Shown one piece after another: positions 1 through 64,000 of a stretch of DNA of 64,000 nt. Position numbers and translations under genes: made by a program. Positions within the stretch are counted from its first letter, which is position 1. Each line of letters opens with the position of its first letter. Location: positions 32,001-96,000 of the forward strand of contig CAWBKB010000007.1 of assembly GCA_963789265.1 (NCBI GenBank), in the 5' to 3' direction. The notes beneath the pieces were generated by a model. The model did not search any database, was not told where the DNA came from, and saw only the letters and a program-made list of their open reading frames with translations. Origin of the DNA: an uncultured delta proteobacterium (GTDB lineage Bacteria > Desulfobacterota > Desulfomonilia > Desulfomonilales > Desulfomonilaceae).

Positions 1-26
1 GAGAAATGCTCGTGGCTCGCGTTTTC

Positions 27-57
27 TGGTGCGCCCGAACAGATTCGAGCCTTCGAC
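27..57 (-). repeat. Degenerate duplicate of the tRNA-Arg 3' end (att-like scar)
   Basis: tggtgcgcccgaacagattcgagccttcgac matches 1301-1331 (tRNA 3' end including CCA) at 25/31 positions in the same orientation. Confidence 0.7.
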
Positions 58-245
58 ATTGCGGAAAGCACTGATCTCTGGCCGCGGCATTTCAGTGTGC
101 CTGCTCTTCGTGTCGATTGAAATTCTTTGAACCGATTCGGAAAAAGTGTGAAGGTTACGCAAGACGGCATCCTGTGTGCCGCGATCAATCAAGAACGCAC
201 GTGATTGAATTTGCCTTCAAGTTTGAAACGGTATAGAGTATTGCC

Positions 246-449
246 ATGACTATTGCGGAACTCAAAGAGGCTATTGAGCAATTGAACGTCGAGGAGAGAG
301 CCCAATTAGAAGCTCTCCTTCATCCCTGCAGCCCCGATGAATGGGATAAGCAGATGGAGGCGGATTTTTCCTCGACCGGAGACTTGGCTTGGCTGGTGAA
401 AGAAGTAGATGAGGACATAAAAACCGGCAAACTGCAAGACATGCCTTGA
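246..449 (+). CDS. Putative antitoxin, small acidic protein
   Basis: 67 aa with DEWDKQMEADF..G.L motif; its stop overlaps the TTG start of the downstream toxin-like ORF. Confidence 0.7.
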   Translation: MTIAELKEAIEQLNVEERAQLEALLHPCSPDEWDKQMEADFSSTGDLAWLVKEVDEDIKTGKLQDMP

Positions 450-787
450 AATCGAAGTGCCACCAACGATTCTGGGATTGTTTTCGCTCCTTCCCTCCTC
501 ATATTCAAAAGCTTGTTAGGGCCAAATATGCTTTATGGGAAAAAGACCCTTTCCATCCGTCCTTTAAATTTCAAGAAATTCAACCTGGGATCTGGCGAAT
601 ACGACTCGGCGATCACTATCGAGCCCTAGCCCGTCGAGAAGGCGATCTCATGGTCTGGTTTTGGATCGGCAATCACGAAGACTACAGTGAAGGCGGTGGC
701 TTCGGCGGCATTTTCGCTCTGCCGGATGAAGCCCGCGGTCGCTGCTGCAAGAGGATCGGAGTCGGTATCGGCGTAGGATGCTGGTGA
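446..787 (+). CDS. RelE/ParE-like toxin; native C-terminus apparently lost near 685
   Basis: Motifs DPFHPSFKF, WRIRLGDHYRAL and WFWIGNHEDY are typical; the sequence after HEDY is unrelated and low-complexity. Confidence 0.7.
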   Translation: MKSKCHQRFWDCFRSFPPHIQKLVRAKYALWEKDPFHPSFKFQEIQPGIWRIRLGDHYRALARREGDLMVWFWIGNHEDYSEGGGFGGIFALPDEARGRCCKRIGVGIGVGCW

Positions 788-881
788 GCCCGCGTTCCGT
801 GCGGGAGAACCGCATCAATAGAGAAAAAACCGCGAACGATGCGGTTCGTCCAGCGTGCCACGGGACTCACCAGCATCCTAC
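773..881. repeat. GTAG-type REP doublet
   Basis: GTAGGATGCTGGTGAG...AACCGCATC / GATGCGGTTC...CTCACCAGCATCCTAC; a related copy lies at 19052-19182. Confidence 0.8.
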
Positions 882-1030
882 CGGCGCCTTTGCATCTTGT
901 GCGGCGCCAGTACTCGGTTGTACTTACTGGGGTCTTCGCCTGAAGACGAGTTTTTTTCTCCCATTCCTCGATGGGGACAATAAATTGAGGCTGCGGAAGC
1001 ACTCGTAGGACGAGATAACCCCCTTGGCGT

Positions 1031-1288
1031 TCACTCGTCCAGATCCCTGAATTCAATCTCAAGTTCTTCTCGGTCCCAGGTGACGCCGGGGCTCCCGTAG
1101 TTCCGGCAATTGACCAGGAACGCTGCCCTGGACACCCCGGCGAGAGCGGCTGCGTGGCCGGAGGTTACCCGCCCCATTTCGAAGAGCTTCGTCGCAAGAG
1201 CTGTTCGGACTTCCGCCTCGAATAGGTCCGGGCTCATATTAAGCATAGCTTGGATGGATTCAGGATAATCTATGCACAGGGTTTTCAT
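1031..1288 (-). CDS. UPF0175-family protein (antitoxin-like HTH), orphan
   Basis: LATKLFEMGRVTSGHAAALAGVSRAAFL signature; no PIN/DUF3368 partner is visible downstream. Confidence 0.8.
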   Translation of the reverse strand: MKTLCIDYPESIQAMLNMSPDLFEAEVRTALATKLFEMGRVTSGHAAALAGVSRAAFLVNCRNYGSPGVTWDREELEIEFRDLDE

Positions 1289-1300
1289 GGTACGATTCTT

Positions 1301-1377
<77 letters not shown>

Positions 1378-1558
1378 GTTGGGCGGTACCGGCCTTCAAT
1401 AATAGCACGTTCAGGAAATGCCGCCAGCACTCTGTCCGTAAGGTCAATGATCCCTTTCACAAGATCCAGAACCGGCTGTTCATCTTGTAAAACCTTTGCT
1501 GAACATTGTCAACAATGAACCGTGGCTTACACTAATCATTCACTTACGGACGGGAAAT

Positions 1559-1645
1559 TGTCATTGCGAGGAGCAAAGCGACGAAGCAATCTCGGTTCTA
1601 GGCGCTCTCCGGAAATGAGATTGCTTCGCTTCGCTCGCAATGACA
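1559..1645. repeat. TGTCATTGCGAG...GAAGCAATCTC palindromic doublet (family that flanks the GIY-YIG gene)
   Basis: Arms 1559-1593 and 1617-1645 match the reverse complements of 24159-24193 (34/35) and 23757-23785 (28/29). Confidence 0.9.
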
Positions 1646-2116
1646 CCGGTTGGAACAGATCGCTGCCCCCGGATAACTGAAAGGATACGGCATACAGCGC
1701 AGCGAGGCATTTGGCGACACAAAATCTTGATCTTGCCAATAGGATTGGTTAGAGTGACCAGGTGGTCATCGGGCGAATATCGCGGCGTTCCAGGGGCTCA
1801 GAATATGTGCCGTCTGGCAATTTCGCTTCCCCGAAACGTGGACTTACAGAGGTTCTCGAAAGCTTTGACGGATTCCCGCTTAGGCAATGCCGTGAGATGA
1901 GGTCTGCCCTTGGTTGGTGGGTCAAGCTTCCAGCCTGTGGCTTACGGACGGGCAGGATGCCCGTGGCCACTGTATCCTTTTCTTTTACCGTGATTACCTT
2001 TCGAGAATCCCTATACACGGCCTTGAAGATTGCCGGAGACGATCTTGGGCGATTGACCGCATTACGCATCAATTCGATTCCAGGTCCACAGTTCCAACGA
2101 AGAAAGGAGGCCTCAA

Positions 2117-3071
2117 TTGCGCCACAGGCTCATACCGGTAGTTATGATAACGGTGATTCTTGCCGTGCCGCTGCTAGCAGCTCGGGAAGCGTTTTCCGGA
2201 AACCGGACGAAGATCCGCTTCGGGGCTTTGCCCGTGCTCCAGGCGCTCCCTTTGTATGTGGCACAGGCGAAAGGTCTTTTTGCAAAAGCATCGCTGAAAG
2301 TGGATATTATTCCTTTCAACGCTGCCGCGGAAAGAGACATCGCGCTGTCGGCACGTAGCTTGGACGGGTACTTCGGCGACCTGATCGCTTCGATGGTGCT
2401 CATAGGTAATGGCCTTGATATCCGTGTGGTTGCCACAAATTACGACAGTCGCAAAGATCGTCGAATGATTGCAGTACCTGGGAAAACCTGGATGTAAGTA
2501 TCACTCTGTAGCGGACTTGGCTGATGTCCCGGTCGCTCTCTCGTCCAATTCGGTGATCGATTTTGTGACCGAGCAGTTACTGACCGCCCGTGGCGTGCCG
2601 GAGAAGCGCGTGGTTTCATTGGAAGCAAAGAACATCGGCCTGCGCATGCAGATGCTCCTTTCAGGACAGGTTGAAGCTGCTACGCTTCCGGAGCCTCTGG
2701 CAACCGCCGCGATTGCCAAGGGCGCGGTCCTTCTCGCGGACGATTCCGGGTTGGGGCCGAGTCAGACTGTTTTGGGGTTCACCGGATCGTTCATAAAGAA
2801 GCATCCCGAGACTGTGAAAGCCTTTCTGAGAGTGCTCAATGAGGCAGCCCGAATAACCGATACGGAACCTGATTCGGTTCGCGCCGTGATGGTCGAGTAT
2901 TGCCGACTTCCCGAGTCCTTGAAACGTGATTACCCTGTGCCCCGCTTTCCGGTCCTGCATGCACCCGACATCGAATCCGTGAATACCGTGGCGGCATGGC
3001 TGAAGAAAAGAGGCGTCATCAAGACCTCGCTTAAATACGGACAGGTGGTGGATGCCGGATTCATCCCTTGA
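2117..3071 (+). CDS. ABC transporter substrate-binding protein (NMT1/SsuA/THI5-like), split by one frameshift near 2477
   Basis: RBS AAGGAGG plus TTG start and signal peptide; ORFs 2117-2497 and 2469-3071 form one continuous substrate-binding protein. Confidence 0.85.
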
Positions 3072-3813
3072 ACTGATCCGCTGCCGAGAAGTCACCAAAA
3101 CGTACCTCTCGGAAGAGGTCCCGATACCCGCGTTATCCGCGACAAATTTGACTCTCGCTGAAGGAGAAACCTTGGCTCTGGTGGGGCCGTCCGGTTGCGG
3201 TAAATCTACTCTGTTGCTTCTGCTGGCGGGGTTGGAACCACCCACTGCGGGTAGCGTTGAGTTCCGAGGGCAACCGCTGAGTCGATCTCACAGGGAGATC
3301 GCCCTTGTGCTTCAGGATTACGGACTGTTCCCCTGGAAAAGCGTGCGAAAGAACGTGGAACTGGGGCTTCGAATCCGTGGTGAGCCGGTAGATCGCGGAC
3401 GCGTCAACCAGTTACTCGCTGAACTGGATATAGGAGAAAAGACCGACGTTTACCCGCAGCAGCTCTCAGGAGGTCAGAAGCAACGTGTCGCTTTGGCCAG
3501 AGCCCTGGTATTGAATCCGTCTCTGCTCCTGCTCGACGAACCCTTCGCTGCCCTCGATACTTTGACCAGGGAACGCCTCCAGGACCTGGTTGCTGAAGTC
3601 TGGCAAAAGCGAAAGTTTGGTATGGTCCTAGTGACTCACAACATCCAGGAGGCAGTACGGTTGGGACAAAGGATTCTGATCATGGGACGTAGCCCGGGAA
3701 GTATTCTAGCTGCTGTCGAGAATCCCACCGCTTGCCGTCCGGATCATCGAGGGTCCGACGAATTCTTCGATCTGTGCAGGCAAGTTCGCAGCATACTGGA
3801 GCAGGCGGAATGA
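3052..3813 (+). CDS. NitT/TauT-family ABC transporter ATP-binding protein
   Basis: Walker A GPSGCGKST, signature LSGGQ, Walker B LLLDEPF. Confidence 0.95.
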   Translation: MPDSSLELIRCREVTKTYLSEEVPIPALSATNLTLAEGETLALVGPSGCGKSTLLLLLAGLEPPTAGSVEFRGQPLSRSHREIALVLQDYGLFPWKSVRKNVELGLRIRGEPVDRGRVNQLLAELDIGEKTDVYPQQLSGGQKQRVALARALVLNPSLLLLDEPFAALDTLTRERLQDLVAEVWQKRKFGMVLVTHNIQEAVRLGQRILIMGRSPGSILAAVENPTACRPDHRGSDEFFDLCRQVRSILEQAE

Positions 3814-4553
3814 GGTCATCCCGATGGGGATATTTATGGGGAGTGGTCCTGTTGCTGGTGCTCTGGCAACTGTGCGCATGGTGGGTGGGCGAAGCTGTCC
3901 TTGCCGGCCCCGTGGCGGTGATGTCCAAGCTGGTGGTGGAAGCGCAGACAGTGAAATTCTGGCGGAACCTTGGCGCTTCCTCCTTGCGGATTTTTGCGGC
4001 CCTTTTGATTTCTTTTTCCACCGCGGTTCCTCTGGGTCTGCTTCTCGGGTCCAGTCCTCGCCTCGACCGGCTGGCCAGGCCGTTGATATACCTCACCTAC
4101 CCCGTTCCCAAGATCGTACTCCTGCCGCTGGTATTGCTGATTTTCGGCTTAGGAGACCTCGGTAAGATTGCGATGCTCTCCATCATTCTATTTTTTCAAT
4201 TGCTCATCACAACACGGGACGCCGCCCGCGGGGTAAGCCGGTCGGCCAGGTATTCACTCTACAGTTTAGGCGGTACCAAGCGGCACCTGTTCGTTCACGT
4301 GATCTGGCCTTCGAGTTTGCCCGCGGTCTTCACTGCACTACGTATAGCCACCGGCACGGTAGTTGCGGTGCTATTCTTTGTCGAGTCCATTGGAACTCGC
4401 TACGGCATGGGGTTCTACATTTTGGATGCCTGGGGCCGCGCGGACGTGCCGCAGATTTTTGTAGGGATCGTGGTGCTGGCTCTGCTCGGAGTTTCTTTGT
4501 ATGAAACGTTCGATATTTTGGAACGGATTTTTTGTAGATGGCATCAACTATAA
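3810..4553 (+). CDS. NitT/TauT-family ABC transporter permease
   Basis: Multiple TM helices, YPVPKIVLLP and EAA-like loop; ATG overlaps the upstream stop (ATGA). Confidence 0.92.
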   Translation: MRSSRWGYLWGVVLLLVLWQLCAWWVGEAVLAGPVAVMSKLVVEAQTVKFWRNLGASSLRIFAALLISFSTAVPLGLLLGSSPRLDRLARPLIYLTYPVPKIVLLPLVLLIFGLGDLGKIAMLSIILFFQLLITTRDAARGVSRSARYSLYSLGGTKRHLFVHVIWPSSLPAVFTALRIATGTVVAVLFFVESIGTRYGMGFYILDAWGRADVPQIFVGIVVLALLGVSLYETFDILERIFCRWHQL

Positions 4554-4580
4554 ACATGAAACCTTGCGGAGGAAACGGAT

Positions 4581-5141
4581 TTGAAGGCTGACCGTGAAAA
4601 GTGGGATTCGCGCTATGCCGGGGAGGCCGGATCATTTCCCGCACCTGACGAATTCCTGATCGGGCACCAGGCACTCTTGAAACCTAGCCGCGCTTTGGAC
4701 GTGGCCTGTGGCCGAGGCGGCAACGCCATTTTTCTTGCCGAGCGAGGGTATAGCGTTGATGCAGTGGACATTAGTTTTCAGGCCCTTAATCCGCTCCATG
4801 CCGAGGCTGTCCGCCGTAAGCTTGACATACACTGTGTGGTTGCGGACCTTGATCGCTACTTTATTCCTAATGATGTCTACGATCTTGTGATCGTGTTCTA
4901 CTACTTTTCAAAGCCGCTGATGAGAAGTATGAAAGGCGCTCTCAAAGAAGGGGGCTTGATCTTCTACTCGACCTTCAACGACAGGCATACAAGTGTCAGA
5001 CCGGAGTTCAATCCCGCTTACCTGGTGTCCGCCGAACGTTTGCTTTCTTATTTTGATGATTTTGATCTAGTGGTTTATGAGCCTGCCGCAGGTGAGCACC
5101 GGAATGTTTCGCGGCTAATTGCTCGAAAGCAGGGCCGCTGA
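4581..5141 (+). CDS. Class I SAM-dependent methyltransferase (TehB-like)
   Basis: ALDVACGRGGNA motif I, AVDIS, YDLVIVFYY. Confidence 0.9.
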   Translation: MKADREKWDSRYAGEAGSFPAPDEFLIGHQALLKPSRALDVACGRGGNAIFLAERGYSVDAVDISFQALNPLHAEAVRRKLDIHCVVADLDRYFIPNDVYDLVIVFYYFSKPLMRSMKGALKEGGLIFYSTFNDRHTSVRPEFNPAYLVSAERLLSYFDDFDLVVYEPAAGEHRNVSRLIARKQGR

Positions 5142-5223
5142 CTTTTTGTTGACAGATCGAGGTTGCAAACGTTACCCTAATTAGGGGAAGAATTGTTTAA
5201 TTTTATGCGATAAGGAGCTGATC

Positions 5224-5361
5224 ATGGTTGTGAGATGGCACCCTATCATGGAGTTGATTGCCGGCATATTAATTCTGATTTGGCCGAGGCTGGTTTCTTA
5301 CGTTATAGGTATTTACCTCATTGTAGTAGGGATCATGGGGTTAGCGGGCGGAAGATTTTAG
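5224..5361 (+). CDS. DUF3096-like small membrane protein (45 aa; not in the ORF track)
   Basis: MVVRWHPIMELIAGILILIWPRLVSYVIGIYLIVVGIMGLAGGRF; RBS TAAGGAG at 5211. Confidence 0.8.
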   Translation: MVVRWHPIMELIAGILILIWPRLVSYVIGIYLIVVGIMGLAGGRF

Positions 5362-5481
5362 CCGCGAAGCCTTGCTGAGCCGAAATGCCCATGCGGCACA
5401 GGAGCCGGAGGAGTCGGTCACTCCAGTCGGAGGGTCTTTTTGCGCCCGGACACGTACAGGGCATCTGTTAGGCACAACTGA

Positions 5482-5689
5482 TACCGGTTCGCGCTCGAAT
5501 AAGTGAGACCCGGCAAACACCGGACGGCACTGTCCTGGCTACCATGACGGTGCTCAGGTCATCGGCACCCAGAAACGATTCTTGAGATCCCAGGTACCAT
5601 CCCGCGTCTCGTGCGAGGCTTTGTCAGATCCGTGCTGTATTTATCGTTTGATAGCGAACTAATATCACTTGCATGAAAGCGAAATGGTA
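5482..5689. mobile_element. MITE-like element with ~25-bp imperfect TIRs (TACC..TTCGC...AAGTGA)
   Basis: Left end TACCGGTTCGCGCTCGAATAAGTGA, right end TCACTTGCATGAAAGCGAAATGGTA; related ends at 18899, 60958/61046 and 62833/63112. Confidence 0.6.
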
Positions 5690-5696
5690 CGAATTG

Positions 5697-5864
5697 TTAC
5701 CCATCGAGGTATTGCTCAAGGGCAGACACGTCTATACATTCCTTGAGCTCTTCTTCAGTCGCGTCCTCGGGGTCCTTTAGGGCGTCCCTTGGGCATAGGA
5801 ACTTCTTTCCAGCGCCGTCATCGACCCACGCATAGGTCTTGGATTTGTCTTTGGATTCTGCCAT
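5697..5864 (-). CDS. Small hypothetical protein (55 aa; not in the ORF track)
   Basis: MAESKDKSKTYAWVDDGAGKKFLCPRDALKDPEDATEEELKECIDVSALEQYLDG; AGGAGA RBS upstream. Confidence 0.75.
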   Translation of the reverse strand: MAESKDKSKTYAWVDDGAGKKFLCPRDALKDPEDATEEELKECIDVSALEQYLDG

Positions 5865-6072
5865 TCCGGATTCTCCTATCTACTGGTAGTACTATATCCA
5901 GCGATCCTCAAAAGGCAAGATTTGTTGGACAGGCAACAGGAGCGCCAATTGCCATGCGAGCTTTAGCGCCCGGAATAGGCATGCCGCGTGCGCACCTCTT
6001 GACCGTGCGGGCTTCTTTCACTAACATGCGATGATTGCAATACGTTTGCCCGCTTATTAAGGAATTTGGTAC

Positions 6073-7434
6073 ATGGACCAAGCCGCCGATCGCAAGGAGG
6101 ACCAGCCTGTGGCTTCTCAGCGGCCCGGGAGAAGATCCGAACCGGCAACGATTTCTGCCCCCACCACCGCTGGGCCGTATTTTGCAGGCCGGTCGCCGTA
6201 TGCTTTTCTCCTGGTACTAGCTCTCATTGGAACTTTTGCCACCGGCTTTCTCACATATCGGCACATCGTTCTCACGAGTCATTTTGGTGCCGCCGGCGAG
6301 TCGGCCCTATGCCCCGCACATGGGAACGTCAATTGTGATGCGATCCTGATGACGGACTATGCGGTCCTGTTCCGATATTTTTCGTCAGCGGCGCTGGGAT
6401 TGGCAGGATTTGTTCTTGTCCTTTGGCTCCTCGTCAATGCCCTTTTCAACGAGCGTATCAGAAAATTATCGTGGGCTTGCCTTGTAGTCTACTTTTTCGC
6501 TGCCATCGGTTTCAGTTGGTACTTCGCGTATATCATGGTGTTTGAAGTGGATTTCATTTGCACCTGGTGCATTGTGGTTCACGTTCTTAACGTGATTTCA
6601 CTCATTTTCGTGATAATCGTTTCCATGAGGAAGCGGAAAGAGTTTCTCCTGCCGGAAATCTCGACATTCGGGGAAAGGGCCTATTTCGTCGTGGGCGGCG
6701 TGTTGATATCCCTGTCGATCTTCCTGGGGTCGGGACTGGTGGAGAAGAGCCTGAGCTTCGACGACGCAAAAGCCAAATACGAGGAGATAGCCAACGATCC
6801 AGTGGTAATCTCCGCAATGCTGAATGCTTCGGAAAATTACCAGATCCCGGTGTCTGCCCGAGATCCTGTTTACGGATCTAGTGGAGCCCCTTACCCGATT
6901 ATCTTTTTCGGTGACTTCCAATGCCCCGTTTGTGCGGGGATGGAAAAGTTCGTTCGCAGACTAGTGGATATAAATCCTGGGGTGTTGAAACTGGTTTACA
7001 AAAACTATCCACTGTCCCTGGATTGCAATCCGATCCTACTCGGCAACCCGCATCCGATGGCCTGCACCGCGGCTCGTGCCGGGTACGCGGCTTTTCTTCT
7101 GGGCGGGCCAACTTCGTTTTGGCGGTATGCGAACCTTCTTTTTGAGAATCGGAGGCACTTGAACCGCGATCCATGGTCGGACTTTGCCCGACGGATCGGC
7201 CTCGAGCCTCGAAAGTTCCAGCCATTGATGGGCCCGGGAGGTCCGGCGGAGAAGAAAGTGAAGGAGGACATAGACCTCGGGATAAAGCTTAAGCTATCCG
7301 CTACACCTCAGATTTTCTTTGAAGGAAAAAAGATCCCGGAGAATTTGAAAGGGGAGTTCTTCATTGACACGCTGGAGCAGTTGGTCCGGGGCCACCATCC
7401 TGACAAAAAAGACTTCAAACTCAAAAGACGCTAA
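6073..7434 (+). CDS. VKOR-DsbA/thioredoxin fusion (disulfide bond formation)
   Basis: VKOR loop Cys pair (LCPAHGNVNC) and CTWC motif; thioredoxin-fold FGDFQCPVC and cis-Pro ATP. Confidence 0.92.
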   Translation: MDQAADRKEDQPVASQRPGRRSEPATISAPTTAGPYFAGRSPYAFLLVLALIGTFATGFLTYRHIVLTSHFGAAGESALCPAHGNVNCDAILMTDYAVLFRYFSSAALGLAGFVLVLWLLVNALFNERIRKLSWACLVVYFFAAIGFSWYFAYIMVFEVDFICTWCIVVHVLNVISLIFVIIVSMRKRKEFLLPEISTFGERAYFVVGGVLISLSIFLGSGLVEKSLSFDDAKAKYEEIANDPVVISAMLNASENYQIPVSARDPVYGSSGAPYPIIFFGDFQCPVCAGMEKFVRRLVDINPGVLKLVYKNYPLSLDCNPILLGNPHPMACTAARAGYAAFLLGGPTSFWRYANLLFENRRHLNRDPWSDFARRIGLEPRKFQPLMGPGGPAEKKVKEDIDLGIKLKLSATPQIFFEGKKIPENLKGEFFIDTLEQLVRGHHPDKKDFKLKRR

Positions 7435-7544
7435 CCGGGGCCTCGGCTCGTGCAGGAGCCCGGCATGCGCTTAATCAAGCGAATCCACAGTGTGGACAAT
7501 TTCAATGCGCGCCGATATTGGTGTTGCAAAAGGAGATCAGGAGA

Positions 7545-8216
7545 ATGTCCTCAAACAAAACCAGCTCTTTTAATCTGGGGAGCCTCAAGACTACAGCCAT
7601 GTTGTTGGCAATTTTGATTGTCGTCGGCCTGGCCCCGCGTTCTTCTTCAGCAAAGACAGATTTTCTCCCGCCTGAAATTAGGGACTTGGAGTTGGGAATA
7701 ACGTTGTCTCAGGTGATTGATAGAATCAAGGATTCCGGCACGCATTCGATGATCCCCATCGCCAAAGGGATGAGGAAGAAACTTATCTGGCCTCTGGCGA
7801 ACAGCTTGTATTACAAGCGAGTGGAGTTCGAATTTACCGAAAAGGATCACCTGTACTTGATGCGTTTCGTCCTCAATGATGAACTGAGGTGGAATTTGAC
7901 GTCACTGAAGAAACAATTCTTCGACAGGTACCACATTTCATGGGAGCACCCCGGCAGATTTCGGGCAAAGAACAATGACGTGATCGTTTATGTACCTGCT
8001 GAAGGGAAGTACAATTTTTTCGAGCTGAGAAATGTCGCCACGGGGGAGAATTCCTTCGAACTTTTCAATCAATTCATCAGCGCGCAGGACCGCCGACACG
8101 TTAAGGCCAAGGTTAGCGCCCCGAATCAGGTGGGAACGGCGACAACTGCCGCTCCTGTAAAAGGAAATGTTCCCAATTCGAAAGTGGAGAAGGAGCCCAA
8201 GCCACAAGGGAAATAA
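7545..8216 (+). CDS. Hypothetical exported protein
   Basis: AGGAGA RBS, signal-peptide-like N-terminus, long ORF. Confidence 0.7.
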   Translation: MSSNKTSSFNLGSLKTTAMLLAILIVVGLAPRSSSAKTDFLPPEIRDLELGITLSQVIDRIKDSGTHSMIPIAKGMRKKLIWPLANSLYYKRVEFEFTEKDHLYLMRFVLNDELRWNLTSLKKQFFDRYHISWEHPGRFRAKNNDVIVYVPAEGKYNFFELRNVATGENSFELFNQFISAQDRRHVKAKVSAPNQVGTATTAAPVKGNVPNSKVEKEPKPQGK

Positions 8217-8417
8217 TGAGACCCCTTCTTCATATTGAAAGTTTTGAAAGAAAACCGTAGGGCTCTTTTCGGCTCCCACGCGGAAGGATGCCAAACTATT
8301 CCTGGTTCCCAGGCGGATCCTGGGAACGAGAGAAGTTCTGAGAGAAATTCTCAGAGCTTCTTTTCAGCTTCCATGCGAAACCACGCCAAACTGATCCGGC
8401 CAAATCGCTACGGGAGT

Positions 8418-10445
8418 TCATCTTCTCGGCTGCGTACCGGGTTCAGACTCGATAATACTCAGCCTCGCATTTAGCCTTCGCAGATTTTCCCAGGCATCTT
8501 TCAAATCGGGCTGAATCTCCAGCGCTTTATGGAAATGTTTTGCCGCTTCGTCAAACGCGCCGACATTCATGTAAATTGCGCCAATAGCATTGTGGGCCAG
8601 TGCCAAGCCAGGGTCGATTTCGATTGCTTTGCTGAGATGTTCCAGAGAAGCACCAGGCCGCCCTGCCGCCAACAAGGCGAAACCAAGATTTGCATGCGAT
8701 TTGGCCGACCGCGGATCTATTTGCACGGCCTTCTGGAAATCCTGTATCGCTTGCTCGATCTTTCCCAATTTCATGTACGCTGCGCCCCGATTCATGTACG
8801 GTTTGGATTGTGCCGGTTCAATAGCGATTGCCCGGCCGAACAACTTTAACGCCTCTTCGTAATTTCCGAGGCCGAGAAAGGCGTTTCCGAGATTGTTGTA
8901 GGGATCCGCGAAGTTGGGCTTAATTCTCATTGCTTTGCGAAATGACCGCATTCCTTCCTGCGTCTTGCCCATCCGCATCAAATTTTCACCAAGATTGTTG
9001 TAAGCATAGGCATTGTCAGGTTTAAGCTCTATAGATTTTGACAGGTGAACCATTGCATCCTGAAGCTGGCCCGCCAACATCAACTCAGTCCCTAGACCAA
9101 ACTGTACCGCATAGGAAACCGGATTCTTTTTGAAATTGTCTTGCCATAGAATCATGGGGCTCTCCCAGATTTTCACTTGTTGCCAGGTTTGGAGAACGAT
9201 AAACACGAAATAACACGATGCGGCAGCAATCGACATCTTTCCAATCGGCCTTTGTGCTAGACCGATCAAGTAAGCTACCGGAAGTGCAAGAAGAAAAGAA
9301 GCGCCAATCATGGAAATATACATGAAGTGATTCGCAACAAATGAGTGTTGCTGGTAACCGAAGGAAACGATTCCAATTGCGGGGGCTAGCGGAACAAGAA
9401 GATTTACCAAACCCCATATTGCGTATTTGTTCAAATGACCGCGAAACTTGAAGAGCAATGCTGCACAACCGAACAAAGCTATCAAAGGGATCCACCACCA
9501 GAAGTTGGATGGATCCACATGCCACCGCGGATAAATAAAAGTCATGCCGATCGGCAGCAAAGTTTCCCAAATATAAAACCAAACGGCAGAAGCTGCTATA
9601 AGCACTCGATGCAACAAAACGAAGCCGGCAAGGGATGCCCCTTCTGACTTGATGGACAGGACAGAGAAACCCAATGATATCAAAAAGAATGGAAGCACGG
9701 CAATCAACTTTGCCAACCAGAGCCTGCCATCGACCTCTTCACGGATATGTCGTTCTCCGACCGGCGACTCCATCGGTGCAAAAGAAGAGCACTCTCCAAC
9801 TTGGCGCGGGCTGCGTGTAGGAAATACTCGCAGGTAATCGCTGAGCAAGAGAACCACCGGCAAGACGCACACCGTTGGTTTGGTAAGAAGCCCTGCTGTG
9901 AAAGCGACAAGCGAAATTTCGTAGTGGAGCCAGCGACTCTCCCTCCTAAATCTGATGTATGAGATATAAGCGACCAGATAAAACGTTAACGACATCACGG
10001 TCTTCCGCTCGGCAAACCACAGAACCGACGAAACCTGAATGGGATGAATCAAGAAAAATAATACGGTCATGAGAGTGAGCACGAAATCAATTTCCAGACT
10101 ATCGAGTAAAAAGTAGATCAATATGCCGTTCAAGCAATGAATAATCAAATTCATGAATAGCGTGAAGCGAGGCGCCGATACATCCGAACCGATAAGCCAT
10201 TTGTCCGCCATAAGGCTTATCGACCCAAGCGGCGCATAATAGCCGGGGACAACCTTGCCGGCAAAGTCTAATAATAGAAGGCGTGAAGTTTCAAAAAAGT
10301 TCTTACTGTCCAACACTTTGGAATAGCTGAGCGCATCCAGACCGCTAAAGGAGTTCCCCAGCTTGGGAATGTAGATTAGACAGGTCAATGCCATCGCAAG
10401 TGCGAGCAGCATTAGTTGAGTTCGCTTCGGGATTTTCATCAACAT
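8418..10445 (-). CDS. TMTC-like membrane glycosyltransferase (GT-C) with C-terminal TPRs
   Basis: HPIQVSSVLWFAERK, LLTKPTVCVLP and NHFMY motifs; many TM helices; multiple TPRs. Confidence 0.85.
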   Translation of the reverse strand: MLMKIPKRTQLMLLALAMALTCLIYIPKLGNSFSGLDALSYSKVLDSKNFFETSRLLLLDFAGKVVPGYYAPLGSISLMADKWLIGSDVSAPRFTLFMNLIIHCLNGILIYFLLDSLEIDFVLTLMTVLFFLIHPIQVSSVLWFAERKTVMSLTFYLVAYISYIRFRRESRWLHYEISLVAFTAGLLTKPTVCVLPVVLLLSDYLRVFPTRSPRQVGECSSFAPMESPVGERHIREEVDGRLWLAKLIAVLPFFLISLGFSVLSIKSEGASLAGFVLLHRVLIAASAVWFYIWETLLPIGMTFIYPRWHVDPSNFWWWIPLIALFGCAALLFKFRGHLNKYAIWGLVNLLVPLAPAIGIVSFGYQQHSFVANHFMYISMIGASFLLALPVAYLIGLAQRPIGKMSIAAASCYFVFIVLQTWQQVKIWESPMILWQDNFKKNPVSYAVQFGLGTELMLAGQLQDAMVHLSKSIELKPDNAYAYNNLGENLMRMGKTQEGMRSFRKAMRIKPNFADPYNNLGNAFLGLGNYEEALKLFGRAIAIEPAQSKPYMNRGAAYMKLGKIEQAIQDFQKAVQIDPRSAKSHANLGFALLAAGRPGASLEHLSKAIEIDPGLALAHNAIGAIYMNVGAFDEAAKHFHKALEIQPDLKDAWENLRRLNARLSIIESEPGTQPRR

Positions 10446-10477
10446 TCTCCTGGGAACAAGCCGATCCTTACATATAT

Positions 10478-12622
10478 TCAGTAGCCGCGATATTCGTTTT
10501 CGAGCGCGGCTTGGATCTTGGCCGCTTGCTGTCTCAACCTGCCGTAAGTCTGCGCATTATGTCCGGAATGACATCTTATATCATCGCCTTCCAGAAGGCC
10601 TGCCACTAACATCATGCTCCTGACTACGGTCGTCGCGCCTGCCGGAACCATGTAATCCATTTCCGTTAGATGGCTGAGCTCAGAAGTCAGAAATGACCTT
10701 GCTTCCCAACTGAGGCAAGGAGATTTACCATTGAGAGCGAGTGTAATGAGGCTGTAGAGGCTGGGATCGGGATGGCGTCGCACATAGTTTTGCAATCGGA
10801 TCAACAATTCAGGAGACACGGTTCCGGAAAAGAATTGTGACATCACCGCCTCACTTACCAATCGTTTGTCATCCGACCGATACTGTAACCCTTTCAGACT
10901 CAGGGATCGGAACATCGGACCGAATCTTTCAGAATTCGATCTTGTAAGTAGCAGGAATTCTGCGTCCTTGTAAATGCAGGCCCATTGCCTTGTCTCCATG
11001 AGCCGCGTGGCCAGGTCAAAATCGGCGGCATTGGTTGCGAGCAAAGCGTACGAGACCTGATGACTGTCAAGAATCTCGAGTGTCCCAGGTATGTCCTGGG
11101 GCCTGGAATGCATGATTGAGAAGTAAGAAGCAATAACCCGGTCGGAATAGAAGCTCTGGTCCCTCGCGTCCATAAAGACCTTCATTTCAGGATCGTTGAA
11201 CAACAAGAACGCAGCCGCGGTCCAGCTACTCAAGATCCTTCCTCGGATGCCGTTATCCTTCATGAACCGAGCCACTCCCATGTCGTAGGCATCGAAGCTC
11301 ATTAACTGGCTTACCACAGGTCTGTCGGGACGCATGGGATTGGAAGGCATGTAAGGAACAACTGTCTTGGCCAAAAATTGATCCCCCAGAAAAAACAAAC
11401 ATCCAGTCACCAACCCGGCCGCGATGAACTGATATGTATGTGCTCTGTCTGAGCCGCCCTTGTCCCCTGGCATCTTTGCCAGAGCGTCCAGATGCACCTG
11501 TATAAGTACTGCAACCGAGGGCACGAGGGCCGGGGCGGCAAAGAGAATCATCCGGCGGAACCTGAAGGCCATGATCAGCAACGTCAAAGGAACGAGGAAT
11601 TCCATCAAAGTTCCGGAGAGCAGCTTGCCTGCGAGTCGCCTGACCAGAGTTTCACGGGCTCCTCGGAATGTTAACACGGCCGCCGCCAGAACCGCGCTGA
11701 ACGCTAACAGAAAGAGGAAGGGCTTGACGTCCAGAGGTTGGAGAAAGCCGTGAAGCCAGAGTTGATTCCAATTCAGCAATGGCATCCAGTCGACCGATTG
11801 GCTGGTCATCCTGCTCGCGGACAACTGGTGAAAAGGCATCATGATATTGGCCGGGCCGTAAGGATTAACAAATGCCATGATGGGAACGGCCAGAAGAAAT
11901 GTAGTTACCCAGCCACTCACATCACCCTTATCGGTGTATTCGACTAAAGAGGCCGGCATACCGGAGTGATTCTCGGACGACAGCGCCAGGTTCTTATTCG
12001 GCCCAGAGATCCATCTAAGAGTTAAGTAAGCCGGCAATTTGCTCTTGAACAAAAGCTCCACCAGGAGGCGAAGTCCCAGGAGCGCAAAACCCAGCATGAA
12101 TGACCCGTGGGAATTACACCAGAGCGCCAGGATAACCAGACAACCAATCTGCCTCCACCTGCCCCATGTAATCGGCGCACACAAAGTCGCTACAATGGCC
12201 AGAAAGTAGAGAAGTCCAAAATCCTCCGCGCGAATTTCGAGAAAAGGAGCCAAGGCCAGGGTGCCAAGAACTAATGCCGCCAGAGACGATTCCAAACCAG
12301 CGCCCAGGCTGCGGCATCGGAAGTAGAGGATTACCAGGCAAAGTGTCAACAGCAGCGCTTTAAGCAGTACCGGTCCAAGGTCGTGCAGCCCCAAATACGA
12401 CAGGTAGTAAATCAGGTGCGCTAACCAGGACTGATCCACCCAGATCTTGCCGGGCATGGTGAAAGACCACTGATCGGGTTTTGCCAGGAGACCCGCCATG
12501 GTGGCTCGCCCGGAACATAGCGCCACGAAAAGGTCCTCGTTAAGAAAACGCATTCCGAGAGCGATGAGGAACGAAAGCCCCAGACACGAAATAAGTGAGG
12601 TTCGAATCCAGAATCGCACCAA
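10478..12622 (-). CDS. Polytopic membrane protein, GT-C-like
   Basis: Pattern DLFVALCSGR..DQWSFT..WVDQSWL..LWCNSHGSF..VFMDAR; many TM helices plus a periplasmic C-terminal domain. Confidence 0.7.
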   Translation of the reverse strand: MVRFWIRTSLISCLGLSFLIALGMRFLNEDLFVALCSGRATMAGLLAKPDQWSFTMPGKIWVDQSWLAHLIYYLSYLGLHDLGPVLLKALLLTLCLVILYFRCRSLGAGLESSLAALVLGTLALAPFLEIRAEDFGLLYFLAIVATLCAPITWGRWRQIGCLVILALWCNSHGSFMLGFALLGLRLLVELLFKSKLPAYLTLRWISGPNKNLALSSENHSGMPASLVEYTDKGDVSGWVTTFLLAVPIMAFVNPYGPANIMMPFHQLSASRMTSQSVDWMPLLNWNQLWLHGFLQPLDVKPFLFLLAFSAVLAAAVLTFRGARETLVRRLAGKLLSGTLMEFLVPLTLLIMAFRFRRMILFAAPALVPSVAVLIQVHLDALAKMPGDKGGSDRAHTYQFIAAGLVTGCLFFLGDQFLAKTVVPYMPSNPMRPDRPVVSQLMSFDAYDMGVARFMKDNGIRGRILSSWTAAAFLLFNDPEMKVFMDARDQSFYSDRVIASYFSIMHSRPQDIPGTLEILDSHQVSYALLATNAADFDLATRLMETRQWACIYKDAEFLLLTRSNSERFGPMFRSLSLKGLQYRSDDKRLVSEAVMSQFFSGTVSPELLIRLQNYVRRHPDPSLYSLITLALNGKSPCLSWEARSFLTSELSHLTEMDYMVPAGATTVVRSMMLVAGLLEGDDIRCHSGHNAQTYGRLRQQAAKIQAALENEYRGY

Positions 12623-12714
12623 TTAATTGCCCTGTGGATTTGCCAGGCGTGTGTTTTTTCACACCGCCGGGAATGAACCTGAGTTGGCTCTTTCACGCGC
12701 TCCTGACGGATTGG

Positions 12715-12893
12715 TTCACCGCGGAGATCGCTGAGAACGCAGAGAATTTGGCTACGGGTCTATCCACTGAAGCTCCTCGAAGCTCTGTTTGCAATAGTGA
12801 GGGCAATTTCAGCCTGACCGTGCGCATACAGCGCTTGCATGACCGTGAATGAGCTATCCTTTTTCTCTGCGATCTCGGCGCTCTCTGCGGTGA
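12715..12893. repeat. TCACCGCAGAG-type inverted repeat pair
   Basis: TTCACCGCGGAGATCGCTGAGAACGCAGAGAA and TTCTCTGCGATCTCGGCGCTCTCTGCGGTGA; partial copy near 18695. Confidence 0.7.
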
Positions 12894-12936
12894 GTCTTGA
12901 TCGCTCGTTAAAAGCAGACAGGCATCTAACGGTCAC

Positions 12937-14571
12937 TCACTTTTTAGCGTGATTCATCTTCTCGCGTATGGCTTCTTGCAGTTCCTCCGGCCGACAATCC
13001 GCGCCGTACAATCGGGCTTCGCGGCAATGTTCCAAGGCTTTCTTGTAGGAGGCTTGAAAAAAGCGAATTTTGGCCAATGCCAGGTGCGGCTCACCGAACC
13101 GAGGGTTTTTTTGAATGCATTTTTTAAAATACTCTACGGCAGCATCCAGCCGGCCTTGCTTCATCATAATGATGCCTAAATTGTTGTACGCTTGGTAAAG
13201 GTTTTCATCCACAGCCACAGCTTTTCGGTATTCGGTAGCAGCCTCCGAAATTCGTCCCTTGTCGTCAAGATAATGAGCGTAATTGTAATGGGCTGTGACA
13301 CTAGCCGGATACTGGGCTATGACATTTCTCCACAGAGTTTCTCCGTTATCCCAAACCGGCATTAAGCGGATGGTAATTATACTCAGCACAAAAACAGAGA
13401 TCGCTGTGAAGACGGCCCTAGCACAAACGGCGTTTTGCGTCTTCCATCGGCTGATGAGATTATCGGCCACCAGCACTGCCGACAACGAGGCGCCGACAAT
13501 GGCCAAATACTGGTAGTGGTCGGCCACCCAGAGTTCATTCATGCCCACAAAAGGAACGATACCCGATGACGGAATCAAATTCAAAACGTAAAAGCTGACC
13601 CCCCATAGAATGCCCCAAAGCGGAACCAGACGATGCATGGCCAACAAAAGAATCCCCACTATGACCAAGACCCCTGCTGGAATCCACAAAAGAATGGGTG
13701 CGGGGTGAATCCCCGGGGGCGGATAAATGAGACTTAGGCCGGAGGGGAAAATAAATTTCCCCAATAAAAAGCATGTCTTAAACGGGAAGAGCAGAAGTCT
13801 GTCCCACAGCGGCGGCGCATTCACGACCGCACCTTCTGTGTTGGTTCCCAGGACTGTCCACAAAATGCCGATGACAAGGACTGGCGTTGCCCTCCACAGT
13901 GAGCGAATCGTCGGTTTCCTGTCGTACAAGAACAGGTCCGTCATCATCATGCACGGGCCGAAAACGACTGCTGACGGTTTAGAAAGGAGGCTCAGACAAT
14001 ACGTGACTACCGCTCCCCAATATAAGCCCTTTCTTTCCGTCTGTCGGTATCGGGAATAACAGAGAAGCCCTATCAAGAAAAAAAAGCCCATGAGCAGATT
14101 CTTGCGCTCCGGGATCCATGCCACCGTGCTCACCTGCAACGGGTGGATCGCGAAAAGCGCGGCCACAGTGAACGAAACCCACAGGCTGAACCCAAAGCTC
14201 CTTATGAGCCACAGTACCAGGATTGAATTAATAATATGGAACGCTAGACTAGTGCTCTTAAGGACCGTATCACTCCTTCCAATAGCTTTCCCCAGCCAGA
14301 GATCCGCCATAATGCTCACAGCCGGCAGAGGAGCATAATAGCCTACTTGTCTGGAACGGGCCTCGCCCCATGTGAGGTCCCAGGTGAATATTCTCTTTAA
14401 GGTTTGTAAACTGGGGTTCTTTACCGCCTGTACCCATAAGACATCGTCATAGTTGGCAATTTCCTGGTATGGCGCCCTGTGATAGACAGCTAGATTAAGG
14501 ATCACGAGCGATAAGATCGCAATTAGGGTCAGTTTTTGAGGGGAAATGGAATTTCGTTGCTTGTAGTCCAT
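12937..14571 (-). CDS. TMTC-like GT-C + TPR protein
   Basis: NYDD in the first loop, HPLQVSTVAWIPERK, LLSKPSAV, ADHYQYL, TPRs. Confidence 0.87.
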   Translation of the reverse strand: MDYKQRNSISPQKLTLIAILSLVILNLAVYHRAPYQEIANYDDVLWVQAVKNPSLQTLKRIFTWDLTWGEARSRQVGYYAPLPAVSIMADLWLGKAIGRSDTVLKSTSLAFHIINSILVLWLIRSFGFSLWVSFTVAALFAIHPLQVSTVAWIPERKNLLMGFFFLIGLLCYSRYRQTERKGLYWGAVVTYCLSLLSKPSAVVFGPCMMMTDLFLYDRKPTIRSLWRATPVLVIGILWTVLGTNTEGAVVNAPPLWDRLLLFPFKTCFLLGKFIFPSGLSLIYPPPGIHPAPILLWIPAGVLVIVGILLLAMHRLVPLWGILWGVSFYVLNLIPSSGIVPFVGMNELWVADHYQYLAIVGASLSAVLVADNLISRWKTQNAVCARAVFTAISVFVLSIITIRLMPVWDNGETLWRNVIAQYPASVTAHYNYAHYLDDKGRISEAATEYRKAVAVDENLYQAYNNLGIIMMKQGRLDAAVEYFKKCIQKNPRFGEPHLALAKIRFFQASYKKALEHCREARLYGADCRPEELQEAIREKMNHAKK

Positions 14572-14673
14572 GAAAATGCCCAGCCGTCCGGATTGGTTCG
14601 AAAGAGATCTATTCGAACTGGAGCCATTTGCTCGTTTCCACGAAAAGTAGAGGGCTTACGAGCGGCGAAAGAT

Positions 14674-14865
14674 TGTCATTGCGAGCGCCTCGTCCCGCGA
14701 GACGAAGCAATCTCTTCCTCTGAACGCCGCTTAGATTGCCGGTGGAACGGGCATCTTGCCGGTCGTCCATAATAGACAGGCAGTCCCGCGAGGCATGGGA
14801 CTGTCCCACTATTCACTCCTCGCAATGACATGGACAGAAGGTCCCCACCGTAAGTAAATAGGCAC
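14674..14865. repeat. Nested repeat: TGTCATTGCGAG doublet whose right arm is interrupted by other REP hairpins
   Basis: Left arm 14674-14714; right arm AGATTGC...CTCCTCGCAATGACA is split by GGTGGAACGGGCATCTTGCCGGTC and GGCAGTCCCGCG..GGGACTGTCCCACT. Confidence 0.75.
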
Positions 14866-14872
14866 ATCTTCG

Positions 14873-17191
14873 CTACTTTCCGGGAATTCTTTTCAAGGTG
14901 TCAGCAGAACACGGGATTCCCAATCTGCTATTTTTGGAGCAGAATTTCTCAGCCTCTTCGTAGAGCTTCAAATCGATCAGAGCGTTCGCCAGATTTTCCA
15001 CAACGCCGTGGAAAACCGGCTGAATCTTATATGCTGTCCGAAACTGGGCCAGAGCCCGGCTGTAGTTACCCTTTGCCGCGTAGGCAGCACCCAGGATATT
15101 ATATGCGTTGGCGTCGCCCACCAGGCTCACAGCAGTTTCTAGAAGCGGGATTGCAGCATCGGGTAGGCCCCTTGATAGGAGAATGGCCCCTTTCTGGATG
15201 TATGGTTCGGGCCAGAAAGGTTCGAGTTGGATAGCTCGTGTATATTCAGCCAAGGCATCATCTTTTTTGCCCTGGTAATAGCGAAGCAGACCCAGTTGCC
15301 CGTGAAGCTTCCCCGAGCCCGGGTTGCTCATTATCGATTTTTTCAGGAACCGGATGGCTTGATCCTGTTTTCCCTCTTTCCACAGGATTTCCGAAAACAT
15401 GATTCGGGCGTCATCGTACGCCGGATTGATCTGAAACGCCTTTTCATACATTTTCTTTGCGTTTGGCTCATCACCGATCAACCGATACACTTCCCCCAGG
15501 TTAAAATATGGGATATCCATGTTCGGCGACAGTTCCGAGGCTTTTCGGAACAGACCGAGGGCTCTGTCGTATTCTCCCCTCGAAATAAGAAGATTTCCGA
15601 GATTGTTATTGGCAGCGAATGAATTCGGGTTATCCTTCAATGTTGCCTCCCACAGGGAAAGCGGATCTCGCCATAGCCAGGTCTGGCGCACCGATGCAAC
15701 ACCCAGCGCCGCGACCCACAGGTAGAGAGCAACCATAAGCAATTTTCCGGAAGTGGAATCAGCACCCAGCTTGTAGAACAGTTGCGAGAGGAGACGCGCA
15801 ATAATCAGTGCCACTCCAACCATCGATAAGTACAAGAAATGGTCTGCCACAAAGGAATGGTTCATATAACCAAATGGAATCATGCCCGAGACCAGAACAA
15901 GATTAAACACGAAGAAAAGCATGCCCCATAAGATCCATTTGTCGATGCGTTTTCGAAAATAGATGACCAGGACCGCCACAGCGATGGCTGCTGCCAAGAG
16001 AAAGGAAAACCAGGGGATGTGCGCCGCCACATCCCATTTGGGATAGATAGGAAAAAGTTTTAGAGGAAGCAAGATCTTGCTGATGTAGAACCAGAAAGCA
16101 CCTGCCGAGATAAGGGGTCGATAGGGCCACGCGGGGAGAATTCCGCTATAAGTTTTTTCGGTGCCGATGACGTAAGCGCCCCAGGCTAATGCCATCACAA
16201 AGAGTGCAACTAAGAGACCGATCACTCTTCTCCGCTTGAATTGATCGTACCCAAAGACAACAAGCAACGCAGCCAACACCACCGGTAGAGTTACAGCGGA
16301 AGGTTTGGACAGCAGGCCTGCAGCAAAACAGACGATCACGCCCAAGAGATATCGTGACGGTTTATCCGTAGAGGCAGCGGGTCCTCCAGGGGCATCAAAG
16401 TCCCCCTTTTCTAAAGGGGGATTTAGGGGGATTTTCAAGGGGTTATCCCAAAATCCCCCCTGTCCCCCCTTTACGAAAGGGGGGGACCCAGTATTCCGCC
16501 GGGTTAAGTTGGTCTGTGCGACGTTTGACACAGGATCGTCCGCGGTGCATGTTTGAAACTCCGCCGGCAGGGACGCCGACTCTACTGGGCTAATGGTAGG
16601 ACCGGCCTCCGTGCCGGTCGACTTACAATTGGCCTGCGTGCCGGTCGAATCAGAGAGATATTTCAGAAACAGCATGACGGACGCCAGGTAGAATAGAGTC
16701 GCCAGGAGGTTCTTCCGCTCCGCGACCCACGCGACCGTCCCCACCTGAACCGGATGAAGCGCAAAGATCAGAGCCCCTATGAATGCAGGTCTCCTGCCTG
16801 TCCCGACCATGAGCAATAGTAGGAGTACCAGCACTGAGTTAGCTATGTGGTAGACGACATTCATAAGCTTGGAGACCCCTGGACTCGGCTGGTCCGGCGA
16901 GGTCGAGAAGAGCTGGTCCGCCATGAGGCTCAGACTTTGAAGCGGGTTGTAGTAAACTTCTCCCGTGTACTGAAGCTTGAAGTCCGTGACAATTCTCCAA
17001 GCTCGCTGCCACCCGGGTTTCCAAACCGCAGCAACGAATTTTTCGTCGTCCCAACCTGAGAAGTGCTGGTTGATCACCGGCACGTACGTGGCGGCAGTAA
17101 TGATAATAAGGAGTATTATAGCGACCGTGCGCTCAGACTTCGCAGATCGGTCATGCGAGAGATTTGTCGAGGTTGAAAAGCTGGATGAGAT
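14873..17191 (-). CDS. TMTC-like GT-C + TPR protein with an in-frame repeat-derived insertion; probable ATC start at 17191
   Basis: GWDD, HPVQVGTVAWVAERK, LLSKPSAVTLP, ADHFLYL, TPRs; the first TM helix lies upstream of the GTG at 17083. Confidence 0.85.
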   Translation of the reverse strand: MSSSFSTSTNLSHDRSAKSERTVAIILLIIITAATYVPVINQHFSGWDDEKFVAAVWKPGWQRAWRIVTDFKLQYTGEVYYNPLQSLSLMADQLFSTSPDQPSPGVSKLMNVVYHIANSVLVLLLLLMVGTGRRPAFIGALIFALHPVQVGTVAWVAERKNLLATLFYLASVMLFLKYLSDSTGTQANCKSTGTEAGPTISPVESASLPAEFQTCTADDPVSNVAQTNLTRRNTGSPPFVKGGQGGFWDNPLKIPLNPPLEKGDFDAPGGPAASTDKPSRYLLGVIVCFAAGLLSKPSAVTLPVVLAALLVVFGYDQFKRRRVIGLLVALFVMALAWGAYVIGTEKTYSGILPAWPYRPLISAGAFWFYISKILLPLKLFPIYPKWDVAAHIPWFSFLLAAAIAVAVLVIYFRKRIDKWILWGMLFFVFNLVLVSGMIPFGYMNHSFVADHFLYLSMVGVALIIARLLSQLFYKLGADSTSGKLLMVALYLWVAALGVASVRQTWLWRDPLSLWEATLKDNPNSFAANNNLGNLLISRGEYDRALGLFRKASELSPNMDIPYFNLGEVYRLIGDEPNAKKMYEKAFQINPAYDDARIMFSEILWKEGKQDQAIRFLKKSIMSNPGSGKLHGQLGLLRYYQGKKDDALAEYTRAIQLEPFWPEPYIQKGAILLSRGLPDAAIPLLETAVSLVGDANAYNILGAAYAAKGNYSRALAQFRTAYKIQPVFHGVVENLANALIDLKLYEEAEKFCSKNSRLGIPCSADTLKRIPGK

Positions 17192-17287
17192 CGTGGGCCT
17201 CCTTTGAATGATATTTCTGGGCTAATTCTTAGGTTCCACGGATCGGTGGGACGGGCATCCTGCCCGTCTCAGGATGACAGGCAGGAT

Positions 17288-17498
17288 GAAACTGTCTCAA
17301 AACCTCCTGAACAGGACAACATCGTAACACGAAATCCCCTCACCCTGTCCCTCTCCCGAAGGGCGAGGGGACTCCAATAGCCTCTTTGGTACAGCTCCCT
17401 CTCCCTCTGGGAGAGGGTTGGGGTGAGGGCAACAACTATACGAATGAGACCTAATCGTGGCACGATGTTGGGCATCAAGATAGTTTTGAGACAGTTTC
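17288..17498. mobile_element. 211-bp MITE with perfect 16-bp TIRs and GGAT target-site duplication, inserted into a REP
   Basis: GGAT-GAAACTGTCTCAAAAC ... GTTTTGAGACAGTTTC-GGAT; internal CCCTCACCC..CCCTCTCCC..GGGAGAGGG doublet. Confidence 0.85.
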
Positions 17499-17672
17499 GG
17501 ATGCCCGTCTCACTGAATTTTCACGTCTCCATATCCCAACTGCTCATTCCCGGTTTCCGCCATTGCCTATGGTAGTTCTTGTATAACTCTTTACCGCAAA
17601 AACTAGAAGAGCGAGAGAGAGAACCTTGTTTCAGCCCTTCCTCTCGCACTTTCCATGTACCTCGCATAACAT

Positions 17673-17705
17673 AAAAAACTTCGGGGCGTTTGATAACGCC
17701 CCGAA
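17673..17705 (-). terminator. Rho-independent terminator of the pilin gene
   Basis: TTCGGGGCGTT-loop-AACGCCCCGAA followed by a T-run on the minus strand. Confidence 0.85.
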
Positions 17706-17737
17706 CGCGAAAGAAACAGATTCACGCAGTTTGTGCG

Positions 17738-18331
17738 CTACATCGTACCAGTGATCGAGCCGCAGCTAACGGTCCCAGCGGGCGCGGAGGGTGAGCAATT
17801 TGAGGTGGTCACCATACTCGAAGTGTAACACGTCGCAGCGCGACCGCCGTAAGCGTTCCATGCTGCATTGCAGTCTCCCGTGATAGCGGGCATGTCGACG
17901 CCGCCTACTATACCGATCCGATAGAGGTAACGGTCGGTAGTGGTGCTTGTGGGATGGGATCCATTTTGAGCGCAGGCTATGAACGCTTGTGTGGTGGTAT
18001 CCGCGGTGACCCGCACATCACACTTGGCGTTAGTACCGCCCCATCCGTAATAGGGACCAACCATCCAAGGTAGCATGGTGGCCGCGAGGGCGCCGTTCGA
18101 TCCAATGAGGTTGCCGAAGTCCCCGCAGTTAAGGTCTACCAACTCATTGCCGAACCGCTCAATGGCCGCGCCAAGCTTTGAGATATCGGCGCTTGCTGCG
18201 CGGTCGCACGCGGTCCTCTTGTACGAGACATAGTACGGGATGGCGATTGCCAGGATGATACCTATAATCGCCACCACGACCATGAGCTCGATCAGTGTGA
18301 AACCCTTGACATTCTTGATCTTGCTCAGCAT
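17738..18331 (-). CDS. pilA: Type IVa major pilin-like protein
   Basis: Class III signal KG|FTLIELMVVVAIIGIILAIAIP with E5; AGGAGG RBS; own promoter and terminator; 8 Cys. Confidence 0.88.
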   Translation of the reverse strand: MLSKIKNVKGFTLIELMVVVAIIGIILAIAIPYYVSYKRTACDRAASADISKLGAAIERFGNELVDLNCGDFGNLIGSNGALAATMLPWMVGPYYGWGGTNAKCDVRVTADTTTQAFIACAQNGSHPTSTTTDRYLYRIGIVGGVDMPAITGDCNAAWNAYGGRAATCYTSSMVTTSNCSPSAPAGTVSCGSITGTM

Positions 18332-18461
18332 AAGTTCCTCCTTTTCTCTCTGATTTACCTAGTCTTTCTCCGAATTTCCGGCCTACTAATCAAGCGCAAT
18401 CCGGAGTGTCCCGGATTACGCAGTACTTATTGGCGGCCAAAGGACTGCTGGTAAAGGGTTC

Positions 18462-18477
18462 AGCAACAATTGTGCCA
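18462..18477 (-). promoter_or_regulatory. sigma54 (-24/-12) promoter of the pilin gene
   Basis: TGGCAC-AATTG-TTGCT on the minus strand, an exact consensus match. Confidence 0.88.
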
Positions 18478-18767
18478 CATACCGAACATGGTTTTTAAGT
18501 AGTGATTTCAGTCTACTCAGGACGACGCGCGTCCGGCAGATTTGGTCATCCTAAACAAAAAAAGTCACCTAAGGTTGGTATCCTGCGTAACGGACAGATA
18601 TCACGGATGTTATTTGTGTCAACTAAGTGGGCAATGCCGACGATCTTTGTCTCCGAGTGATGGCGCACTAACTCTTTACCCCGAATCAAGATTGACCGCA
18701 GAGTACGCAGAGAACGAAGATTGCTGGTTCAGCGTCATGTGAATAACCGGCGCGTATAGTGAAGTCC

Positions 18768-19182
18768 GTAGGGGCAGACCTCGTGTCTGCCCTCTTCCGG
18801 GCACCCACGAGGGGCGCCCCTACAGCGAATGCCCGCGTACCCGGGCATGACGACATGTAAGGGCGGGTTTGAAACCCGCCCCTACCAGAAACACGGTGTC
18901 ACTTCTTTGAAAGCGAATCGGTATTAATTGTCACAGACCAGAATTCCGGTCCGGTTCCCAATCCCGCGTCTCGCCGGGCCTGGGGACCGATATCTCGCAG
19001 ACTCTGCCCGTAAGCTGCGCTTATTTCAATATTATAGTCGAGGCAGCTCGCGTAGGATGCGGTGAACCCCGCGAATGCGGGGAAACCGCATCGGTCGCGG
19101 AAAACCTCGACTAGGGGGCCTTCTACCGCAGAGACGCGACAGATGCGGTTCACTCCCTGCAAGAGGGTTCACCACATCCTAC
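18768..19182. repeat. Cluster of GTAG- and CGTC-type REP hairpins with a MITE-like right end at 18899-18923
   Basis: GTAGGGGCAGACCTCGTGTCTGCCC, GGGCACCCACGAGGGGCGCCCCTAC, GGGCGGGTTTGAAACCCGCCCCTAC, GTAGGATGCGGTGAAC..CACCACATCCTAC. Confidence 0.8.
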
Positions 19183-19320
19183 ACAACTGTATAATTCACG
19201 GCGTTAAAAGCAGGCAGACTCGAAAGTCCGCCCTACAGGTCCGGTTGCAATGTCAATAGGCCCCGATGTGCTATACTAACAAAGTACGACCATGATCCGG
19301 CGGAGCGCTAATCAGCAGCC

Positions 19321-21354
19321 ATGTGTTTACCCCGAGCGATTCTCCCTGTCATCCTTGTCGGTGTATTCTTTGCCCTATCTTTTGCCGTTCATCGACCCGC
19401 ACTCACGGCTCCCATGCAATACGATTCGGCTGCCGCTATTAAAGCGAATGAATACCTCTTCAACTTTGGCATGCTGGAAGCCATCAAGATCTTTCGGCAG
19501 CGCCCTATCCCGATGATCACATTCTACCTCAACTATCTCGCGGACGGACTGAACCCTTATTATTTCCGCGTGGTCAACGCGCTCTTCATGGCCTGCGCCG
19601 CCGGTGCAGCAGTGTTGGCACTGATGTACCTGCTGGAGATCTCCGGTATTAACGTTAGTGGAAACCGAAGCCGGATTAGAACGGTAAGCATCTGCCTGGG
19701 CTTGGCTTTCGTGCTCCACCCCGTAACTACATACTTGGTCGTCTATGTCTGGCAACGCATGGCGTTACTGTCTGCGTTGTTCTTTTTTGTTGCTTTGGCT
19801 GCGTACCTCGCGACCAGAATCGGCAGAATGCGAAATACCGCGCTGGGGTATGCCATCTGCGTAGCTATGTTTTTCCTGGCTATGGCAAGCAAAGAAAGCG
19901 CGATTACGCTTCCCGCGATCCTGTTATTGGTAGAATTCACTTTCTTTGACGAAAGCCTCCGGGATCTGCTCAAACGCTCGGCGATTTTTGGTTGCGTGGC
20001 CTTGATAGCGATCCTGGCCTTGTCGTTTCTCGAGCGACCCCACGGCCAAATCGCAAGCCAAGCGGGTCTTCTTGCCACGATCGGCCGCTACTACAAAGAA
20101 GGAGGGGTGACGCTGGCGCAGGTGGCGATGGGCCAATGTGTCGTGTTTTTCGAGTATCTCAAAATGGCGTTCCTGCCCATGCCTTCAAATGTTCACCTGA
20201 TAAATCCGCAGATTGTCCCCACCTCGATAATCGATCCGCCGGCCACGGCAGCGGCAGTGGCCGGTGTGGCTGTGATCGTTGTTTCGAGCATCTACCTCCT
20301 CAAGCGGCGGCCGTTGATAGGATTCGGAACGCTGTTCTTTATCATCAACCTGTTGCCCGAAGCCTTTTTGGTTCCTCAATACCTCTTCTTCGGATATCGG
20401 ATATTTGTATCAATGTTCGGCTTATTATTGATCGTGGCTGACGGCATTTTGTGCCTGCTCGACCTCGTCAAAGGCGAAAAAGGGAAGCTACTAGTGAAGG
20501 TGGGCCTTTCCTGCGCGTTCGCGGTCACGATACTCCTGTCGGCTCATACCACTGTTACCAAAGATGCGTTATGGATGAGTCAAATTGCTTTCTGGAACGA
20601 TGTCCGAAACAGGTTACCGAACGACCGACGAGTGGAGAAACACGTCAAGATTCAAACGTTGGACAATCTCGGAAATTATCTTAGGACTTCCGGCCGGACC
20701 GACCGCGCGCTGGCGCTCCATCAGGAGGCGCTGCGCACAGACAAAGGCTTCGGATACACCTATCTCGCGCTGGCCTGGGATTACGCTCAGTCCGGCCGGC
20801 TGGATGATGCAGCCGGCGCTTACAAAGAACTTCTACGCATGGACAAGAATAATGCGGCTGCCCACGCCGGGCTTGCCGATGTGTTGCTGAAACAAAACAG
20901 GCTCGATAAGGCCCTCCAATACTTCAAGGAGGCTTTAAAACTTAAGCCTCGCAACCCGGATTACATCTATGGCATTGCGACAGTTTGGCTTGAGAAAAAG
21001 GACACCGTTGCCGCATTGCCTTATTTGCAGCGCACGATCGTCTCGAATCCCGGACACGTGGAGGCGCAATACGATATCGGAAAGATCCTGATGGATGCCG
21101 GCATGATTTCGGAGGCGATTGATCATTTCAACGCGGCGTTGGCTGCAAATCCGAAATTCTGGATGGCCCACAACAATCTTGGTGTAATCTTAGCGAGGAT
21201 GGGCAGGTTGCCTGAAGCAATAGACCATTTTTACAAGGCCCTCAAGATCAACCCCGGCGACGAACCGACACGCAAGAACCTCGAAACCGCTTTAGCATCG
21301 CTGAGAGCAACTGGACGAACCGAAGGGGGCATGAGGAAGGGTTCCGGGCAGTAG
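19321..21354 (+). CDS. TMTC-like GT-C + TPR protein, divergent from the pilin gene
   Basis: QYDS, HPVTTYLVVYVWQRM, ASKESAITLP, GYRIF, TPRs. Confidence 0.85.
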   Translation: MCLPRAILPVILVGVFFALSFAVHRPALTAPMQYDSAAAIKANEYLFNFGMLEAIKIFRQRPIPMITFYLNYLADGLNPYYFRVVNALFMACAAGAAVLALMYLLEISGINVSGNRSRIRTVSICLGLAFVLHPVTTYLVVYVWQRMALLSALFFFVALAAYLATRIGRMRNTALGYAICVAMFFLAMASKESAITLPAILLLVEFTFFDESLRDLLKRSAIFGCVALIAILALSFLERPHGQIASQAGLLATIGRYYKEGGVTLAQVAMGQCVVFFEYLKMAFLPMPSNVHLINPQIVPTSIIDPPATAAAVAGVAVIVVSSIYLLKRRPLIGFGTLFFIINLLPEAFLVPQYLFFGYRIFVSMFGLLLIVADGILCLLDLVKGEKGKLLVKVGLSCAFAVTILLSAHTTVTKDALWMSQIAFWNDVRNRLPNDRRVEKHVKIQTLDNLGNYLRTSGRTDRALALHQEALRTDKGFGYTYLALAWDYAQSGRLDDAAGAYKELLRMDKNNAAAHAGLADVLLKQNRLDKALQYFKEALKLKPRNPDYIYGIATVWLEKKDTVAALPYLQRTIVSNPGHVEAQYDIGKILMDAGMISEAIDHFNAALAANPKFWMAHNNLGVILARMGRLPEAIDHFYKALKINPGDEPTRKNLETALASLRATGRTEGGMRKGSGQ

Positions 21355-21645
21355 GGGCAGTCCCGCGATGCACGGGATTTTGTCTGCCCTATTCCGGGCA
21401 CCCACGAGGGGCGCCCCTACAGTGGATTCCCACGTACGCGGGAATGACGGCTGACCGGCAAGATGCCGGTCCCACTAAAGTAGGTTGGGCCATGCCCGAC
21501 TCAATATGCCGGCCACGGGCCGCCCTACCAAAACTTGATAAGAAATAGTGGGGCAGGCATCCTGCCTGCCTAAGTGACAGGCAGGATGCCTGTCCCACCG
21601 GGAATATCCCCAGGATTTGCCAGTGGGATGGGCATCCTGCCCGTC
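21351..21645. repeat. Dense REP cluster between convergent genes
   Basis: GGGCACCCACGAGGGGCGCCCCTAC (identical to the copy near 18799), GGATTCCCACGTACGCGGGAATGACG, and several GTGGG..GGCATCCTGCC..GTC copies. Confidence 0.8.
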
Positions 21646-21704
21646 ATTCTTCTATGAATTATTGGTGCCGCTTTCTTAACGGGACTAACATTCTGCAACG
21701 TTGG

Positions 21705-22685
21705 TCATTCAGACAGCAACTCCTTGAGTTCCTTGTTGAACTCAGGCACGACCTTGAATAAGTCCCCAACTATGCCGTAATCGGCCTTGGTAAAAATGGG
21801 GGCTTCGGTGTCTTTGTTAATAGCAACGATAACCTTTGACGATCCCATGCCGGCCAAATGCTGGATAGAACCGGAAATGCCGCACGCAATGTAAAGATTT
21901 GGAGTCACAGTCTTTCCGGTTTGGCCCACCTGGTCCGAATGCGGCCTCCATCCTGCGTCCACTGAAGCTCTGGAAGCCCCGACAGTGGCTCTCGAACCAA
22001 AAATGGCAGCCATCTCCTCTAGAAGAGAGTAGTCCGGACCTCCCATTCCTCGGCCGCCTGACACTATGATTTCCGCCTCGGTAAGATCTACCTTACCGCT
22101 GGTATCGAGGTTGAGATCCTTGGTTGCGTAGGTCGGACGGCTTGTGTCCGGACTGAATGAGACCTTTTCGATCGTGCCTTCTCTGGGATTTTCCGTAAGT
22201 TCAAGCACGTTCGGTCTTGCTGAAGCAATCTGCGGCGATTTACTTGCGGTCCAATGCGCGTAGCACTTTCCCGCGTACATCGGCCGCTTACCGACGAGTG
22301 TTGACCCTTCGAGTTCAAATAATACGCAATCTGCAATCGCGGCTACACCGAGCTTGGCAGCAGTCCGCGGTGCCAGGTCTTTACCCTGCATGGAATGGCT
22401 GATCAAAACTATGTCAGGCTTTTTCTCCCCGATGAGATGAGCCAGGGCCTGGGCATAGTACTCTGAATTATAGGTGTCCAATTGTGGAGACTCGACAACA
22501 TAAACAGTTTCCACACCGTACTTTGCCAGGTTGGGAACAAATTGCTCAGCTTGCGAACCCATGAGGACCGCAGATAGAGCCCCTCCAAGTTTGTCGGCCA
22601 GCCTGCGTCCCTCACTGGCCAGTTCGAATGCGGTCTTCTTTATCTTACCTGCTTTAATCTCTCCGTATATCATGATGTTGGACAT
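21705..22685 (-). CDS. etfA: Electron transfer flavoprotein alpha subunit
   Basis: IIVSGGRG, QVGQTGK, YIACGISGSIQHLAGM. Confidence 0.96.
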   Translation of the reverse strand: MSNIMIYGEIKAGKIKKTAFELASEGRRLADKLGGALSAVLMGSQAEQFVPNLAKYGVETVYVVESPQLDTYNSEYYAQALAHLIGEKKPDIVLISHSMQGKDLAPRTAAKLGVAAIADCVLFELEGSTLVGKRPMYAGKCYAHWTASKSPQIASARPNVLELTENPREGTIEKVSFSPDTSRPTYATKDLNLDTSGKVDLTEAEIIVSGGRGMGGPDYSLLEEMAAIFGSRATVGASRASVDAGWRPHSDQVGQTGKTVTPNLYIACGISGSIQHLAGMGSSKVIVAINKDTEAPIFTKADYGIVGDLFKVVPEFNKELKELLSE

Positions 22686-22743
22686 CTGTCATTTCCCCTC
22701 TACTTACGAAAGTCATATCAAAGGCTTATCCAAGCCGGATCCG

Positions 22744-23523
22744 TCAGATAACCTTGGCCTCGTTACGGAGCGCCTGGACAACCAGCTTGGCGGCATCAGC
22801 AGGCTCCGTGCCTTCCAATTTCTTGCCGGCCTGCCGCTCCGGAGGCATGGTGTAATTCTTAGCCTGCAGCCTGGCTTCCACGTTGAGACCAAGATCCGCC
22901 GAAGTCTTTTTGTCAATAGGCTTCTTTTTTGCCTTCATGATTCCGGGCAGCGATGCGTACCGGGGCTCGTTAAGGCCTTTCTGGGATGTGAGCACGCAGG
23001 GCAATGGGACTTCTACTGTTTCTTTTCCGCCCTCCACGTCTCTTTCCACTGTGGCGGTCTTTTTGTCTTCCGAGACTTCGACCTTGGTCACCAAAGTGAC
23101 CTGTGGGAGCTGCAGAAATTCAGCAACCATTGCACCGGCCTCTCCGGAATCGTCGTCGATGGCGCGTTGGCCGCAGAAAATGACGTCATACTCGATCTGT
23201 TTCGCTGCGGCTGCCAACGCTTCGGCCATTACATAAGGATCGGCCTCGTTTAGGCGCTCGTCATTGATATGGAATGCCCGATCCGCGCCCATCGCCAGTG
23301 CAGTGCGAATCGCTTCAGTTGCACGATCCGGTCCGACGGTGAGTATCACCACTTCCCCTGCCTTGAATTTTTCTTTGAGCCTAAGGGCCTCTTCTACACT
23401 AAACTCGTCGTAAGGATTGATGATGTACTTTATTCCATCGGTCACAATGCCGGACCCGTCCGGTTTTACCTTAATCTGTGTTTCCGTGTCAGGGACTTGT
23501 TTTAGACACACCAGTGACTTCAC
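22744..23523 (-). CDS. etfB: Electron transfer flavoprotein beta subunit
   Basis: VCLKQVPDT, INPYDEFSVEEAL, NEPRYASLPGIMKAKKK. Confidence 0.96.
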   Translation of the reverse strand: MKSLVCLKQVPDTETQIKVKPDGSGIVTDGIKYIINPYDEFSVEEALRLKEKFKAGEVVILTVGPDRATEAIRTALAMGADRAFHINDERLNEADPYVMAEALAAAAKQIEYDVIFCGQRAIDDDSGEAGAMVAEFLQLPQVTLVTKVEVSEDKKTATVERDVEGGKETVEVPLPCVLTSQKGLNEPRYASLPGIMKAKKKPIDKKTSADLGLNVEARLQAKNYTMPPERQAGKKLEGTEPADAAKLVVQALRNEAKVI

Positions 23524-23732
23524 TGATAATCCTCCTTTCCATAATCGACTCTCATGAGTTCGCCGATAGTTTCTTTGGGCTGTGCAAGGACAATATGATC
23601 AGACTGAAAACGAACCGCTCCTGGACTTTGCTTCCCCCTGCAAAGGAGATGTCAAGCCAATTTCCAGGAGAATCGTCAAAGCTTACTGGGCGTTGACACA
23701 GGAGTCAAGGGAAAATTCTCGCAGTACGTAGC

Positions 23733-24223
23733 ATTCACTTAGCCACGGGAAATGATTGCCATTGCGAGCGAAGCGAAGCAATCTCACAGGCTTATAAAAA
23801 CGGTACTGGAGATTGCTTCGTCGCTTCGCTTCTGGTAATCCCATGAACATGCGTCGACAATACTACGTCTATATTCTCACCAATCGCAGTAACACGGTTC
23901 TGTACACCGGAGTGACCAGCGACCTCAAGAGACGCGTTTGGCAGCACCGAGAGAAGCTGGTGCCAGGCTTTACTGAGCGGTACAACGTTTACAAACTAGT
24001 GTTCCACGAGGTCACGGATGACGTGTACGTGGCCATTGCCCGGGAAAAACAGATAGAGGCGGTTTCTCGCCAGAAGAAAAACGATCTTATCGAAGCCACG
24101 AATCCCGAATGGCGAGATCTATACGAATACCTGTAGGAAATCACCCTGAGCGAGACAAGAGATTGCTTCGTCGCTTCGCTCCTCGCAATGACAAAGGGCG
24201 GAAGAGCCCCTACCTAAGTGAAT
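23733..24223. mobile_element. Repeat-bounded GIY-YIG cassette
   Basis: Outer IR ATTCACTTAG/CTAAGTGAAT; palindromic arms at 23757-23785, 23809-23830 and 24159-24193. Confidence 0.65.
23843..24136 (+). CDS. Small stand-alone GIY-YIG nuclease
   Basis: YYVYIL..VLYTGVT.DLKRR..H..FT.RY..AIAREKQI..NPEWRDL. Confidence 0.92.
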   Translation: MNMRRQYYVYILTNRSNTVLYTGVTSDLKRRVWQHREKLVPGFTERYNVYKLVFHEVTDDVYVAIAREKQIEAVSRQKKNDLIEATNPEWRDLYEYL

Positions 24224-24249
24224 CGGTACGGCAGTAACTGCAAAGCGAG

Positions 24250-25575
24250 TCAATGGAAAATCACGGATGCGAAGCTAACAAAGGAATTGTGCGCATCTAC
24301 GCGGGCGTAGTCCAGGGCCAGGCGACGCCCTTCAGATGCATCCATGCAATGAAGCATGGCCGTGATCGGAGAGAAGCCGCATATACGCCTGGAGTCATTC
24401 CCGCGAGCCACCTGCTCGATAAATCCCTTCATGTCTACCTTTTCGACGGATGAAAGTAGTTGTTCATCCTTTTCAAGGCACTCCGCGATGGTGCCCCGAT
24501 GCGGAATGAATGAATCACCGTAACGCGGGCCGATATGATCCAGATCGGCGCTGGCAATAAAACAGACGGATCGAGAACTTCGCCGACAAACGTCTTTCAG
24601 GGCAAGACAGAATTTGTCGGCTGCCTGTCTTTGGCTCAGGAAGCGGCCGTCATTACCAAAAAAGTGATGAGACAAAGAACATAGAATAGGAACAATCATG
24701 AATGGATGTCGCCCGCCGAAAAGAAATTGAAGGAAGATTGCCTGGAACTCTATCACGTGCTCGGTAGCGTGCAGGATCTCTTCGGACGCGGCATCCCGCC
24801 CTAACTCGGAAGATAGCTCGCTGAGAAGCTCTCTGTCTGTGGGCACTGTTCCGAGAGGTGTTTCGAAATCATGTGTGGTAGCGGTGAACAGTCCATCAAC
24901 CCCTCCGTGGCCGGTGCCCAGTATCACGTAAACATCCGATGGTTGGCCTGTTGCCAAAGCATGATAAGCCGCGGCAAAACACCGCCCGCCGGCCCGTATG
25001 TCGATGTGTGGCGCGATCAATCCCACAGGCCGCCGTTGATCTGAAAAGAATTCAGGCAGTCCCGGCCCACTGTCTCCTGTAAAGTAACCGGACAGTTCAT
25101 CTCGCAAGGTCTCAGGATCTGCACTGTAACTTGTTCCGGCATGTGATGCCGGTCTCGATGGCTTTCTGCGATACTCGGAGACTTTGTTTTCGAACGCTTG
25201 CCTGAACCGCGCGCCTTCGAGCAGGAACGCGTCATCTAGTCTTTCAAGAATACACTGCAAGTCGTCAAGAAAAACGATCCGCCCTTGTCTTCGACTGAGC
25301 TCGACCTGAATATCGCGAAGGGAGTGCCGTCCGTCAAACATAGCCACCACCGGAACGGCTTCCGTGCCAATGCACACCGTCTCCTCTCTGAGTTGGAGAG
25401 GATCTTTCAGCCCGATTACGGGTCTATCTTCCACAACCAAATGAATGATGTCCAGATTGCGAAGTTTCGGCTTGTACTCAGGATCGGTTGGATTGGTCAA
25501 TTGTTGTACCTGGGAGATTATTGGTGGGACAGACGGGCAAGATGCCCGTACCCACTGCAAGATGCCCGTCGCCAC
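24250..25575 (-). CDS. amrB: AmmeMemoRadiSam system protein B (MEMO1 family) with extra N-terminal domain; true start probably near 25500
   Basis: HAGTSY, APHID, EHVIE, SADLDHIG, ICG motifs; the first ~20 codons overlap a REP. Confidence 0.85.
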   Translation of the reverse strand: MATGILQWVRASCPSVPPIISQVQQLTNPTDPEYKPKLRNLDIIHLVVEDRPVIGLKDPLQLREETVCIGTEAVPVVAMFDGRHSLRDIQVELSRRQGRIVFLDDLQCILERLDDAFLLEGARFRQAFENKVSEYRRKPSRPASHAGTSYSADPETLRDELSGYFTGDSGPGLPEFFSDQRRPVGLIAPHIDIRAGGRCFAAAYHALATGQPSDVYVILGTGHGGVDGLFTATTHDFETPLGTVPTDRELLSELSSELGRDAASEEILHATEHVIEFQAIFLQFLFGGRHPFMIVPILCSLSHHFFGNDGRFLSQRQAADKFCLALKDVCRRSSRSVCFIASADLDHIGPRYGDSFIPHRGTIAECLEKDEQLLSSVEKVDMKGFIEQVARGNDSRRICGFSPITAMLHCMDASEGRRLALDYARVDAHNSFVSFASVIFH

Positions 25576-25660
25576 TGCAAGATGACCACCCCACTAAACC
25601 TGGATGTGCATAAGTCGTGCACATGGGTATCCGTCGAGACTTTCGCAAACCAGGATAGAT

Positions 25661-27439
25661 TTATCCTTCGATGAAGGGCCGCAACCGTTTGCTACGTGAC
25701 GGATGACGCAACTTCTTGAGCGCTTTGGCTTCAATTTGACGGATTCGTTCGCGGGTGACGTCGAAATCTTGACCAACTTCCTCGAGAGTGTGGTCAGCCC
25801 GTTCGCCGATGCCGAAGCGCATCCGTAGGACCTTTTCTTCTCTTGGTGTTAAGGTGGCGAGAACCTTTCGAGTTTGTTCGGTGAGGCTCATTCCTACGAC
25901 AGCGTCCGAAGGCGAAAGAATTTTTTTGTCTTCAATGAAGTCGCCGAGATGGGAATCCTCCTCTTCTCCTATGGGTGTTTCCAAAGAGATCGGCTCTTTG
26001 GCGATCTTAAGCACCTTGCGCACTTTTTCGAGAGGGAACTCCATTTTTTCGGCAATCTCTTCAGGCGTGGGTTCACGGCCGTATTCTTGAACCAAGTACC
26101 TCGAAGTTCGAATAAGTTTGTTAATGGTTTCGATCATGTGTACGGGGATACGGATGGTCCTTGCCTGGTCTGCTATAGCCCTTGTGATTGCCTGGCGAAT
26201 CCACCACGTGGCGTACGTGCTGAACTTGTACCCGCGCTGATACTCGAATTTATCTACAGCCTTCATCAGGCCGATGTTCCCTTCCTGAATAAGGTCAAGG
26301 AATTGCAGACCACGGTTGGTGTACTTTTTCGCTATGCTGACGACCAGACGTAAATTAGCCTGGACCAGTTCACTCTTGGCCCTGCGGGCCAGATACTCGC
26401 CCTCTTCGCATAATGTCAGAGCGGATTTCAGATTAGCTTCGTCCATTCCCGCATCGGCCTGAAGCTTTTGTATCTTTCGCACCCCGCTTTCAAGCTTCCG
26501 GTCCAGATCCAGGATCTTCTGCGGGGATAGGTTAGTGTATTTCTTAAGAGACTTCCCTTCTTCCGCAAGGCCCTTGAGAAGAGCTAGCTGCTCCTGAGCT
26601 CTTTCAGCCGGCATTTTCAGCTCGTACTCCACTCCGCGCAACTCGTCTCGGGTAGCTTCCAGCTTCTGAACCAAGAACTTAAGTTTGCCTGCTATGTGCT
26701 CAATCATGTTTGCATTGAGGTTCATGTTCTTCAGGCATGTCACAACCTGTTCCCGGCAGGATGCCAAGTCCGGTTCGAGCTGTTCGAGACCTTGCCGGTC
26801 CGCATTGGATATCAACTGATTGCGTTTCTCTTCAAGAGCATGATACTTGCCATCGAACTCCTTCATTTCCTCGATGAGCTTAAGGACCTTCTCCACGTGG
26901 GATGAGTCGTCTCCGTCGGGCATCTCTTCTTCTTCGAAGCCTCGAATCACTTCCTTGAGGCGAATAGTCCCTTTTTGCAACTTGTCACCAAGCGCCAATA
27001 CCTCTTTGATTGTCACCGGGCAGCCGATGATAACGCTGAATACTTGCTGCTCTCCCTGCTCGATTCTCTTGGCGATCTCAACTTCACCTTCCCGAGTGAG
27101 AAGAGACACACAGCCCATTTCGTGGAGGTACATCTTGACAGGGTCATTGCCTCGAGCGACGGCCTCAGGATCCGGAGCGAGTTCTTCTTCTTCGTCGTCT
27201 TCAGGCTTTTCCTGGTCAAGTTTACGCGATTTCTTTTCAGAGAGAGGAATCTTCTTTTCAGATGCGACCAGCTCGATGTTGTAATCCGCCATCATCTTCA
27301 TAAGAAGCTCGTCTATCTGGGCCGCGCCGACAACAGTAGGAGGCATGAGCTCGTTAATCTCGTCGTAGGTGAGGTATTTCTTGCTTCTGGCCAGATCAAA
27401 AAGATCTTTGAATTCTTGAGTTATCTTGGTGTCAGCCAT
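25661..27439 (-). CDS. rpoD: RNA polymerase primary sigma factor
   Basis: Region 1.1, [46 protein letters not shown]. Confidence 0.98.
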
Positions 27440-27473
27440 TAAGCGATTTCTCCTTGTGCAGATGTTTTGGCGT

Positions 27474-29225
27474 CTATTTGTGCAAACGACGCCCTATGGC
27501 CAGGAGTTCCCTCGCGAGGAGGTTATATTCCTCTTCACCCGGAGGGCACTGCTTCATTCTCTCTTTGATCTCCGCCTTGCGCGTCTCAAGTTTCCGCAGC
27601 CGAATGCTGTCCAAGGAATGATCTATAACGCGGCCGCCATCGACCTCAGGTCTAAGGTCGTCTTCTTCATCTCTAGGTTTGAGCCAGCCTGCCACTATGG
27701 AAGCTAGATCTTCATCTTCCAGTGAACCGGCAAACGAAACTGGATCTACATTCCCTGCCTTTTCCGCAAATCTGACCATCCTCTCTGCCAAGTCCTTCAG
27801 CAACGGATCTTCAATATCCTTCAAAACTCCGCTTTCCAGGACCCGATCTATGAAGCCCTCCCGAAACAACATGCCTCGGACTACGTTTCTCTCGTCGGCA
27901 GGAAAATCAAATAAACTTTTCTGCGACTTCGCAGGTGATTTCCGCCTGCTTTGAAGGCCGGAACGCAGAGTCCGACGAAGTCTATCTTCGCGAACGCGGA
28001 TACGCGAGGAAAATCTCTCTATAAGATAATCCCCTTCTTTGGAATCGGCAATCTCTCGAAGCACGGGCAGACATTCCTCAATAGCCAAATTTCTGCCCCG
28101 CACAGTACTTACATCATGGTGAGCCGTCACACTGTCCAGGAGAAAATCGATCATTGGCCGCGCAGTTTCCAGCAATCGTCGAAAAGCGATGATGCCGAGC
28201 CTGTTCACTGCTTCGTCGGGATCTTTATCCTCATTTAGAATCAAACAAAGCGGTTCCAGCCCTTCTGCCAAAAACAGGGGGATCGATCTCTTTACAGCTC
28301 GCAAGCCCGCTTCATCACCATCAAAGACGGTTATCACTTCCGTGGAGAAACGTTTGAGGAGTCTTATCTGCTCGTTTCCCAGCGCGGTGCCGAGCGGGGC
28401 CACGGTATTCTCCAGGCCCCTAATTCGTAGCGCTATCTGATCGAAGTAGCCCTCGACAAGTATCGCGAAACCTTCTCTCCGAATCGCTTCCCGAGCTGTG
28501 TCGAGACCATAGAGGACACCTTTTTTCCTAAAGATCGCCGATTCCGGCGAATTCAGGTACTTGGGGTCGCCTTCCCCGTAAATCCGCCCTCCGAAGGCTA
28601 CAAGATTGCTGCTGAGATCGCGTATTGGGATTGTCACTCGCGAGCGAAAGTAGTCGTAATAACCTCCGCTGGATCGCGGTCTTATCAGACCTGCCGATAC
28701 TGCGTCCCTCAAGTCGACGCTCGCGGCTCGAAGACAACCTTGAATCCCTTCCCACGAGTCAGGAGCAAAACCCAAACCCAATCGGTCAAGCCATTGAGCC
28801 GGCACACCTCGGTTGGTCAGGTAATCTTTGGCAGATTCATTTGCACCCAAATTATTAGCAAAGTATTCCTGTGCTGCTTCCAGTGCTTTTACCAGGCGGG
28901 CTCGCTCGCCACCGGAACCCTTGCCGTGCGTCTCCAGTTGGAAGGGGACTCCGTAACGCCGTGCCAGAAGCTGCACAGCTTCAGCGAACGGGATGCTTTC
29001 GATCTTCATAATGAAGTTGAAGACACTACCACCGGTTGCACATCCGAAACAGTAGAAAATGCCTTTGTGCGGCGAGACATAGAATGAGGGGTCTTTATCA
29101 CCGTGAAAGGGGCAAAGGCCCCGGTAATCTTTCCCGGCCTTTTTCAGGTCCACGTAACCCGAGATAACTTGGACAATGTCTGCGGCAGCCGCAATTTCAG
29201 CAATTTTGGATTCCGATATGCGCAT
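27474..29225 (-). CDS. dnaG: DNA primase
   Basis: CHC2 zinc finger [31 protein letters not shown]. Confidence 0.98.
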
Positions 29226-29441
29226 AGGATTATTTCAGCCCTTTATCCCACGGTTGATATGTTGCGTTTTTGCCGCTTACCTTTCGCAAAACCACATCTT
29301 TGCATAGCCTGCCTGTACATCAACTTAGCCAATGGCGGGCTGGAAAGCCCGTCCCACACATGTAATAACACTTGGCAGGCTAGAAAGCCCGCCCTGCGCA
29401 GGCTGAATGCTTACTGTAACGTGCCGTCAACGATCCGGCGG

Positions 29442-31790
29442 TCACTCGAAAGCCAGTTCCACCACCGTAACTCCGTCGCCCCCCGCTCGGATGTCACCGG
29501 GTCGGAAACTTCGGACAAGTGCATGGCCGGAGAGATATTCCCAGACAGCTTTCTTCAAGCGGCCCGTCCCTTTCCCATGAATGATGTTGAGTGAAGGCAA
29601 GCCTCCCAGAATAGCTTCGTCAATGGCTTTTTCAACAATGGGAAGAGCCTCATCGACCCTCAAGCCGATAACATTCAATTCCCATCTTGGGCTGACAGGT
29701 GGGATTTCTACCCTAACCTGTTCCTTTTTTGAAGAACTATTTTTGATGTTGCTCTGATCTTGAACTTCCACGTCGTCTGCATTCGCTCGAACTGTAAGAT
29801 AACCGACCCCTATCTCGACTCTTCCTCTGTCAAGCACTGCCTTGACTTCGCCTTCCCGGCCCAAAGACTTGACCCTGACCCGAGAGCCGACCTCAGGTAA
29901 CACCATCGGCTTTTCCAAAGGTGTTCCCAGTTTTGAGACGATTTCTTCCTTGATTGTGCCCAGTGTGTCCCGAGGATTGGCAGCGATCTTGGTCTTTCGA
30001 ACTTTCAAGGATTGCATGAGATCGGCGATTTGTTTTTCCGCATTCCGAATAAGTTCCCTGGCCTCTTTGCGGAACTCTTCAACAATCGCGTCCTTCTTGG
30101 ACCTGATCGTGTCCAACTCCACTTGAAGGTTTTGGCGTTTAACATCGAGGTCTCCGCGTAGGTTCTCCACCTCGGTAAGCTGCTGACGCAAACTCTCGAT
30201 CAGCCTTGAGCTGCCACCCGCGGCTTTGTCCGCGTATCTTCTTGCCGCATTCACTACACTGGGAGCAAGACCGATGCGCTCTGCGGTAACTATGGCGTGC
30301 GATTCGCCCGGCAAATCATAGAGGAGACGAAACGTCGGGGCCAGCGTGGCCGGATGGAATTCCACGCTAACATTAGTTACATCGCACCGGGACAGGGCAT
30401 AGGCTTTGAGATGCGTTAAATGCGTTGTGACCAGGACCTGAGCCCCTCGATCTATCAGTTCGTCCATGACAGCCATGGCCAAAGCCGAACCCTCCTCCGG
30501 ATCGGTGGCCCCTCCCAGCTCATCGAGCAAGACAAGATCTCCCCTGGACGCGCTATCCACAATCGCTTTAATTCTCAACATGTGTCCGGAGAAGGAAGAT
30601 ACGCGCCCTTTGATATCCTGTTCGTCGCCGATATCTACCATGATACGCGTGAAAAGCTGTATTTCAGTCCCTTCCCGGGCGGGCAGCAAGATACCGCACC
30701 GTGTCATAAGCGGAAACAGGCCGGCTATCTTCAAGGCTACGGTCTTTCCTCCCATATTGGGTCCGCTGATCACCGTAGCCTTGGTGGAAGGGTCCTGTAT
30801 CACATCCATCGGGACGACTTCGGTCTCCCTCCCGGCCAAGAGAAGCGGATGCCGGGCACCGACGATGCGAAAGCCTTCGGAGACCAGAACCGGCGAGACG
30901 GAAGAAGTTGCCAACGCGTATGAGGCTCGGGCCTGAAAGGCATCCAGCCACGTAAGAATTCTATAATCTTCGAGAATGATGCCGCGCTCGGATCGAATTT
31001 CTTCCGTCAGTTCTACAAAGATCCTGTAAATTTCCTCTCGTTCCTCATCCATCAACGAGGCCACCTGATTATTCAAATCCACCACGTGAAAGGGCTCCAC
31101 GTATACGGACGCGCCGCTATGAGAGTGATCGTGGACGATCCCGTCGAGCAGGCCTTTGAACTCGGGCCTGAGGAGTATCACATAGCGGTCGTTCCGAAGC
31201 GTGATGTAATCCTCTTGCACAACGCGAGCCAGATCGCGATCTCGGATCATCACGTCAAGCCTTTTACGAATCCGTTCCCGCATCGCACTGGTGCGCTTGT
31301 GGATCTCCTTGAGACGAGGGCTCGCGGTCGGCCTCACCACTCCGTTTTCGTCAAAGATCCTTCGGACATGATCTTCCAAAAGTGGGACTCCGCAGATCTT
31401 TAACGATTCTTCCCTGAGCAGTTTGAACCGATCTTCCAACGCCAACAACCGGCTTTGCACATGCCGCGCTGTGGCCAGTAGATCTGATACCGAGAGGACT
31501 TCCTCGACATCAAGGACGGCCGCCGGATTATCCAACCGCGCCATTATGCCGTCCATCGGCACGAGAGAAGCCAATCCGAGTGGGCCTTGGAGTCCGACAA
31601 TTTCCCTGAGTTCAGTAACTACGTTGAGGCTGAACTTGACGCGCTCGGCATCGCGTTCCGGAGATGTCGAGAGCACAGCCGCTCTCCCGGGTTGGGAAAG
31701 CGCGTGAGCAGCTATTTCTTCCAGAACTGCCGGCAGCTCCAGTGAAATCAAACCTTCAGAAACTAAATCAAGCACTGATTCATCACTCAT
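29442..31790 (-). CDS. mutS2: Endonuclease MutS2
   Basis: SGPNMGGKT, LLDELGGATDPEEG, C-terminal Smr domain IIHGKGTG. Confidence 0.95.
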   Translation of the reverse strand: MSDESVLDLVSEGLISLELPAVLEEIAAHALSQPGRAAVLSTSPERDAERVKFSLNVVTELREIVGLQGPLGLASLVPMDGIMARLDNPAAVLDVEEVLSVSDLLATARHVQSRLLALEDRFKLLREESLKICGVPLLEDHVRRIFDENGVVRPTASPRLKEIHKRTSAMRERIRKRLDVMIRDRDLARVVQEDYITLRNDRYVILLRPEFKGLLDGIVHDHSHSGASVYVEPFHVVDLNNQVASLMDEEREEIYRIFVELTEEIRSERGIILEDYRILTWLDAFQARASYALATSSVSPVLVSEGFRIVGARHPLLLAGRETEVVPMDVIQDPSTKATVISGPNMGGKTVALKIAGLFPLMTRCGILLPAREGTEIQLFTRIMVDIGDEQDIKGRVSSFSGHMLRIKAIVDSASRGDLVLLDELGGATDPEEGSALAMAVMDELIDRGAQVLVTTHLTHLKAYALSRCDVTNVSVEFHPATLAPTFRLLYDLPGESHAIVTAERIGLAPSVVNAARRYADKAAGGSSRLIESLRQQLTEVENLRGDLDVKRQNLQVELDTIRSKKDAIVEEFRKEARELIRNAEKQIADLMQSLKVRKTKIAANPRDTLGTIKEEIVSKLGTPLEKPMVLPEVGSRVRVKSLGREGEVKAVLDRGRVEIGVGYLTVRANADDVEVQDQSNIKNSSSKKEQVRVEIPPVSPRWELNVIGLRVDEALPIVEKAIDEAILGGLPSLNIIHGKGTGRLKKAVWEYLSGHALVRSFRPGDIRAGGDGVTVVELAFE

Positions 31791-31944
31791 GATCTTTGAT
31801 TTCGTACATAGTTGCGCTGAGTCGGCGGCGAGAAACGGAAGACCGGCACAAGACCGCAGAGGCAGAAAAACTAACACGTATCCGAAACGCCGTCGTTCGG
31901 TCCCAAACTGGAAGATGCCTCGGTTGTTCAGTCAAATGTCAATC

Positions 31945-32736
31945 TTACCGGCAAGCTGCTGTACTAAACCCGGATAAGCGCACCGGTATTCCCTGCGAGG
32001 CCAGGTAATCCTTCAGTTCTCTGATCGAGATTTCCCTGTAGTGGAAGATCGAGGCAGCAAGTACCGCATCAGCATTGGCGTGAACAAGAGCTTCCCTCAG
32101 GTGTTCCGCTGTTCCCGCGCCACCTGAGGCAATAACGGGAATTCCAACAATTGCCGTCACTGCCAGCGTCATCGGGATGTCAAATCCGGCCTTTGTTCCG
32201 TCTGCATCCATGCTTGTCAAAAGGATCTCGCCGGCGCCGAGCTCCTCGGCTTTCTTCGCCCATTCAAGGCAGTCCACGCCGGTCATGGTTCGTCCGCCGT
32301 GAATGGAAATTTCGTAGCCCGAGGCAGTTTTGCCGGTCTTCTTGGCGTCGATGGCAATCACTATACATTGACTGCCGAACATCAGCGAGGACTGCCGGAT
32401 AATCTCCGGATCCTGCACCGCGGCAGTGTTAAGGGAAACCTTGTCGGCCCCGGCCTTCAAAAGGGCCCTGATGTCTGCGGTGGTACGAATTCCGCCTCCA
32501 ACGGTAAGAGGCATGAAAACCTCGTCGGCCGTGCGCGCAACCACATCCAAGATGATGTTGCGTCTCTCGTGCGAGGCCGTGATATCCAGGAATACCAGTT
32601 CGTCTGCACCCTCGGTGTCATAAAACCGAGCATTTTCCACAGGGTCTCCGGCATCGCGCAAATTGACGAAGTTCACTCCTTTTACGACTCGTCCATCGCG
32701 CACGTCAAGACACGGAATGATTCGTTTAGCGAGCAT
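31945..32736 (-). CDS. hisF: Imidazole glycerol phosphate synthase cyclase subunit
   Basis: [26 protein letters not shown]. Confidence 0.98.
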
Positions 32737-33463
32737 TTACTCTTTCTGTTAATTCAATGGCTTCCTTCAAGTCTATGGTCCCTTCGTAAAGGGCTCTTCC
32801 GATTATAATGCCAATTACTCCTTCTTTTTCAAGGGGGAGGATTTTTTGCACATCTGACAGAGTGGACACCCCTCCCGACAGTATAACCGGAGAGGAAGTA
32901 TTCCTGGCAAAATCTCTCGTGGCTTCGATATTTGGTCCCAACAGCATGCCGTCTCTGGCAATGTCCGTGTAAATGAATGCTACGGGGCGGGCCGACACGA
33001 AGCGCGCTGCCAACTCGGATGCCTTGATATGTGCGGATTGGGTCCAGCCCTCGACGGCCACCTCGCCGGATCGGGCGTCGATCCCTATGGCCACTTTGCC
33101 GGGGAATAGTGACAAATAGTTCAAGACGAGGTCCGGATCTCTCGCGGCCATAGTTCCTAGAATTACAGTGTCAACCCCAATGTCCAGGTACATGCGGATA
33201 ATTTCGCCGCTTCTGATACCCCCTCCCACCTCAATGGGCACGCGCACTTCTTTTACAATAGCTTGGATTTGGCCAAGATTTTTTGGTTTTCCGCCCACGG
33301 AGCCATCAAGGTCCACTACATGGATACGTGCGGCCCCGAAGTTTTCCCAGACGCGGGCTTGCGCGCAAGGGTCCTCATTGAACACTGTCGAGGTGTCCAT
33401 ACGGCCCTGACGGAGCCGGACACACTTTCCGTCTTTGAGATCGATCGCTGGAATAACAATCAT
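32726..33463 (-). CDS. hisA: ProFAR isomerase
   Basis: [34 protein letters not shown]. Confidence 0.98.
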
Positions 33464-33487
33464 TGGAGAGTATCGGCCGGTCGGAAT

Positions 33488-33510
33488 AAAAAAGCCCCCA
33501 AAGGGGGCTT
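33488..33510 (-). terminator. Rho-independent terminator after the Pro-rich genes
   Basis: AAGCCCCC-TTT-GGGGGCTTTTTT on the minus strand. Confidence 0.8.
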
Positions 33511-33533
33511 AATTATTCCACATTACCTTTCTG

Positions 33534-33908
33534 CTATTCAACAGGCAGGTAGTAAACGAAGGGTGGCCAGGGCACAACAAACTTCCACATGGGGACTGCC
33601 ACTGGAATGGGAGGCGGCGGAGCGCCACAGCCATACCCACAGGGTGGAGGGCAGGGTGGTGGTGGCGGCGCAGGATATTGCATTTTAACGTTGATAACTG
33701 TTGTCAGGTGCCGTTTGCACTTCACAGGCCTTACTTTGCAGGGCGGCGGGGCCGGGGCGCACATGCCTCCTACACATGGGGGGGCGGACGCCGGCATCAC
33801 CACTGGCTGGGGAGCCGGAATTGCACCCGTTGATGTCTCGGCCCATACCATGCCCGCCGCAGCCACGACGATCAGGATGAACCCGAGAATTCCTAGCTTT
33901 TTAACCAT
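33534..33908 (-). CDS. Secreted Pro/Cys-rich protein
   Basis: AGGAGG RBS; signal peptide MVKKLGILGFILIVVAAAGMVWA; PPPPPCPPPCGYGC. Confidence 0.75.
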   Translation of the reverse strand: MVKKLGILGFILIVVAAAGMVWAETSTGAIPAPQPVVMPASAPPCVGGMCAPAPPPCKVRPVKCKRHLTTVINVKMQYPAPPPPPCPPPCGYGCGAPPPPIPVAVPMWKFVVPWPPFVYYLPVE

Positions 33909-33987
33909 ACCCTCATCCTCCTTTCGACAAAACTCATTATATCTGAGCAAATCCTTACTTCTTTTGCCAGTCCTCTCTCGCGGCAGC

Positions 33988-34485
33988 CTACTTGTGCACC
34001 TTGCAAGGCATAGGGGGAGGCGGAGCCATGGGGACAGGCCCGCAAACCGGTTTCGTCTTCACATAGTTAGCCTTCACGTACACGCAGCGCGGAACTTTGT
34101 GGGTGCGGCAGCAGAGATCGGGGAACAGATCGAAATGCTCGTTCTTGATCTCCACGACAGGCACCAACCACTCGTAACGGCCAAGCGCTATAGGGTTGGG
34201 ATAGCATTGGGGATTGCCGTAAAAGGCAAGCGGAGTGCGAGGCCAAGCAACCCCTGCCAGGTAAGGAGCAACCACCCTGACCCGCCGCAGTTGGGCAGGC
34301 ACGGGCACGATCTCCTCTTTCACTTGAGAATAGTTGGTAGCCGCAGGCCCACACATGGGCGGGGGTCCCGGAGGTCCAGGCATATACGACGGACCGGCGG
34401 GGGGGCCGCCAGCAAGTGCAATCACCGAGCTAGCGCCGCACAACGCGAGAACCAACAGGCTCAGAAGAAGCAAACGTTTAACCAT
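33988..34485 (-). CDS. Secreted Pro/Cys-rich protein (probable paralogue)
   Basis: AGGAGG RBS; signal peptide MVKRLLLLSLLVLALCGASSVIALA; PPPMC/PPPPMPC repeats. Confidence 0.75.
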   Translation of the reverse strand: MVKRLLLLSLLVLALCGASSVIALAGGPPAGPSYMPGPPGPPPMCGPAATNYSQVKEEIVPVPAQLRRVRVVAPYLAGVAWPRTPLAFYGNPQCYPNPIALGRYEWLVPVVEIKNEHFDLFPDLCCRTHKVPRCVYVKANYVKTKPVCGPVPMAPPPPMPCKVHK

Positions 34486-34955
34486 ACCCTCAATCCTCCT
34501 TTCAACAGTTCCTCCCGACAACGTTCGGGAGACCCGTAAAAACATTCCCGGATAGAATCCGATTATATTCCGGAATGTATTTTTGGTACCAAATCAACTA
34601 CGGAATGTCAAGCTCTTTTTTTGCTTAACACCTCTAGGGCCGCCCTTTGAAGGCGTCTCACATCACTTTGTGTCGAGGCGCCGCGCTCCTTTCCGAACAC
34701 TTTGCATGGCGTGTCAGTCATGCGCGGGCTGTGTCCGTAGATCTTTCAGCTTATTCAAAGGTTTACTACAGTAACTATTCTCTAGCAGATGCCCTTCGAC
34801 AAGTCAACGTTTTTTTTTGCATCTTGGACACATGGCCTCCATTACCGTGGGCTTGGCGCAACAGAGCTTGGCACAAGAGCTTCGTACGTTTCAGCTCGAA
34901 GGGCTCGCCTTGACCGCCGATCCGCAGCCGCTCGGTCGGACAGCATGACGGCACC

Positions 34956-35708
34956 TTATATCATACCGTAGCCGCCATCCACACAGAGAACCTGGCCGGT
35001 AATATAATCCGATTCGTTGGATGCGAAGAAGACAAAGGCCGGGCTGATGTCGTCCGGGCCGGCAAACCTTTTCATGAGTATCCTATTGATATAAATTTCG
35101 GAAAGCTTTTCGTCGGTACGGATCTTTTCGGTCATGTCCGTTTCCACTATGCCCAGGGAAATCACGTTGGCGCACACATTGTACCGTGCTAACTCCCTGG
35201 CAACGCTTTTGGTAAAGCTGAGGATTCCCCCCTTTGCAGCAGCATAGTTCACTTGACCAACGGTACCCACCATGCCGGCCACTGAACTCACATTAATTAC
35301 CTTTCCGTAGTTCTGTTCCTTGAAATACCTGCAAGCCGCCTGAGTACACAGGAACGGGCCTTTTAGATCCGCGCCGACCACCGCGTCCCACTCATCTTCC
35401 GTCATCTTGTGCAACATCGCCGGGCGAGTAAATCCAGCGTTGTTCACGAGGATGTCGAGCCTCCCGAAATTCTCCTTGGCCGCGGCCATCATGCTTTCCA
35501 CTTCGGCTTTGCAGGCCACATCAGCGCGGACGGCTACCGACTTCCTCCCCATTGCGCGTATCGTTTCAACTAGTTCCTGAGCCTGACCTTCGCTGGAAGA
35601 GTAGTTTACGAGCACGTCTGCACCTGCTTTCGCAAACGCGAGTGCGACATTGCGCCCTACCCCTCGACTGCTGCCGGTGACTACCGCTGCTTTGCCGGCT
35701 AGTTTCAT
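34956..35708 (-). CDS. SDR oxidoreductase (FabG/acetoacetyl-CoA reductase-like)
   Basis: TGSSRGVG, NNAG, YAAAK. Confidence 0.93.
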   Translation of the reverse strand: MKLAGKAAVVTGSSRGVGRNVALAFAKAGADVLVNYSSSEGQAQELVETIRAMGRKSVAVRADVACKAEVESMMAAAKENFGRLDILVNNAGFTRPAMLHKMTEDEWDAVVGADLKGPFLCTQAACRYFKEQNYGKVINVSSVAGMVGTVGQVNYAAAKGGILSFTKSVARELARYNVCANVISLGIVETDMTEKIRTDEKLSEIYINRILMKRFAGPDDISPAFVFFASNESDYITGQVLCVDGGYGMI

Positions 35709-35771
35709 AGTGCCTCCTCATTAACTCTACAGTTGCACGCTGGCACCAGGAAGCTTAACAGGGAAGAAATG

Positions 35772-35928
35772 AAAAAAAAAGCCCCGAGAGGGACTCGGGG
35801 CGTGAAAGGAGGTATGGATATGGGTAATGTGCTTTTGTGCGTCCGCACATCTCACCGCACGGGCTGCCATGATGCGGAATTGTGTCGAGATTGTGCGATA
35901 CGTGTGTCACATAACCCCTGTTCAATAC
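35772..35928 (-). ncRNA. Candidate sigma54-dependent small RNA with an anti-SD motif
   Basis: Upstream GG-N10-GC promoter, closing stem GGGUUAUGUG/CACAUUACCC, CCUCCUUU, then GCCCCGAG hairpin plus U9. Confidence 0.6.
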
Positions 35929-35938
35929 GACACACTCT

Positions 35939-35954
35939 TGCAAGAAAGGTTCCG
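35939..35954 (-). promoter_or_regulatory. Putative sigma54 promoter
   Basis: CGGAAC-CTTTC-TTGCA with correct -24/-12 spacing. Confidence 0.6.
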
Positions 35955-36028
35955 AAATTTTCTTTATTGGGATTTCTTTTGTTAAGCCATTGGTTTGTTT
36001 AGGCAAACCCAATGAAGGGCATATCAAT

Positions 36029-36571
36029 TCACGGCGTGTATACTATCACAAGCAGTATGGACTGTTTACTGCTGAGATTCTTCAGGTTATGCGTGATACC
36101 TGAATTGAAATGCAAACTCCCTCCCTTTTTCACCACATTTATTTCGTCTCCCACCCTAATTTCCACTCTTCCTTCCACCACGTAGACAAACTCCTCACCC
36201 TCATGCTTGTAAGCGACCATTTCATGCTGTTTCATCGGGTCCAGTGTGACAAGATAGGCCCACAGATGTTTATCCTCCGCGCCGGGGGTCAAGGTCTTAT
36301 AAGAATATGCCTTGGTGCGCTTGCTATAGCTCTGTCTGCGCTCTTTCTTCTTCGCATCCGACAGCAGAGAGGCAGAGTCCACGGCAAGCCCCCTGGATAT
36401 CTGAATCAATACGCCCACCGGTGGAGAAACCTTCCCATCTTCTATTTCCTGAAGGTATTCGGGCGCATAACCTGTCTGATGAGCAAGCTGTTCAATCGCT
36501 ACATTTTGCCGCTCTCTCATTGTTCGGATGCGCTCCCCGAGACTTTGTCCTTTAGCGGGCTTTCTTGGCAT
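36029..36571 (-). CDS. XRE-family regulator with cupin domain
   Basis: N-terminal HTH (LGERIRTMR..IEDGKVSPP); cupin motif HEGEEFVYV..H. Confidence 0.92.
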   Translation of the reverse strand: MPRKPAKGQSLGERIRTMRERQNVAIEQLAHQTGYAPEYLQEIEDGKVSPPVGVLIQISRGLAVDSASLLSDAKKKERRQSYSKRTKAYSYKTLTPGAEDKHLWAYLVTLDPMKQHEMVAYKHEGEEFVYVVEGRVEIRVGDEINVVKKGGSLHFNSGITHNLKNLSSKQSILLVIVYTP

Positions 36572-36706
36572 GACCCTTCTCCTAGTAATCATCCACTTAC
36601 GTGGGGCAGGCTTTCCAGCCTGCCTTCTACAAGTTTAATGACACTTTCCGGCTGAAAACTGAATGCTTACGTCTCCGATTAGGTGGCTGTTGCTCCCGAC
36701 ATCAAA

Positions 36707-37873
36707 TCAGTATGTATCGGGTCTTTTTCTGCCCTTATACTTGCCCAGTTCTCGCGCAATCACAACCCTTTGAATTTGATTCGTACCCTCGAAGATCTGC
36801 GCGACTTTTGCGAAGCGCATGTACATTTCGACCGGGTATGATTTCATATACCCGTACCCTCCAAGAATTTGGACGGCTTCTGTGGTGACGCGCATAGCCA
36901 TGTCCGTAGCGAACCTTTTGGCCATAGCTGCTTCCATGACGCATGGCTCTCCTTGGTCCATCATGGACGCGGCCCTGTAGATCATCAGACGAGACGCTTC
37001 TATTTCAGTCGCCAGGTCCGCGACAAGGAATTGAAGGCCCTGGAACGAAATGATGGGACGGCCGAACTGGTGGCGCTTGTGAGCATAAGCGAGGGCATAG
37101 TCAAACGCTTGCTGCGCGAGACCGGTAGAGCAGGCCCCTATGCTTACGCGCCCCCCGTTTAAAGCTGTGAGCGCCATGCTGAACCCTTTTCCCTCTTCAC
37201 CAAGAAGATTCTCAAAAGGTATGAAGCAATCTCTGAAGTGCAGTTCGGTGGTGGGGGAGGCATTCAACCCCATTTTGGGCTCATGAGGCCCGAAAGAAAA
37301 GCCGGGTGTTCCTTTTTCGACTACGGCTGCACTGATCCCTTGCTGCTTTTGCGCGTCATCGGTCCGCACCATAACAGTATAGATGTCAGCCACTTCACCA
37401 CTGGTCACGTACAGCTTGGTGCCATTGAGCACGTACCCGCGGTCGGCCTTTACCGCGGACGTGCCCAGCGCTGCCGCGTCCGAACCCGCTTCGCCCTCAG
37501 TCAAAGAATATGCACCCAGTTTTTCGCCCAGTGCCAACGGCCTAACCCATCGCTCCCTCTGTTCTTCGTTGCCGTACTGATAGATCAGATTCGTCACCAT
37601 GTTGTGAACGCTGATGTATACCGCGGTTGCGAAGCAGCCTTTGGCCAGCTCTTCAAAAATGAGGGCCGCGGTCAGCCGTCCTACGCCGGTTCCCCCGTAT
37701 TGTTCAGGCACGTACAGGCCCGTAAAGTCGAGTTGGCCCATTTTGTCGAAGATGTCACGGGAGAAGGTGGAGCTTTCTTCCCATTCTCGAGCCTTAGGTG
37801 CAAGCTCCTTGGAAGCGAAATCGCGTGCCGCCTTCCTGATGAGACGCTGTTCATCGTTCAGTCTGAAATCCAT
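36707..37873 (-). CDS. Acyl-CoA dehydrogenase (butyryl-CoA dehydrogenase-like)
   Basis: YSLTEGEAGSD, KMGLNASPT, QILGGYGY, IFEGTNQIQR. Confidence 0.95.
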   Translation of the reverse strand: MDFRLNDEQRLIRKAARDFASKELAPKAREWEESSTFSRDIFDKMGQLDFTGLYVPEQYGGTGVGRLTAALIFEELAKGCFATAVYISVHNMVTNLIYQYGNEEQRERWVRPLALGEKLGAYSLTEGEAGSDAAALGTSAVKADRGYVLNGTKLYVTSGEVADIYTVMVRTDDAQKQQGISAAVVEKGTPGFSFGPHEPKMGLNASPTTELHFRDCFIPFENLLGEEGKGFSMALTALNGGRVSIGACSTGLAQQAFDYALAYAHKRHQFGRPIISFQGLQFLVADLATEIEASRLMIYRAASMMDQGEPCVMEAAMAKRFATDMAMRVTTEAVQILGGYGYMKSYPVEMYMRFAKVAQIFEGTNQIQRVVIARELGKYKGRKRPDTY

Positions 37874-38120
37874 AAGACAATCTCCCTGCCTCAGGGTCGT
37901 CCAAAGAGAGCGTTCCTGCTCTTGCTGTTCGGTTTCGTTTAGCTTTTGGAGCTGGAAATCAAAATGTTTTCACCGGAACGATAGGAAGGTCCGTCCGAAT
38001 AAATCAACCAAAACAAGATGTGTTCCTACCATTTAATTACCTTCTGACGGATAATATCGTCAATCAAAATGAACGCGGACCGGATCTTTGGCCTTTTAAG
38101 ATTGTCACGGATTCAATCAT

Positions 38121-40382
38121 ATGTTCGAAGGCCAACTGAAGGAAAACGGAACAATGCGCGCCACGTACAAATGCCTAAGAGTTCTGTCGGAAGTTTCCGG
38201 AATTGAAACCACTTACGCGGATATGTTCGGCAAGGTCCATCATACTGACCCCGAAACAGCGCGCAGGATCCTCGAAGCAAAAGGTATCTGCATCCCACCT
38301 GAACGACTGCGCCTGGACCCCCAGGTCCTCGTTGTGTCGGCAGATGACCTTCCTGACAGTTGCACGGTCTACTTCATTGGGAACATCGGAGAGGCCCAAG
38401 CGGCCTCTCCAATTGGCTCGGTGAGAATCTCAGACGCGAGGAGTGCGGTCCAAGGGACCGAACTAGCCATCGGTTCCGGCAATGTGCGGCTGAGCTTTGA
38501 CCCCGAGACCGGTCTTCTCGGCATAGCGATACCGTTTCCACGAGAACTGGCTATTGGAACACATCATATCCGAGTCGAAGCCATTGTGGCGGACAATGTG
38601 ATGACTGCTTCTTGCCTGTGGATTGTATGCCCTTCCAAAGCATACATTCCGCCTGCCCTTGAAAGAGGCGAGAAGGTTGCCGGTATCGCTGTGGCGCTTT
38701 ACGGTGTTCGGTCTGAAACTAATTGGGGGATAGGAGATTTTTCCGACCTGGCGAAAATCATTGATTGGGCTGCCAACGATTTGTCCGCCGATGTTGTCGG
38801 AATCAACCCTCTGCACGCGCTCTTTAATAGGAGGCCGTACAATAGCAGCCCTTACCTTCCATCCAGCCGCCTATTCCGCAACTTCATCTACCTGGATGTT
38901 CCCGGCATTGCAGATTTTTGCGACTCTTTAGCCGCACGATCCTTGGTGGAGTCTTCAGAGGTCCGTCACAAGATCCGGGAACTGCGCGACGACAAACACG
39001 TGAACTACGAAGAGGTCTCCTCGCTTAAGCTTCGCGTGCTCAGGCAAGTCTTCACCGACTTTATGAAGAATCATGGCGGCGCCGGCCGCCAGAGCTCGAG
39101 ATGGCACGATTTTCAAAGCTGTGTGGCTTCTGAGGGAATATATTTGGAGCGCTTTGCCACATTTTGCGCCCTTGACGAACACTTCCGCAGCGTCATCCCA
39201 ATACTGCAAAACTGGAGGGAGTGGCCGGAAGAATTCCATGACCCCTCGTCCGAGGAGGTTAGAAAATTTCAAAAAGAAAAAAGGGAAGAGATCCTTTTTT
39301 GGATGTACCTTCAGTGGCAGATAAACGTACAACTGAGGCAAGTTCAGGAACACGCGACCAAGAGTGGGATGATCATCGGCTTATACAACGACGAAGCCCT
39401 CGCTGTGGATCGCAACGGCTCGGATTTCTGGAGTTGGCGGGAGTTCTTCCATGAGGGCTTCAGAGTTGGCGCGCCGCCCGACGAGTTTGCCCCGGACGGG
39501 CAGGATTGGGGATTCCCGCCACCGAACCGAGAAAGGCTGCGAGCCTCGGGATACGAGCTTTTCCTGAAAAAATTGGAGTCGAATTGCAAACACGGTGGTG
39601 CTCTGCGGATTGACCACGTGATGCAGATCCGCCACCTATTTTGGATCCCCGCGGGGCTTAGGCCGGTGGATGGTGTCTATGTGCAGGATTACGAAAGTGA
39701 CCTCTTGAACCTGATGGCGTTGGAAAGCCAAAGCAGCCGCACACTCATTGTTGGCGAGGACCTTGGAACTGTTCCTTTCAACTTTAGAGAACGAGTCATG
39801 GCGAAAAGAATTTTCTCGAGCAGACTCCTCTATTTCGAGCGAGATGGTGAAGGGAATCTGCTCCCCGGTCATGTTTACCCGGAAGGTGCTCTGGTTTCCA
39901 TCGCCACTCACGATCTACCGACTCTGGCCGGATTTTGGAGTGGCCGCGACATCGATCTTCGTAGGCAATCGGGATTGCTTGACGCTCTGTCGGAGAGCAA
40001 ATTCAGACAAGATCGTACCCGGCATAAGGCCAAGATATTGGAGAGGCTGGTTCAGGACGGTTTTCTCACTCACGAAGACGCGCAACTCGCGAGGGAATCA
40101 CCTGTTCCCACGGATAAGCTTCATTCGGCGGTCATGAATTTCCTGCTGGCCACACCTTCCAGGCTGGTAGTCATAAGCCAGGAGGACGTTTTCTTGGACG
40201 ACCGTCAGCAAAATCTGCCGGGCACCACTTGGCAAAACCCCAACTGGGTGACCAAGATGCTTTATTCAGTTGAGGAATTGAGGAGTAATCCCGAGGCAAA
40301 GCGGCTGGCAGAGAAATTTAAGGAGTCCGTGGAAAGATCGGGCAGGTCTCATCGTCACGAGAGATGCTGTAAATATAGTTGA
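38121..40382 (+). CDS. malQ: 4-alpha-glucanotransferase (GH77)
   Basis: WGIGDF, SPYLPSSR, GAPPD, LRIDH, GEDLG, THDLPT. Confidence 0.95.
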   Translation: MFEGQLKENGTMRATYKCLRVLSEVSGIETTYADMFGKVHHTDPETARRILEAKGICIPPERLRLDPQVLVVSADDLPDSCTVYFIGNIGEAQAASPIGSVRISDARSAVQGTELAIGSGNVRLSFDPETGLLGIAIPFPRELAIGTHHIRVEAIVADNVMTASCLWIVCPSKAYIPPALERGEKVAGIAVALYGVRSETNWGIGDFSDLAKIIDWAANDLSADVVGINPLHALFNRRPYNSSPYLPSSRLFRNFIYLDVPGIADFCDSLAARSLVESSEVRHKIRELRDDKHVNYEEVSSLKLRVLRQVFTDFMKNHGGAGRQSSRWHDFQSCVASEGIYLERFATFCALDEHFRSVIPILQNWREWPEEFHDPSSEEVRKFQKEKREEILFWMYLQWQINVQLRQVQEHATKSGMIIGLYNDEALAVDRNGSDFWSWREFFHEGFRVGAPPDEFAPDGQDWGFPPPNRERLRASGYELFLKKLESNCKHGGALRIDHVMQIRHLFWIPAGLRPVDGVYVQDYESDLLNLMALESQSSRTLIVGEDLGTVPFNFRERVMAKRIFSSRLLYFERDGEGNLLPGHVYPEGALVSIATHDLPTLAGFWSGRDIDLRRQSGLLDALSESKFRQDRTRHKAKILERLVQDGFLTHEDAQLARESPVPTDKLHSAVMNFLLATPSRLVVISQEDVFLDDRQQNLPGTTWQNPNWVTKMLYSVEELRSNPEAKRLAEKFKESVERSGRSHRHERCCKYS

Positions 40383-40545
40383 CACAAATTGTCACTATAT
40401 TTACACCTCTATCCTCTGCGAAATTAGCTCGTTAGCAACCCGATCAGTCTGAATTGACCTTTTACGTCTCTGAGCGCGGGATTCGAGAGAATTCCGTATC
40501 CTCCTAAACGGGCTCAGATCGTTATCCGGGGTAATTCAGCTTGTC

Positions 40546-40561
40546 TGGTACACTTGTTGCT
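40546..40561 (+). promoter_or_regulatory. Putative sigma54 promoter of the PAS-LuxR/STAND cluster
   Basis: TGGTAC-ACTTG-TTGCT about 60 bp upstream of the ATG at 40621. Confidence 0.65.
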
Positions 40562-40620
40562 GGCTGGTAACACGGAAGTCTATCCACCGGTGTCAGATTT
40601 TGCATGATTCAGGGGGGTGA

Positions 40621-41533
40621 ATGACATCGTTTCAGACGGGTCTGTTCACGGATGTTGCCGAGCAGATGGCTGAGGGAGTGGCCTTTGTCGACCTGAAAGG
40701 ACGTGTGCTGTTCTCGAATCGCTTCTTAGGCGTCATGCACGGTTTTACGGCTAAAGAACTCGTGGGCAAACATATTGCGGTTCTCTGTCCCATGGAAGGA
40801 CTGCTGAACCTGGCAGCAGCCAATGAGGAGACTCTGAGCGCGGGAGCATTCAGCGGAGAGCTTCTGCATCGCCGCAGAGACGGTAGCTCTTTTCCCGTCT
40901 ATTGCACAAGTTCGCTTTTCCGGGACGACCAGGGACGTGGGGTCGGCATTATTATGACCTTTCGGGACATTTCAGCTCTGAAGTTCTCAGAAAAGGTGGC
41001 AGACAGTTCTCGGCAAAAATCTTCCAAATATGTCGGCGTCCTGGAAAAGCAGCTTCGTGAGACCTCGGAACTGCTCGACGATTCGCAATCGGAACTGAAA
41101 GATTATACAACTCGGCTGGAGCAGGCCAATGAAGCCCTGAAGCTCTTCATAAGAGAAATAGAAGATCGGAATAAAGAAACGCGAAAGGGCTATTTATCGC
41201 AACCTCTGTACAAATGTTTTTGCAATCATCGATCAATTGAAGAGCGGGAGATTACCCGATGCTGTGCATCTCCGGTTGGACTCCCTCGAATTTAACCTCA
41301 AAAGCCTCTTCTCTCCTCCGCCGGATACTGCTCGACAAGAGGCGGGACTACTTACTCCTCAAGAAACTCGATTGTGTGATCTGATACGCGCTGGGCTGAC
41401 CTCTAAGGAAATAGCAGAGGTCATGGGAATTTCTCCCGCCACTGTGGTCGTTCATCGTGCTAACATAAGAAAAAAACTGGGACTGGTCGGGTCAGATGAT
41501 AATTTAGCGACCTATTTGCGTAAGAGGCTCTAA
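40621..41533 (+). CDS. PAS + coiled-coil + LuxR HTH regulator, one frameshift near 41188
   Basis: PAS domain (RRRDGSSFPV..FRDI) and LTPQE..GLTSKEIA..TVVVHRANIRKKLG in an overlapping frame. Confidence 0.88.
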
Positions 41534-41596
41534 CCTCGTCCCGGAGAGGCCTTGCCGCCAAGACTCCGTCTGGTCCCCCGGGGGGAGTGCGTAACT

Positions 41597-44500
41597 ATGA
41601 ATTCCCGTGATCGCAAAGCTGGGATCGTAGGATCGGAATGCACGAAAAACTGTGTGCGCGGTCGTCCCGAGCCTGCTGGGCAGCCTGAGCTTGAGGCCCC
41701 GGCCTGCAAAAGGCCCGAAGCAAGCGTCGATGCCGAGCCGTCTCACAACTCGATCAATAATATTCCGCACGCTGATCACGTTCCGAAATTCCTCGGAGAC
41801 AAAGTGCTTGCTTTGACCGATCCAGATGAAGGGCAACGCAAGCAAGTGACCATCCTTGTGGCAGATATTGCAGACTACTCCTCTCTTTCAAAAAATCTCA
41901 GTCCGGAAGAAGCATACGAGATCATAACTCGCTTCCTGGAGGTTCTCGAGGAACAGATCCGCTGTCATGGCGGGATTATGGCGCAGGTAAGCGAGGGAAC
42001 CGTAAAAGGCCTTTTCGGCGCACCGGCATCTGTTGAAGATCATGCAAAGAGGGCCTGCGAAGCAGCCTTAGCTATCCGCGAGTCGGTCGGTTCGCTTGCG
42101 AAAAAAGTTCGAAAAGAGAATTGCGTCGATCTGGGCATCCGAATCGGGCTTGTGTCGGATGTAATACTGACCGGCTCCGTTTCGGGCGGAGTCGAGCTGG
42201 ACTCAAGAGACCTGGACGACGCGGACGATCTGATTCCTGTGGTTCAGGGTCTTATGAAACCAGGCAAGATTGCGGCGGCGAGGAGCACATTTGACCTGGT
42301 AAGTGATTTCTTCGATTTTCAGCCGATAAAACAACACGAACGCGACGGTATTGAATTGGTTGTGGCTTATGAACTGCTGAAATCCAGGGAGCTTGCGAGC
42401 CCAATCCGGGCCAAGGAGTTAAAGGGCCTCAGCAAGTTTGTAGGCCGCGAACAAGAAATGTCGGTCCTCCTGGAAGCGGCGGAAAAAGCAAGACGAGGAC
42501 GCGGCCAGACGGTGGCGGTCACGGGAGATGCGGGAGTAGGGAAATCCAGGCTTGTTTTGGAATTGCAGAAACGCGTTCCGGAAGGGCAACAGATATTTCT
42601 TGAAGGCTACTGCCGCAATTATAATGCTGTTGGACCGTACGGGCGTGTCCTGGACATGCTGAGATCGATTTTCGACGTCCGGGCAGGGGAGAAGGAAAAT
42701 TCTGCCGGCAAGAAAATTAAGGATTGGCTGGCTCTTCATGTAGCCGGACACGATGAGATCGTTGCCCCGATGTATGAAATACTGGCTCTGAAGGTTGAAG
42801 ATGAGCGATACTCGCGTCTTCCCTATCAGCAAAAGAGAAGCAAGATTTTCCAGGCGGTTGAACGAGTGCTGGTTCAAACTAGCCGGCAAAAGCCGTTGAT
42901 AGCGATTGTGGAAGACCTCCATTGGATCGACCGGACTTCAGAGGAACTGTTGCGCCATTTGATCGGACGAATCAGCGATGCAAGGATCTTTCTCGTCATG
43001 CTCTATCGACCCGAGTACGCTGGTGCGTCACAGCTCGGTGCCGCTGTATCACAGGTTCACCTGGCTGAGCTGCCCGATGATCCCGCGAGAGAGCTTGCCG
43101 AATCCATCCTTGGCGGTGAGGCGGACGACAGCCTAATGAACGTAATTCGGAACCAAACTGCCGGTAATCCGCTATTCATAGAAGAACTCACCAAGGCATT
43201 CCTGGACAGCGGAGAAATTGAAATAGCTGACTACAGGTTTACCCTAATGCCCCATGCGCAAGCGCAATTGCTGCCGAAGACTATTCAGGGAGTCATCTCT
43301 GCGCGAATAGACCGCCTGGAGAAGGATGTCAAAACTACATTGCAGGTGGCATCTGTGATAGGGCGAGAAGTCCCTCTTCATCTGCTGGAGCGAATAACGG
43401 AATCAGGTGAGGATATCAGTTCTCACATTTCAAGGCTTCAGAAGCTTGAGTTCATTCATGGAGACAAAGACCGGCAGTTTGCGTTCAAGCACGCCCTCAC
43501 CCAAGAGGCGGCGTACACCAGCCTTTTGACACGGAGAAGGCTAAAAATTCACCATGAGACAGCTAAGGCCATAGAGAAACTTTATTCGGACAGGTTGGAA
43601 GAATTCTATGAGCAACTCGCCCATCATTTTGGCAAGAGCGGGAACTTACGAAAGGAGTTCAAGTACCTGAAACTCTCTGCACTCAAAGCAAGCCGACAGA
43701 AACTCGCACTGGGAGGCCTATCAATTCGGTAAACAGGCGCTACGCTGCCTGAAAAACCAGCCAGCGACTCTGCAAAACAAAAAGGAGGAAGTCGAAGTTC
43801 TGAAGATGATGAGCTGGCCCATGAGATCGTTGGATTATACTGGTGGAGGCACTGAACACCTCCTGAAACACGGGGAAGAGCTTTGTCTCGAAATAGGGGA
43901 TGCCAACAACTTGTCTTTTTTCAGAAACCGAGCTCTGCGTGTACTATGCCGTCACAGGCGACTCGATGTCGCTCCAACAATATTCAGGGCATGTATTTCA
44001 GGACATCCGGGTTTTGGGGTGCTCCTTGTCGACAAAGGAACATCTGAAAATCATGATTCCTCTATTCGTGAATCATTCTCTGTTAGGTCTCATGGGTGAC
44101 CGTGTCTCAGAGGTTCTTTCCGTGAACCTCAGTGTCCTCAAATATATGGAAGAGGCGCATGCGCTCTTTGACGCTTGGGACATGCCGTTCAATGCGTATT
44201 CATTCCTTGCCGCCACGTCCGCCTATTTTTTGAGTTGGCTCGGAGATTTTGACAATGCCACTAGGTTGTCTCGCAAAGCGCTTGATGTGGCCCTGAAGGT
44301 GAATGATCCCCTTTCTATGGGCATTGCAGAATTCTCTCATGGCCATGTGCATAATAATAGAGGCTTAGGCAAAGAGGCAATAGAGCACTACACAAGAGCA
44401 ATCGAACATTTGGAAAAGGTGAAAGGCGGCTCAGCCGGGGACACGTCGTTAGGAAATGCTTGGCAGGGACTAGGTATCGCCAAGTTCCTGGTGGGAGATG

Positions 44501-44970
44501 CGGATGGGGCTCGTGGTTGTATCGAACGGTCGATCCAGATGCATCTTGATTCCGGAGTCGTGATCGAGCTCCCCCACGATTATGCGTACTTGAGCATGGC
44601 ACATTTGGCCACAGGCGACGTGGCGAAAGCCCGTAATTTTATCGATACCGCCTTGGATTGGGCTCGGAAGTGCAACCAAAAACATTGGGAAGGCCTGGCG
44701 AAGATATTTTTTGGCAAGATAATGTCCCAGAGCGAAGCTCTCCAAGCAGCCAGGGCTGAGGCGTCAATCTTGGAAGGGATTGAAATTCTGTCGCAATTAG
44801 GCATGAAGCCATATTGTGCCCAAGGCTATTTCTATCTGGGGGAGCTTCGAGTTACTACCAGCAAATCACAACTCGGTACGAAAAACCTGAAAAAAGCCGA
44901 AAGAATGTTCAAAGAAATGGGAATGGAATACTGGCTGGATAAGACGCAGAAAGTTCTTGGCCGCATTTAG
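41597..44970 (+). CDS. Degenerate class III cyclase + AAA/STAND ATPase + TPR protein, copy 1 (frameshifts near 43700 and 43925)
   Basis: VTILVADI, LFGAP, FVGREQE, GDAGVGKS, EDLHWID, GNPLFIEE, FAFKHAL; joins ORFs 41552, 43806 and 43900. Confidence 0.88.
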
Positions 44971-44991
44971 CGGCATGTTCGCTGGGGGATC

Positions 44992-47900
44992 ATGAAACCG
45001 CAAAAAAACAACCCGGGGAAACGTGAGAGCAAGAGAGAGAAGGCACATCGTCATGGATTGCCGGATCGCGGCTCCGCGATCAAAGAAAGCTTCCCAGGCC
45101 CCGCACTGGAATTTTTGGGAGACAAAGTCCTTGCACTCAGGAATGCGGAAGTGGATGAGCTGAAGTACGTGACCATTCTTGTTGCGGACATTCCTGATAG
45201 TTCGTCTCTCTCGCGCAAGCTAGCGCCAGAAGAAGCGTACGGTCTCATGGTCCGCTGCCTCGCTATCCTTGAGGAACAGATCCGCCATTATGGCGGGACC
45301 GTCGCGCAGGTCACCGGAGGAGTGGTCAACGGCCTGTTCGGAGCGCCGATGTCGCACGAGGACCATGCAAGAAGAGCCTGTGATGCAGCCTTGTCCATCT
45401 TGAAAAAAATCGACTTGTCCAGGCAAAAACTTCGCGAAGAGTTTAATGCCGATTTTCACATACGAATCGGATTGGTCTCGGGTGCGATCTTGACAAGCTC
45501 CTCAAAAGCGGGCGCCGGGCTGGAATATGAAGATTTGGAAGACGCGGATGATCTAATTTCTCCGCTTCAGGCGATCACACAGCCGGGAAAGGCCTTGGTG
45601 GCGAAAAGCACATACGATTTAACGAGTGACTTCTTTGAATTCAGGCCCGTGGAAACGAGCAGACCGGAAGGTCTCAAACCAGTTGATGCGTACGAACTCG
45701 TGAAGCCTCGCGAGCTTCCCAGCCCAATGCGAGCCAAAGAGATGAAGTGGCTCAGCAAATTTGTAGGCCGCGAACAAGAAATGTCGATCCTGCTGGAAGC
45801 GGCGGAAAGAGCAAGACGAGGACGCGGCCAGGCGGTGGCGGTCACGGGAGATGCTGGAGTTGGGAAATCCAGGCTTGTTTGGGAATTGAAGAGACGCCTC
45901 CCCGAAGGCGAACAGACATTTCTTGAAGGCTACGGCCGCAATTATGATGGTGTTGCACCGTATGGCCCCGTCCTGGACATGCTGAGATCGATTTTCGACA
46001 TCAAGGCAGGGGAAAAGGAAAGTTCTGCCAGCAAGAAAATTAAGGAGTGGCTGGCTCTTCAAGTAGCCGGACACGATGAGATCGTTGCCCCAATCTATGA
46101 GATACTGGCTTTGAAGGTTGAAGATGCGCAATACATGGAGCTTCCGTTTCAGCAAAAGAGAAACCGGATTTTCGAGGCGATTGAGACGGTCTTGGTCGAA
46201 GCAAGCCGGGAGAAGATGTTGGCGGTGATACTGGAAGATCTTCACTGGATCGACCGATCTTCAGAGGAAGTCTTAAATTATTTGATCCCAAGAATCGAGG
46301 GGGCCAAGATACTCCTGATCCTGCTGTACCGCCCCGAATACGCCGGCGCATCCAGCTTAGGCATCTCGTCCGAAGAAGTCCATTTGGGTCATATATCGTG
46401 CGAACACGTGAAGGAACTTGTGTCATCCGTCCTCGGCGGTCCGCAGATCGACGATGCTCTCATAAGATTGATTCAGGAAAAGACCGGCGGGAATCCGCTG
46501 TTCGTGGAGGAATTCACGCGGTCTCTGTCCGACGTCGGGGCTATTCAAAGATCCGGTGGGAAATTTGTCCTCGCACAGGACGCGTCAGCAGAAATGCTGC
46601 CCAAAACCATTCAGGCGCTCATCGCGGCACGAATGGACCGTCTCGATAAGGATGTCAAGGCAACATTGCAGGTTGCGTCCGTGATAGGCACTGGGTTTCC
46701 CATGGACTTGCTGCAACTTGTAACGAAAACCGGCGACGTATTGAAATCACACATAGCGAAGCTTCAAAAGCTTGAATTCATGCGCGAAGTACAGGCATCT
46801 CCTGAACGACAGTTTGCGTTCAAGCATGTCCTCACTCAAGAAGCCGCGTACGGGAGCCTCACGGCACGGAGAAAGCTGAGATTCCATCAAAGGACGGGTG
46901 AGGCTATAGAAGAGCTTTACTCGAACAGGCTGGAAGAATTTTACGAACAGCTTGCCCATCATTTTGGCAAGAGCGCGGATTTACAGAAACAGTTCAAATA
47001 CTTAAAACTGGCTGCAATCAAAGCAAGGCGACAGAATTCTCCCTGGGAGTCTTATCAATTCGGTAAGCAAGCGCTTCGCTGCTCGCAAGCGCAGCCGGCG
47101 ACTCAGCAAAACAAAAAGGAGGAAGTGGAAGTTTCTGAGGGTGATGACCTGGCCCATGAGAATGTTGGATTATACTCGTGGAGACTCTGAACAGCTCCTA
47201 AAACGCGGGGAAGAGCTTTGTCTCGAACTAGGGGATGCCAACGACCTGTCTTTTTTCAGGGCTGAGCTCTGCGTGTACTATGCCGTCACAGGCGACCCGA
47301 TGTCGCTCCAGCAATATTCAGGGCATGTATTTCAGGACATCCGGGCTTTGGAATGCGTCTTGTCGACAAAGGAACATCTGAAAATCATGATTCCTATGTT
47401 CGTGAATCATTCTCTGTTAGGTCTCATGGGTGACCATGTCTCAGAGGTCCTTTCCGTGAACCTCCGTGTCCTCAAATTTATGGAAGAAGCGCGTGCGCTC
47501 TTTGACGATTATGGCATGCCTTTCAACGTATATTCGTTTCTGGCAGCCATGTCCGCCTATTTTTCAACTTGGCTCGGAGATTTTGACAGTGCCGCGAGGT
47601 TGTCTCGAAAAGCGCTTGATGTCGCCCTGGAGACGAATGATCCTCTTTCTTTGGGCTTTGCAGAATTCTGTCACGGCCTTGTGCTCAATAATAGAGGCTT
47701 CGGCGAAGAGGCAATAGAGGTACTGCACAAGAGCAATCGAACATCTGGAAAAGTTGAAACGCGGCTCAGCCCCGGACACGACGTTGGGAAATGCTTGGCT
47801 GGGACTAGGTATCGCCCGCTTGCTGGTGGGAGATGCGGATGAGGCTCGTGGTTGTATCGAACGCTCGATCCAGATGCATATTGATTCCGGATTCGTACCC

Positions 47901-48320
47901 CAGTTCGCCCACGATTATGCATACTTGAGCATGGCACACTTGGTCACGGGCGACGTGGCGAAAGCCCGTGATTGTGTCGATTCCGCTTTAGACTGGGCTC
48001 GGAAGTGCAACGAGCGACATTGGGAAGGCCTGGCAAAGATATTTCTTGGCAAGATAATGTCCCAGAGCGAAGCCCTGCGGGCAGCCCAGGCTGAAGCGTC
48101 GATCGTGGAAGGGATTGAGATCCTGTCGAAATTAGGCATGAAGCCATATTGTGCCCAAGGCTATTTCTATCTGGGGGAGCTTCGAGTTAGTACCGGCAAG
48201 TCACAACTCGGTACGAAAAACCTGAAAAAAGCCGAAAGAATGTTCAAAGAAATGGGAATGGAATACTGGCTGCGCAAGACGCAGGAAGTCCTGGACCGTT
48301 TTGAAAAGTTGCCCCGATAA
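44992..48320 (+). CDS. Degenerate class III cyclase + AAA/STAND ATPase + TPR protein, copy 2 (frameshifts near 47133 and 47720)
   Basis: Same architecture as copy 1; joins ORFs 44992, 47141 and 47754. Confidence 0.88.
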
Positions 48321-48621
48321 CCCTTTTGTAATCCTTGAACTCTGAGAATCGACCAGTCGGACGTTGACGATCTCGCCTCATTGGGTATTCTGTATACCCA
48401 TTCCATAGATGAAATATAGGCATTTACCCTACTAAACCGTAAGGTATTCTGTATTTACATGAATCCCATGGCGCGCTCCACCTTCTTCAGAAGAAATGAG
48501 CAGCCATAGCGCTCGCAACTAAACCGATTGATTCTCCAACCAGTTAGTTGAACAGCGGGGCACAAGGAGCCCAAAGGACGACTTCTCCGCTTCGTAAATC
48601 GCAAATGTACCATGAGGGAGG

Positions 48622-49059
48622 ATGACCATGAGTACGGAAACAGCAGGTCCAAGAAAAGCGCCATTTGTGTTTTCGATTTGTGTGCTGATCGTCCTACTGG
48701 CCAGTCTGAGCGGCCTGGTTCTCAACCCCGAGAGTCAATCACGCAGGCTCGTTCGAGACCTCAATAGTCCATCACGTGCCCGAAGGATCTGGGCAGTTCA
48801 GACTTTGGGGGCCCTCAAGGATCGTTCAGCAGTAGAAGCCCTTAGTGCCAAGTTGGAAGACCAAGATCCCATCATGCGGAGATGTGCTGCATGGGCTCTA
48901 GGGCAGATAAATGATCCTCGATCTGTGAAGATCCTCACCTCCGCGGTGAAACACTGGGACCATAATGTCAGAAAGGAAGCAGCCGCGTCTCTTTCCAAGT
49001 GGATCAATCGTCAAGGATTGCTCACAGGGCAGAGCGCTTCATGCCTTCAGTCCCGGTGA
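48622..49059 (+). CDS. HEAT-repeat protein with N-terminal TM/signal segment
   Basis: RIWAVQTLG, RRCAAWALG, RKEAAASL repeats; GGGAGG RBS. Confidence 0.8.
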   Translation: MTMSTETAGPRKAPFVFSICVLIVLLASLSGLVLNPESQSRRLVRDLNSPSRARRIWAVQTLGALKDRSAVEALSAKLEDQDPIMRRCAAWALGQINDPRSVKILTSAVKHWDHNVRKEAAASLSKWINRQGLLTGQSASCLQSR

Positions 49060-49797
49060 GCAAAGCAAAACGCCTATCAGTGAAATTGGGTATAGGCATA
49101 AATCTCCTGATTACTGCGTATTCTGAATTTGCGTGAATCCCACGCGGCCACTGCTGGCCACTGCTGCCAAAAGCATACCAGAGCAGGAGGCGAATTGATC
49201 GCAGATTCCGCTAGAAGGTCGCCGCAGGAGCCTCAGCCAGGAACCCTTACGAGAGGTCGCTTTTACAGGCAATCAGAAATTTTGGAATGAAGGAATTATA
49301 GAAAAACGGAATGTGTTGCGCTCGCAGCCGAGAGGAGTCTGCAACTCAGTCTTTCGCACAGAGGCAGTGGCGCTTCCTCCGACCAACCGTAAGCTTCCCC
49401 TGCGCACAGCGGAGTGACCCGATCCAAATCACAACAGAGCCAGAAACCTGTGCCACAGATTTGGGACGCCCCGCTAACATCTGGAAACAACACAACTTTT
49501 GCCCATGCACTGTGGAAGATAGGTTGGGCCTATCCTTTTGCTCCAGCCAACCGCGCTCTGAAAAACTTTTTAATAGCGGATTAATAGCGGAAATCGCAGT
49601 GCTCCAATCTTTTGGATCCACACGACTGGGTATTTTTCATACCCAATTCATAAATGGAATATAGGCGTTTACCTTCCAATGCAATCATCTATTCTGGATT
49701 CGAGTTCGAAAGGGCCAAGCCGCAGAGTGAAAGTTCCGTCACGAACAGATCGAGTTCAAGCCCAGGGCTGACTCGGCCGATGCAAAGGAGCCAGACA

Positions 49798-50094
49798 ATG
49801 ACAACAGAAGTGTCATCCGAAAAAGGGATTGCCCAGTCGATGGGAGCTATTGTGGTGATCACGTGGGTGCTGATCCTTGGCCCGATTGGCGGTTTACTAC
49901 TCGGAGCAGTAGCTTATTCGATGCATGCAAGAAACCTGATTGTAGGGGCTCTTTATGGCGCGCTGCTCTTCTTGCCTCTTTTACTGACCGTGGTCTGGGG
50001 GATTGAGACGTGGCTGCAGGTCCGCCGTACAAACCGGGTCCAAAGAAGAGCGCTGGTTTTGACAACCGAGCCGATTGACTCTCCAACTCGTTAA
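49798..50094 (+). CDS. Small two-TM membrane protein
   Basis: AAAGGAG RBS; two hydrophobic helices. Confidence 0.6.
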   Translation: MTTEVSSEKGIAQSMGAIVVITWVLILGPIGGLLLGAVAYSMHARNLIVGALYGALLFLPLLLTVVWGIETWLQVRRTNRVQRRALVLTTEPIDSPTR

Positions 50095-50119
50095 TTTGAT
50101 GGCGGGGGGAGGATTGGAG

Positions 50120-50563
50120 ATGCAGGCAGGGATTAAGATATTCGTAATCTTTCCGTTGTTTGGCACGATTATGGGATTGGCATGGTTGTACCAGCCTCAA
50201 GCAGAACAGCCCGTCTCAGTGTTATTAAGAACTCATGCAAACGCGATAGGCAGGCATGAAAAGGCAAATATATTCTTGAAAGCCTCTTTCAACGGAAGGG
50301 CTGTGGGGCATGGAGAGGTGAGAATGCACATCTCCCCGGCACGTACTGCGGTTCTTGGATCTCCGGTGCGTTATATCCGACGCGTCCACGGTTACACTGA
50401 TGCTCAAGGAGTGTTCATTCCCAACTGGGTCCCCCGTACAGTCGGCGAATACATCGTTACAGCGACAGTAACGAAGTCGGGATATGGTGCGGGGAAGTCG
50501 GTTTGCTTTCTAAGAGTTGAAGAACGATCCTCCGCGGAACGGACAGGACCTCCACCAGATTAG
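50120..50563 (+). CDS. Exported Ig-like/beta-sandwich protein
   Basis: GGAGG RBS, signal peptide, GYTDAQG and GEYIVTATVTKSGY. Confidence 0.6.
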   Translation: MQAGIKIFVIFPLFGTIMGLAWLYQPQAEQPVSVLLRTHANAIGRHEKANIFLKASFNGRAVGHGEVRMHISPARTAVLGSPVRYIRRVHGYTDAQGVFIPNWVPRTVGEYIVTATVTKSGYGAGKSVCFLRVEERSSAERTGPPPD

Positions 50564-50594
50564 AACCGAAAAAAGAACGGCCTTTGCGATCACA

Positions 50595-51038
50595 TCAGCC
50601 GGATCGGTCGGCCGATCTCTTCAGGCATTTGAGAGGGGGGGAAGGGGAGAACTCGGATCCCCAGCTCTGGGATATGCACAGGAGGTCTCCCCGCCATCGT
50701 TCGATTTTACGGATCGCTTCAGCTTCCCAGGGGAGCCAGATTGATCTCTTCTTGACACGGATGGCAGCTTCCAACTCCGCGGGAACCGGAGGGTTTAATG
50801 ATTCACTGTCGCTATCTTCAAGGTTATTGACGAAGTAGTTCAGGATCTTGATCTGGCGGCGGTTCAATTTTCCCCTGATGTGGCACAAACGCGGCTCCAG
50901 GGCCTTTTCCAAGCATTGTGTGGCGAAGTTGTTTTTGTGTTTGCAGTTGATGAGTTCGCTCAAAAATCTATAATTTTCTCTGAATTCTCCGGGGATGCTG
51001 GACAGGTCGGTGTCCTGGGCAGTTTTGTCCGCTTTCAT
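50595..51038 (-). CDS. Hypothetical protein; C-terminal part appears repeat-derived
   Basis: GGGAG RBS before MKADK; protein-like N-terminal ~110 aa. Confidence 0.5.
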   Translation of the reverse strand: MKADKTAQDTDLSSIPGEFRENYRFLSELINCKHKNNFATQCLEKALEPRLCHIRGKLNRRQIKILNYFVNNLEDSDSESLNPPVPAELEAAIRVKKRSIWLPWEAEAIRKIERWRGDLLCISQSWGSEFSPSPPLKCLKRSADRSG

Positions 51039-51208
51039 AGGTGCTCCCTGTAGCTTCCGGGGCTCGGTCGATCGGGCCGGGGGTCCCGAGAGTTGCCCGT
51101 GGTATGCAGGCAACGGGGAGGTTCCGTAACACCTTGCCGAACTATTGTCAAGTTATGCTTTCATATTTATTCTTATTTTATGGATATAACTATTAATATA
51201 TGTCAATA

Positions 51209-51511
51209 TCATGGGTTAGACGGACCTGCTTGATACAATTGTCGCTGTTTCTTGAGGACTTCCGGATCTATCTTAATTTTACCTTTGTACTTTTCCTCGT
51301 AATTCTCCAGACTCCTTTTCTCCTGATAAGAGAACACCGTCGTCTCGATCATCCCCACAATCTGTTCGCCGCAAGGCAATGCCCGTACAAACGCCACCCC
51401 GCTCATGATGGTGGGCTGATTGGTCCTCAAGCCGTGTATATAGCACCCCAGTAAGATCCCCACGCCTGCTAAGATAGAGAAGTAGACGACATATTTCAGA
51501 GTTCTCAACAT
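51209..51511 (-). CDS. Hypothetical membrane-anchored protein
   Basis: AAGGA RBS; N-terminal TM helix. Confidence 0.65.
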   Translation of the reverse strand: MLRTLKYVVYFSILAGVGILLGCYIHGLRTNQPTIMSGVAFVRALPCGEQIVGMIETTVFSYQEKRSLENYEEKYKGKIKIDPEVLKKQRQLYQAGPSNP

Positions 51512-51586
51512 TTGGTGCGTCCTTCCGGAGTTAAGCTTCGTTCCTGAATTGACAGCTCGAAGCCCCAGGTCATTGGGGTCCGCGCA

Positions 51587-52474
51587 TTACAGGTAGATGA
51601 GCCCTATGCACGCGGCCAACCATAGAATAGCACATAAGAGGAGCGGAGGATCGGTCAGAAGCATGGCAGTAGGGGAGCCGCCGTCCTCTCTCTGGTAAAT
51701 GAGATACATGTAACGAAAAATACCGTATGTCACCAGCGGAATGGTAAACATCATCGTCTCGGCATGAAGTCCCCCGGACGGGTTGCCGCGCACCGAGTAC
51801 AGGCAGTAGAAGATGAACGTCGAAGTGGTAGTGATTTGCAAAAGCTGGTCCAGCAATGACACGCTGTAGTTCTCGAGAACCGGCCTATGGCAACTGGCGT
51901 CTTCACACAAGATCACTACTTCGTGGCGTCGTTTCCCAAGGGCCAAGAGTATCGCGACAGAGAAAGTGCACAGCACAAGCCAGCTAGAAACAGTGACCCC
52001 GATTACCACCGCGCCGGCCAGCACTCTGAGTAAGAACCCAACCGATATAGTCAACACATCTACGAGGACCAAGTCTTTGAGTTTGCACGAGTAGAGCACA
52101 TGGAGTAAGAGATAAGTGCCCAGAAAAATAAAGCCCTTTGTCGGAGTTTTCACCGCAAAGGCTAGGGCAAAGATCCCGGCAATCAGCAGGAACATGACAG
52201 AAAGGGCAGTCGCAGGAGATATGGTCCCCGCTGCCAACGGACGATTTTTTTTCAGCGGATGGGCTCTGTCTTGTTCCATGTCCATGTAATCATTTAGAAT
52301 GTACGTGGCAGAGGACGCTAGACAGAAAGCAACACACATCCCTACCGCTTTTACCACGTCTTCAACCTCGAACAGCCGGCCGCTGAAGATAAGAGGCATC
52401 AACACGAACCCATTCTTAATCCACTGAGTCGGCCGCATGAGTTTTATGATAGATTTCAACAACTTCCTCGGCAT
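51587..52474 (-). CDS. UbiA-family decaprenyl/polyprenyl-phosphate phosphoribosyltransferase
   Basis: RPTQWIKN, YILNDYMDMEQDRAHP.K..RPLAAG, GFLLRVLAG, KRRHE. Confidence 0.9.
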   Translation of the reverse strand: MPRKLLKSIIKLMRPTQWIKNGFVLMPLIFSGRLFEVEDVVKAVGMCVAFCLASSATYILNDYMDMEQDRAHPLKKNRPLAAGTISPATALSVMFLLIAGIFALAFAVKTPTKGFIFLGTYLLLHVLYSCKLKDLVLVDVLTISVGFLLRVLAGAVVIGVTVSSWLVLCTFSVAILLALGKRRHEVVILCEDASCHRPVLENYSVSLLDQLLQITTTSTFIFYCLYSVRGNPSGGLHAETMMFTIPLVTYGIFRYMYLIYQREDGGSPTAMLLTDPPLLLCAILWLAACIGLIYL

Positions 52475-52990
52475 TTCACTTCCGCGCAGGCTTCAATCGG
52501 AGATTGAAGGCCAGTTTCTAGCATATCCGAATCTCAGTGTAAATCGAAACCATGGTTTCGGTCAATTGGTCGAATAAGTGGAGGGGGGCCTGACAAGCGT
52601 ACTATGGTGGTCCTCGAAAGAACCGTCCTCATACCTGATGCGTGTTGGCATCTAATTAAGATCAGTAGGATAGTCCCGTGAGGCGCAGGACAGCTTGGCG
52701 CTGACGGACGGGCAAGATGCCCATCCCCACTGCAAGGGTGACCCTCGCCACCAAATCATTTTCTTTTTCCGTGATCGGATTCGAGAACTGCCTATACGCG
52801 TCATGCCTGCGAAGTCGGGAAGACGGTCCGTGGTGACCAAACGGCGACGCCGATGGCTTGCGCGGGGAAATCTCGCATATCGCGGGATGCCAATGAAAAA
52901 CTTTCGCCGTCCCGGCTGACCCGATCGAGGGTCCGAATCTCTTGGTTCGGCGGGAGAAATCAGTTATTCTTCACGCGGGAGGAAACTTGA

Positions 52991-53288
52991 ATGTTAACAA
53001 CGACTGAGCTTGTAAGAGAAGAGAAACCGGCGGATCAGGCTTATCAGGATCGCTTCGGACCTTCTGGTCTACGTCTTAATGACACGCTCGATGAGCCCTC
53101 CCGAAGCCGAGAAGATGATAAACGGGGTCAGAAAGTTGGCCCTGAAGTTGTTTCCCGGTAAAGAACACGTTTTTGACCTGATCTATCTGCCCCGCTTCAG
53201 AAGGGCTCTTCGAGAAGCAGGCGGTTACAACCACCAGCATGCTCTTAGGATTCTTGATGGAGGACGGGCTTGTTTAGCTCTGAAATAG
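52991..53288 (+). CDS. Small hypothetical protein, one frameshift near 53025
   Basis: MLTTTELVREE(N)RRIRLIRIASDLL continues into ORF 53079 (LFPGKEHVFDLIYLPRFRR); GGAGG RBS. Confidence 0.7.
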
Positions 53289-53327
53289 TGCGCCAAGGTT
53301 TGACTTTTTGCTCCGGAGGGGTGGAAC

Positions 53328-54545
53328 ATGACAGATCTGGATCTTATGAAGACTCTAACCCAGAAAAGCGACTCCAAGATCGTTCTTCTGGTAATGGACG
53401 GCCTTGGGGGCCTGCCACAGGAAATCGGCGGACCAACCGAACTGGAAGCCGCGGATACGCCAAATCTGGACCGTCTTGCCAGGGAAGGCATGTTGGGGCT
53501 CATGCACCCCGTCGCGATCGGCATATCGCCCGGGAGTGGACCGGGCCATCTAGGGCTTTTCGGGTACGACCCTTTGAAATATCTCATCGGTAGAGGAGTC
53601 CTCGAAGCAGTCGGCATAGGGCTGAACTTGACGAATCAAGACGTGGCCGCTCGCGGAAATTTCTGCACCGTAGACGAGAGCGGGGTGATAACCGACCGCC
53701 GGGCCGGCAGAATCAGCACCGAGGAGTGCTCCCGCATGGTCGGCTTGATAGAAGACATTTCTCTGCCGGGTGTTGACTTGATAGTTAAGCCGGTTAGAGA
53801 CTACCGTTTTGTGCTTGTCCTCAGAGGTTCCGGGCTCTCGCCGAGTCTCAATGAGACCGATCCTCAAAAAACCGGCCTGAGGCCCCTGACCGTTGAGCCC
53901 GAGGGGGATTCCGATGCTGCTTGGCACACTGCGGATCTTGTCAATCAGTGGATAGACAAAGTCAGAGATCGGATCAAGGATCAGCACCCAGCCAACATGG
54001 TTACTCTTCGGGGATGGTCTCGAGAGCCTGGCCTGCCGAGCTTCCAGGAGATATTCAAACTCAACGCGGCCGCTCTAGCCGTTTATCCCATGTACAAGGG
54101 ATTGGCTAGCCTCGTTGGCATGACCCTTATCCAAGGGCTTACCGACCTTGACAGCCAACTTGAAGCGCTCCGCAACGTTTGGGATGCTCATGATTTCTTC
54201 TTCGTGCATTATAAGTACACTGACAGCCGAGGAGAAGACGGAAACTTCGATGCGAAGGTCAAGGAGATAGAAAAGGTCGACCGTATCGTACCGAGAATAC
54301 TGGAGCAAAAGCCCGACGTGTTGGTAGTTACCGGCGATCACTCCACGCCGGCAGTATTAAAGTCGCATAGCTGGCATCCTGTTCCGCTGCTCTTTTGGGC
54401 TCCCGGTGTGACACGTGCAAATCCGGATGTCCGAGGCTTCGGCGAGAGCCAATGCCTTCGGGGTGCCTTAGGCCAGTTCAAAGGGTCAGATCTCATGAAG
54501 CTCATAACGGCTTACGGGAAAAGACAGGCAAAGTACGGGGCATAG
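53328..54545 (+). CDS. apgM: Cofactor-independent phosphoglycerate mutase (ApgM type)
   Basis: DGLGG, TPNLD, PGSGPGHL, RRAGR, GDHSTP, HSWHPVP. Confidence 0.92.
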   Translation: MTDLDLMKTLTQKSDSKIVLLVMDGLGGLPQEIGGPTELEAADTPNLDRLAREGMLGLMHPVAIGISPGSGPGHLGLFGYDPLKYLIGRGVLEAVGIGLNLTNQDVAARGNFCTVDESGVITDRRAGRISTEECSRMVGLIEDISLPGVDLIVKPVRDYRFVLVLRGSGLSPSLNETDPQKTGLRPLTVEPEGDSDAAWHTADLVNQWIDKVRDRIKDQHPANMVTLRGWSREPGLPSFQEIFKLNAAALAVYPMYKGLASLVGMTLIQGLTDLDSQLEALRNVWDAHDFFFVHYKYTDSRGEDGNFDAKVKEIEKVDRIVPRILEQKPDVLVVTGDHSTPAVLKSHSWHPVPLLFWAPGVTRANPDVRGFGESQCLRGALGQFKGSDLMKLITAYGKRQAKYGA

Positions 54546-54663
54546 GAATAAATAGAAAGGAAGTAAGAATAACCGGGGAGATCCTCCTTCGAAAACTATC
54601 CGCGTTAAATTGGGGCTGGTTGCCCCGGTCGTGACCACTTAAGACGGCTGATCAGCGATCAAG

Positions 54664-54750
54664 GTCCCCCTTTTCTAAAGGGGGATTTAGGGGGATTTTC
54701 AATATGCTAGACTAAAATCCCCCCTAGCCTCCCTTTACAAAAGGGGGGAA
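54664..54750. repeat. CCCCCTTT..AAAGGGGG hairpin doublet
   Basis: 54664-54702 is identical (39 bp) to 16400-16438; a further copy lies at ~60985-61029. Confidence 0.85.
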
Positions 54751-54799
54751 ACAAATCGGTAATTTAACGCCTATGCCCCGAAAAACTCCTGAAAATAAA

Positions 54800-55757
54800 A
54801 TGGCACTTTCAGACGTTCACCCGTTTCACCGCTTCGAACCGTGGCAAGTTTGGCCCGGCTCTTACGACAATGCCGCTCCTGATGGATTTTACCCATCTCC
54901 CGGTAACTCGGCCCTCAGGATTACTCCCTCAACGCTCATTGCGTCGATGGGCTCCTGTTTTGCTCGTGAAATCAAGTCTGTACCTAGTACGCGAAGGATT
55001 TTCATACATCACCGAGGAAGTCCATCATCCGGCCTCCAAACATGCAAGCGCGGCCTGGGAAAGGGTCTACAACCTTTTTTCCATGCGGCAGATCTTCGAG
55101 TACACGTTCGGAGATTGGGCACCGTCACAGAGGTGGTGGGAAGCCCCGCTGTCCGGAAGGATTCAGGACCCGTTTCGTAGAATTATCCTGTATGACAGCA
55201 TCGACGAGGCCGAAGAAGATTTTCAGCGTCATCGGATTTGTTCTCGAAAGGTGCTGGAAAGCGCGGAGGTGCTGATCCTGACTCTGGGGCTTACAGAAAT
55301 TTGGCAGGATGCATCGGATGGCTCGGTGATTTGCCTCCCTTCAGGTCCTTATGTCAACGAAGGGGGAGACATGAGCCGCTATGAGTTCCGTGTGAGTCGG
55401 TACGCGGAAAACCTTGCAAATCTGGACCGCATTCATGCCGTTATGGCCGTGCACAACCCGGCGTGCAGACTGATCGTCACTGTTTCTCCGGTACATCTCT
55501 GGGCCACATTTCGCAGAGATCTGGATGTGATCAGCGCGAGCTGCAACTCCAAATCCGTTTTGCGAGCGGTAGCCGACGATTTTTGTGCACAGCATGAAAA
55601 TGCCTTTTATTTTCCCGCGTTTGAGATTGCTTCCATATACAGGCCGCTCATGGGACAGCCGACCTATGCCGAGGGTCGCGAGAATTTTCATGTAAATCAA
55701 GATACGGTTGACTTTATAATGAAGACCTTCTTCGAGTTCTACGCTCGAAGGGACTGA
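54800..55757 (+). CDS. GSCFA-domain protein (SGNH-like), one frameshift near 54977
   Basis: MGSCFAREI, LTLGLTEIW, TVSPV, SKSVLRA, YFPAFEI. Confidence 0.88.
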
Positions 55758-55877
55758 AAGAGTTCAGTTCGCGTTTCATTTATCAGCCGACATAATGGTT
55801 TGTTGACAAGTACGCTGAGATATTGCTAGAATTCATTTGTAGGGAGGGAAATCCCATGAGGAGGGATTTTCGTCCCA

Positions 55878-56852
55878 ATGCGTGTTTCTGCGGAAACCTC
55901 CGTTTCTTCGGACTGGCTCGACTCCAGGGTCGAACCGTGCCCTCGGTCGCCGCTTCCCTTCCGTCTGCCTTTCCTCGTCTTAGCGGGCTTCTTCCTCTGC
56001 TCGTGCACGCTCCTGTCACAATCCCCATTCCTTGCTCGCGCGAGCGAGATACCACTCTTAAAAGAGAGCAGCCCATTGATCAGTGATCCCTCGGGCCGGG
56101 TCCCGTATCAGAGATGGAGGGTACCCCCGTGGAACAAAGACATGCGATATATTTGGATGGTGGGCAATTATGATTTCAGACGATCCGATCGCGTAGAGTT
56201 GGTCCTATATTTTCACGGCATGCACTCTAAAGACTATTACCGGGCATTTCACAAGGAGTTGGAATTACTTGCTGAGAAGAGGCCCCATCGTCCGTTTCTT
56301 TTCGTGGGATTTGTGGACACACCCTTCCCTCCTTCAAAAGGTAAAAACCGGGATCGTTGGGGCTTATTGGTTCCACACAAGGGGGAAAGACCGGATCTTC
56401 TCTGCAAAACCGTTAATCGCGTCTTCAAAGCTATCCGTACGACATTCCCTAATGTACGAAAAGACAAGACTTCCATCGTATTAGCCGGATTTTCGGGAGG
56501 CGGGCGCGTCCTGAGCTCGATTGGAAACTGGCTGGTACACAGCAAAGGAAACGACCCGTACGCGGAGGTCTTTCGCAGCAAGCTCAGCAAGATCGTTTAC
56601 TTCGATTGCTGGTTTGACAATGATGACGTAAATACGGTCCCTACGCTGCTGGAAAACAATCCGCGTATGAAAATCGTGGGCACGGTCCACATGAAGAAAC
56701 CCTTGGAACATGCCATAATTCTGGCCGGCAAATACAAGATGAAAGCCGACAGGAAGAACAATGAGCTTGTGGGGCTCGGCGGTCGACTCGTAATATTCCG
56801 TGATCAGTCCCATTGGAGAGCTATGATAGACCGACTGGCCGCGGCTCTTTGA
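55878..56852 (+). CDS. Exported alpha/beta-hydrolase-like protein
   Basis: Hydrophobic signal segment, YFHG, AGFSGGG nucleophile elbow. Confidence 0.65.
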   Translation: MRVSAETSVSSDWLDSRVEPCPRSPLPFRLPFLVLAGFFLCSCTLLSQSPFLARASEIPLLKESSPLISDPSGRVPYQRWRVPPWNKDMRYIWMVGNYDFRRSDRVELVLYFHGMHSKDYYRAFHKELELLAEKRPHRPFLFVGFVDTPFPPSKGKNRDRWGLLVPHKGERPDLLCKTVNRVFKAIRTTFPNVRKDKTSIVLAGFSGGGRVLSSIGNWLVHSKGNDPYAEVFRSKLSKIVYFDCWFDNDDVNTVPTLLENNPRMKIVGTVHMKKPLEHAIILAGKYKMKADRKNNELVGLGGRLVIFRDQSHWRAMIDRLAAAL

Positions 56853-57071
56853 GATAGTGACCGACAAAAAGTCTATTCGGCCGCTTTCTTTGCGAGAAAG
56901 GGAGAATGTAGTTTGGTGCAATTCCACCAAGTAGAGGGCTTTTTGGCCCAATTCTCCTCTGACAATATTAGATAATTAATACAAGATGTTATCCGTCAAT
57001 GCTCCTTGACGGCCGGACTTGGGGTGTGCTATAAGACGCCAAACCGCACCAGTTCCGGCGGAGGTTCGAGC

Positions 57072-58370
57072 ATGCTCTCACCATTGCTGCAAAGCATCGA
57101 CGTGAATTACAAAGCAACCATAGACTTTTTGTACAGCCTGGATCGGTTCGGTATACTTCTGGGGCTGGAGAATATCGGCCTGTTGCTGGACAGGCTGGGC
57201 AATCCTCAAAGAAAATTTCCGGTCGTGCACGTGGGCGGAAGTAACGGGAAGGGATCCACGGCTTCCCTTATCCACGAGGTGCTTCGAGAGGCCGGACTAA
57301 ACACTGCTCTTTACACCTCTCCTCATCTGAACGATTTTCGAGAAAGGATAAGATTGAATGGAGCTATGATCGCCAAAGAAGCCCTCATAGCTTCCACAGA
57401 TAAAGTTCGGTCGTTGTACGATCCTGGGCGAACGACCTTTTTCGAGTTCACTACTGCCGTGGCTTTTGACTGCATGGCCCAAGTTCGGCCCGACCTTGCC
57501 GTTATAGAAGTCGGTCTTGGGGGACGACTGGACGCGACAAATACAGTCTCACCCTGCCTCACCCTGATCACCGACATATCGCGTGAACACGAGGACTACC
57601 TCGGTGTGGGCATCTCTGCTGTGGCCCGGGAAAAGGCCGGGATCATCAAGCACGGAGTACCTCTCGTAGCGGGGGCCACTCGGCACGAAGCTGGAGCAAT
57701 CATCCGCGAAACTGCGCGGGACCTTCGGGTGCATGTGAGTGAATTCGGCCGCGACTTCGCCGGTGTCAGGACAGGACTCGGTCGCTTCACTTATAGATCC
57801 GACTCTCTGACTTTGGAGAATCTGTCCCTTTCCATGCCCGGGAGTCATCAGATCAAGAACGCGGCCCTGGCGGTTGCGGCAATCGAGCAACTGAGGTCCC
57901 AGGGATATAGGATTTCGGATCGTGCTATTAGAGAGGGGCTGAGGAAAACTCGATTTCCCGGGAGATTTGAAGTCCTCCGGCGGCGTCCGGACGTGGTTAT
58001 AGACGGCGCTCATACTCCTGAAGGAATGAGGTTACTTAAGAGCACCCTGAAGCAAGTTTACCCCGGGAATAGACCTTACATGCTCCTTGGAATGCTAAGA
58101 GACAAGAATTACGAGACATTGATCGAAATAATCGCCCCTTTAGCCTTGGAAGCGGTCTGTGTTCCGCCCCAAAGCGATAGGGCGTTGAATCCGGACATAC
58201 TGGCGGCACACGTTCGAGTTCGCGGCGTGCCCGCTACTACGCACGAGGATATTACTGAAGGCTTTAAGCTACTTTTGAAAAAAGTCTCTGACAGAGACGT
58301 GATCGTCGCGGCTGGATCGCTGTACATGATCGGTCCGGTGAGGCGAGCTTGCGGAATCGGAGACGACTGA
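57072..58370 (+). CDS. folC: Folylpolyglutamate/dihydrofolate synthase
   Basis: HVGGSNGKGST, TSPHL, EVGLGGRLDATN, DGAH, GSLY. Confidence 0.96.
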   Translation: MLSPLLQSIDVNYKATIDFLYSLDRFGILLGLENIGLLLDRLGNPQRKFPVVHVGGSNGKGSTASLIHEVLREAGLNTALYTSPHLNDFRERIRLNGAMIAKEALIASTDKVRSLYDPGRTTFFEFTTAVAFDCMAQVRPDLAVIEVGLGGRLDATNTVSPCLTLITDISREHEDYLGVGISAVAREKAGIIKHGVPLVAGATRHEAGAIIRETARDLRVHVSEFGRDFAGVRTGLGRFTYRSDSLTLENLSLSMPGSHQIKNAALAVAAIEQLRSQGYRISDRAIREGLRKTRFPGRFEVLRRRPDVVIDGAHTPEGMRLLKSTLKQVYPGNRPYMLLGMLRDKNYETLIEIIAPLALEAVCVPPQSDRALNPDILAAHVRVRGVPATTHEDITEGFKLLLKKVSDRDVIVAAGSLYMIGPVRRACGIGDD

Positions 58371-60665
58371 TAGTGTTTCTTCCCCACAATCGCCACGCAG
58401 GCCGAATCTCTCGAGCCGGCTGTCTATGTGTTTTGCTGATATCTGTGGTGTTTTGCGTGTCCCTCGCGAGCGGCCAAGAAGCCAAAGGCAAAAGACCGAA
58501 TATAGCCGATATTTCCAAACAGTCGACCATTCTCCCCACTAACATCCCCATTCAGATGTCGGCCGAAAGATTGTCATTTAACTACGAGAAAAACACGTAC
58601 ACCGCTCTGGGCAAAGTCACACTGAGCCAGGGAAACACTCGATTGCGCGCTGACAGTATTGTGTACCAAGGCAATACGGGCGATCTAACTGCCAAGGGCA
58701 AGGTTATCGTTCGAATGGGAAGCGATGTGATCGAGGCGGAGAAAATCACAATCAACCTGGCCGGAGCCACGGGCGTTCTATACAACGGGAAGCTGCTTCT
58801 GACCAAGAACAACATTTATCTTGAAGGGAAAAAGCTTGAAAAAACAGGTAAATCTACATACGTAGTGAAGGAAGGGAGCTTCACCACTTGCAACGGGGCC
58901 ACTCCGGACTGGAAGATCACAGGCAAGGACCTGGAAGTTACCCTCGAGGGCTATGGTACTCTCAGGCACGGGTTCTTCTACATCAAAAACATCCCGGTTT
59001 TTTATCTCCCCTGGTTGATGTACCCTGCCAAGCGCAAGCGCCAGAGCGGTTTCCTTATGCCCACCCTTGCCAACAGCAGCATCAGAGGCTTTGACATCCG
59101 ACTGCCGATCTTCCTTGATATCTCCCCGAGTATAGACGCAACGATCATCCCCAGGATTTGCACAAAGAGGGCAATACAGGCCGCGCTTGAGTTCCGGGTA
59201 CTTTCCGTACGAAGACTTTCAAGGGCGCTTTTACGGCGAGTATACGTACGATTGGAAATATGGGCCCGAAACAAATCCAAAGAGCCACCGCTTCTATGTG
59301 ACCTGGCGACACGATCAGGAATTCGCTCGCGAGATCAAGCTCAAAGCCAACGGAAACTGGGTTTCAGACAGGAACTATTTCGAGTTCTGGGGAGGCAAAT
59401 TCGACAGACGCCTGCGAGTGCGTTATCTGGAATCAAACTTAATCCTGTATAAACAGTTGAACAACTTCCTTTTTGAAGCGGAGGCGAGACATTTTGACAA
59501 TCTCGACGTGCCCGACAACGCTGTTACGGTCCAGAACCTTCCTATAGCGACCGGCACCGTGTTCAACCAACAGATTCCTTACACGCCGTTATATGTGAGT
59601 TCAAATCTTGTTTACGACTATTTTTACGCCCCGCGCATGAATCAACAGTGGTTGGGAAGTCGTTTGCAGATGAACACGCGGCTTAGCCTGCCGCTTGCCC
59701 TTGGGCATTATCTGAAAGTGGAGCCCTCCATGAGGTATTTCCCAAAGGCGTATGCGGCCGATTATTATGAGCATGATAAAAGCGTAAACTCGGTCAACGC
59801 CTTGCGCGCCGATCTATATCAGGTCAATGCAGACGCCTTCACGGACCTGGACAGTGTGTACCTCGGTTCCTTTTTGGGGTTCCAACGAGTCAAACATACG
59901 ATTCGTCCTCGTATTTCCTGGATCTATAGACCTTTTCGCAGTCAGCAGACTTATCCCTATTTTGATGAGACCGACCGGTTGGACCGTGCAAGTTTACTTA
60001 CAGCGGAATTGCGCCAAACTTTAACGGGGCGGGTCGGGCCCGGCGAGTATCTGGACTTTATGACCTTGAGCATTTCCCAGGGGTATGATTTTGCAAATCC
60101 CAGGTCAGCGGAGGATTTCTCGAGAGGCAAGCCGCACTGGTATCAGTACGGTTGGACGAACTCTGATGTTGAATTGACAATAAGGCCTCATTCTCTCATA
60201 GATCTCACGGCTCAGGCGCTGTACGACCCGGTTCTGGACCAGATCCGACGATATAGTGTCAACTTGGGGCTCATGGACCATAGGGGCGACGAAGTCCGAA
60301 TATTGCATCAGTTTACTGAGGCCGACAGGCCGGAGGACATGAACCGCCAGACGGATGTGAACCTGGTGGTAAAGTTGACATCAGACCTCGATTGTTTCGT
60401 TGAGAACCAGTACACACACCAGTTTGATTTCTCATATTTCACGAGCTTCGGGTTAAATTACCACCCGCAGTGTTGGAACCTATTGCTGCGATATTCCGAG
60501 ATTCGTGAGCAGGACCCTATTTCCAAAAAGATAAAGGAGCCGGACCAAACGGTCTTCATGACTCTTTCCCTGTACGGACTTGGACAGATCTACCGCTTTA
60601 CGAGAGACTGGAGCGAGATTCTGGGCCACACTCCCGAGTCAACCAGTTCCACTCCTATCAGATGA
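58349..60665 (+). CDS. lptD: LPS assembly protein LptD, one frameshift near 59197; start uncertain
   Basis: OstA-like N-domain, FTTC, IPVFYLP, RQSGFL.P, C-terminal beta-barrel with QCW. Confidence 0.88.
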
Positions 60666-60736
60666 GTTGAGAGGCTGCCAATTCGGCCATATATACCCAT
60701 TGCCAAAAGTTTGTCAGATTAGAAGTAGCTTCACAC

Positions 60737-60822
60737 CGTCATTCCGGCGAAGGGCGGAATCCAGTCTTTTCAATCCCGCGTTCCTCGCGGGACTGGACCC
60801 CGGATCGGAGTCCGGGGTGACG
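60737..60822. repeat. CGTC-type palindromic doublet
   Basis: CGTCATTCCGGCGAAGGGCGGAATCCAG ... CTGGACCCCGGATCGGAGTCCGGGGTGACG. Confidence 0.75.
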
Positions 60823-60957
60823 GGTGGTGAACAGGTCATTAGTTTTGTCAACGGCCATATATGCTTCATCGGCGGCCGAAAGCAATTGCGCACGCAGCTT
60901 CAATGGGTTACTATCCCTCGCTGGATTGATTGTACCTCTGGTAGAAACACGAATTGA

Positions 60958-61046
60958 TACCAATTCGCGTTCAAAATTGTGAGAAAATCCCCTCTAACCC
61001 CCCTTTAGTAAAGGAGGGAAGTGGGGATTATGAATGCGAATTGGTA
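60958..61046. mobile_element. 89-bp MITE-like element carrying a CCCCCTTT..AAAGG hairpin
   Basis: TACCAATTCGCGTTCA ... TGAATGCGAATTGGTA, a 15/16 inverted match with TA at both ends. Confidence 0.7.
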
Positions 61047-62827
61047 TGAGTATCTTTATGGAATTAGAGAGTAGTACAGCCGCGACAAAATCTGCGCTAC
61101 CCGCCGGAGCGTACAATCCTCCGATGGTACCCGCGGTGTCCCTGAATTCACAGGCCTCTGACACGAACCCCCGACAAAGCATCATTTTCACCTGCGCATT
61201 CTTTTTTGCGGTTTGGTGGCTGCTGTTTTTCCTGGGTCACTGGGCTGAACCCGTGGTTCATCCGTACTTCGATCAAGTCGGGATAAGAGACGCAGGAACG
61301 CTTTTCAGCTACTACGCTTCCCGGCCTGAACCGTTTAAGACGCTCATCGGCCGGGCCATGCTTCACATTGAAGGCCCTCTCCAGTTCCTGCTCCTCAATG
61401 CGTATTGCTACGCCATCGGCAACCTGTTGCCGCTTAACCCATCTACCCTCCAATTCCCCAACACGGTGTTCGCCTTTCTTGCCACGGTGTTCGCCTTTCT
61501 TTTGGGTACCAAGCTGGTATCTCGGCGCCTGGGCTACTGCTGCGCTCTGGCCTATGCTTGCAACCCCTGGTTGGGCGAAACGATGAGACAGCCGTGGGTG
61601 TTCAATACCCTATCCTGCTTGCTCCATTTTTCCATCTTTTACTGTTTCGTGAGACTTTGCGAGAATACTGAATCCCGATTCTACAGGATTGCCGCTCCGG
61701 CAGCTCTGGCAGCGTACCTTTTCACCGGTATGGATTGGCCGTCATTTCTGTTCGCTCTCGTGCTGTTTCTGGCCACTTGCGGCCGACTGAGGCTCATGCT
61801 GAGGAATCCATACAACTTGCTGATCGCGGCAGCCGCCATAGTTCAGATTGCATGGCCGCTGGCTCTGGCTCTTACCGGCAGAGGGCGCTGGCTGAATGGC
61901 ACCATGCTTCTCTATCCATTCATGCGTTACGGCGACCTGACCACGAACCCCGACTTCTGGTCCAGAATATGGGAAAGCGTGATCAAGGGCTGGGGACCGC
62001 AGTTGGCATTTGCTACCGCGGGCCTCGTTCTGTATGTTGTTGGCCGGAGAGGCGAGCTTTCCCGTGACCGGATGCGCCGGGCTTTCTTCGACAGTATGTG
62101 CGTCTGGTTTGTTGGCGCCGGCTATGCCCTATTTCGGTCTTCCTCATCGGAAACCTACCTTTATGTGGCGGCGATGCCCACAGCCTTGCTCGCCGGGCTG
62201 ATTCTGGTACGGCTGCGGAATCTTTATGTCGTGGCCGCAGCAGTCGTTATGATTGCTTGCCAGGTGTATATTTCCTCAGATCAATTTGTTACAAACGGGG
62301 ACGCCGGCCGTCGAGTTCTCGCTGCCGCGACGTATCTCATCGAACAGCGTCCGGACCTCCTATCAGCCGATAAGACCGCATTTCTGCCCAGAAATGTCGC
62401 TGCTGACGTAGGCCAATATGCAAGAGGGAAGAACAGACGGATCGTCATGCCAAGGGAATTTCCCGTAGATCGTCGAAAGTACTCCATCGCATCTGACGAG
62501 CAGACTCTCCTTAAATTCGTGGACACATACAACGAGCGCCGGCGGATACGGGCTGATTGGCTTGTCCTCGATACGGCCTTATTCGCAAAGGACGTCAGAT
62601 CGGCCGGCTTCTACGCCAGTCTTCGGGACGATCCGAACATTCGGTGGATAGCCCGATTCAGGGACCCCGGCGGCGAACTTTTCATCGGAGAGGTGGATCG
62701 AGGAGGAGGATCTCCAGTCGGCAGTGCCCCCCTTATGGACACCAGGCGGCTATCGGAAAAGTACGAAGCCAATTACGATAGAATTAGTTTCCTCAAGCAC
62801 AACGTGCAGTACGTGGATCATTACTGA
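61034..62827 (+). CDS. Polytopic membrane protein, GT-C/PMT-like; start uncertain
   Basis: Many TM helices, acidic first loop (YFDQ), periplasmic C-terminal domain. Confidence 0.65.
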   Translation: MRIGMSIFMELESSTAATKSALPAGAYNPPMVPAVSLNSQASDTNPRQSIIFTCAFFFAVWWLLFFLGHWAEPVVHPYFDQVGIRDAGTLFSYYASRPEPFKTLIGRAMLHIEGPLQFLLLNAYCYAIGNLLPLNPSTLQFPNTVFAFLATVFAFLLGTKLVSRRLGYCCALAYACNPWLGETMRQPWVFNTLSCLLHFSIFYCFVRLCENTESRFYRIAAPAALAAYLFTGMDWPSFLFALVLFLATCGRLRLMLRNPYNLLIAAAAIVQIAWPLALALTGRGRWLNGTMLLYPFMRYGDLTTNPDFWSRIWESVIKGWGPQLAFATAGLVLYVVGRRGELSRDRMRRAFFDSMCVWFVGAGYALFRSSSSETYLYVAAMPTALLAGLILVRLRNLYVVAAAVVMIACQVYISSDQFVTNGDAGRRVLAAATYLIEQRPDLLSADKTAFLPRNVAADVGQYARGKNRRIVMPREFPVDRRKYSIASDEQTLLKFVDTYNERRRIRADWLVLDTALFAKDVRSAGFYASLRDDPNIRWIARFRDPGGELFIGEVDRGGGSPVGSAPLMDTRRLSEKYEANYDRISFLKHNVQYVDHY

Positions 62828-62832
62828 GCTTA

Positions 62833-63112
62833 TGCCATTTCGCTTTCGAGCAAGTGACACCGTGTTTCCGGTGGGACAGGCATCCTGCCTGTCGTTATGC
62901 CCGTGGACGCGGGCATCTGTAGGGCCGAATGGCATTCGCCCTGGGCGACCGCCGGTCGCCCCCCTACATTCCCTGGATCGAGTCCGGGGTGATCCCGGGA
63001 AACGCGGGACAGGCAGTCCCGCGTTCCGCGCGGGATGCCCCACCATATCCTGTCCACGATTGTCACTTGTTTGATGGGGAAGCGGTATCACTTGCTTGTA
63101 AGCGAACCGGTA
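62833..63112. mobile_element. MITE-like shell filled with mixed REP hairpins; right end is tandemly doubled
   Basis: Left end TGCCATTTCGCTTTCGAGCAAGTGA; right ends at 63063-63087 and 63088-63112. Confidence 0.65.
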
Positions 63113-64000
63113 CGAATCCCCCTGCACGAACGACAGCAGACTCCAAGTAAAGGGACCCCAACCCGACCGGAACGACGGATTAGCTCGCGGTTGGATCGTA
63201 TCTCTGTGACTCCGTTCCAGCGCACCGCAGCCAACTTGTCCGCGGCTTTGATCTTATTGAGGAGTACGAGCCGGTTCCCGACGCGTTCGGCGATGAGCAA
63301 CTTGTCCAGAGCAATTGGCTTCGTTGGCACCACCCCTCGGGCAACGACTCCCTTTCCTGAAATGAAAGCCATCCTTGATTCCAAATCAGCGAAGTCCTTT
63401 TTGTACGGATACAGGTAATGGGCATCGATGTCCCTGCGATGGTAAAAGATACGGATAAACTCTCTCAACCCGTTGACTCCGCCGAAAATTATCGCCCGAT
63501 TCGACACGTACGACTGAAGATCCAGGAACAGGAATGAAGTGCCCGGTGCTACATCCGGCACCTGGCTACTCAAGCTCGTCCACAAGTCGCAGTTGATTTT
63601 TTCCGCTTCTTGCCAGGAACGTCTCAAGTCTACGTGAAACATTGCCATGAAGCTCAGAGCAATCACGGCCGCGAGCTTCGCGACAAACAACACGCTCCTG
63701 CGGTTCCAGACGGTGACAGCACAGCCGAGCAATATGGCCAGCCCGAAACTTGCCGTGGAATAAACGCGACTCTCTCCGTGAAATCCCACTGAGGCACCAT
63801 ATCCGGCCATAAGATACGGAAGCGTCCCCAGTAAAATCAGTCCTGCCGCCCAGAGCAGCATCTGAATCGGCTCGTTGACTGTACCAGTTCCGGAACTGTT
63901 TTGTTCTGACGGCCCGGGCCCCCGATTGGAAAAAAGCAACACCGCGGCAAATACCAGAACCAGGCACCCGGCTCCGATGGCCCATGCGTCCGCAGGAACG
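63088..64000 (-). CDS. Partial polytopic membrane protein (GT-C-like), 5' end outside the window
   Basis: Frame is open to the window edge; TM helices, ESRVY motif, periplasmic tail. Confidence 0.6.
   Translation of the reverse strand, partial: VPADAWAIGAGCLVLVFAAVLLFSNRGPGPSEQNSSGTGTVNEPIQMLLWAAGLILLGTLPYLMAGYGASVGFHGESRVYSTASFGLAILLGCAVTVWNRRSVLFVAKLAAVIALSFMAMFHVDLRRSWQEAEKINCDLWTSLSSQVPDVAPGTSFLFLDLQSYVSNRAIIFGGVNGLREFIRIFYHRRDIDAHYLYPYKKDFADLESRMAFISGKGVVARGVVPTKPIALDKLLIAERVGNRLVLLNKIKAADKLAAVRWNGVTEIRSNRELIRRSGRVGVPLLGVCCRSCRGIRTGSLTSK

Follow-up and report, generated by a model that had tools for sequence, protein, structure and literature searches.

A type IV pilin gene grouped with GT-C/TPR transferase-like genes in Desulfomonilaceae: a candidate TfpW-like pilin O-glycosylation island

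We analysed a 64,000-nucleotide stretch of DNA (the window) from an uncultured member of the Desulfomonilaceae. It contains a type IVa major pilin gene (pilA) within a block of genes for membrane proteins, four of which are GT-C/TPR paralogues (Table 1). A preliminary description of this DNA had placed six ORFs in the block, and all six are present at those positions. Its picture of a pilin gene flanked by enzyme genes holds, with the arrangement that four of these genes lie downstream of pilA and T6 diverges upstream. Pilus assembly genes are absent, as had been noted; a tblastn search of the window with pilB, pilT, and pilC (contig C3) gave no match. We take the right-border genes to be etfA and etfB from their sequence features. 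The VKOR-DsbA pair on the left is possibly a disulfide partner of the Cys-rich pilin. A donor synthase or flippase was not found within the island. A foreign origin of the island is unsupported by its composition (GC 0.475–0.54, compared with approximately 0.52 in the genome).

Table 1. Features of the pilA locus, in positions of the window
Feature	Position	Strand	Remarks
Left border, frequent: VKOR-DsbA fusion and hypothetical gene	6073..8216	+	hypothetical protein, 232 aa
T1, GT-C/TPR paralogue	8418..10445	-	675 aa
G2, membrane protein	10478..12622	-	714 aa
T3, GT-C/TPR paralogue	12937..14571	-	544 aa
T4, GT-C/TPR paralogue	14873..17191	-	GTG-started ORF 14873-17083
Intrinsic-terminator-like hairpin directly 3' of pilA	17680..17705	-	11 pairs, T-run
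pilA, type IVa major pilin	17738..18331	-	197 aa, 8 Cys
Sigma54 -24/-12 site, pilA upstream region	18463..18477	-	TGGCAC-N5-TTGC
T6, divergent GT-C/TPR paralogue	19321..21354	+	677 aa
Right border, frequent: etfA and etfB (presumed)	21705..23523	-	

The pilin matches PF07963 and TIGR02532 above the cut-offs and has a class III signal peptide (G-F-x-x-x-E) followed by a hydrophobic helix. Six proteins with a class III signal peptide were found in the genome, and this is the only PilA-like one. The preliminary description had assigned the pilin gene its own sigma54 promoter and terminator; a sigma54 site and a terminator-like hairpin were located. The sigma54 pattern precedes 32 of 48 related pilin ORFs and 0 of 76 GT-C genes, and it occurs in 0.4% of random 400-nt windows. 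The scan for terminator-like sites returned 22 sites against 18.5 expected; therefore, the hairpin is supported by its position and strength (11 pairs) only. The Ser/Thr runs of the pilin, which had been cited in favour of glycosylation, are present, but they were dropped as evidence because they are neither enriched nor conserved. The Ser plus Thr content of the pilin (17.2%) lies within the 15–18.5% seen in this genome's five other pilin-like proteins of class III, and its mean is 0.162 in linked pilins (n = 32) and 0.182 in unlinked pilins (n = 33). The TADTTT and PTSTTT positions are conserved in just 2–12 of 37 pilin orthologues. Conserved Ser and Thr residues of the pilin include S115, T160, and S162 in mature numbering. 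A single N-G-S sequon is present, and its Asn position is mostly occupied by Lys in the orthologues.

T1, T3, T4, and T6 each have 10–11 hydrophobic segments in a simple scan and C-terminal TPRs. Their membrane domains are related (BLAST E values from 1e-33 to 1e-4), in agreement with the four membrane-plus-TPR paralogues proposed earlier. The acidic first-loop motifs NYDD, GWDD, GLDA, and QYDS were all found. The proposed HP..V.W..ERK-like and SK..A.LP motifs are also present, with T6 departing from them (QRM and SKE). The four paralogues represent four old clades, each with its own fixed set of catalytic-loop motifs. The T1 clade is characterized by a D-hydrophobic first loop (DA), YAPL, ERKT, TKP, and NHFMY; T3 by DD, YAPL, ERKN, SKP, and DHYQY; and T6 by DS, RPI, QRMA, SKESAIT, and YR. 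The DD pair is complete in T3 and T4, and its second Asp is missing clade-wide from T1 (DA) and T6 (DS). None of the 44 aligned membrane domains varies at the first-loop Asp, the HP pair, or the loop-3 Lys. The dN/dS values of the clades are 0.11–0.22, with 0.22 for T1 (against a clade member in genome G004, 37% identity) and 0.11 for T4 (against the same genome). T4 contains a 95-aa loop insertion, and its clade is the one most often found directly downstream of pilA; T4 is likely the core enzyme. Its first helix is encoded upstream of the GTG at 17083, which indicates an earlier protein start, likely at a non-canonical codon near 17191.

The GT-C fold anticipated for these proteins was recovered in the predicted models of both T3 and G2. 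The T3 model (pLDDT 94.5) matched Pmt1-Pmt2 in a structure search with VIA (Z 20.5, rmsd 4.5, 343 aligned residues), followed by AglB (Z 19.6), ArnT (18.9), Pmt4 (18.7), and PglB (18.0). By homology to T3, T1, T4, and T6 would adopt the same fold. Neither TMTC nor TMEM260 appeared among the VIA structure matches listed, a listing that does not exclude either. Foldseek with the T3 model gave essentially TPR matches, with no GT-C protein among those listed. When the PDB was searched with the membrane domains, by sequence and by profile, nothing significant emerged, and the full-length profile returned only TPRs among the best 60 matches listed. Pfam and NCBIfam gave no family for the T1, T3, T4, and T6 membrane domains, and PMT_2 was matched at E ≤ 0.05 by 12 of the 44 aligned membrane domains. 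A complex prediction of T4 (residues 20–772) with the pilin head scored 0.00 and was counted neither way.

The fifth membrane protein, G2, is GT-C-like as proposed, but of an STT3/DPY19-like rather than a TMTC-like kind. Its model (pLDDT 91) matched STT3B (Z 20.4, rmsd 4.4, 463 aligned residues), PglB (Z 17.8), and DPY19 (Z 14.3). The prediction for G2 is a GT-C fold like that of STT3, PglB, and DPY19, together with a periplasmic α/β domain and a helical tail. Its Atlas neighbours are Dpy19, PMT_2, and STT3, no Pfam or NCBIfam family was found for it, and its first loop carries NED. A profile-profile comparison of the T3 and G2 families was not significant (probability 0.9%); therefore, G2 belongs to a separate family. 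WWDxG is the sequon-binding motif of the STT3/PglB N-oligosaccharyltransferases. The WWD motif was found in none of 52 aligned G2 relatives, which have SWTAA at the position judged equivalent. The absence of WWD, the additional helical C-terminal domain, and an identity of 8–12% make it unlikely that G2 is an oligosaccharyltransferase acting on N-sequons. We rejected N-glycosylation by this protein because WWD is missing and the sole sequon of the pilin mostly has Lys in place of Asn in the orthologues. Of 33 pilin-plus-GT-C loci, only 6 were seen to contain G2, which is often unlinked to the pilin; none of the 22 genomes from the two genera without pili yielded it.

A survey of gene neighbourhoods found the proposed linkage to pilA conserved in Desulfomonilaceae and weak outside this family. 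A GT-C/TPR member lies within 10 kb of the pilin in 30 of the 40 family genomes having the pilin (chance, approximately 1.3%), within 2 kb in 26, and co-oriented directly downstream in 18. With the best pilin match of each genome alone, linkage is seen in 24 of 40. Of the ten unlinked genomes, four have a pilin gene that borders the end of its contig or lies on a very short one. In some cases (loci L014 and L020), the T4 orthologue adjoins the VKOR pair and pilA is elsewhere. Islands at 33 loci contain one to five full-length members in variable order, and some (G004 and G071) include GT2 genes resembling lipid-sugar synthases. Of the 47 genomes that have pilB, 43 contain strong members (best match E ≤ 1e-50), compared with 0 of the 23 that lack it. 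These 23 genomes are smaller and belong to three genera, and the profile was drawn largely from pilin islands; therefore, this co-loss does not represent many independent events.

The maintenance of the pilA-enzyme grouping across Desulfomonilaceae indicates that the enzymes likely coat the pilus with sugars, and we consider the locus to be probably a multi-enzyme pilin O-glycosylation island resembling the TfpW system of Pseudomonas. Sugars linked to polyprenyl phosphate would be made elsewhere in the genome, where candidate lipid-sugar synthases are located, and would reach the membrane's periplasmic face. T4 and probably T3, both with an intact DD, would transfer the first sugar onto Ser/Thr of the membrane-anchored PilA, with the pilin head kept in place by the TPR domain. 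In T1, T6, and the STT3-like G2, the fixed catalytic-loop residues are different, and these proteins may add other sugars, modify other sites, or extend the glycan. Gene gain and loss at this fixed chromosomal site would make the pilus coat vary between strains, which plausibly counters pilus-binding phages. In a wider and more speculative reading, which we would not expect to hold in full, the pilus coat of Desulfomonilaceae would be a combinatorial glycan encoded by an exchangeable cassette. One pilin would be modified in series by at least five old GT-C/TPR clades (four of them here), each with a fixed catalytic-loop signature of its own, and by a previously undescribed, WWD-less STT3-fold transferase. 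In this reading, TfpW, the bacterial family of approximately 36,000 clusters, and the eukaryotic TMTCs would form one lineage of TPR-guided protein O-glycosyltransferases, with the T6 clade nearest to TMTC in its motifs.

The enzymes may instead glycosylate other components of the envelope, such as periplasmic proteins, adhesins, minor pilins, or side chains of LPS or capsule; PilA would then be one of many substrates, or its gene would share a surface-variation hotspot with theirs. We regard this as unlikely, although it retains appreciable weight. At E ≤ 0.001 this huge family comprises 36,772 clusters, genomes carry up to 12 matches, and G2 is often found apart from the pilin. This genome has six members, and the two outside the pilA locus adjoin GT2 genes far from pilA. 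In the sister family, the pilin link is seen in only 2 of 16 genomes (14 unlinked), and the members are grouped instead with gmd/fcl, GT2, and aminotransferase genes. In other taxa, a pilin-like gene accompanies 11 of 68 loci and is lacking in the available flanks (up to 6 kb per side) of the other 57. Membership in the GT-C/TPR family is therefore not enough to imply a pilin substrate. Against this alternative stand the co-oriented placement directly downstream of pilA in 18 of 40 genomes, the absence of strong members where pilB is absent, the protein-acceptor transferases as the best structural matches, and the precedent of TfpW.

It is improbable that only the DD-intact T4 and T3 are enzymes, with T1 and T6 serving without catalysis as pilin chaperones or TPR scaffolds in the membrane, so that the system would amount to about one TfpW with helpers. 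The DA and DS replacements extend across entire clades, and mutation of the DDX motif of TfpW abolished glycosylation, as cited in 10.1101/2020.04.19.049825. However, the first Asp and the loop-3 Lys are conserved throughout both clades, T6 also retains the TMTC-like KE and a loop-5 Arg, and the homologous transferases all retain at least the first Asp (PMC7801869). Least probable, to a degree that makes it a marginal option, is the transfer of a lipid-linked group other than a sugar by some of the enzymes, or a role of theirs in pilus assembly or stability without covalent change. The island has no donor pathway, and the TPR domains resemble PilW/Tgl. However, these TPR matches are generic and below the cut-off, and the top structural matches of the membrane domains all have the GT-C fold, nearly all being glycosyltransferases. 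If pilin glycosylation by this island is true, a barely studied bacterial enzyme family of very large size, related to human TMTCs, gains a concrete substrate and a natural series of specificity variants. Pilin glycosylation, which in Pseudomonas is known to defend against phages, would then also extend to anaerobic Desulfobacterota.

A literature search, conducted mostly without subscription papers, turned up neither a description of this locus nor one of a link between TfpW and TMTC. The preliminary description had called the system TMTC-based; the likeness stands, but membership in the TMTC family does not, because DUF1736 was not found and motif M5 (DW) is absent. DUF1736 (PF08409) had no match at E ≤ 0.1 in the genome and was found in none of 44 members. 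Like eukaryotic TMTC1-4 (CAZy GT105), the paralogues have a GT-C domain followed by external TPRs, the sidedness here being derived from topology. Among motifs M1–M7 (PMC7801869, Table 4), M1 (DD) is present in two of the four paralogues, M2 (YxPL) is partial, and the M4 Lys is present; KE..IT and the M7 Arg each occur in one paralogue, T6. In contrast, the M3 Asp and the M5 DW occur in none of the four, SHKS is absent, RxD is replaced by RKN, RKT, or RMA, and the M7 Arg is replaced by His in T1, T3, and T4. Full-length prokaryotic TMTC homologues are known, one of them deltaproteobacterial (PMC7801869), and JGI labels the relatives of T6 'protein O-mannosyl-transferase'. A mannose donor and a cadherin-type substrate, as in TMTC, are unsupported here. 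G2 resembles STT3, PglB, AglB, and DPY19 in the predicted fold of residues 1–564, including the periplasmic domain. In the cable bacteria Ca. Electrothrix, also Desulfobacterota, pilA is clustered with sugar-modifying enzymes and TPR proteins; in the passages of PMC10580974 available to us, these TPR proteins are not named GT-C enzymes and no glycosylation test is described.

The closest precedent is TfpW, which the earlier statement that bacterial TMTC-like proteins lack an established substrate overlooks; TfpW has a similar described build, and its pilin substrate was demonstrated experimentally. The core idea, that a GT-C/TPR enzyme adjoining pilA modifies the pilin, is thus already established. 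TfpW (GenBank AAM52060.1) of the Pseudomonas aeruginosa/paraeruginosa group IV strains Pa5196 and PA7 adds D-Araf to several Ser/Thr of the pilin. It has 646 residues, 11 predicted TM segments, DDX in periplasmic loop 1, a proline-rich motif in loop 4, and a periplasmic C-terminal TPR; ArnT was its closest template, and its gene lies directly downstream of pilA with the donor genes unlinked (10.1101/2020.04.19.049825). Modification of this type protects Pseudomonas against some phages. By the published description, approximately 11 TM segments, DDX, and a C-terminal TPR are combined in T3 and T4, while the DD is incomplete in T1 and T6; T4 also shares the position directly downstream of pilA. 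The YX6PFX7P motif of TfpW corresponds to the similar, not identical, Y-x6-P-x7-P in T1 and T4, with L for Y in T3, and to Y-x6-P-x9-P in T6. D-Araf is unlikely as the sugar because neither GtrA nor the DprE1 C-terminal domain (PF04030) was found in the genome, which is 95.6% complete; a DPPR synthase match above the cut-off lies at 51587-52474. The pilin here also differs in having 8 Cys, and the block has no tfpX-like gene. TfpW is a single enzyme, whereas four paralogues with differing catalytic-loop motifs and an STT3-like enzyme are found here; if the proposed function is true, this multi-enzyme, strain-variable array with its STT3-like fifth member is what is new beyond TfpW.

The pilin gene pilA lies in a block of six intact ORFs, with T1, G2, T3, T4 and pilA on the minus strand and T6 divergent on the plus strand. 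The block is bordered by a VKOR-DsbA gene pair on one side and on the other by etfAB, presumptive names based on sequence features. Names of homologues indicate Desulfomonilaceae. The membrane domains of T1, T3, T4 and T6 are paralogous and carry TPR tails, as in the preliminary description. Structure models cover T3 and G2. The AlphaFold2 model of T3 (pLDDT 94.5) best matched Pmt1-Pmt2 (Z 20.5, rmsd 4.5, 343 aligned), followed by AglB (Z 19.6), ArnT (18.9), Pmt4 (18.7), and PglB (18.0), and 12 of 44 aligned membrane domains matched PMT_2 at E ≤ 0.05. G2, the fifth membrane protein, belongs to a family separate from these GT-C/TPR paralogues; its model (pLDDT 91) matched STT3B (Z 20.4 across residues 1–564), PglB (Z 17.8), and DPY19 (Z 14.3), and the WWD motif was found in none of 52 G2 relatives. 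These matches bear out the proposed GT-C fold, whose motifs are described in the accessible part of PMC6801728. The GT-C/TPR family comprises 36,772 clusters at E ≤ 0.001.

Features of the window discussed in the text
Feature	Position	Strand	Remark
VKOR-DsbA fusion and hypothetical gene	6073-8216		frequent island border in relatives
T1	8418-10445	-	GT-C/TPR paralogue
G2	10478-12622	-	STT3-like
T3	12937-14571	-	GT-C/TPR paralogue
T4	14873-17191	-	GT-C/TPR paralogue; probable start near 17191
T4 loop insertion	16349-16633	-	95 residues
Palindromic repeat	16396-16490		inside T4 insertion
Public contig match	16773-17234		zero differences
T4 first helix, 5' of first GTG	17083-17221	-	
pilA	17738-18331	-	8 Cys
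sigma54 site	18477-18463	-	upstream of pilA
T6	19321-21354	+	GT-C/TPR paralogue
Adenylate-cyclase-like/ATPase/TPR sets	41552-48320	+	two similar tandem sets, each split into separate ORFs; labels by eye
DPPR synthase (decaprenyl-phosphate phosphoribosyltransferase)	51587-52474	-	above NCBIfam cut-off
GSCFA-family gene	54870-55757	+	family often near polysaccharide loci
Membrane protein	61034-62827	+	no Pfam/NCBIfam match
Membrane protein	63088-63942	-	no Pfam/NCBIfam match

A TMTC basis had been proposed for the four paralogues. Because TMTC motifs (Table 4 in the accessible part of PMC7801869) were matched only partially and DUF1736 was absent in profile searches of the source genome and the 44 aligned members, their sequences indicate TMTC-like proteins rather than TMTC members. 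Full-length TMTC homologues in prokaryotes were already noted in that part of the source. In a FastTree phylogeny (97 ORFs, all 430 aa or longer, which excludes shorter frameshifted pieces; midpoint root), with clades taken from topology alone, the paralogues form four clades, each spanning many genera with a fixed motif set; an additional clade (WHPL/ERKD/DRY) occurs in islands of other genomes. Against the related genome G004, dN/dS was 0.11 for T4, 0.22 for T1, and 0.22 for T6 (C-terminal part only), whereas T3 and G2 had saturated dS.

The first membrane helix of T4 is coded 5' of its first GTG, and the 46 open codons upstream contain no ATG, GTG, or TTG; AGGAGG lies upstream of the GTG, followed by ACG and ATC. 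A public contig, possibly from the same source sample, is identical over this region, and therefore a non-canonical start codon is possible. The T4 insertion, which no more than 3 of 16 orthologues share, contains a palindromic repeat that occurs at 83 places in the genome; it is a mobile repeat tolerated in frame.

The pilin scores above the PF07963 and TIGR02532 cut-offs; of the six class III signal-peptide proteins that a pattern search found in the source genome, it alone is PilA-like. The sigma54 site and a hairpin 3' of the gene agree with the promoter and terminator assigned to it earlier; related pilin ORFs carry the sigma54 pattern upstream in 32 of 48 cases, GT-C genes in 0 of 76. 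As also described, assembly genes are lacking at the locus: pilB, pilT, and pilC had no match anywhere within the window and are carried on another contig, C3. The argument from Ser/Thr runs did not hold. The S+T content is 17.2% versus 15–18.5% in other pilin-like proteins of the genome, the mean is 0.162 in linked versus 0.182 in unlinked pilins, and both named runs show poor conservation among orthologues. S115, T160, S162, and six Cys are conserved in 32–37 of 37 orthologues, these six Cys being nearly invariant. The VKOR-DsbA fusion is possibly a dedicated disulfide catalyst for the Cys-rich pilin.

The pilin was found at E ≤ 1e-15 in 41 of 70 Desulfomonilaceae genomes, including the source genome. 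Within at most 10 kb per side of the best or likeliest pilin copies, and with ORF pieces from 150 aa upward included, a GT-C/TPR gene lies within 10 kb in 30 of 40 family genomes (chance in the source genome, 1.3%), within 2 kb in 26, and directly downstream and co-oriented in 18; restriction to the best pilin hit per genome gives 24/40 by hand count. The islands (33 loci) hold 1–5 full-length members in varying order, often flanked by etfAB and the VKOR pair. Islands of relatives (L011, L018, L023, L034, L039, L047, L053, L060, and L086) encode further 450–720-aa multi-pass membrane proteins, mostly without a Pfam match (one PMT_2), and also carry methyltransferase, B12 radical SAM, acyltransferase, and sulfatase genes; these are possibly more glycan-modifying families. 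At L055 (7515-9254, genome G006), a DUF4277 gene, which we take to be transposase-like, adjoins pilA, the VKOR gene appears split into two oppositely oriented pieces, and GT-C genes are gone, an apparent island loss. Of 47 genomes with a strong pilB match, 43 have strong members (E ≤ 1e-50, by a profile biased toward island members), against 0 of the 23 lacking such a pilB match; these 23 represent three genera whose genomes are smaller, and they include one genome with a sub-cut-off match of 1e-113.

The linkage stands within the family but not as a general rule. The sister family showed it in just 2 of 16 genomes, with one more at 10.5 kb, one neighbourhood missing, and several contigs terminating beside the pilin; its GT-C/TPR genes are grouped with gmd, fcl, GT2, and aminotransferase genes. 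At its loci L024–L028, GT-C/TPR genes form clusters that contain no pilin, and at L026–L028 the neighbours are genes of the GDP-fucose pathway, an aminotransferase, and a methyltransferase-GT2. A cross-taxon sample gave a pilin-like gene at 11 of 68 loci (9/46 among those with at least 11 kb of DNA), which is well above chance, yet a minority.

The block itself encodes no donor genes. Among the genome's 25 GT2 matches, two adjoin its other two GT-C/TPR genes. D-Araf as the sugar is disfavoured because searches of the genome gave neither GtrA nor the DprE1 C-terminal domain. A DPPR-type synthase can provide undecaprenyl-P-ribofuranose for other GT-C enzymes (PMC11127046, accessible part), and the DPPR synthase here may represent a polyprenyl-P-ribose donor route. 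By eye, the two membrane proteins at 61034-62827 and 63088-63942 resemble other GT-C types.

The locus is as first described, and its interpretation is partly supported: we infer pilin glycosylation, its donor and sites, a division of labour among the enzymes, and phage shielding. No published account of this locus was found in a literature search. In cable bacteria, pilA clusters with sugar-modifying and TPR genes (PMC10580974, accessible part). The Pseudomonas enzyme TfpW (646 aa, 11 TM, DDX, proline motif, C-terminal TPR) is encoded directly downstream of pilA and glycosylates several Ser/Thr (10.1101/2020.04.19.049825); the accessible parts of PMC11841053 and PMC12369383 confirm this context, and that of 10.1101/150227 reports that TfpW-type modification blocks several phages. 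The GT-C/TPR paralogues resemble TfpW as judged by these described features rather than by its sequence. Unlike TfpW, the block here comprises multiple enzymes, varies among strains, and adds the STT3-like G2, and we consider it rather likely that it works like TfpW as a variant of this kind.
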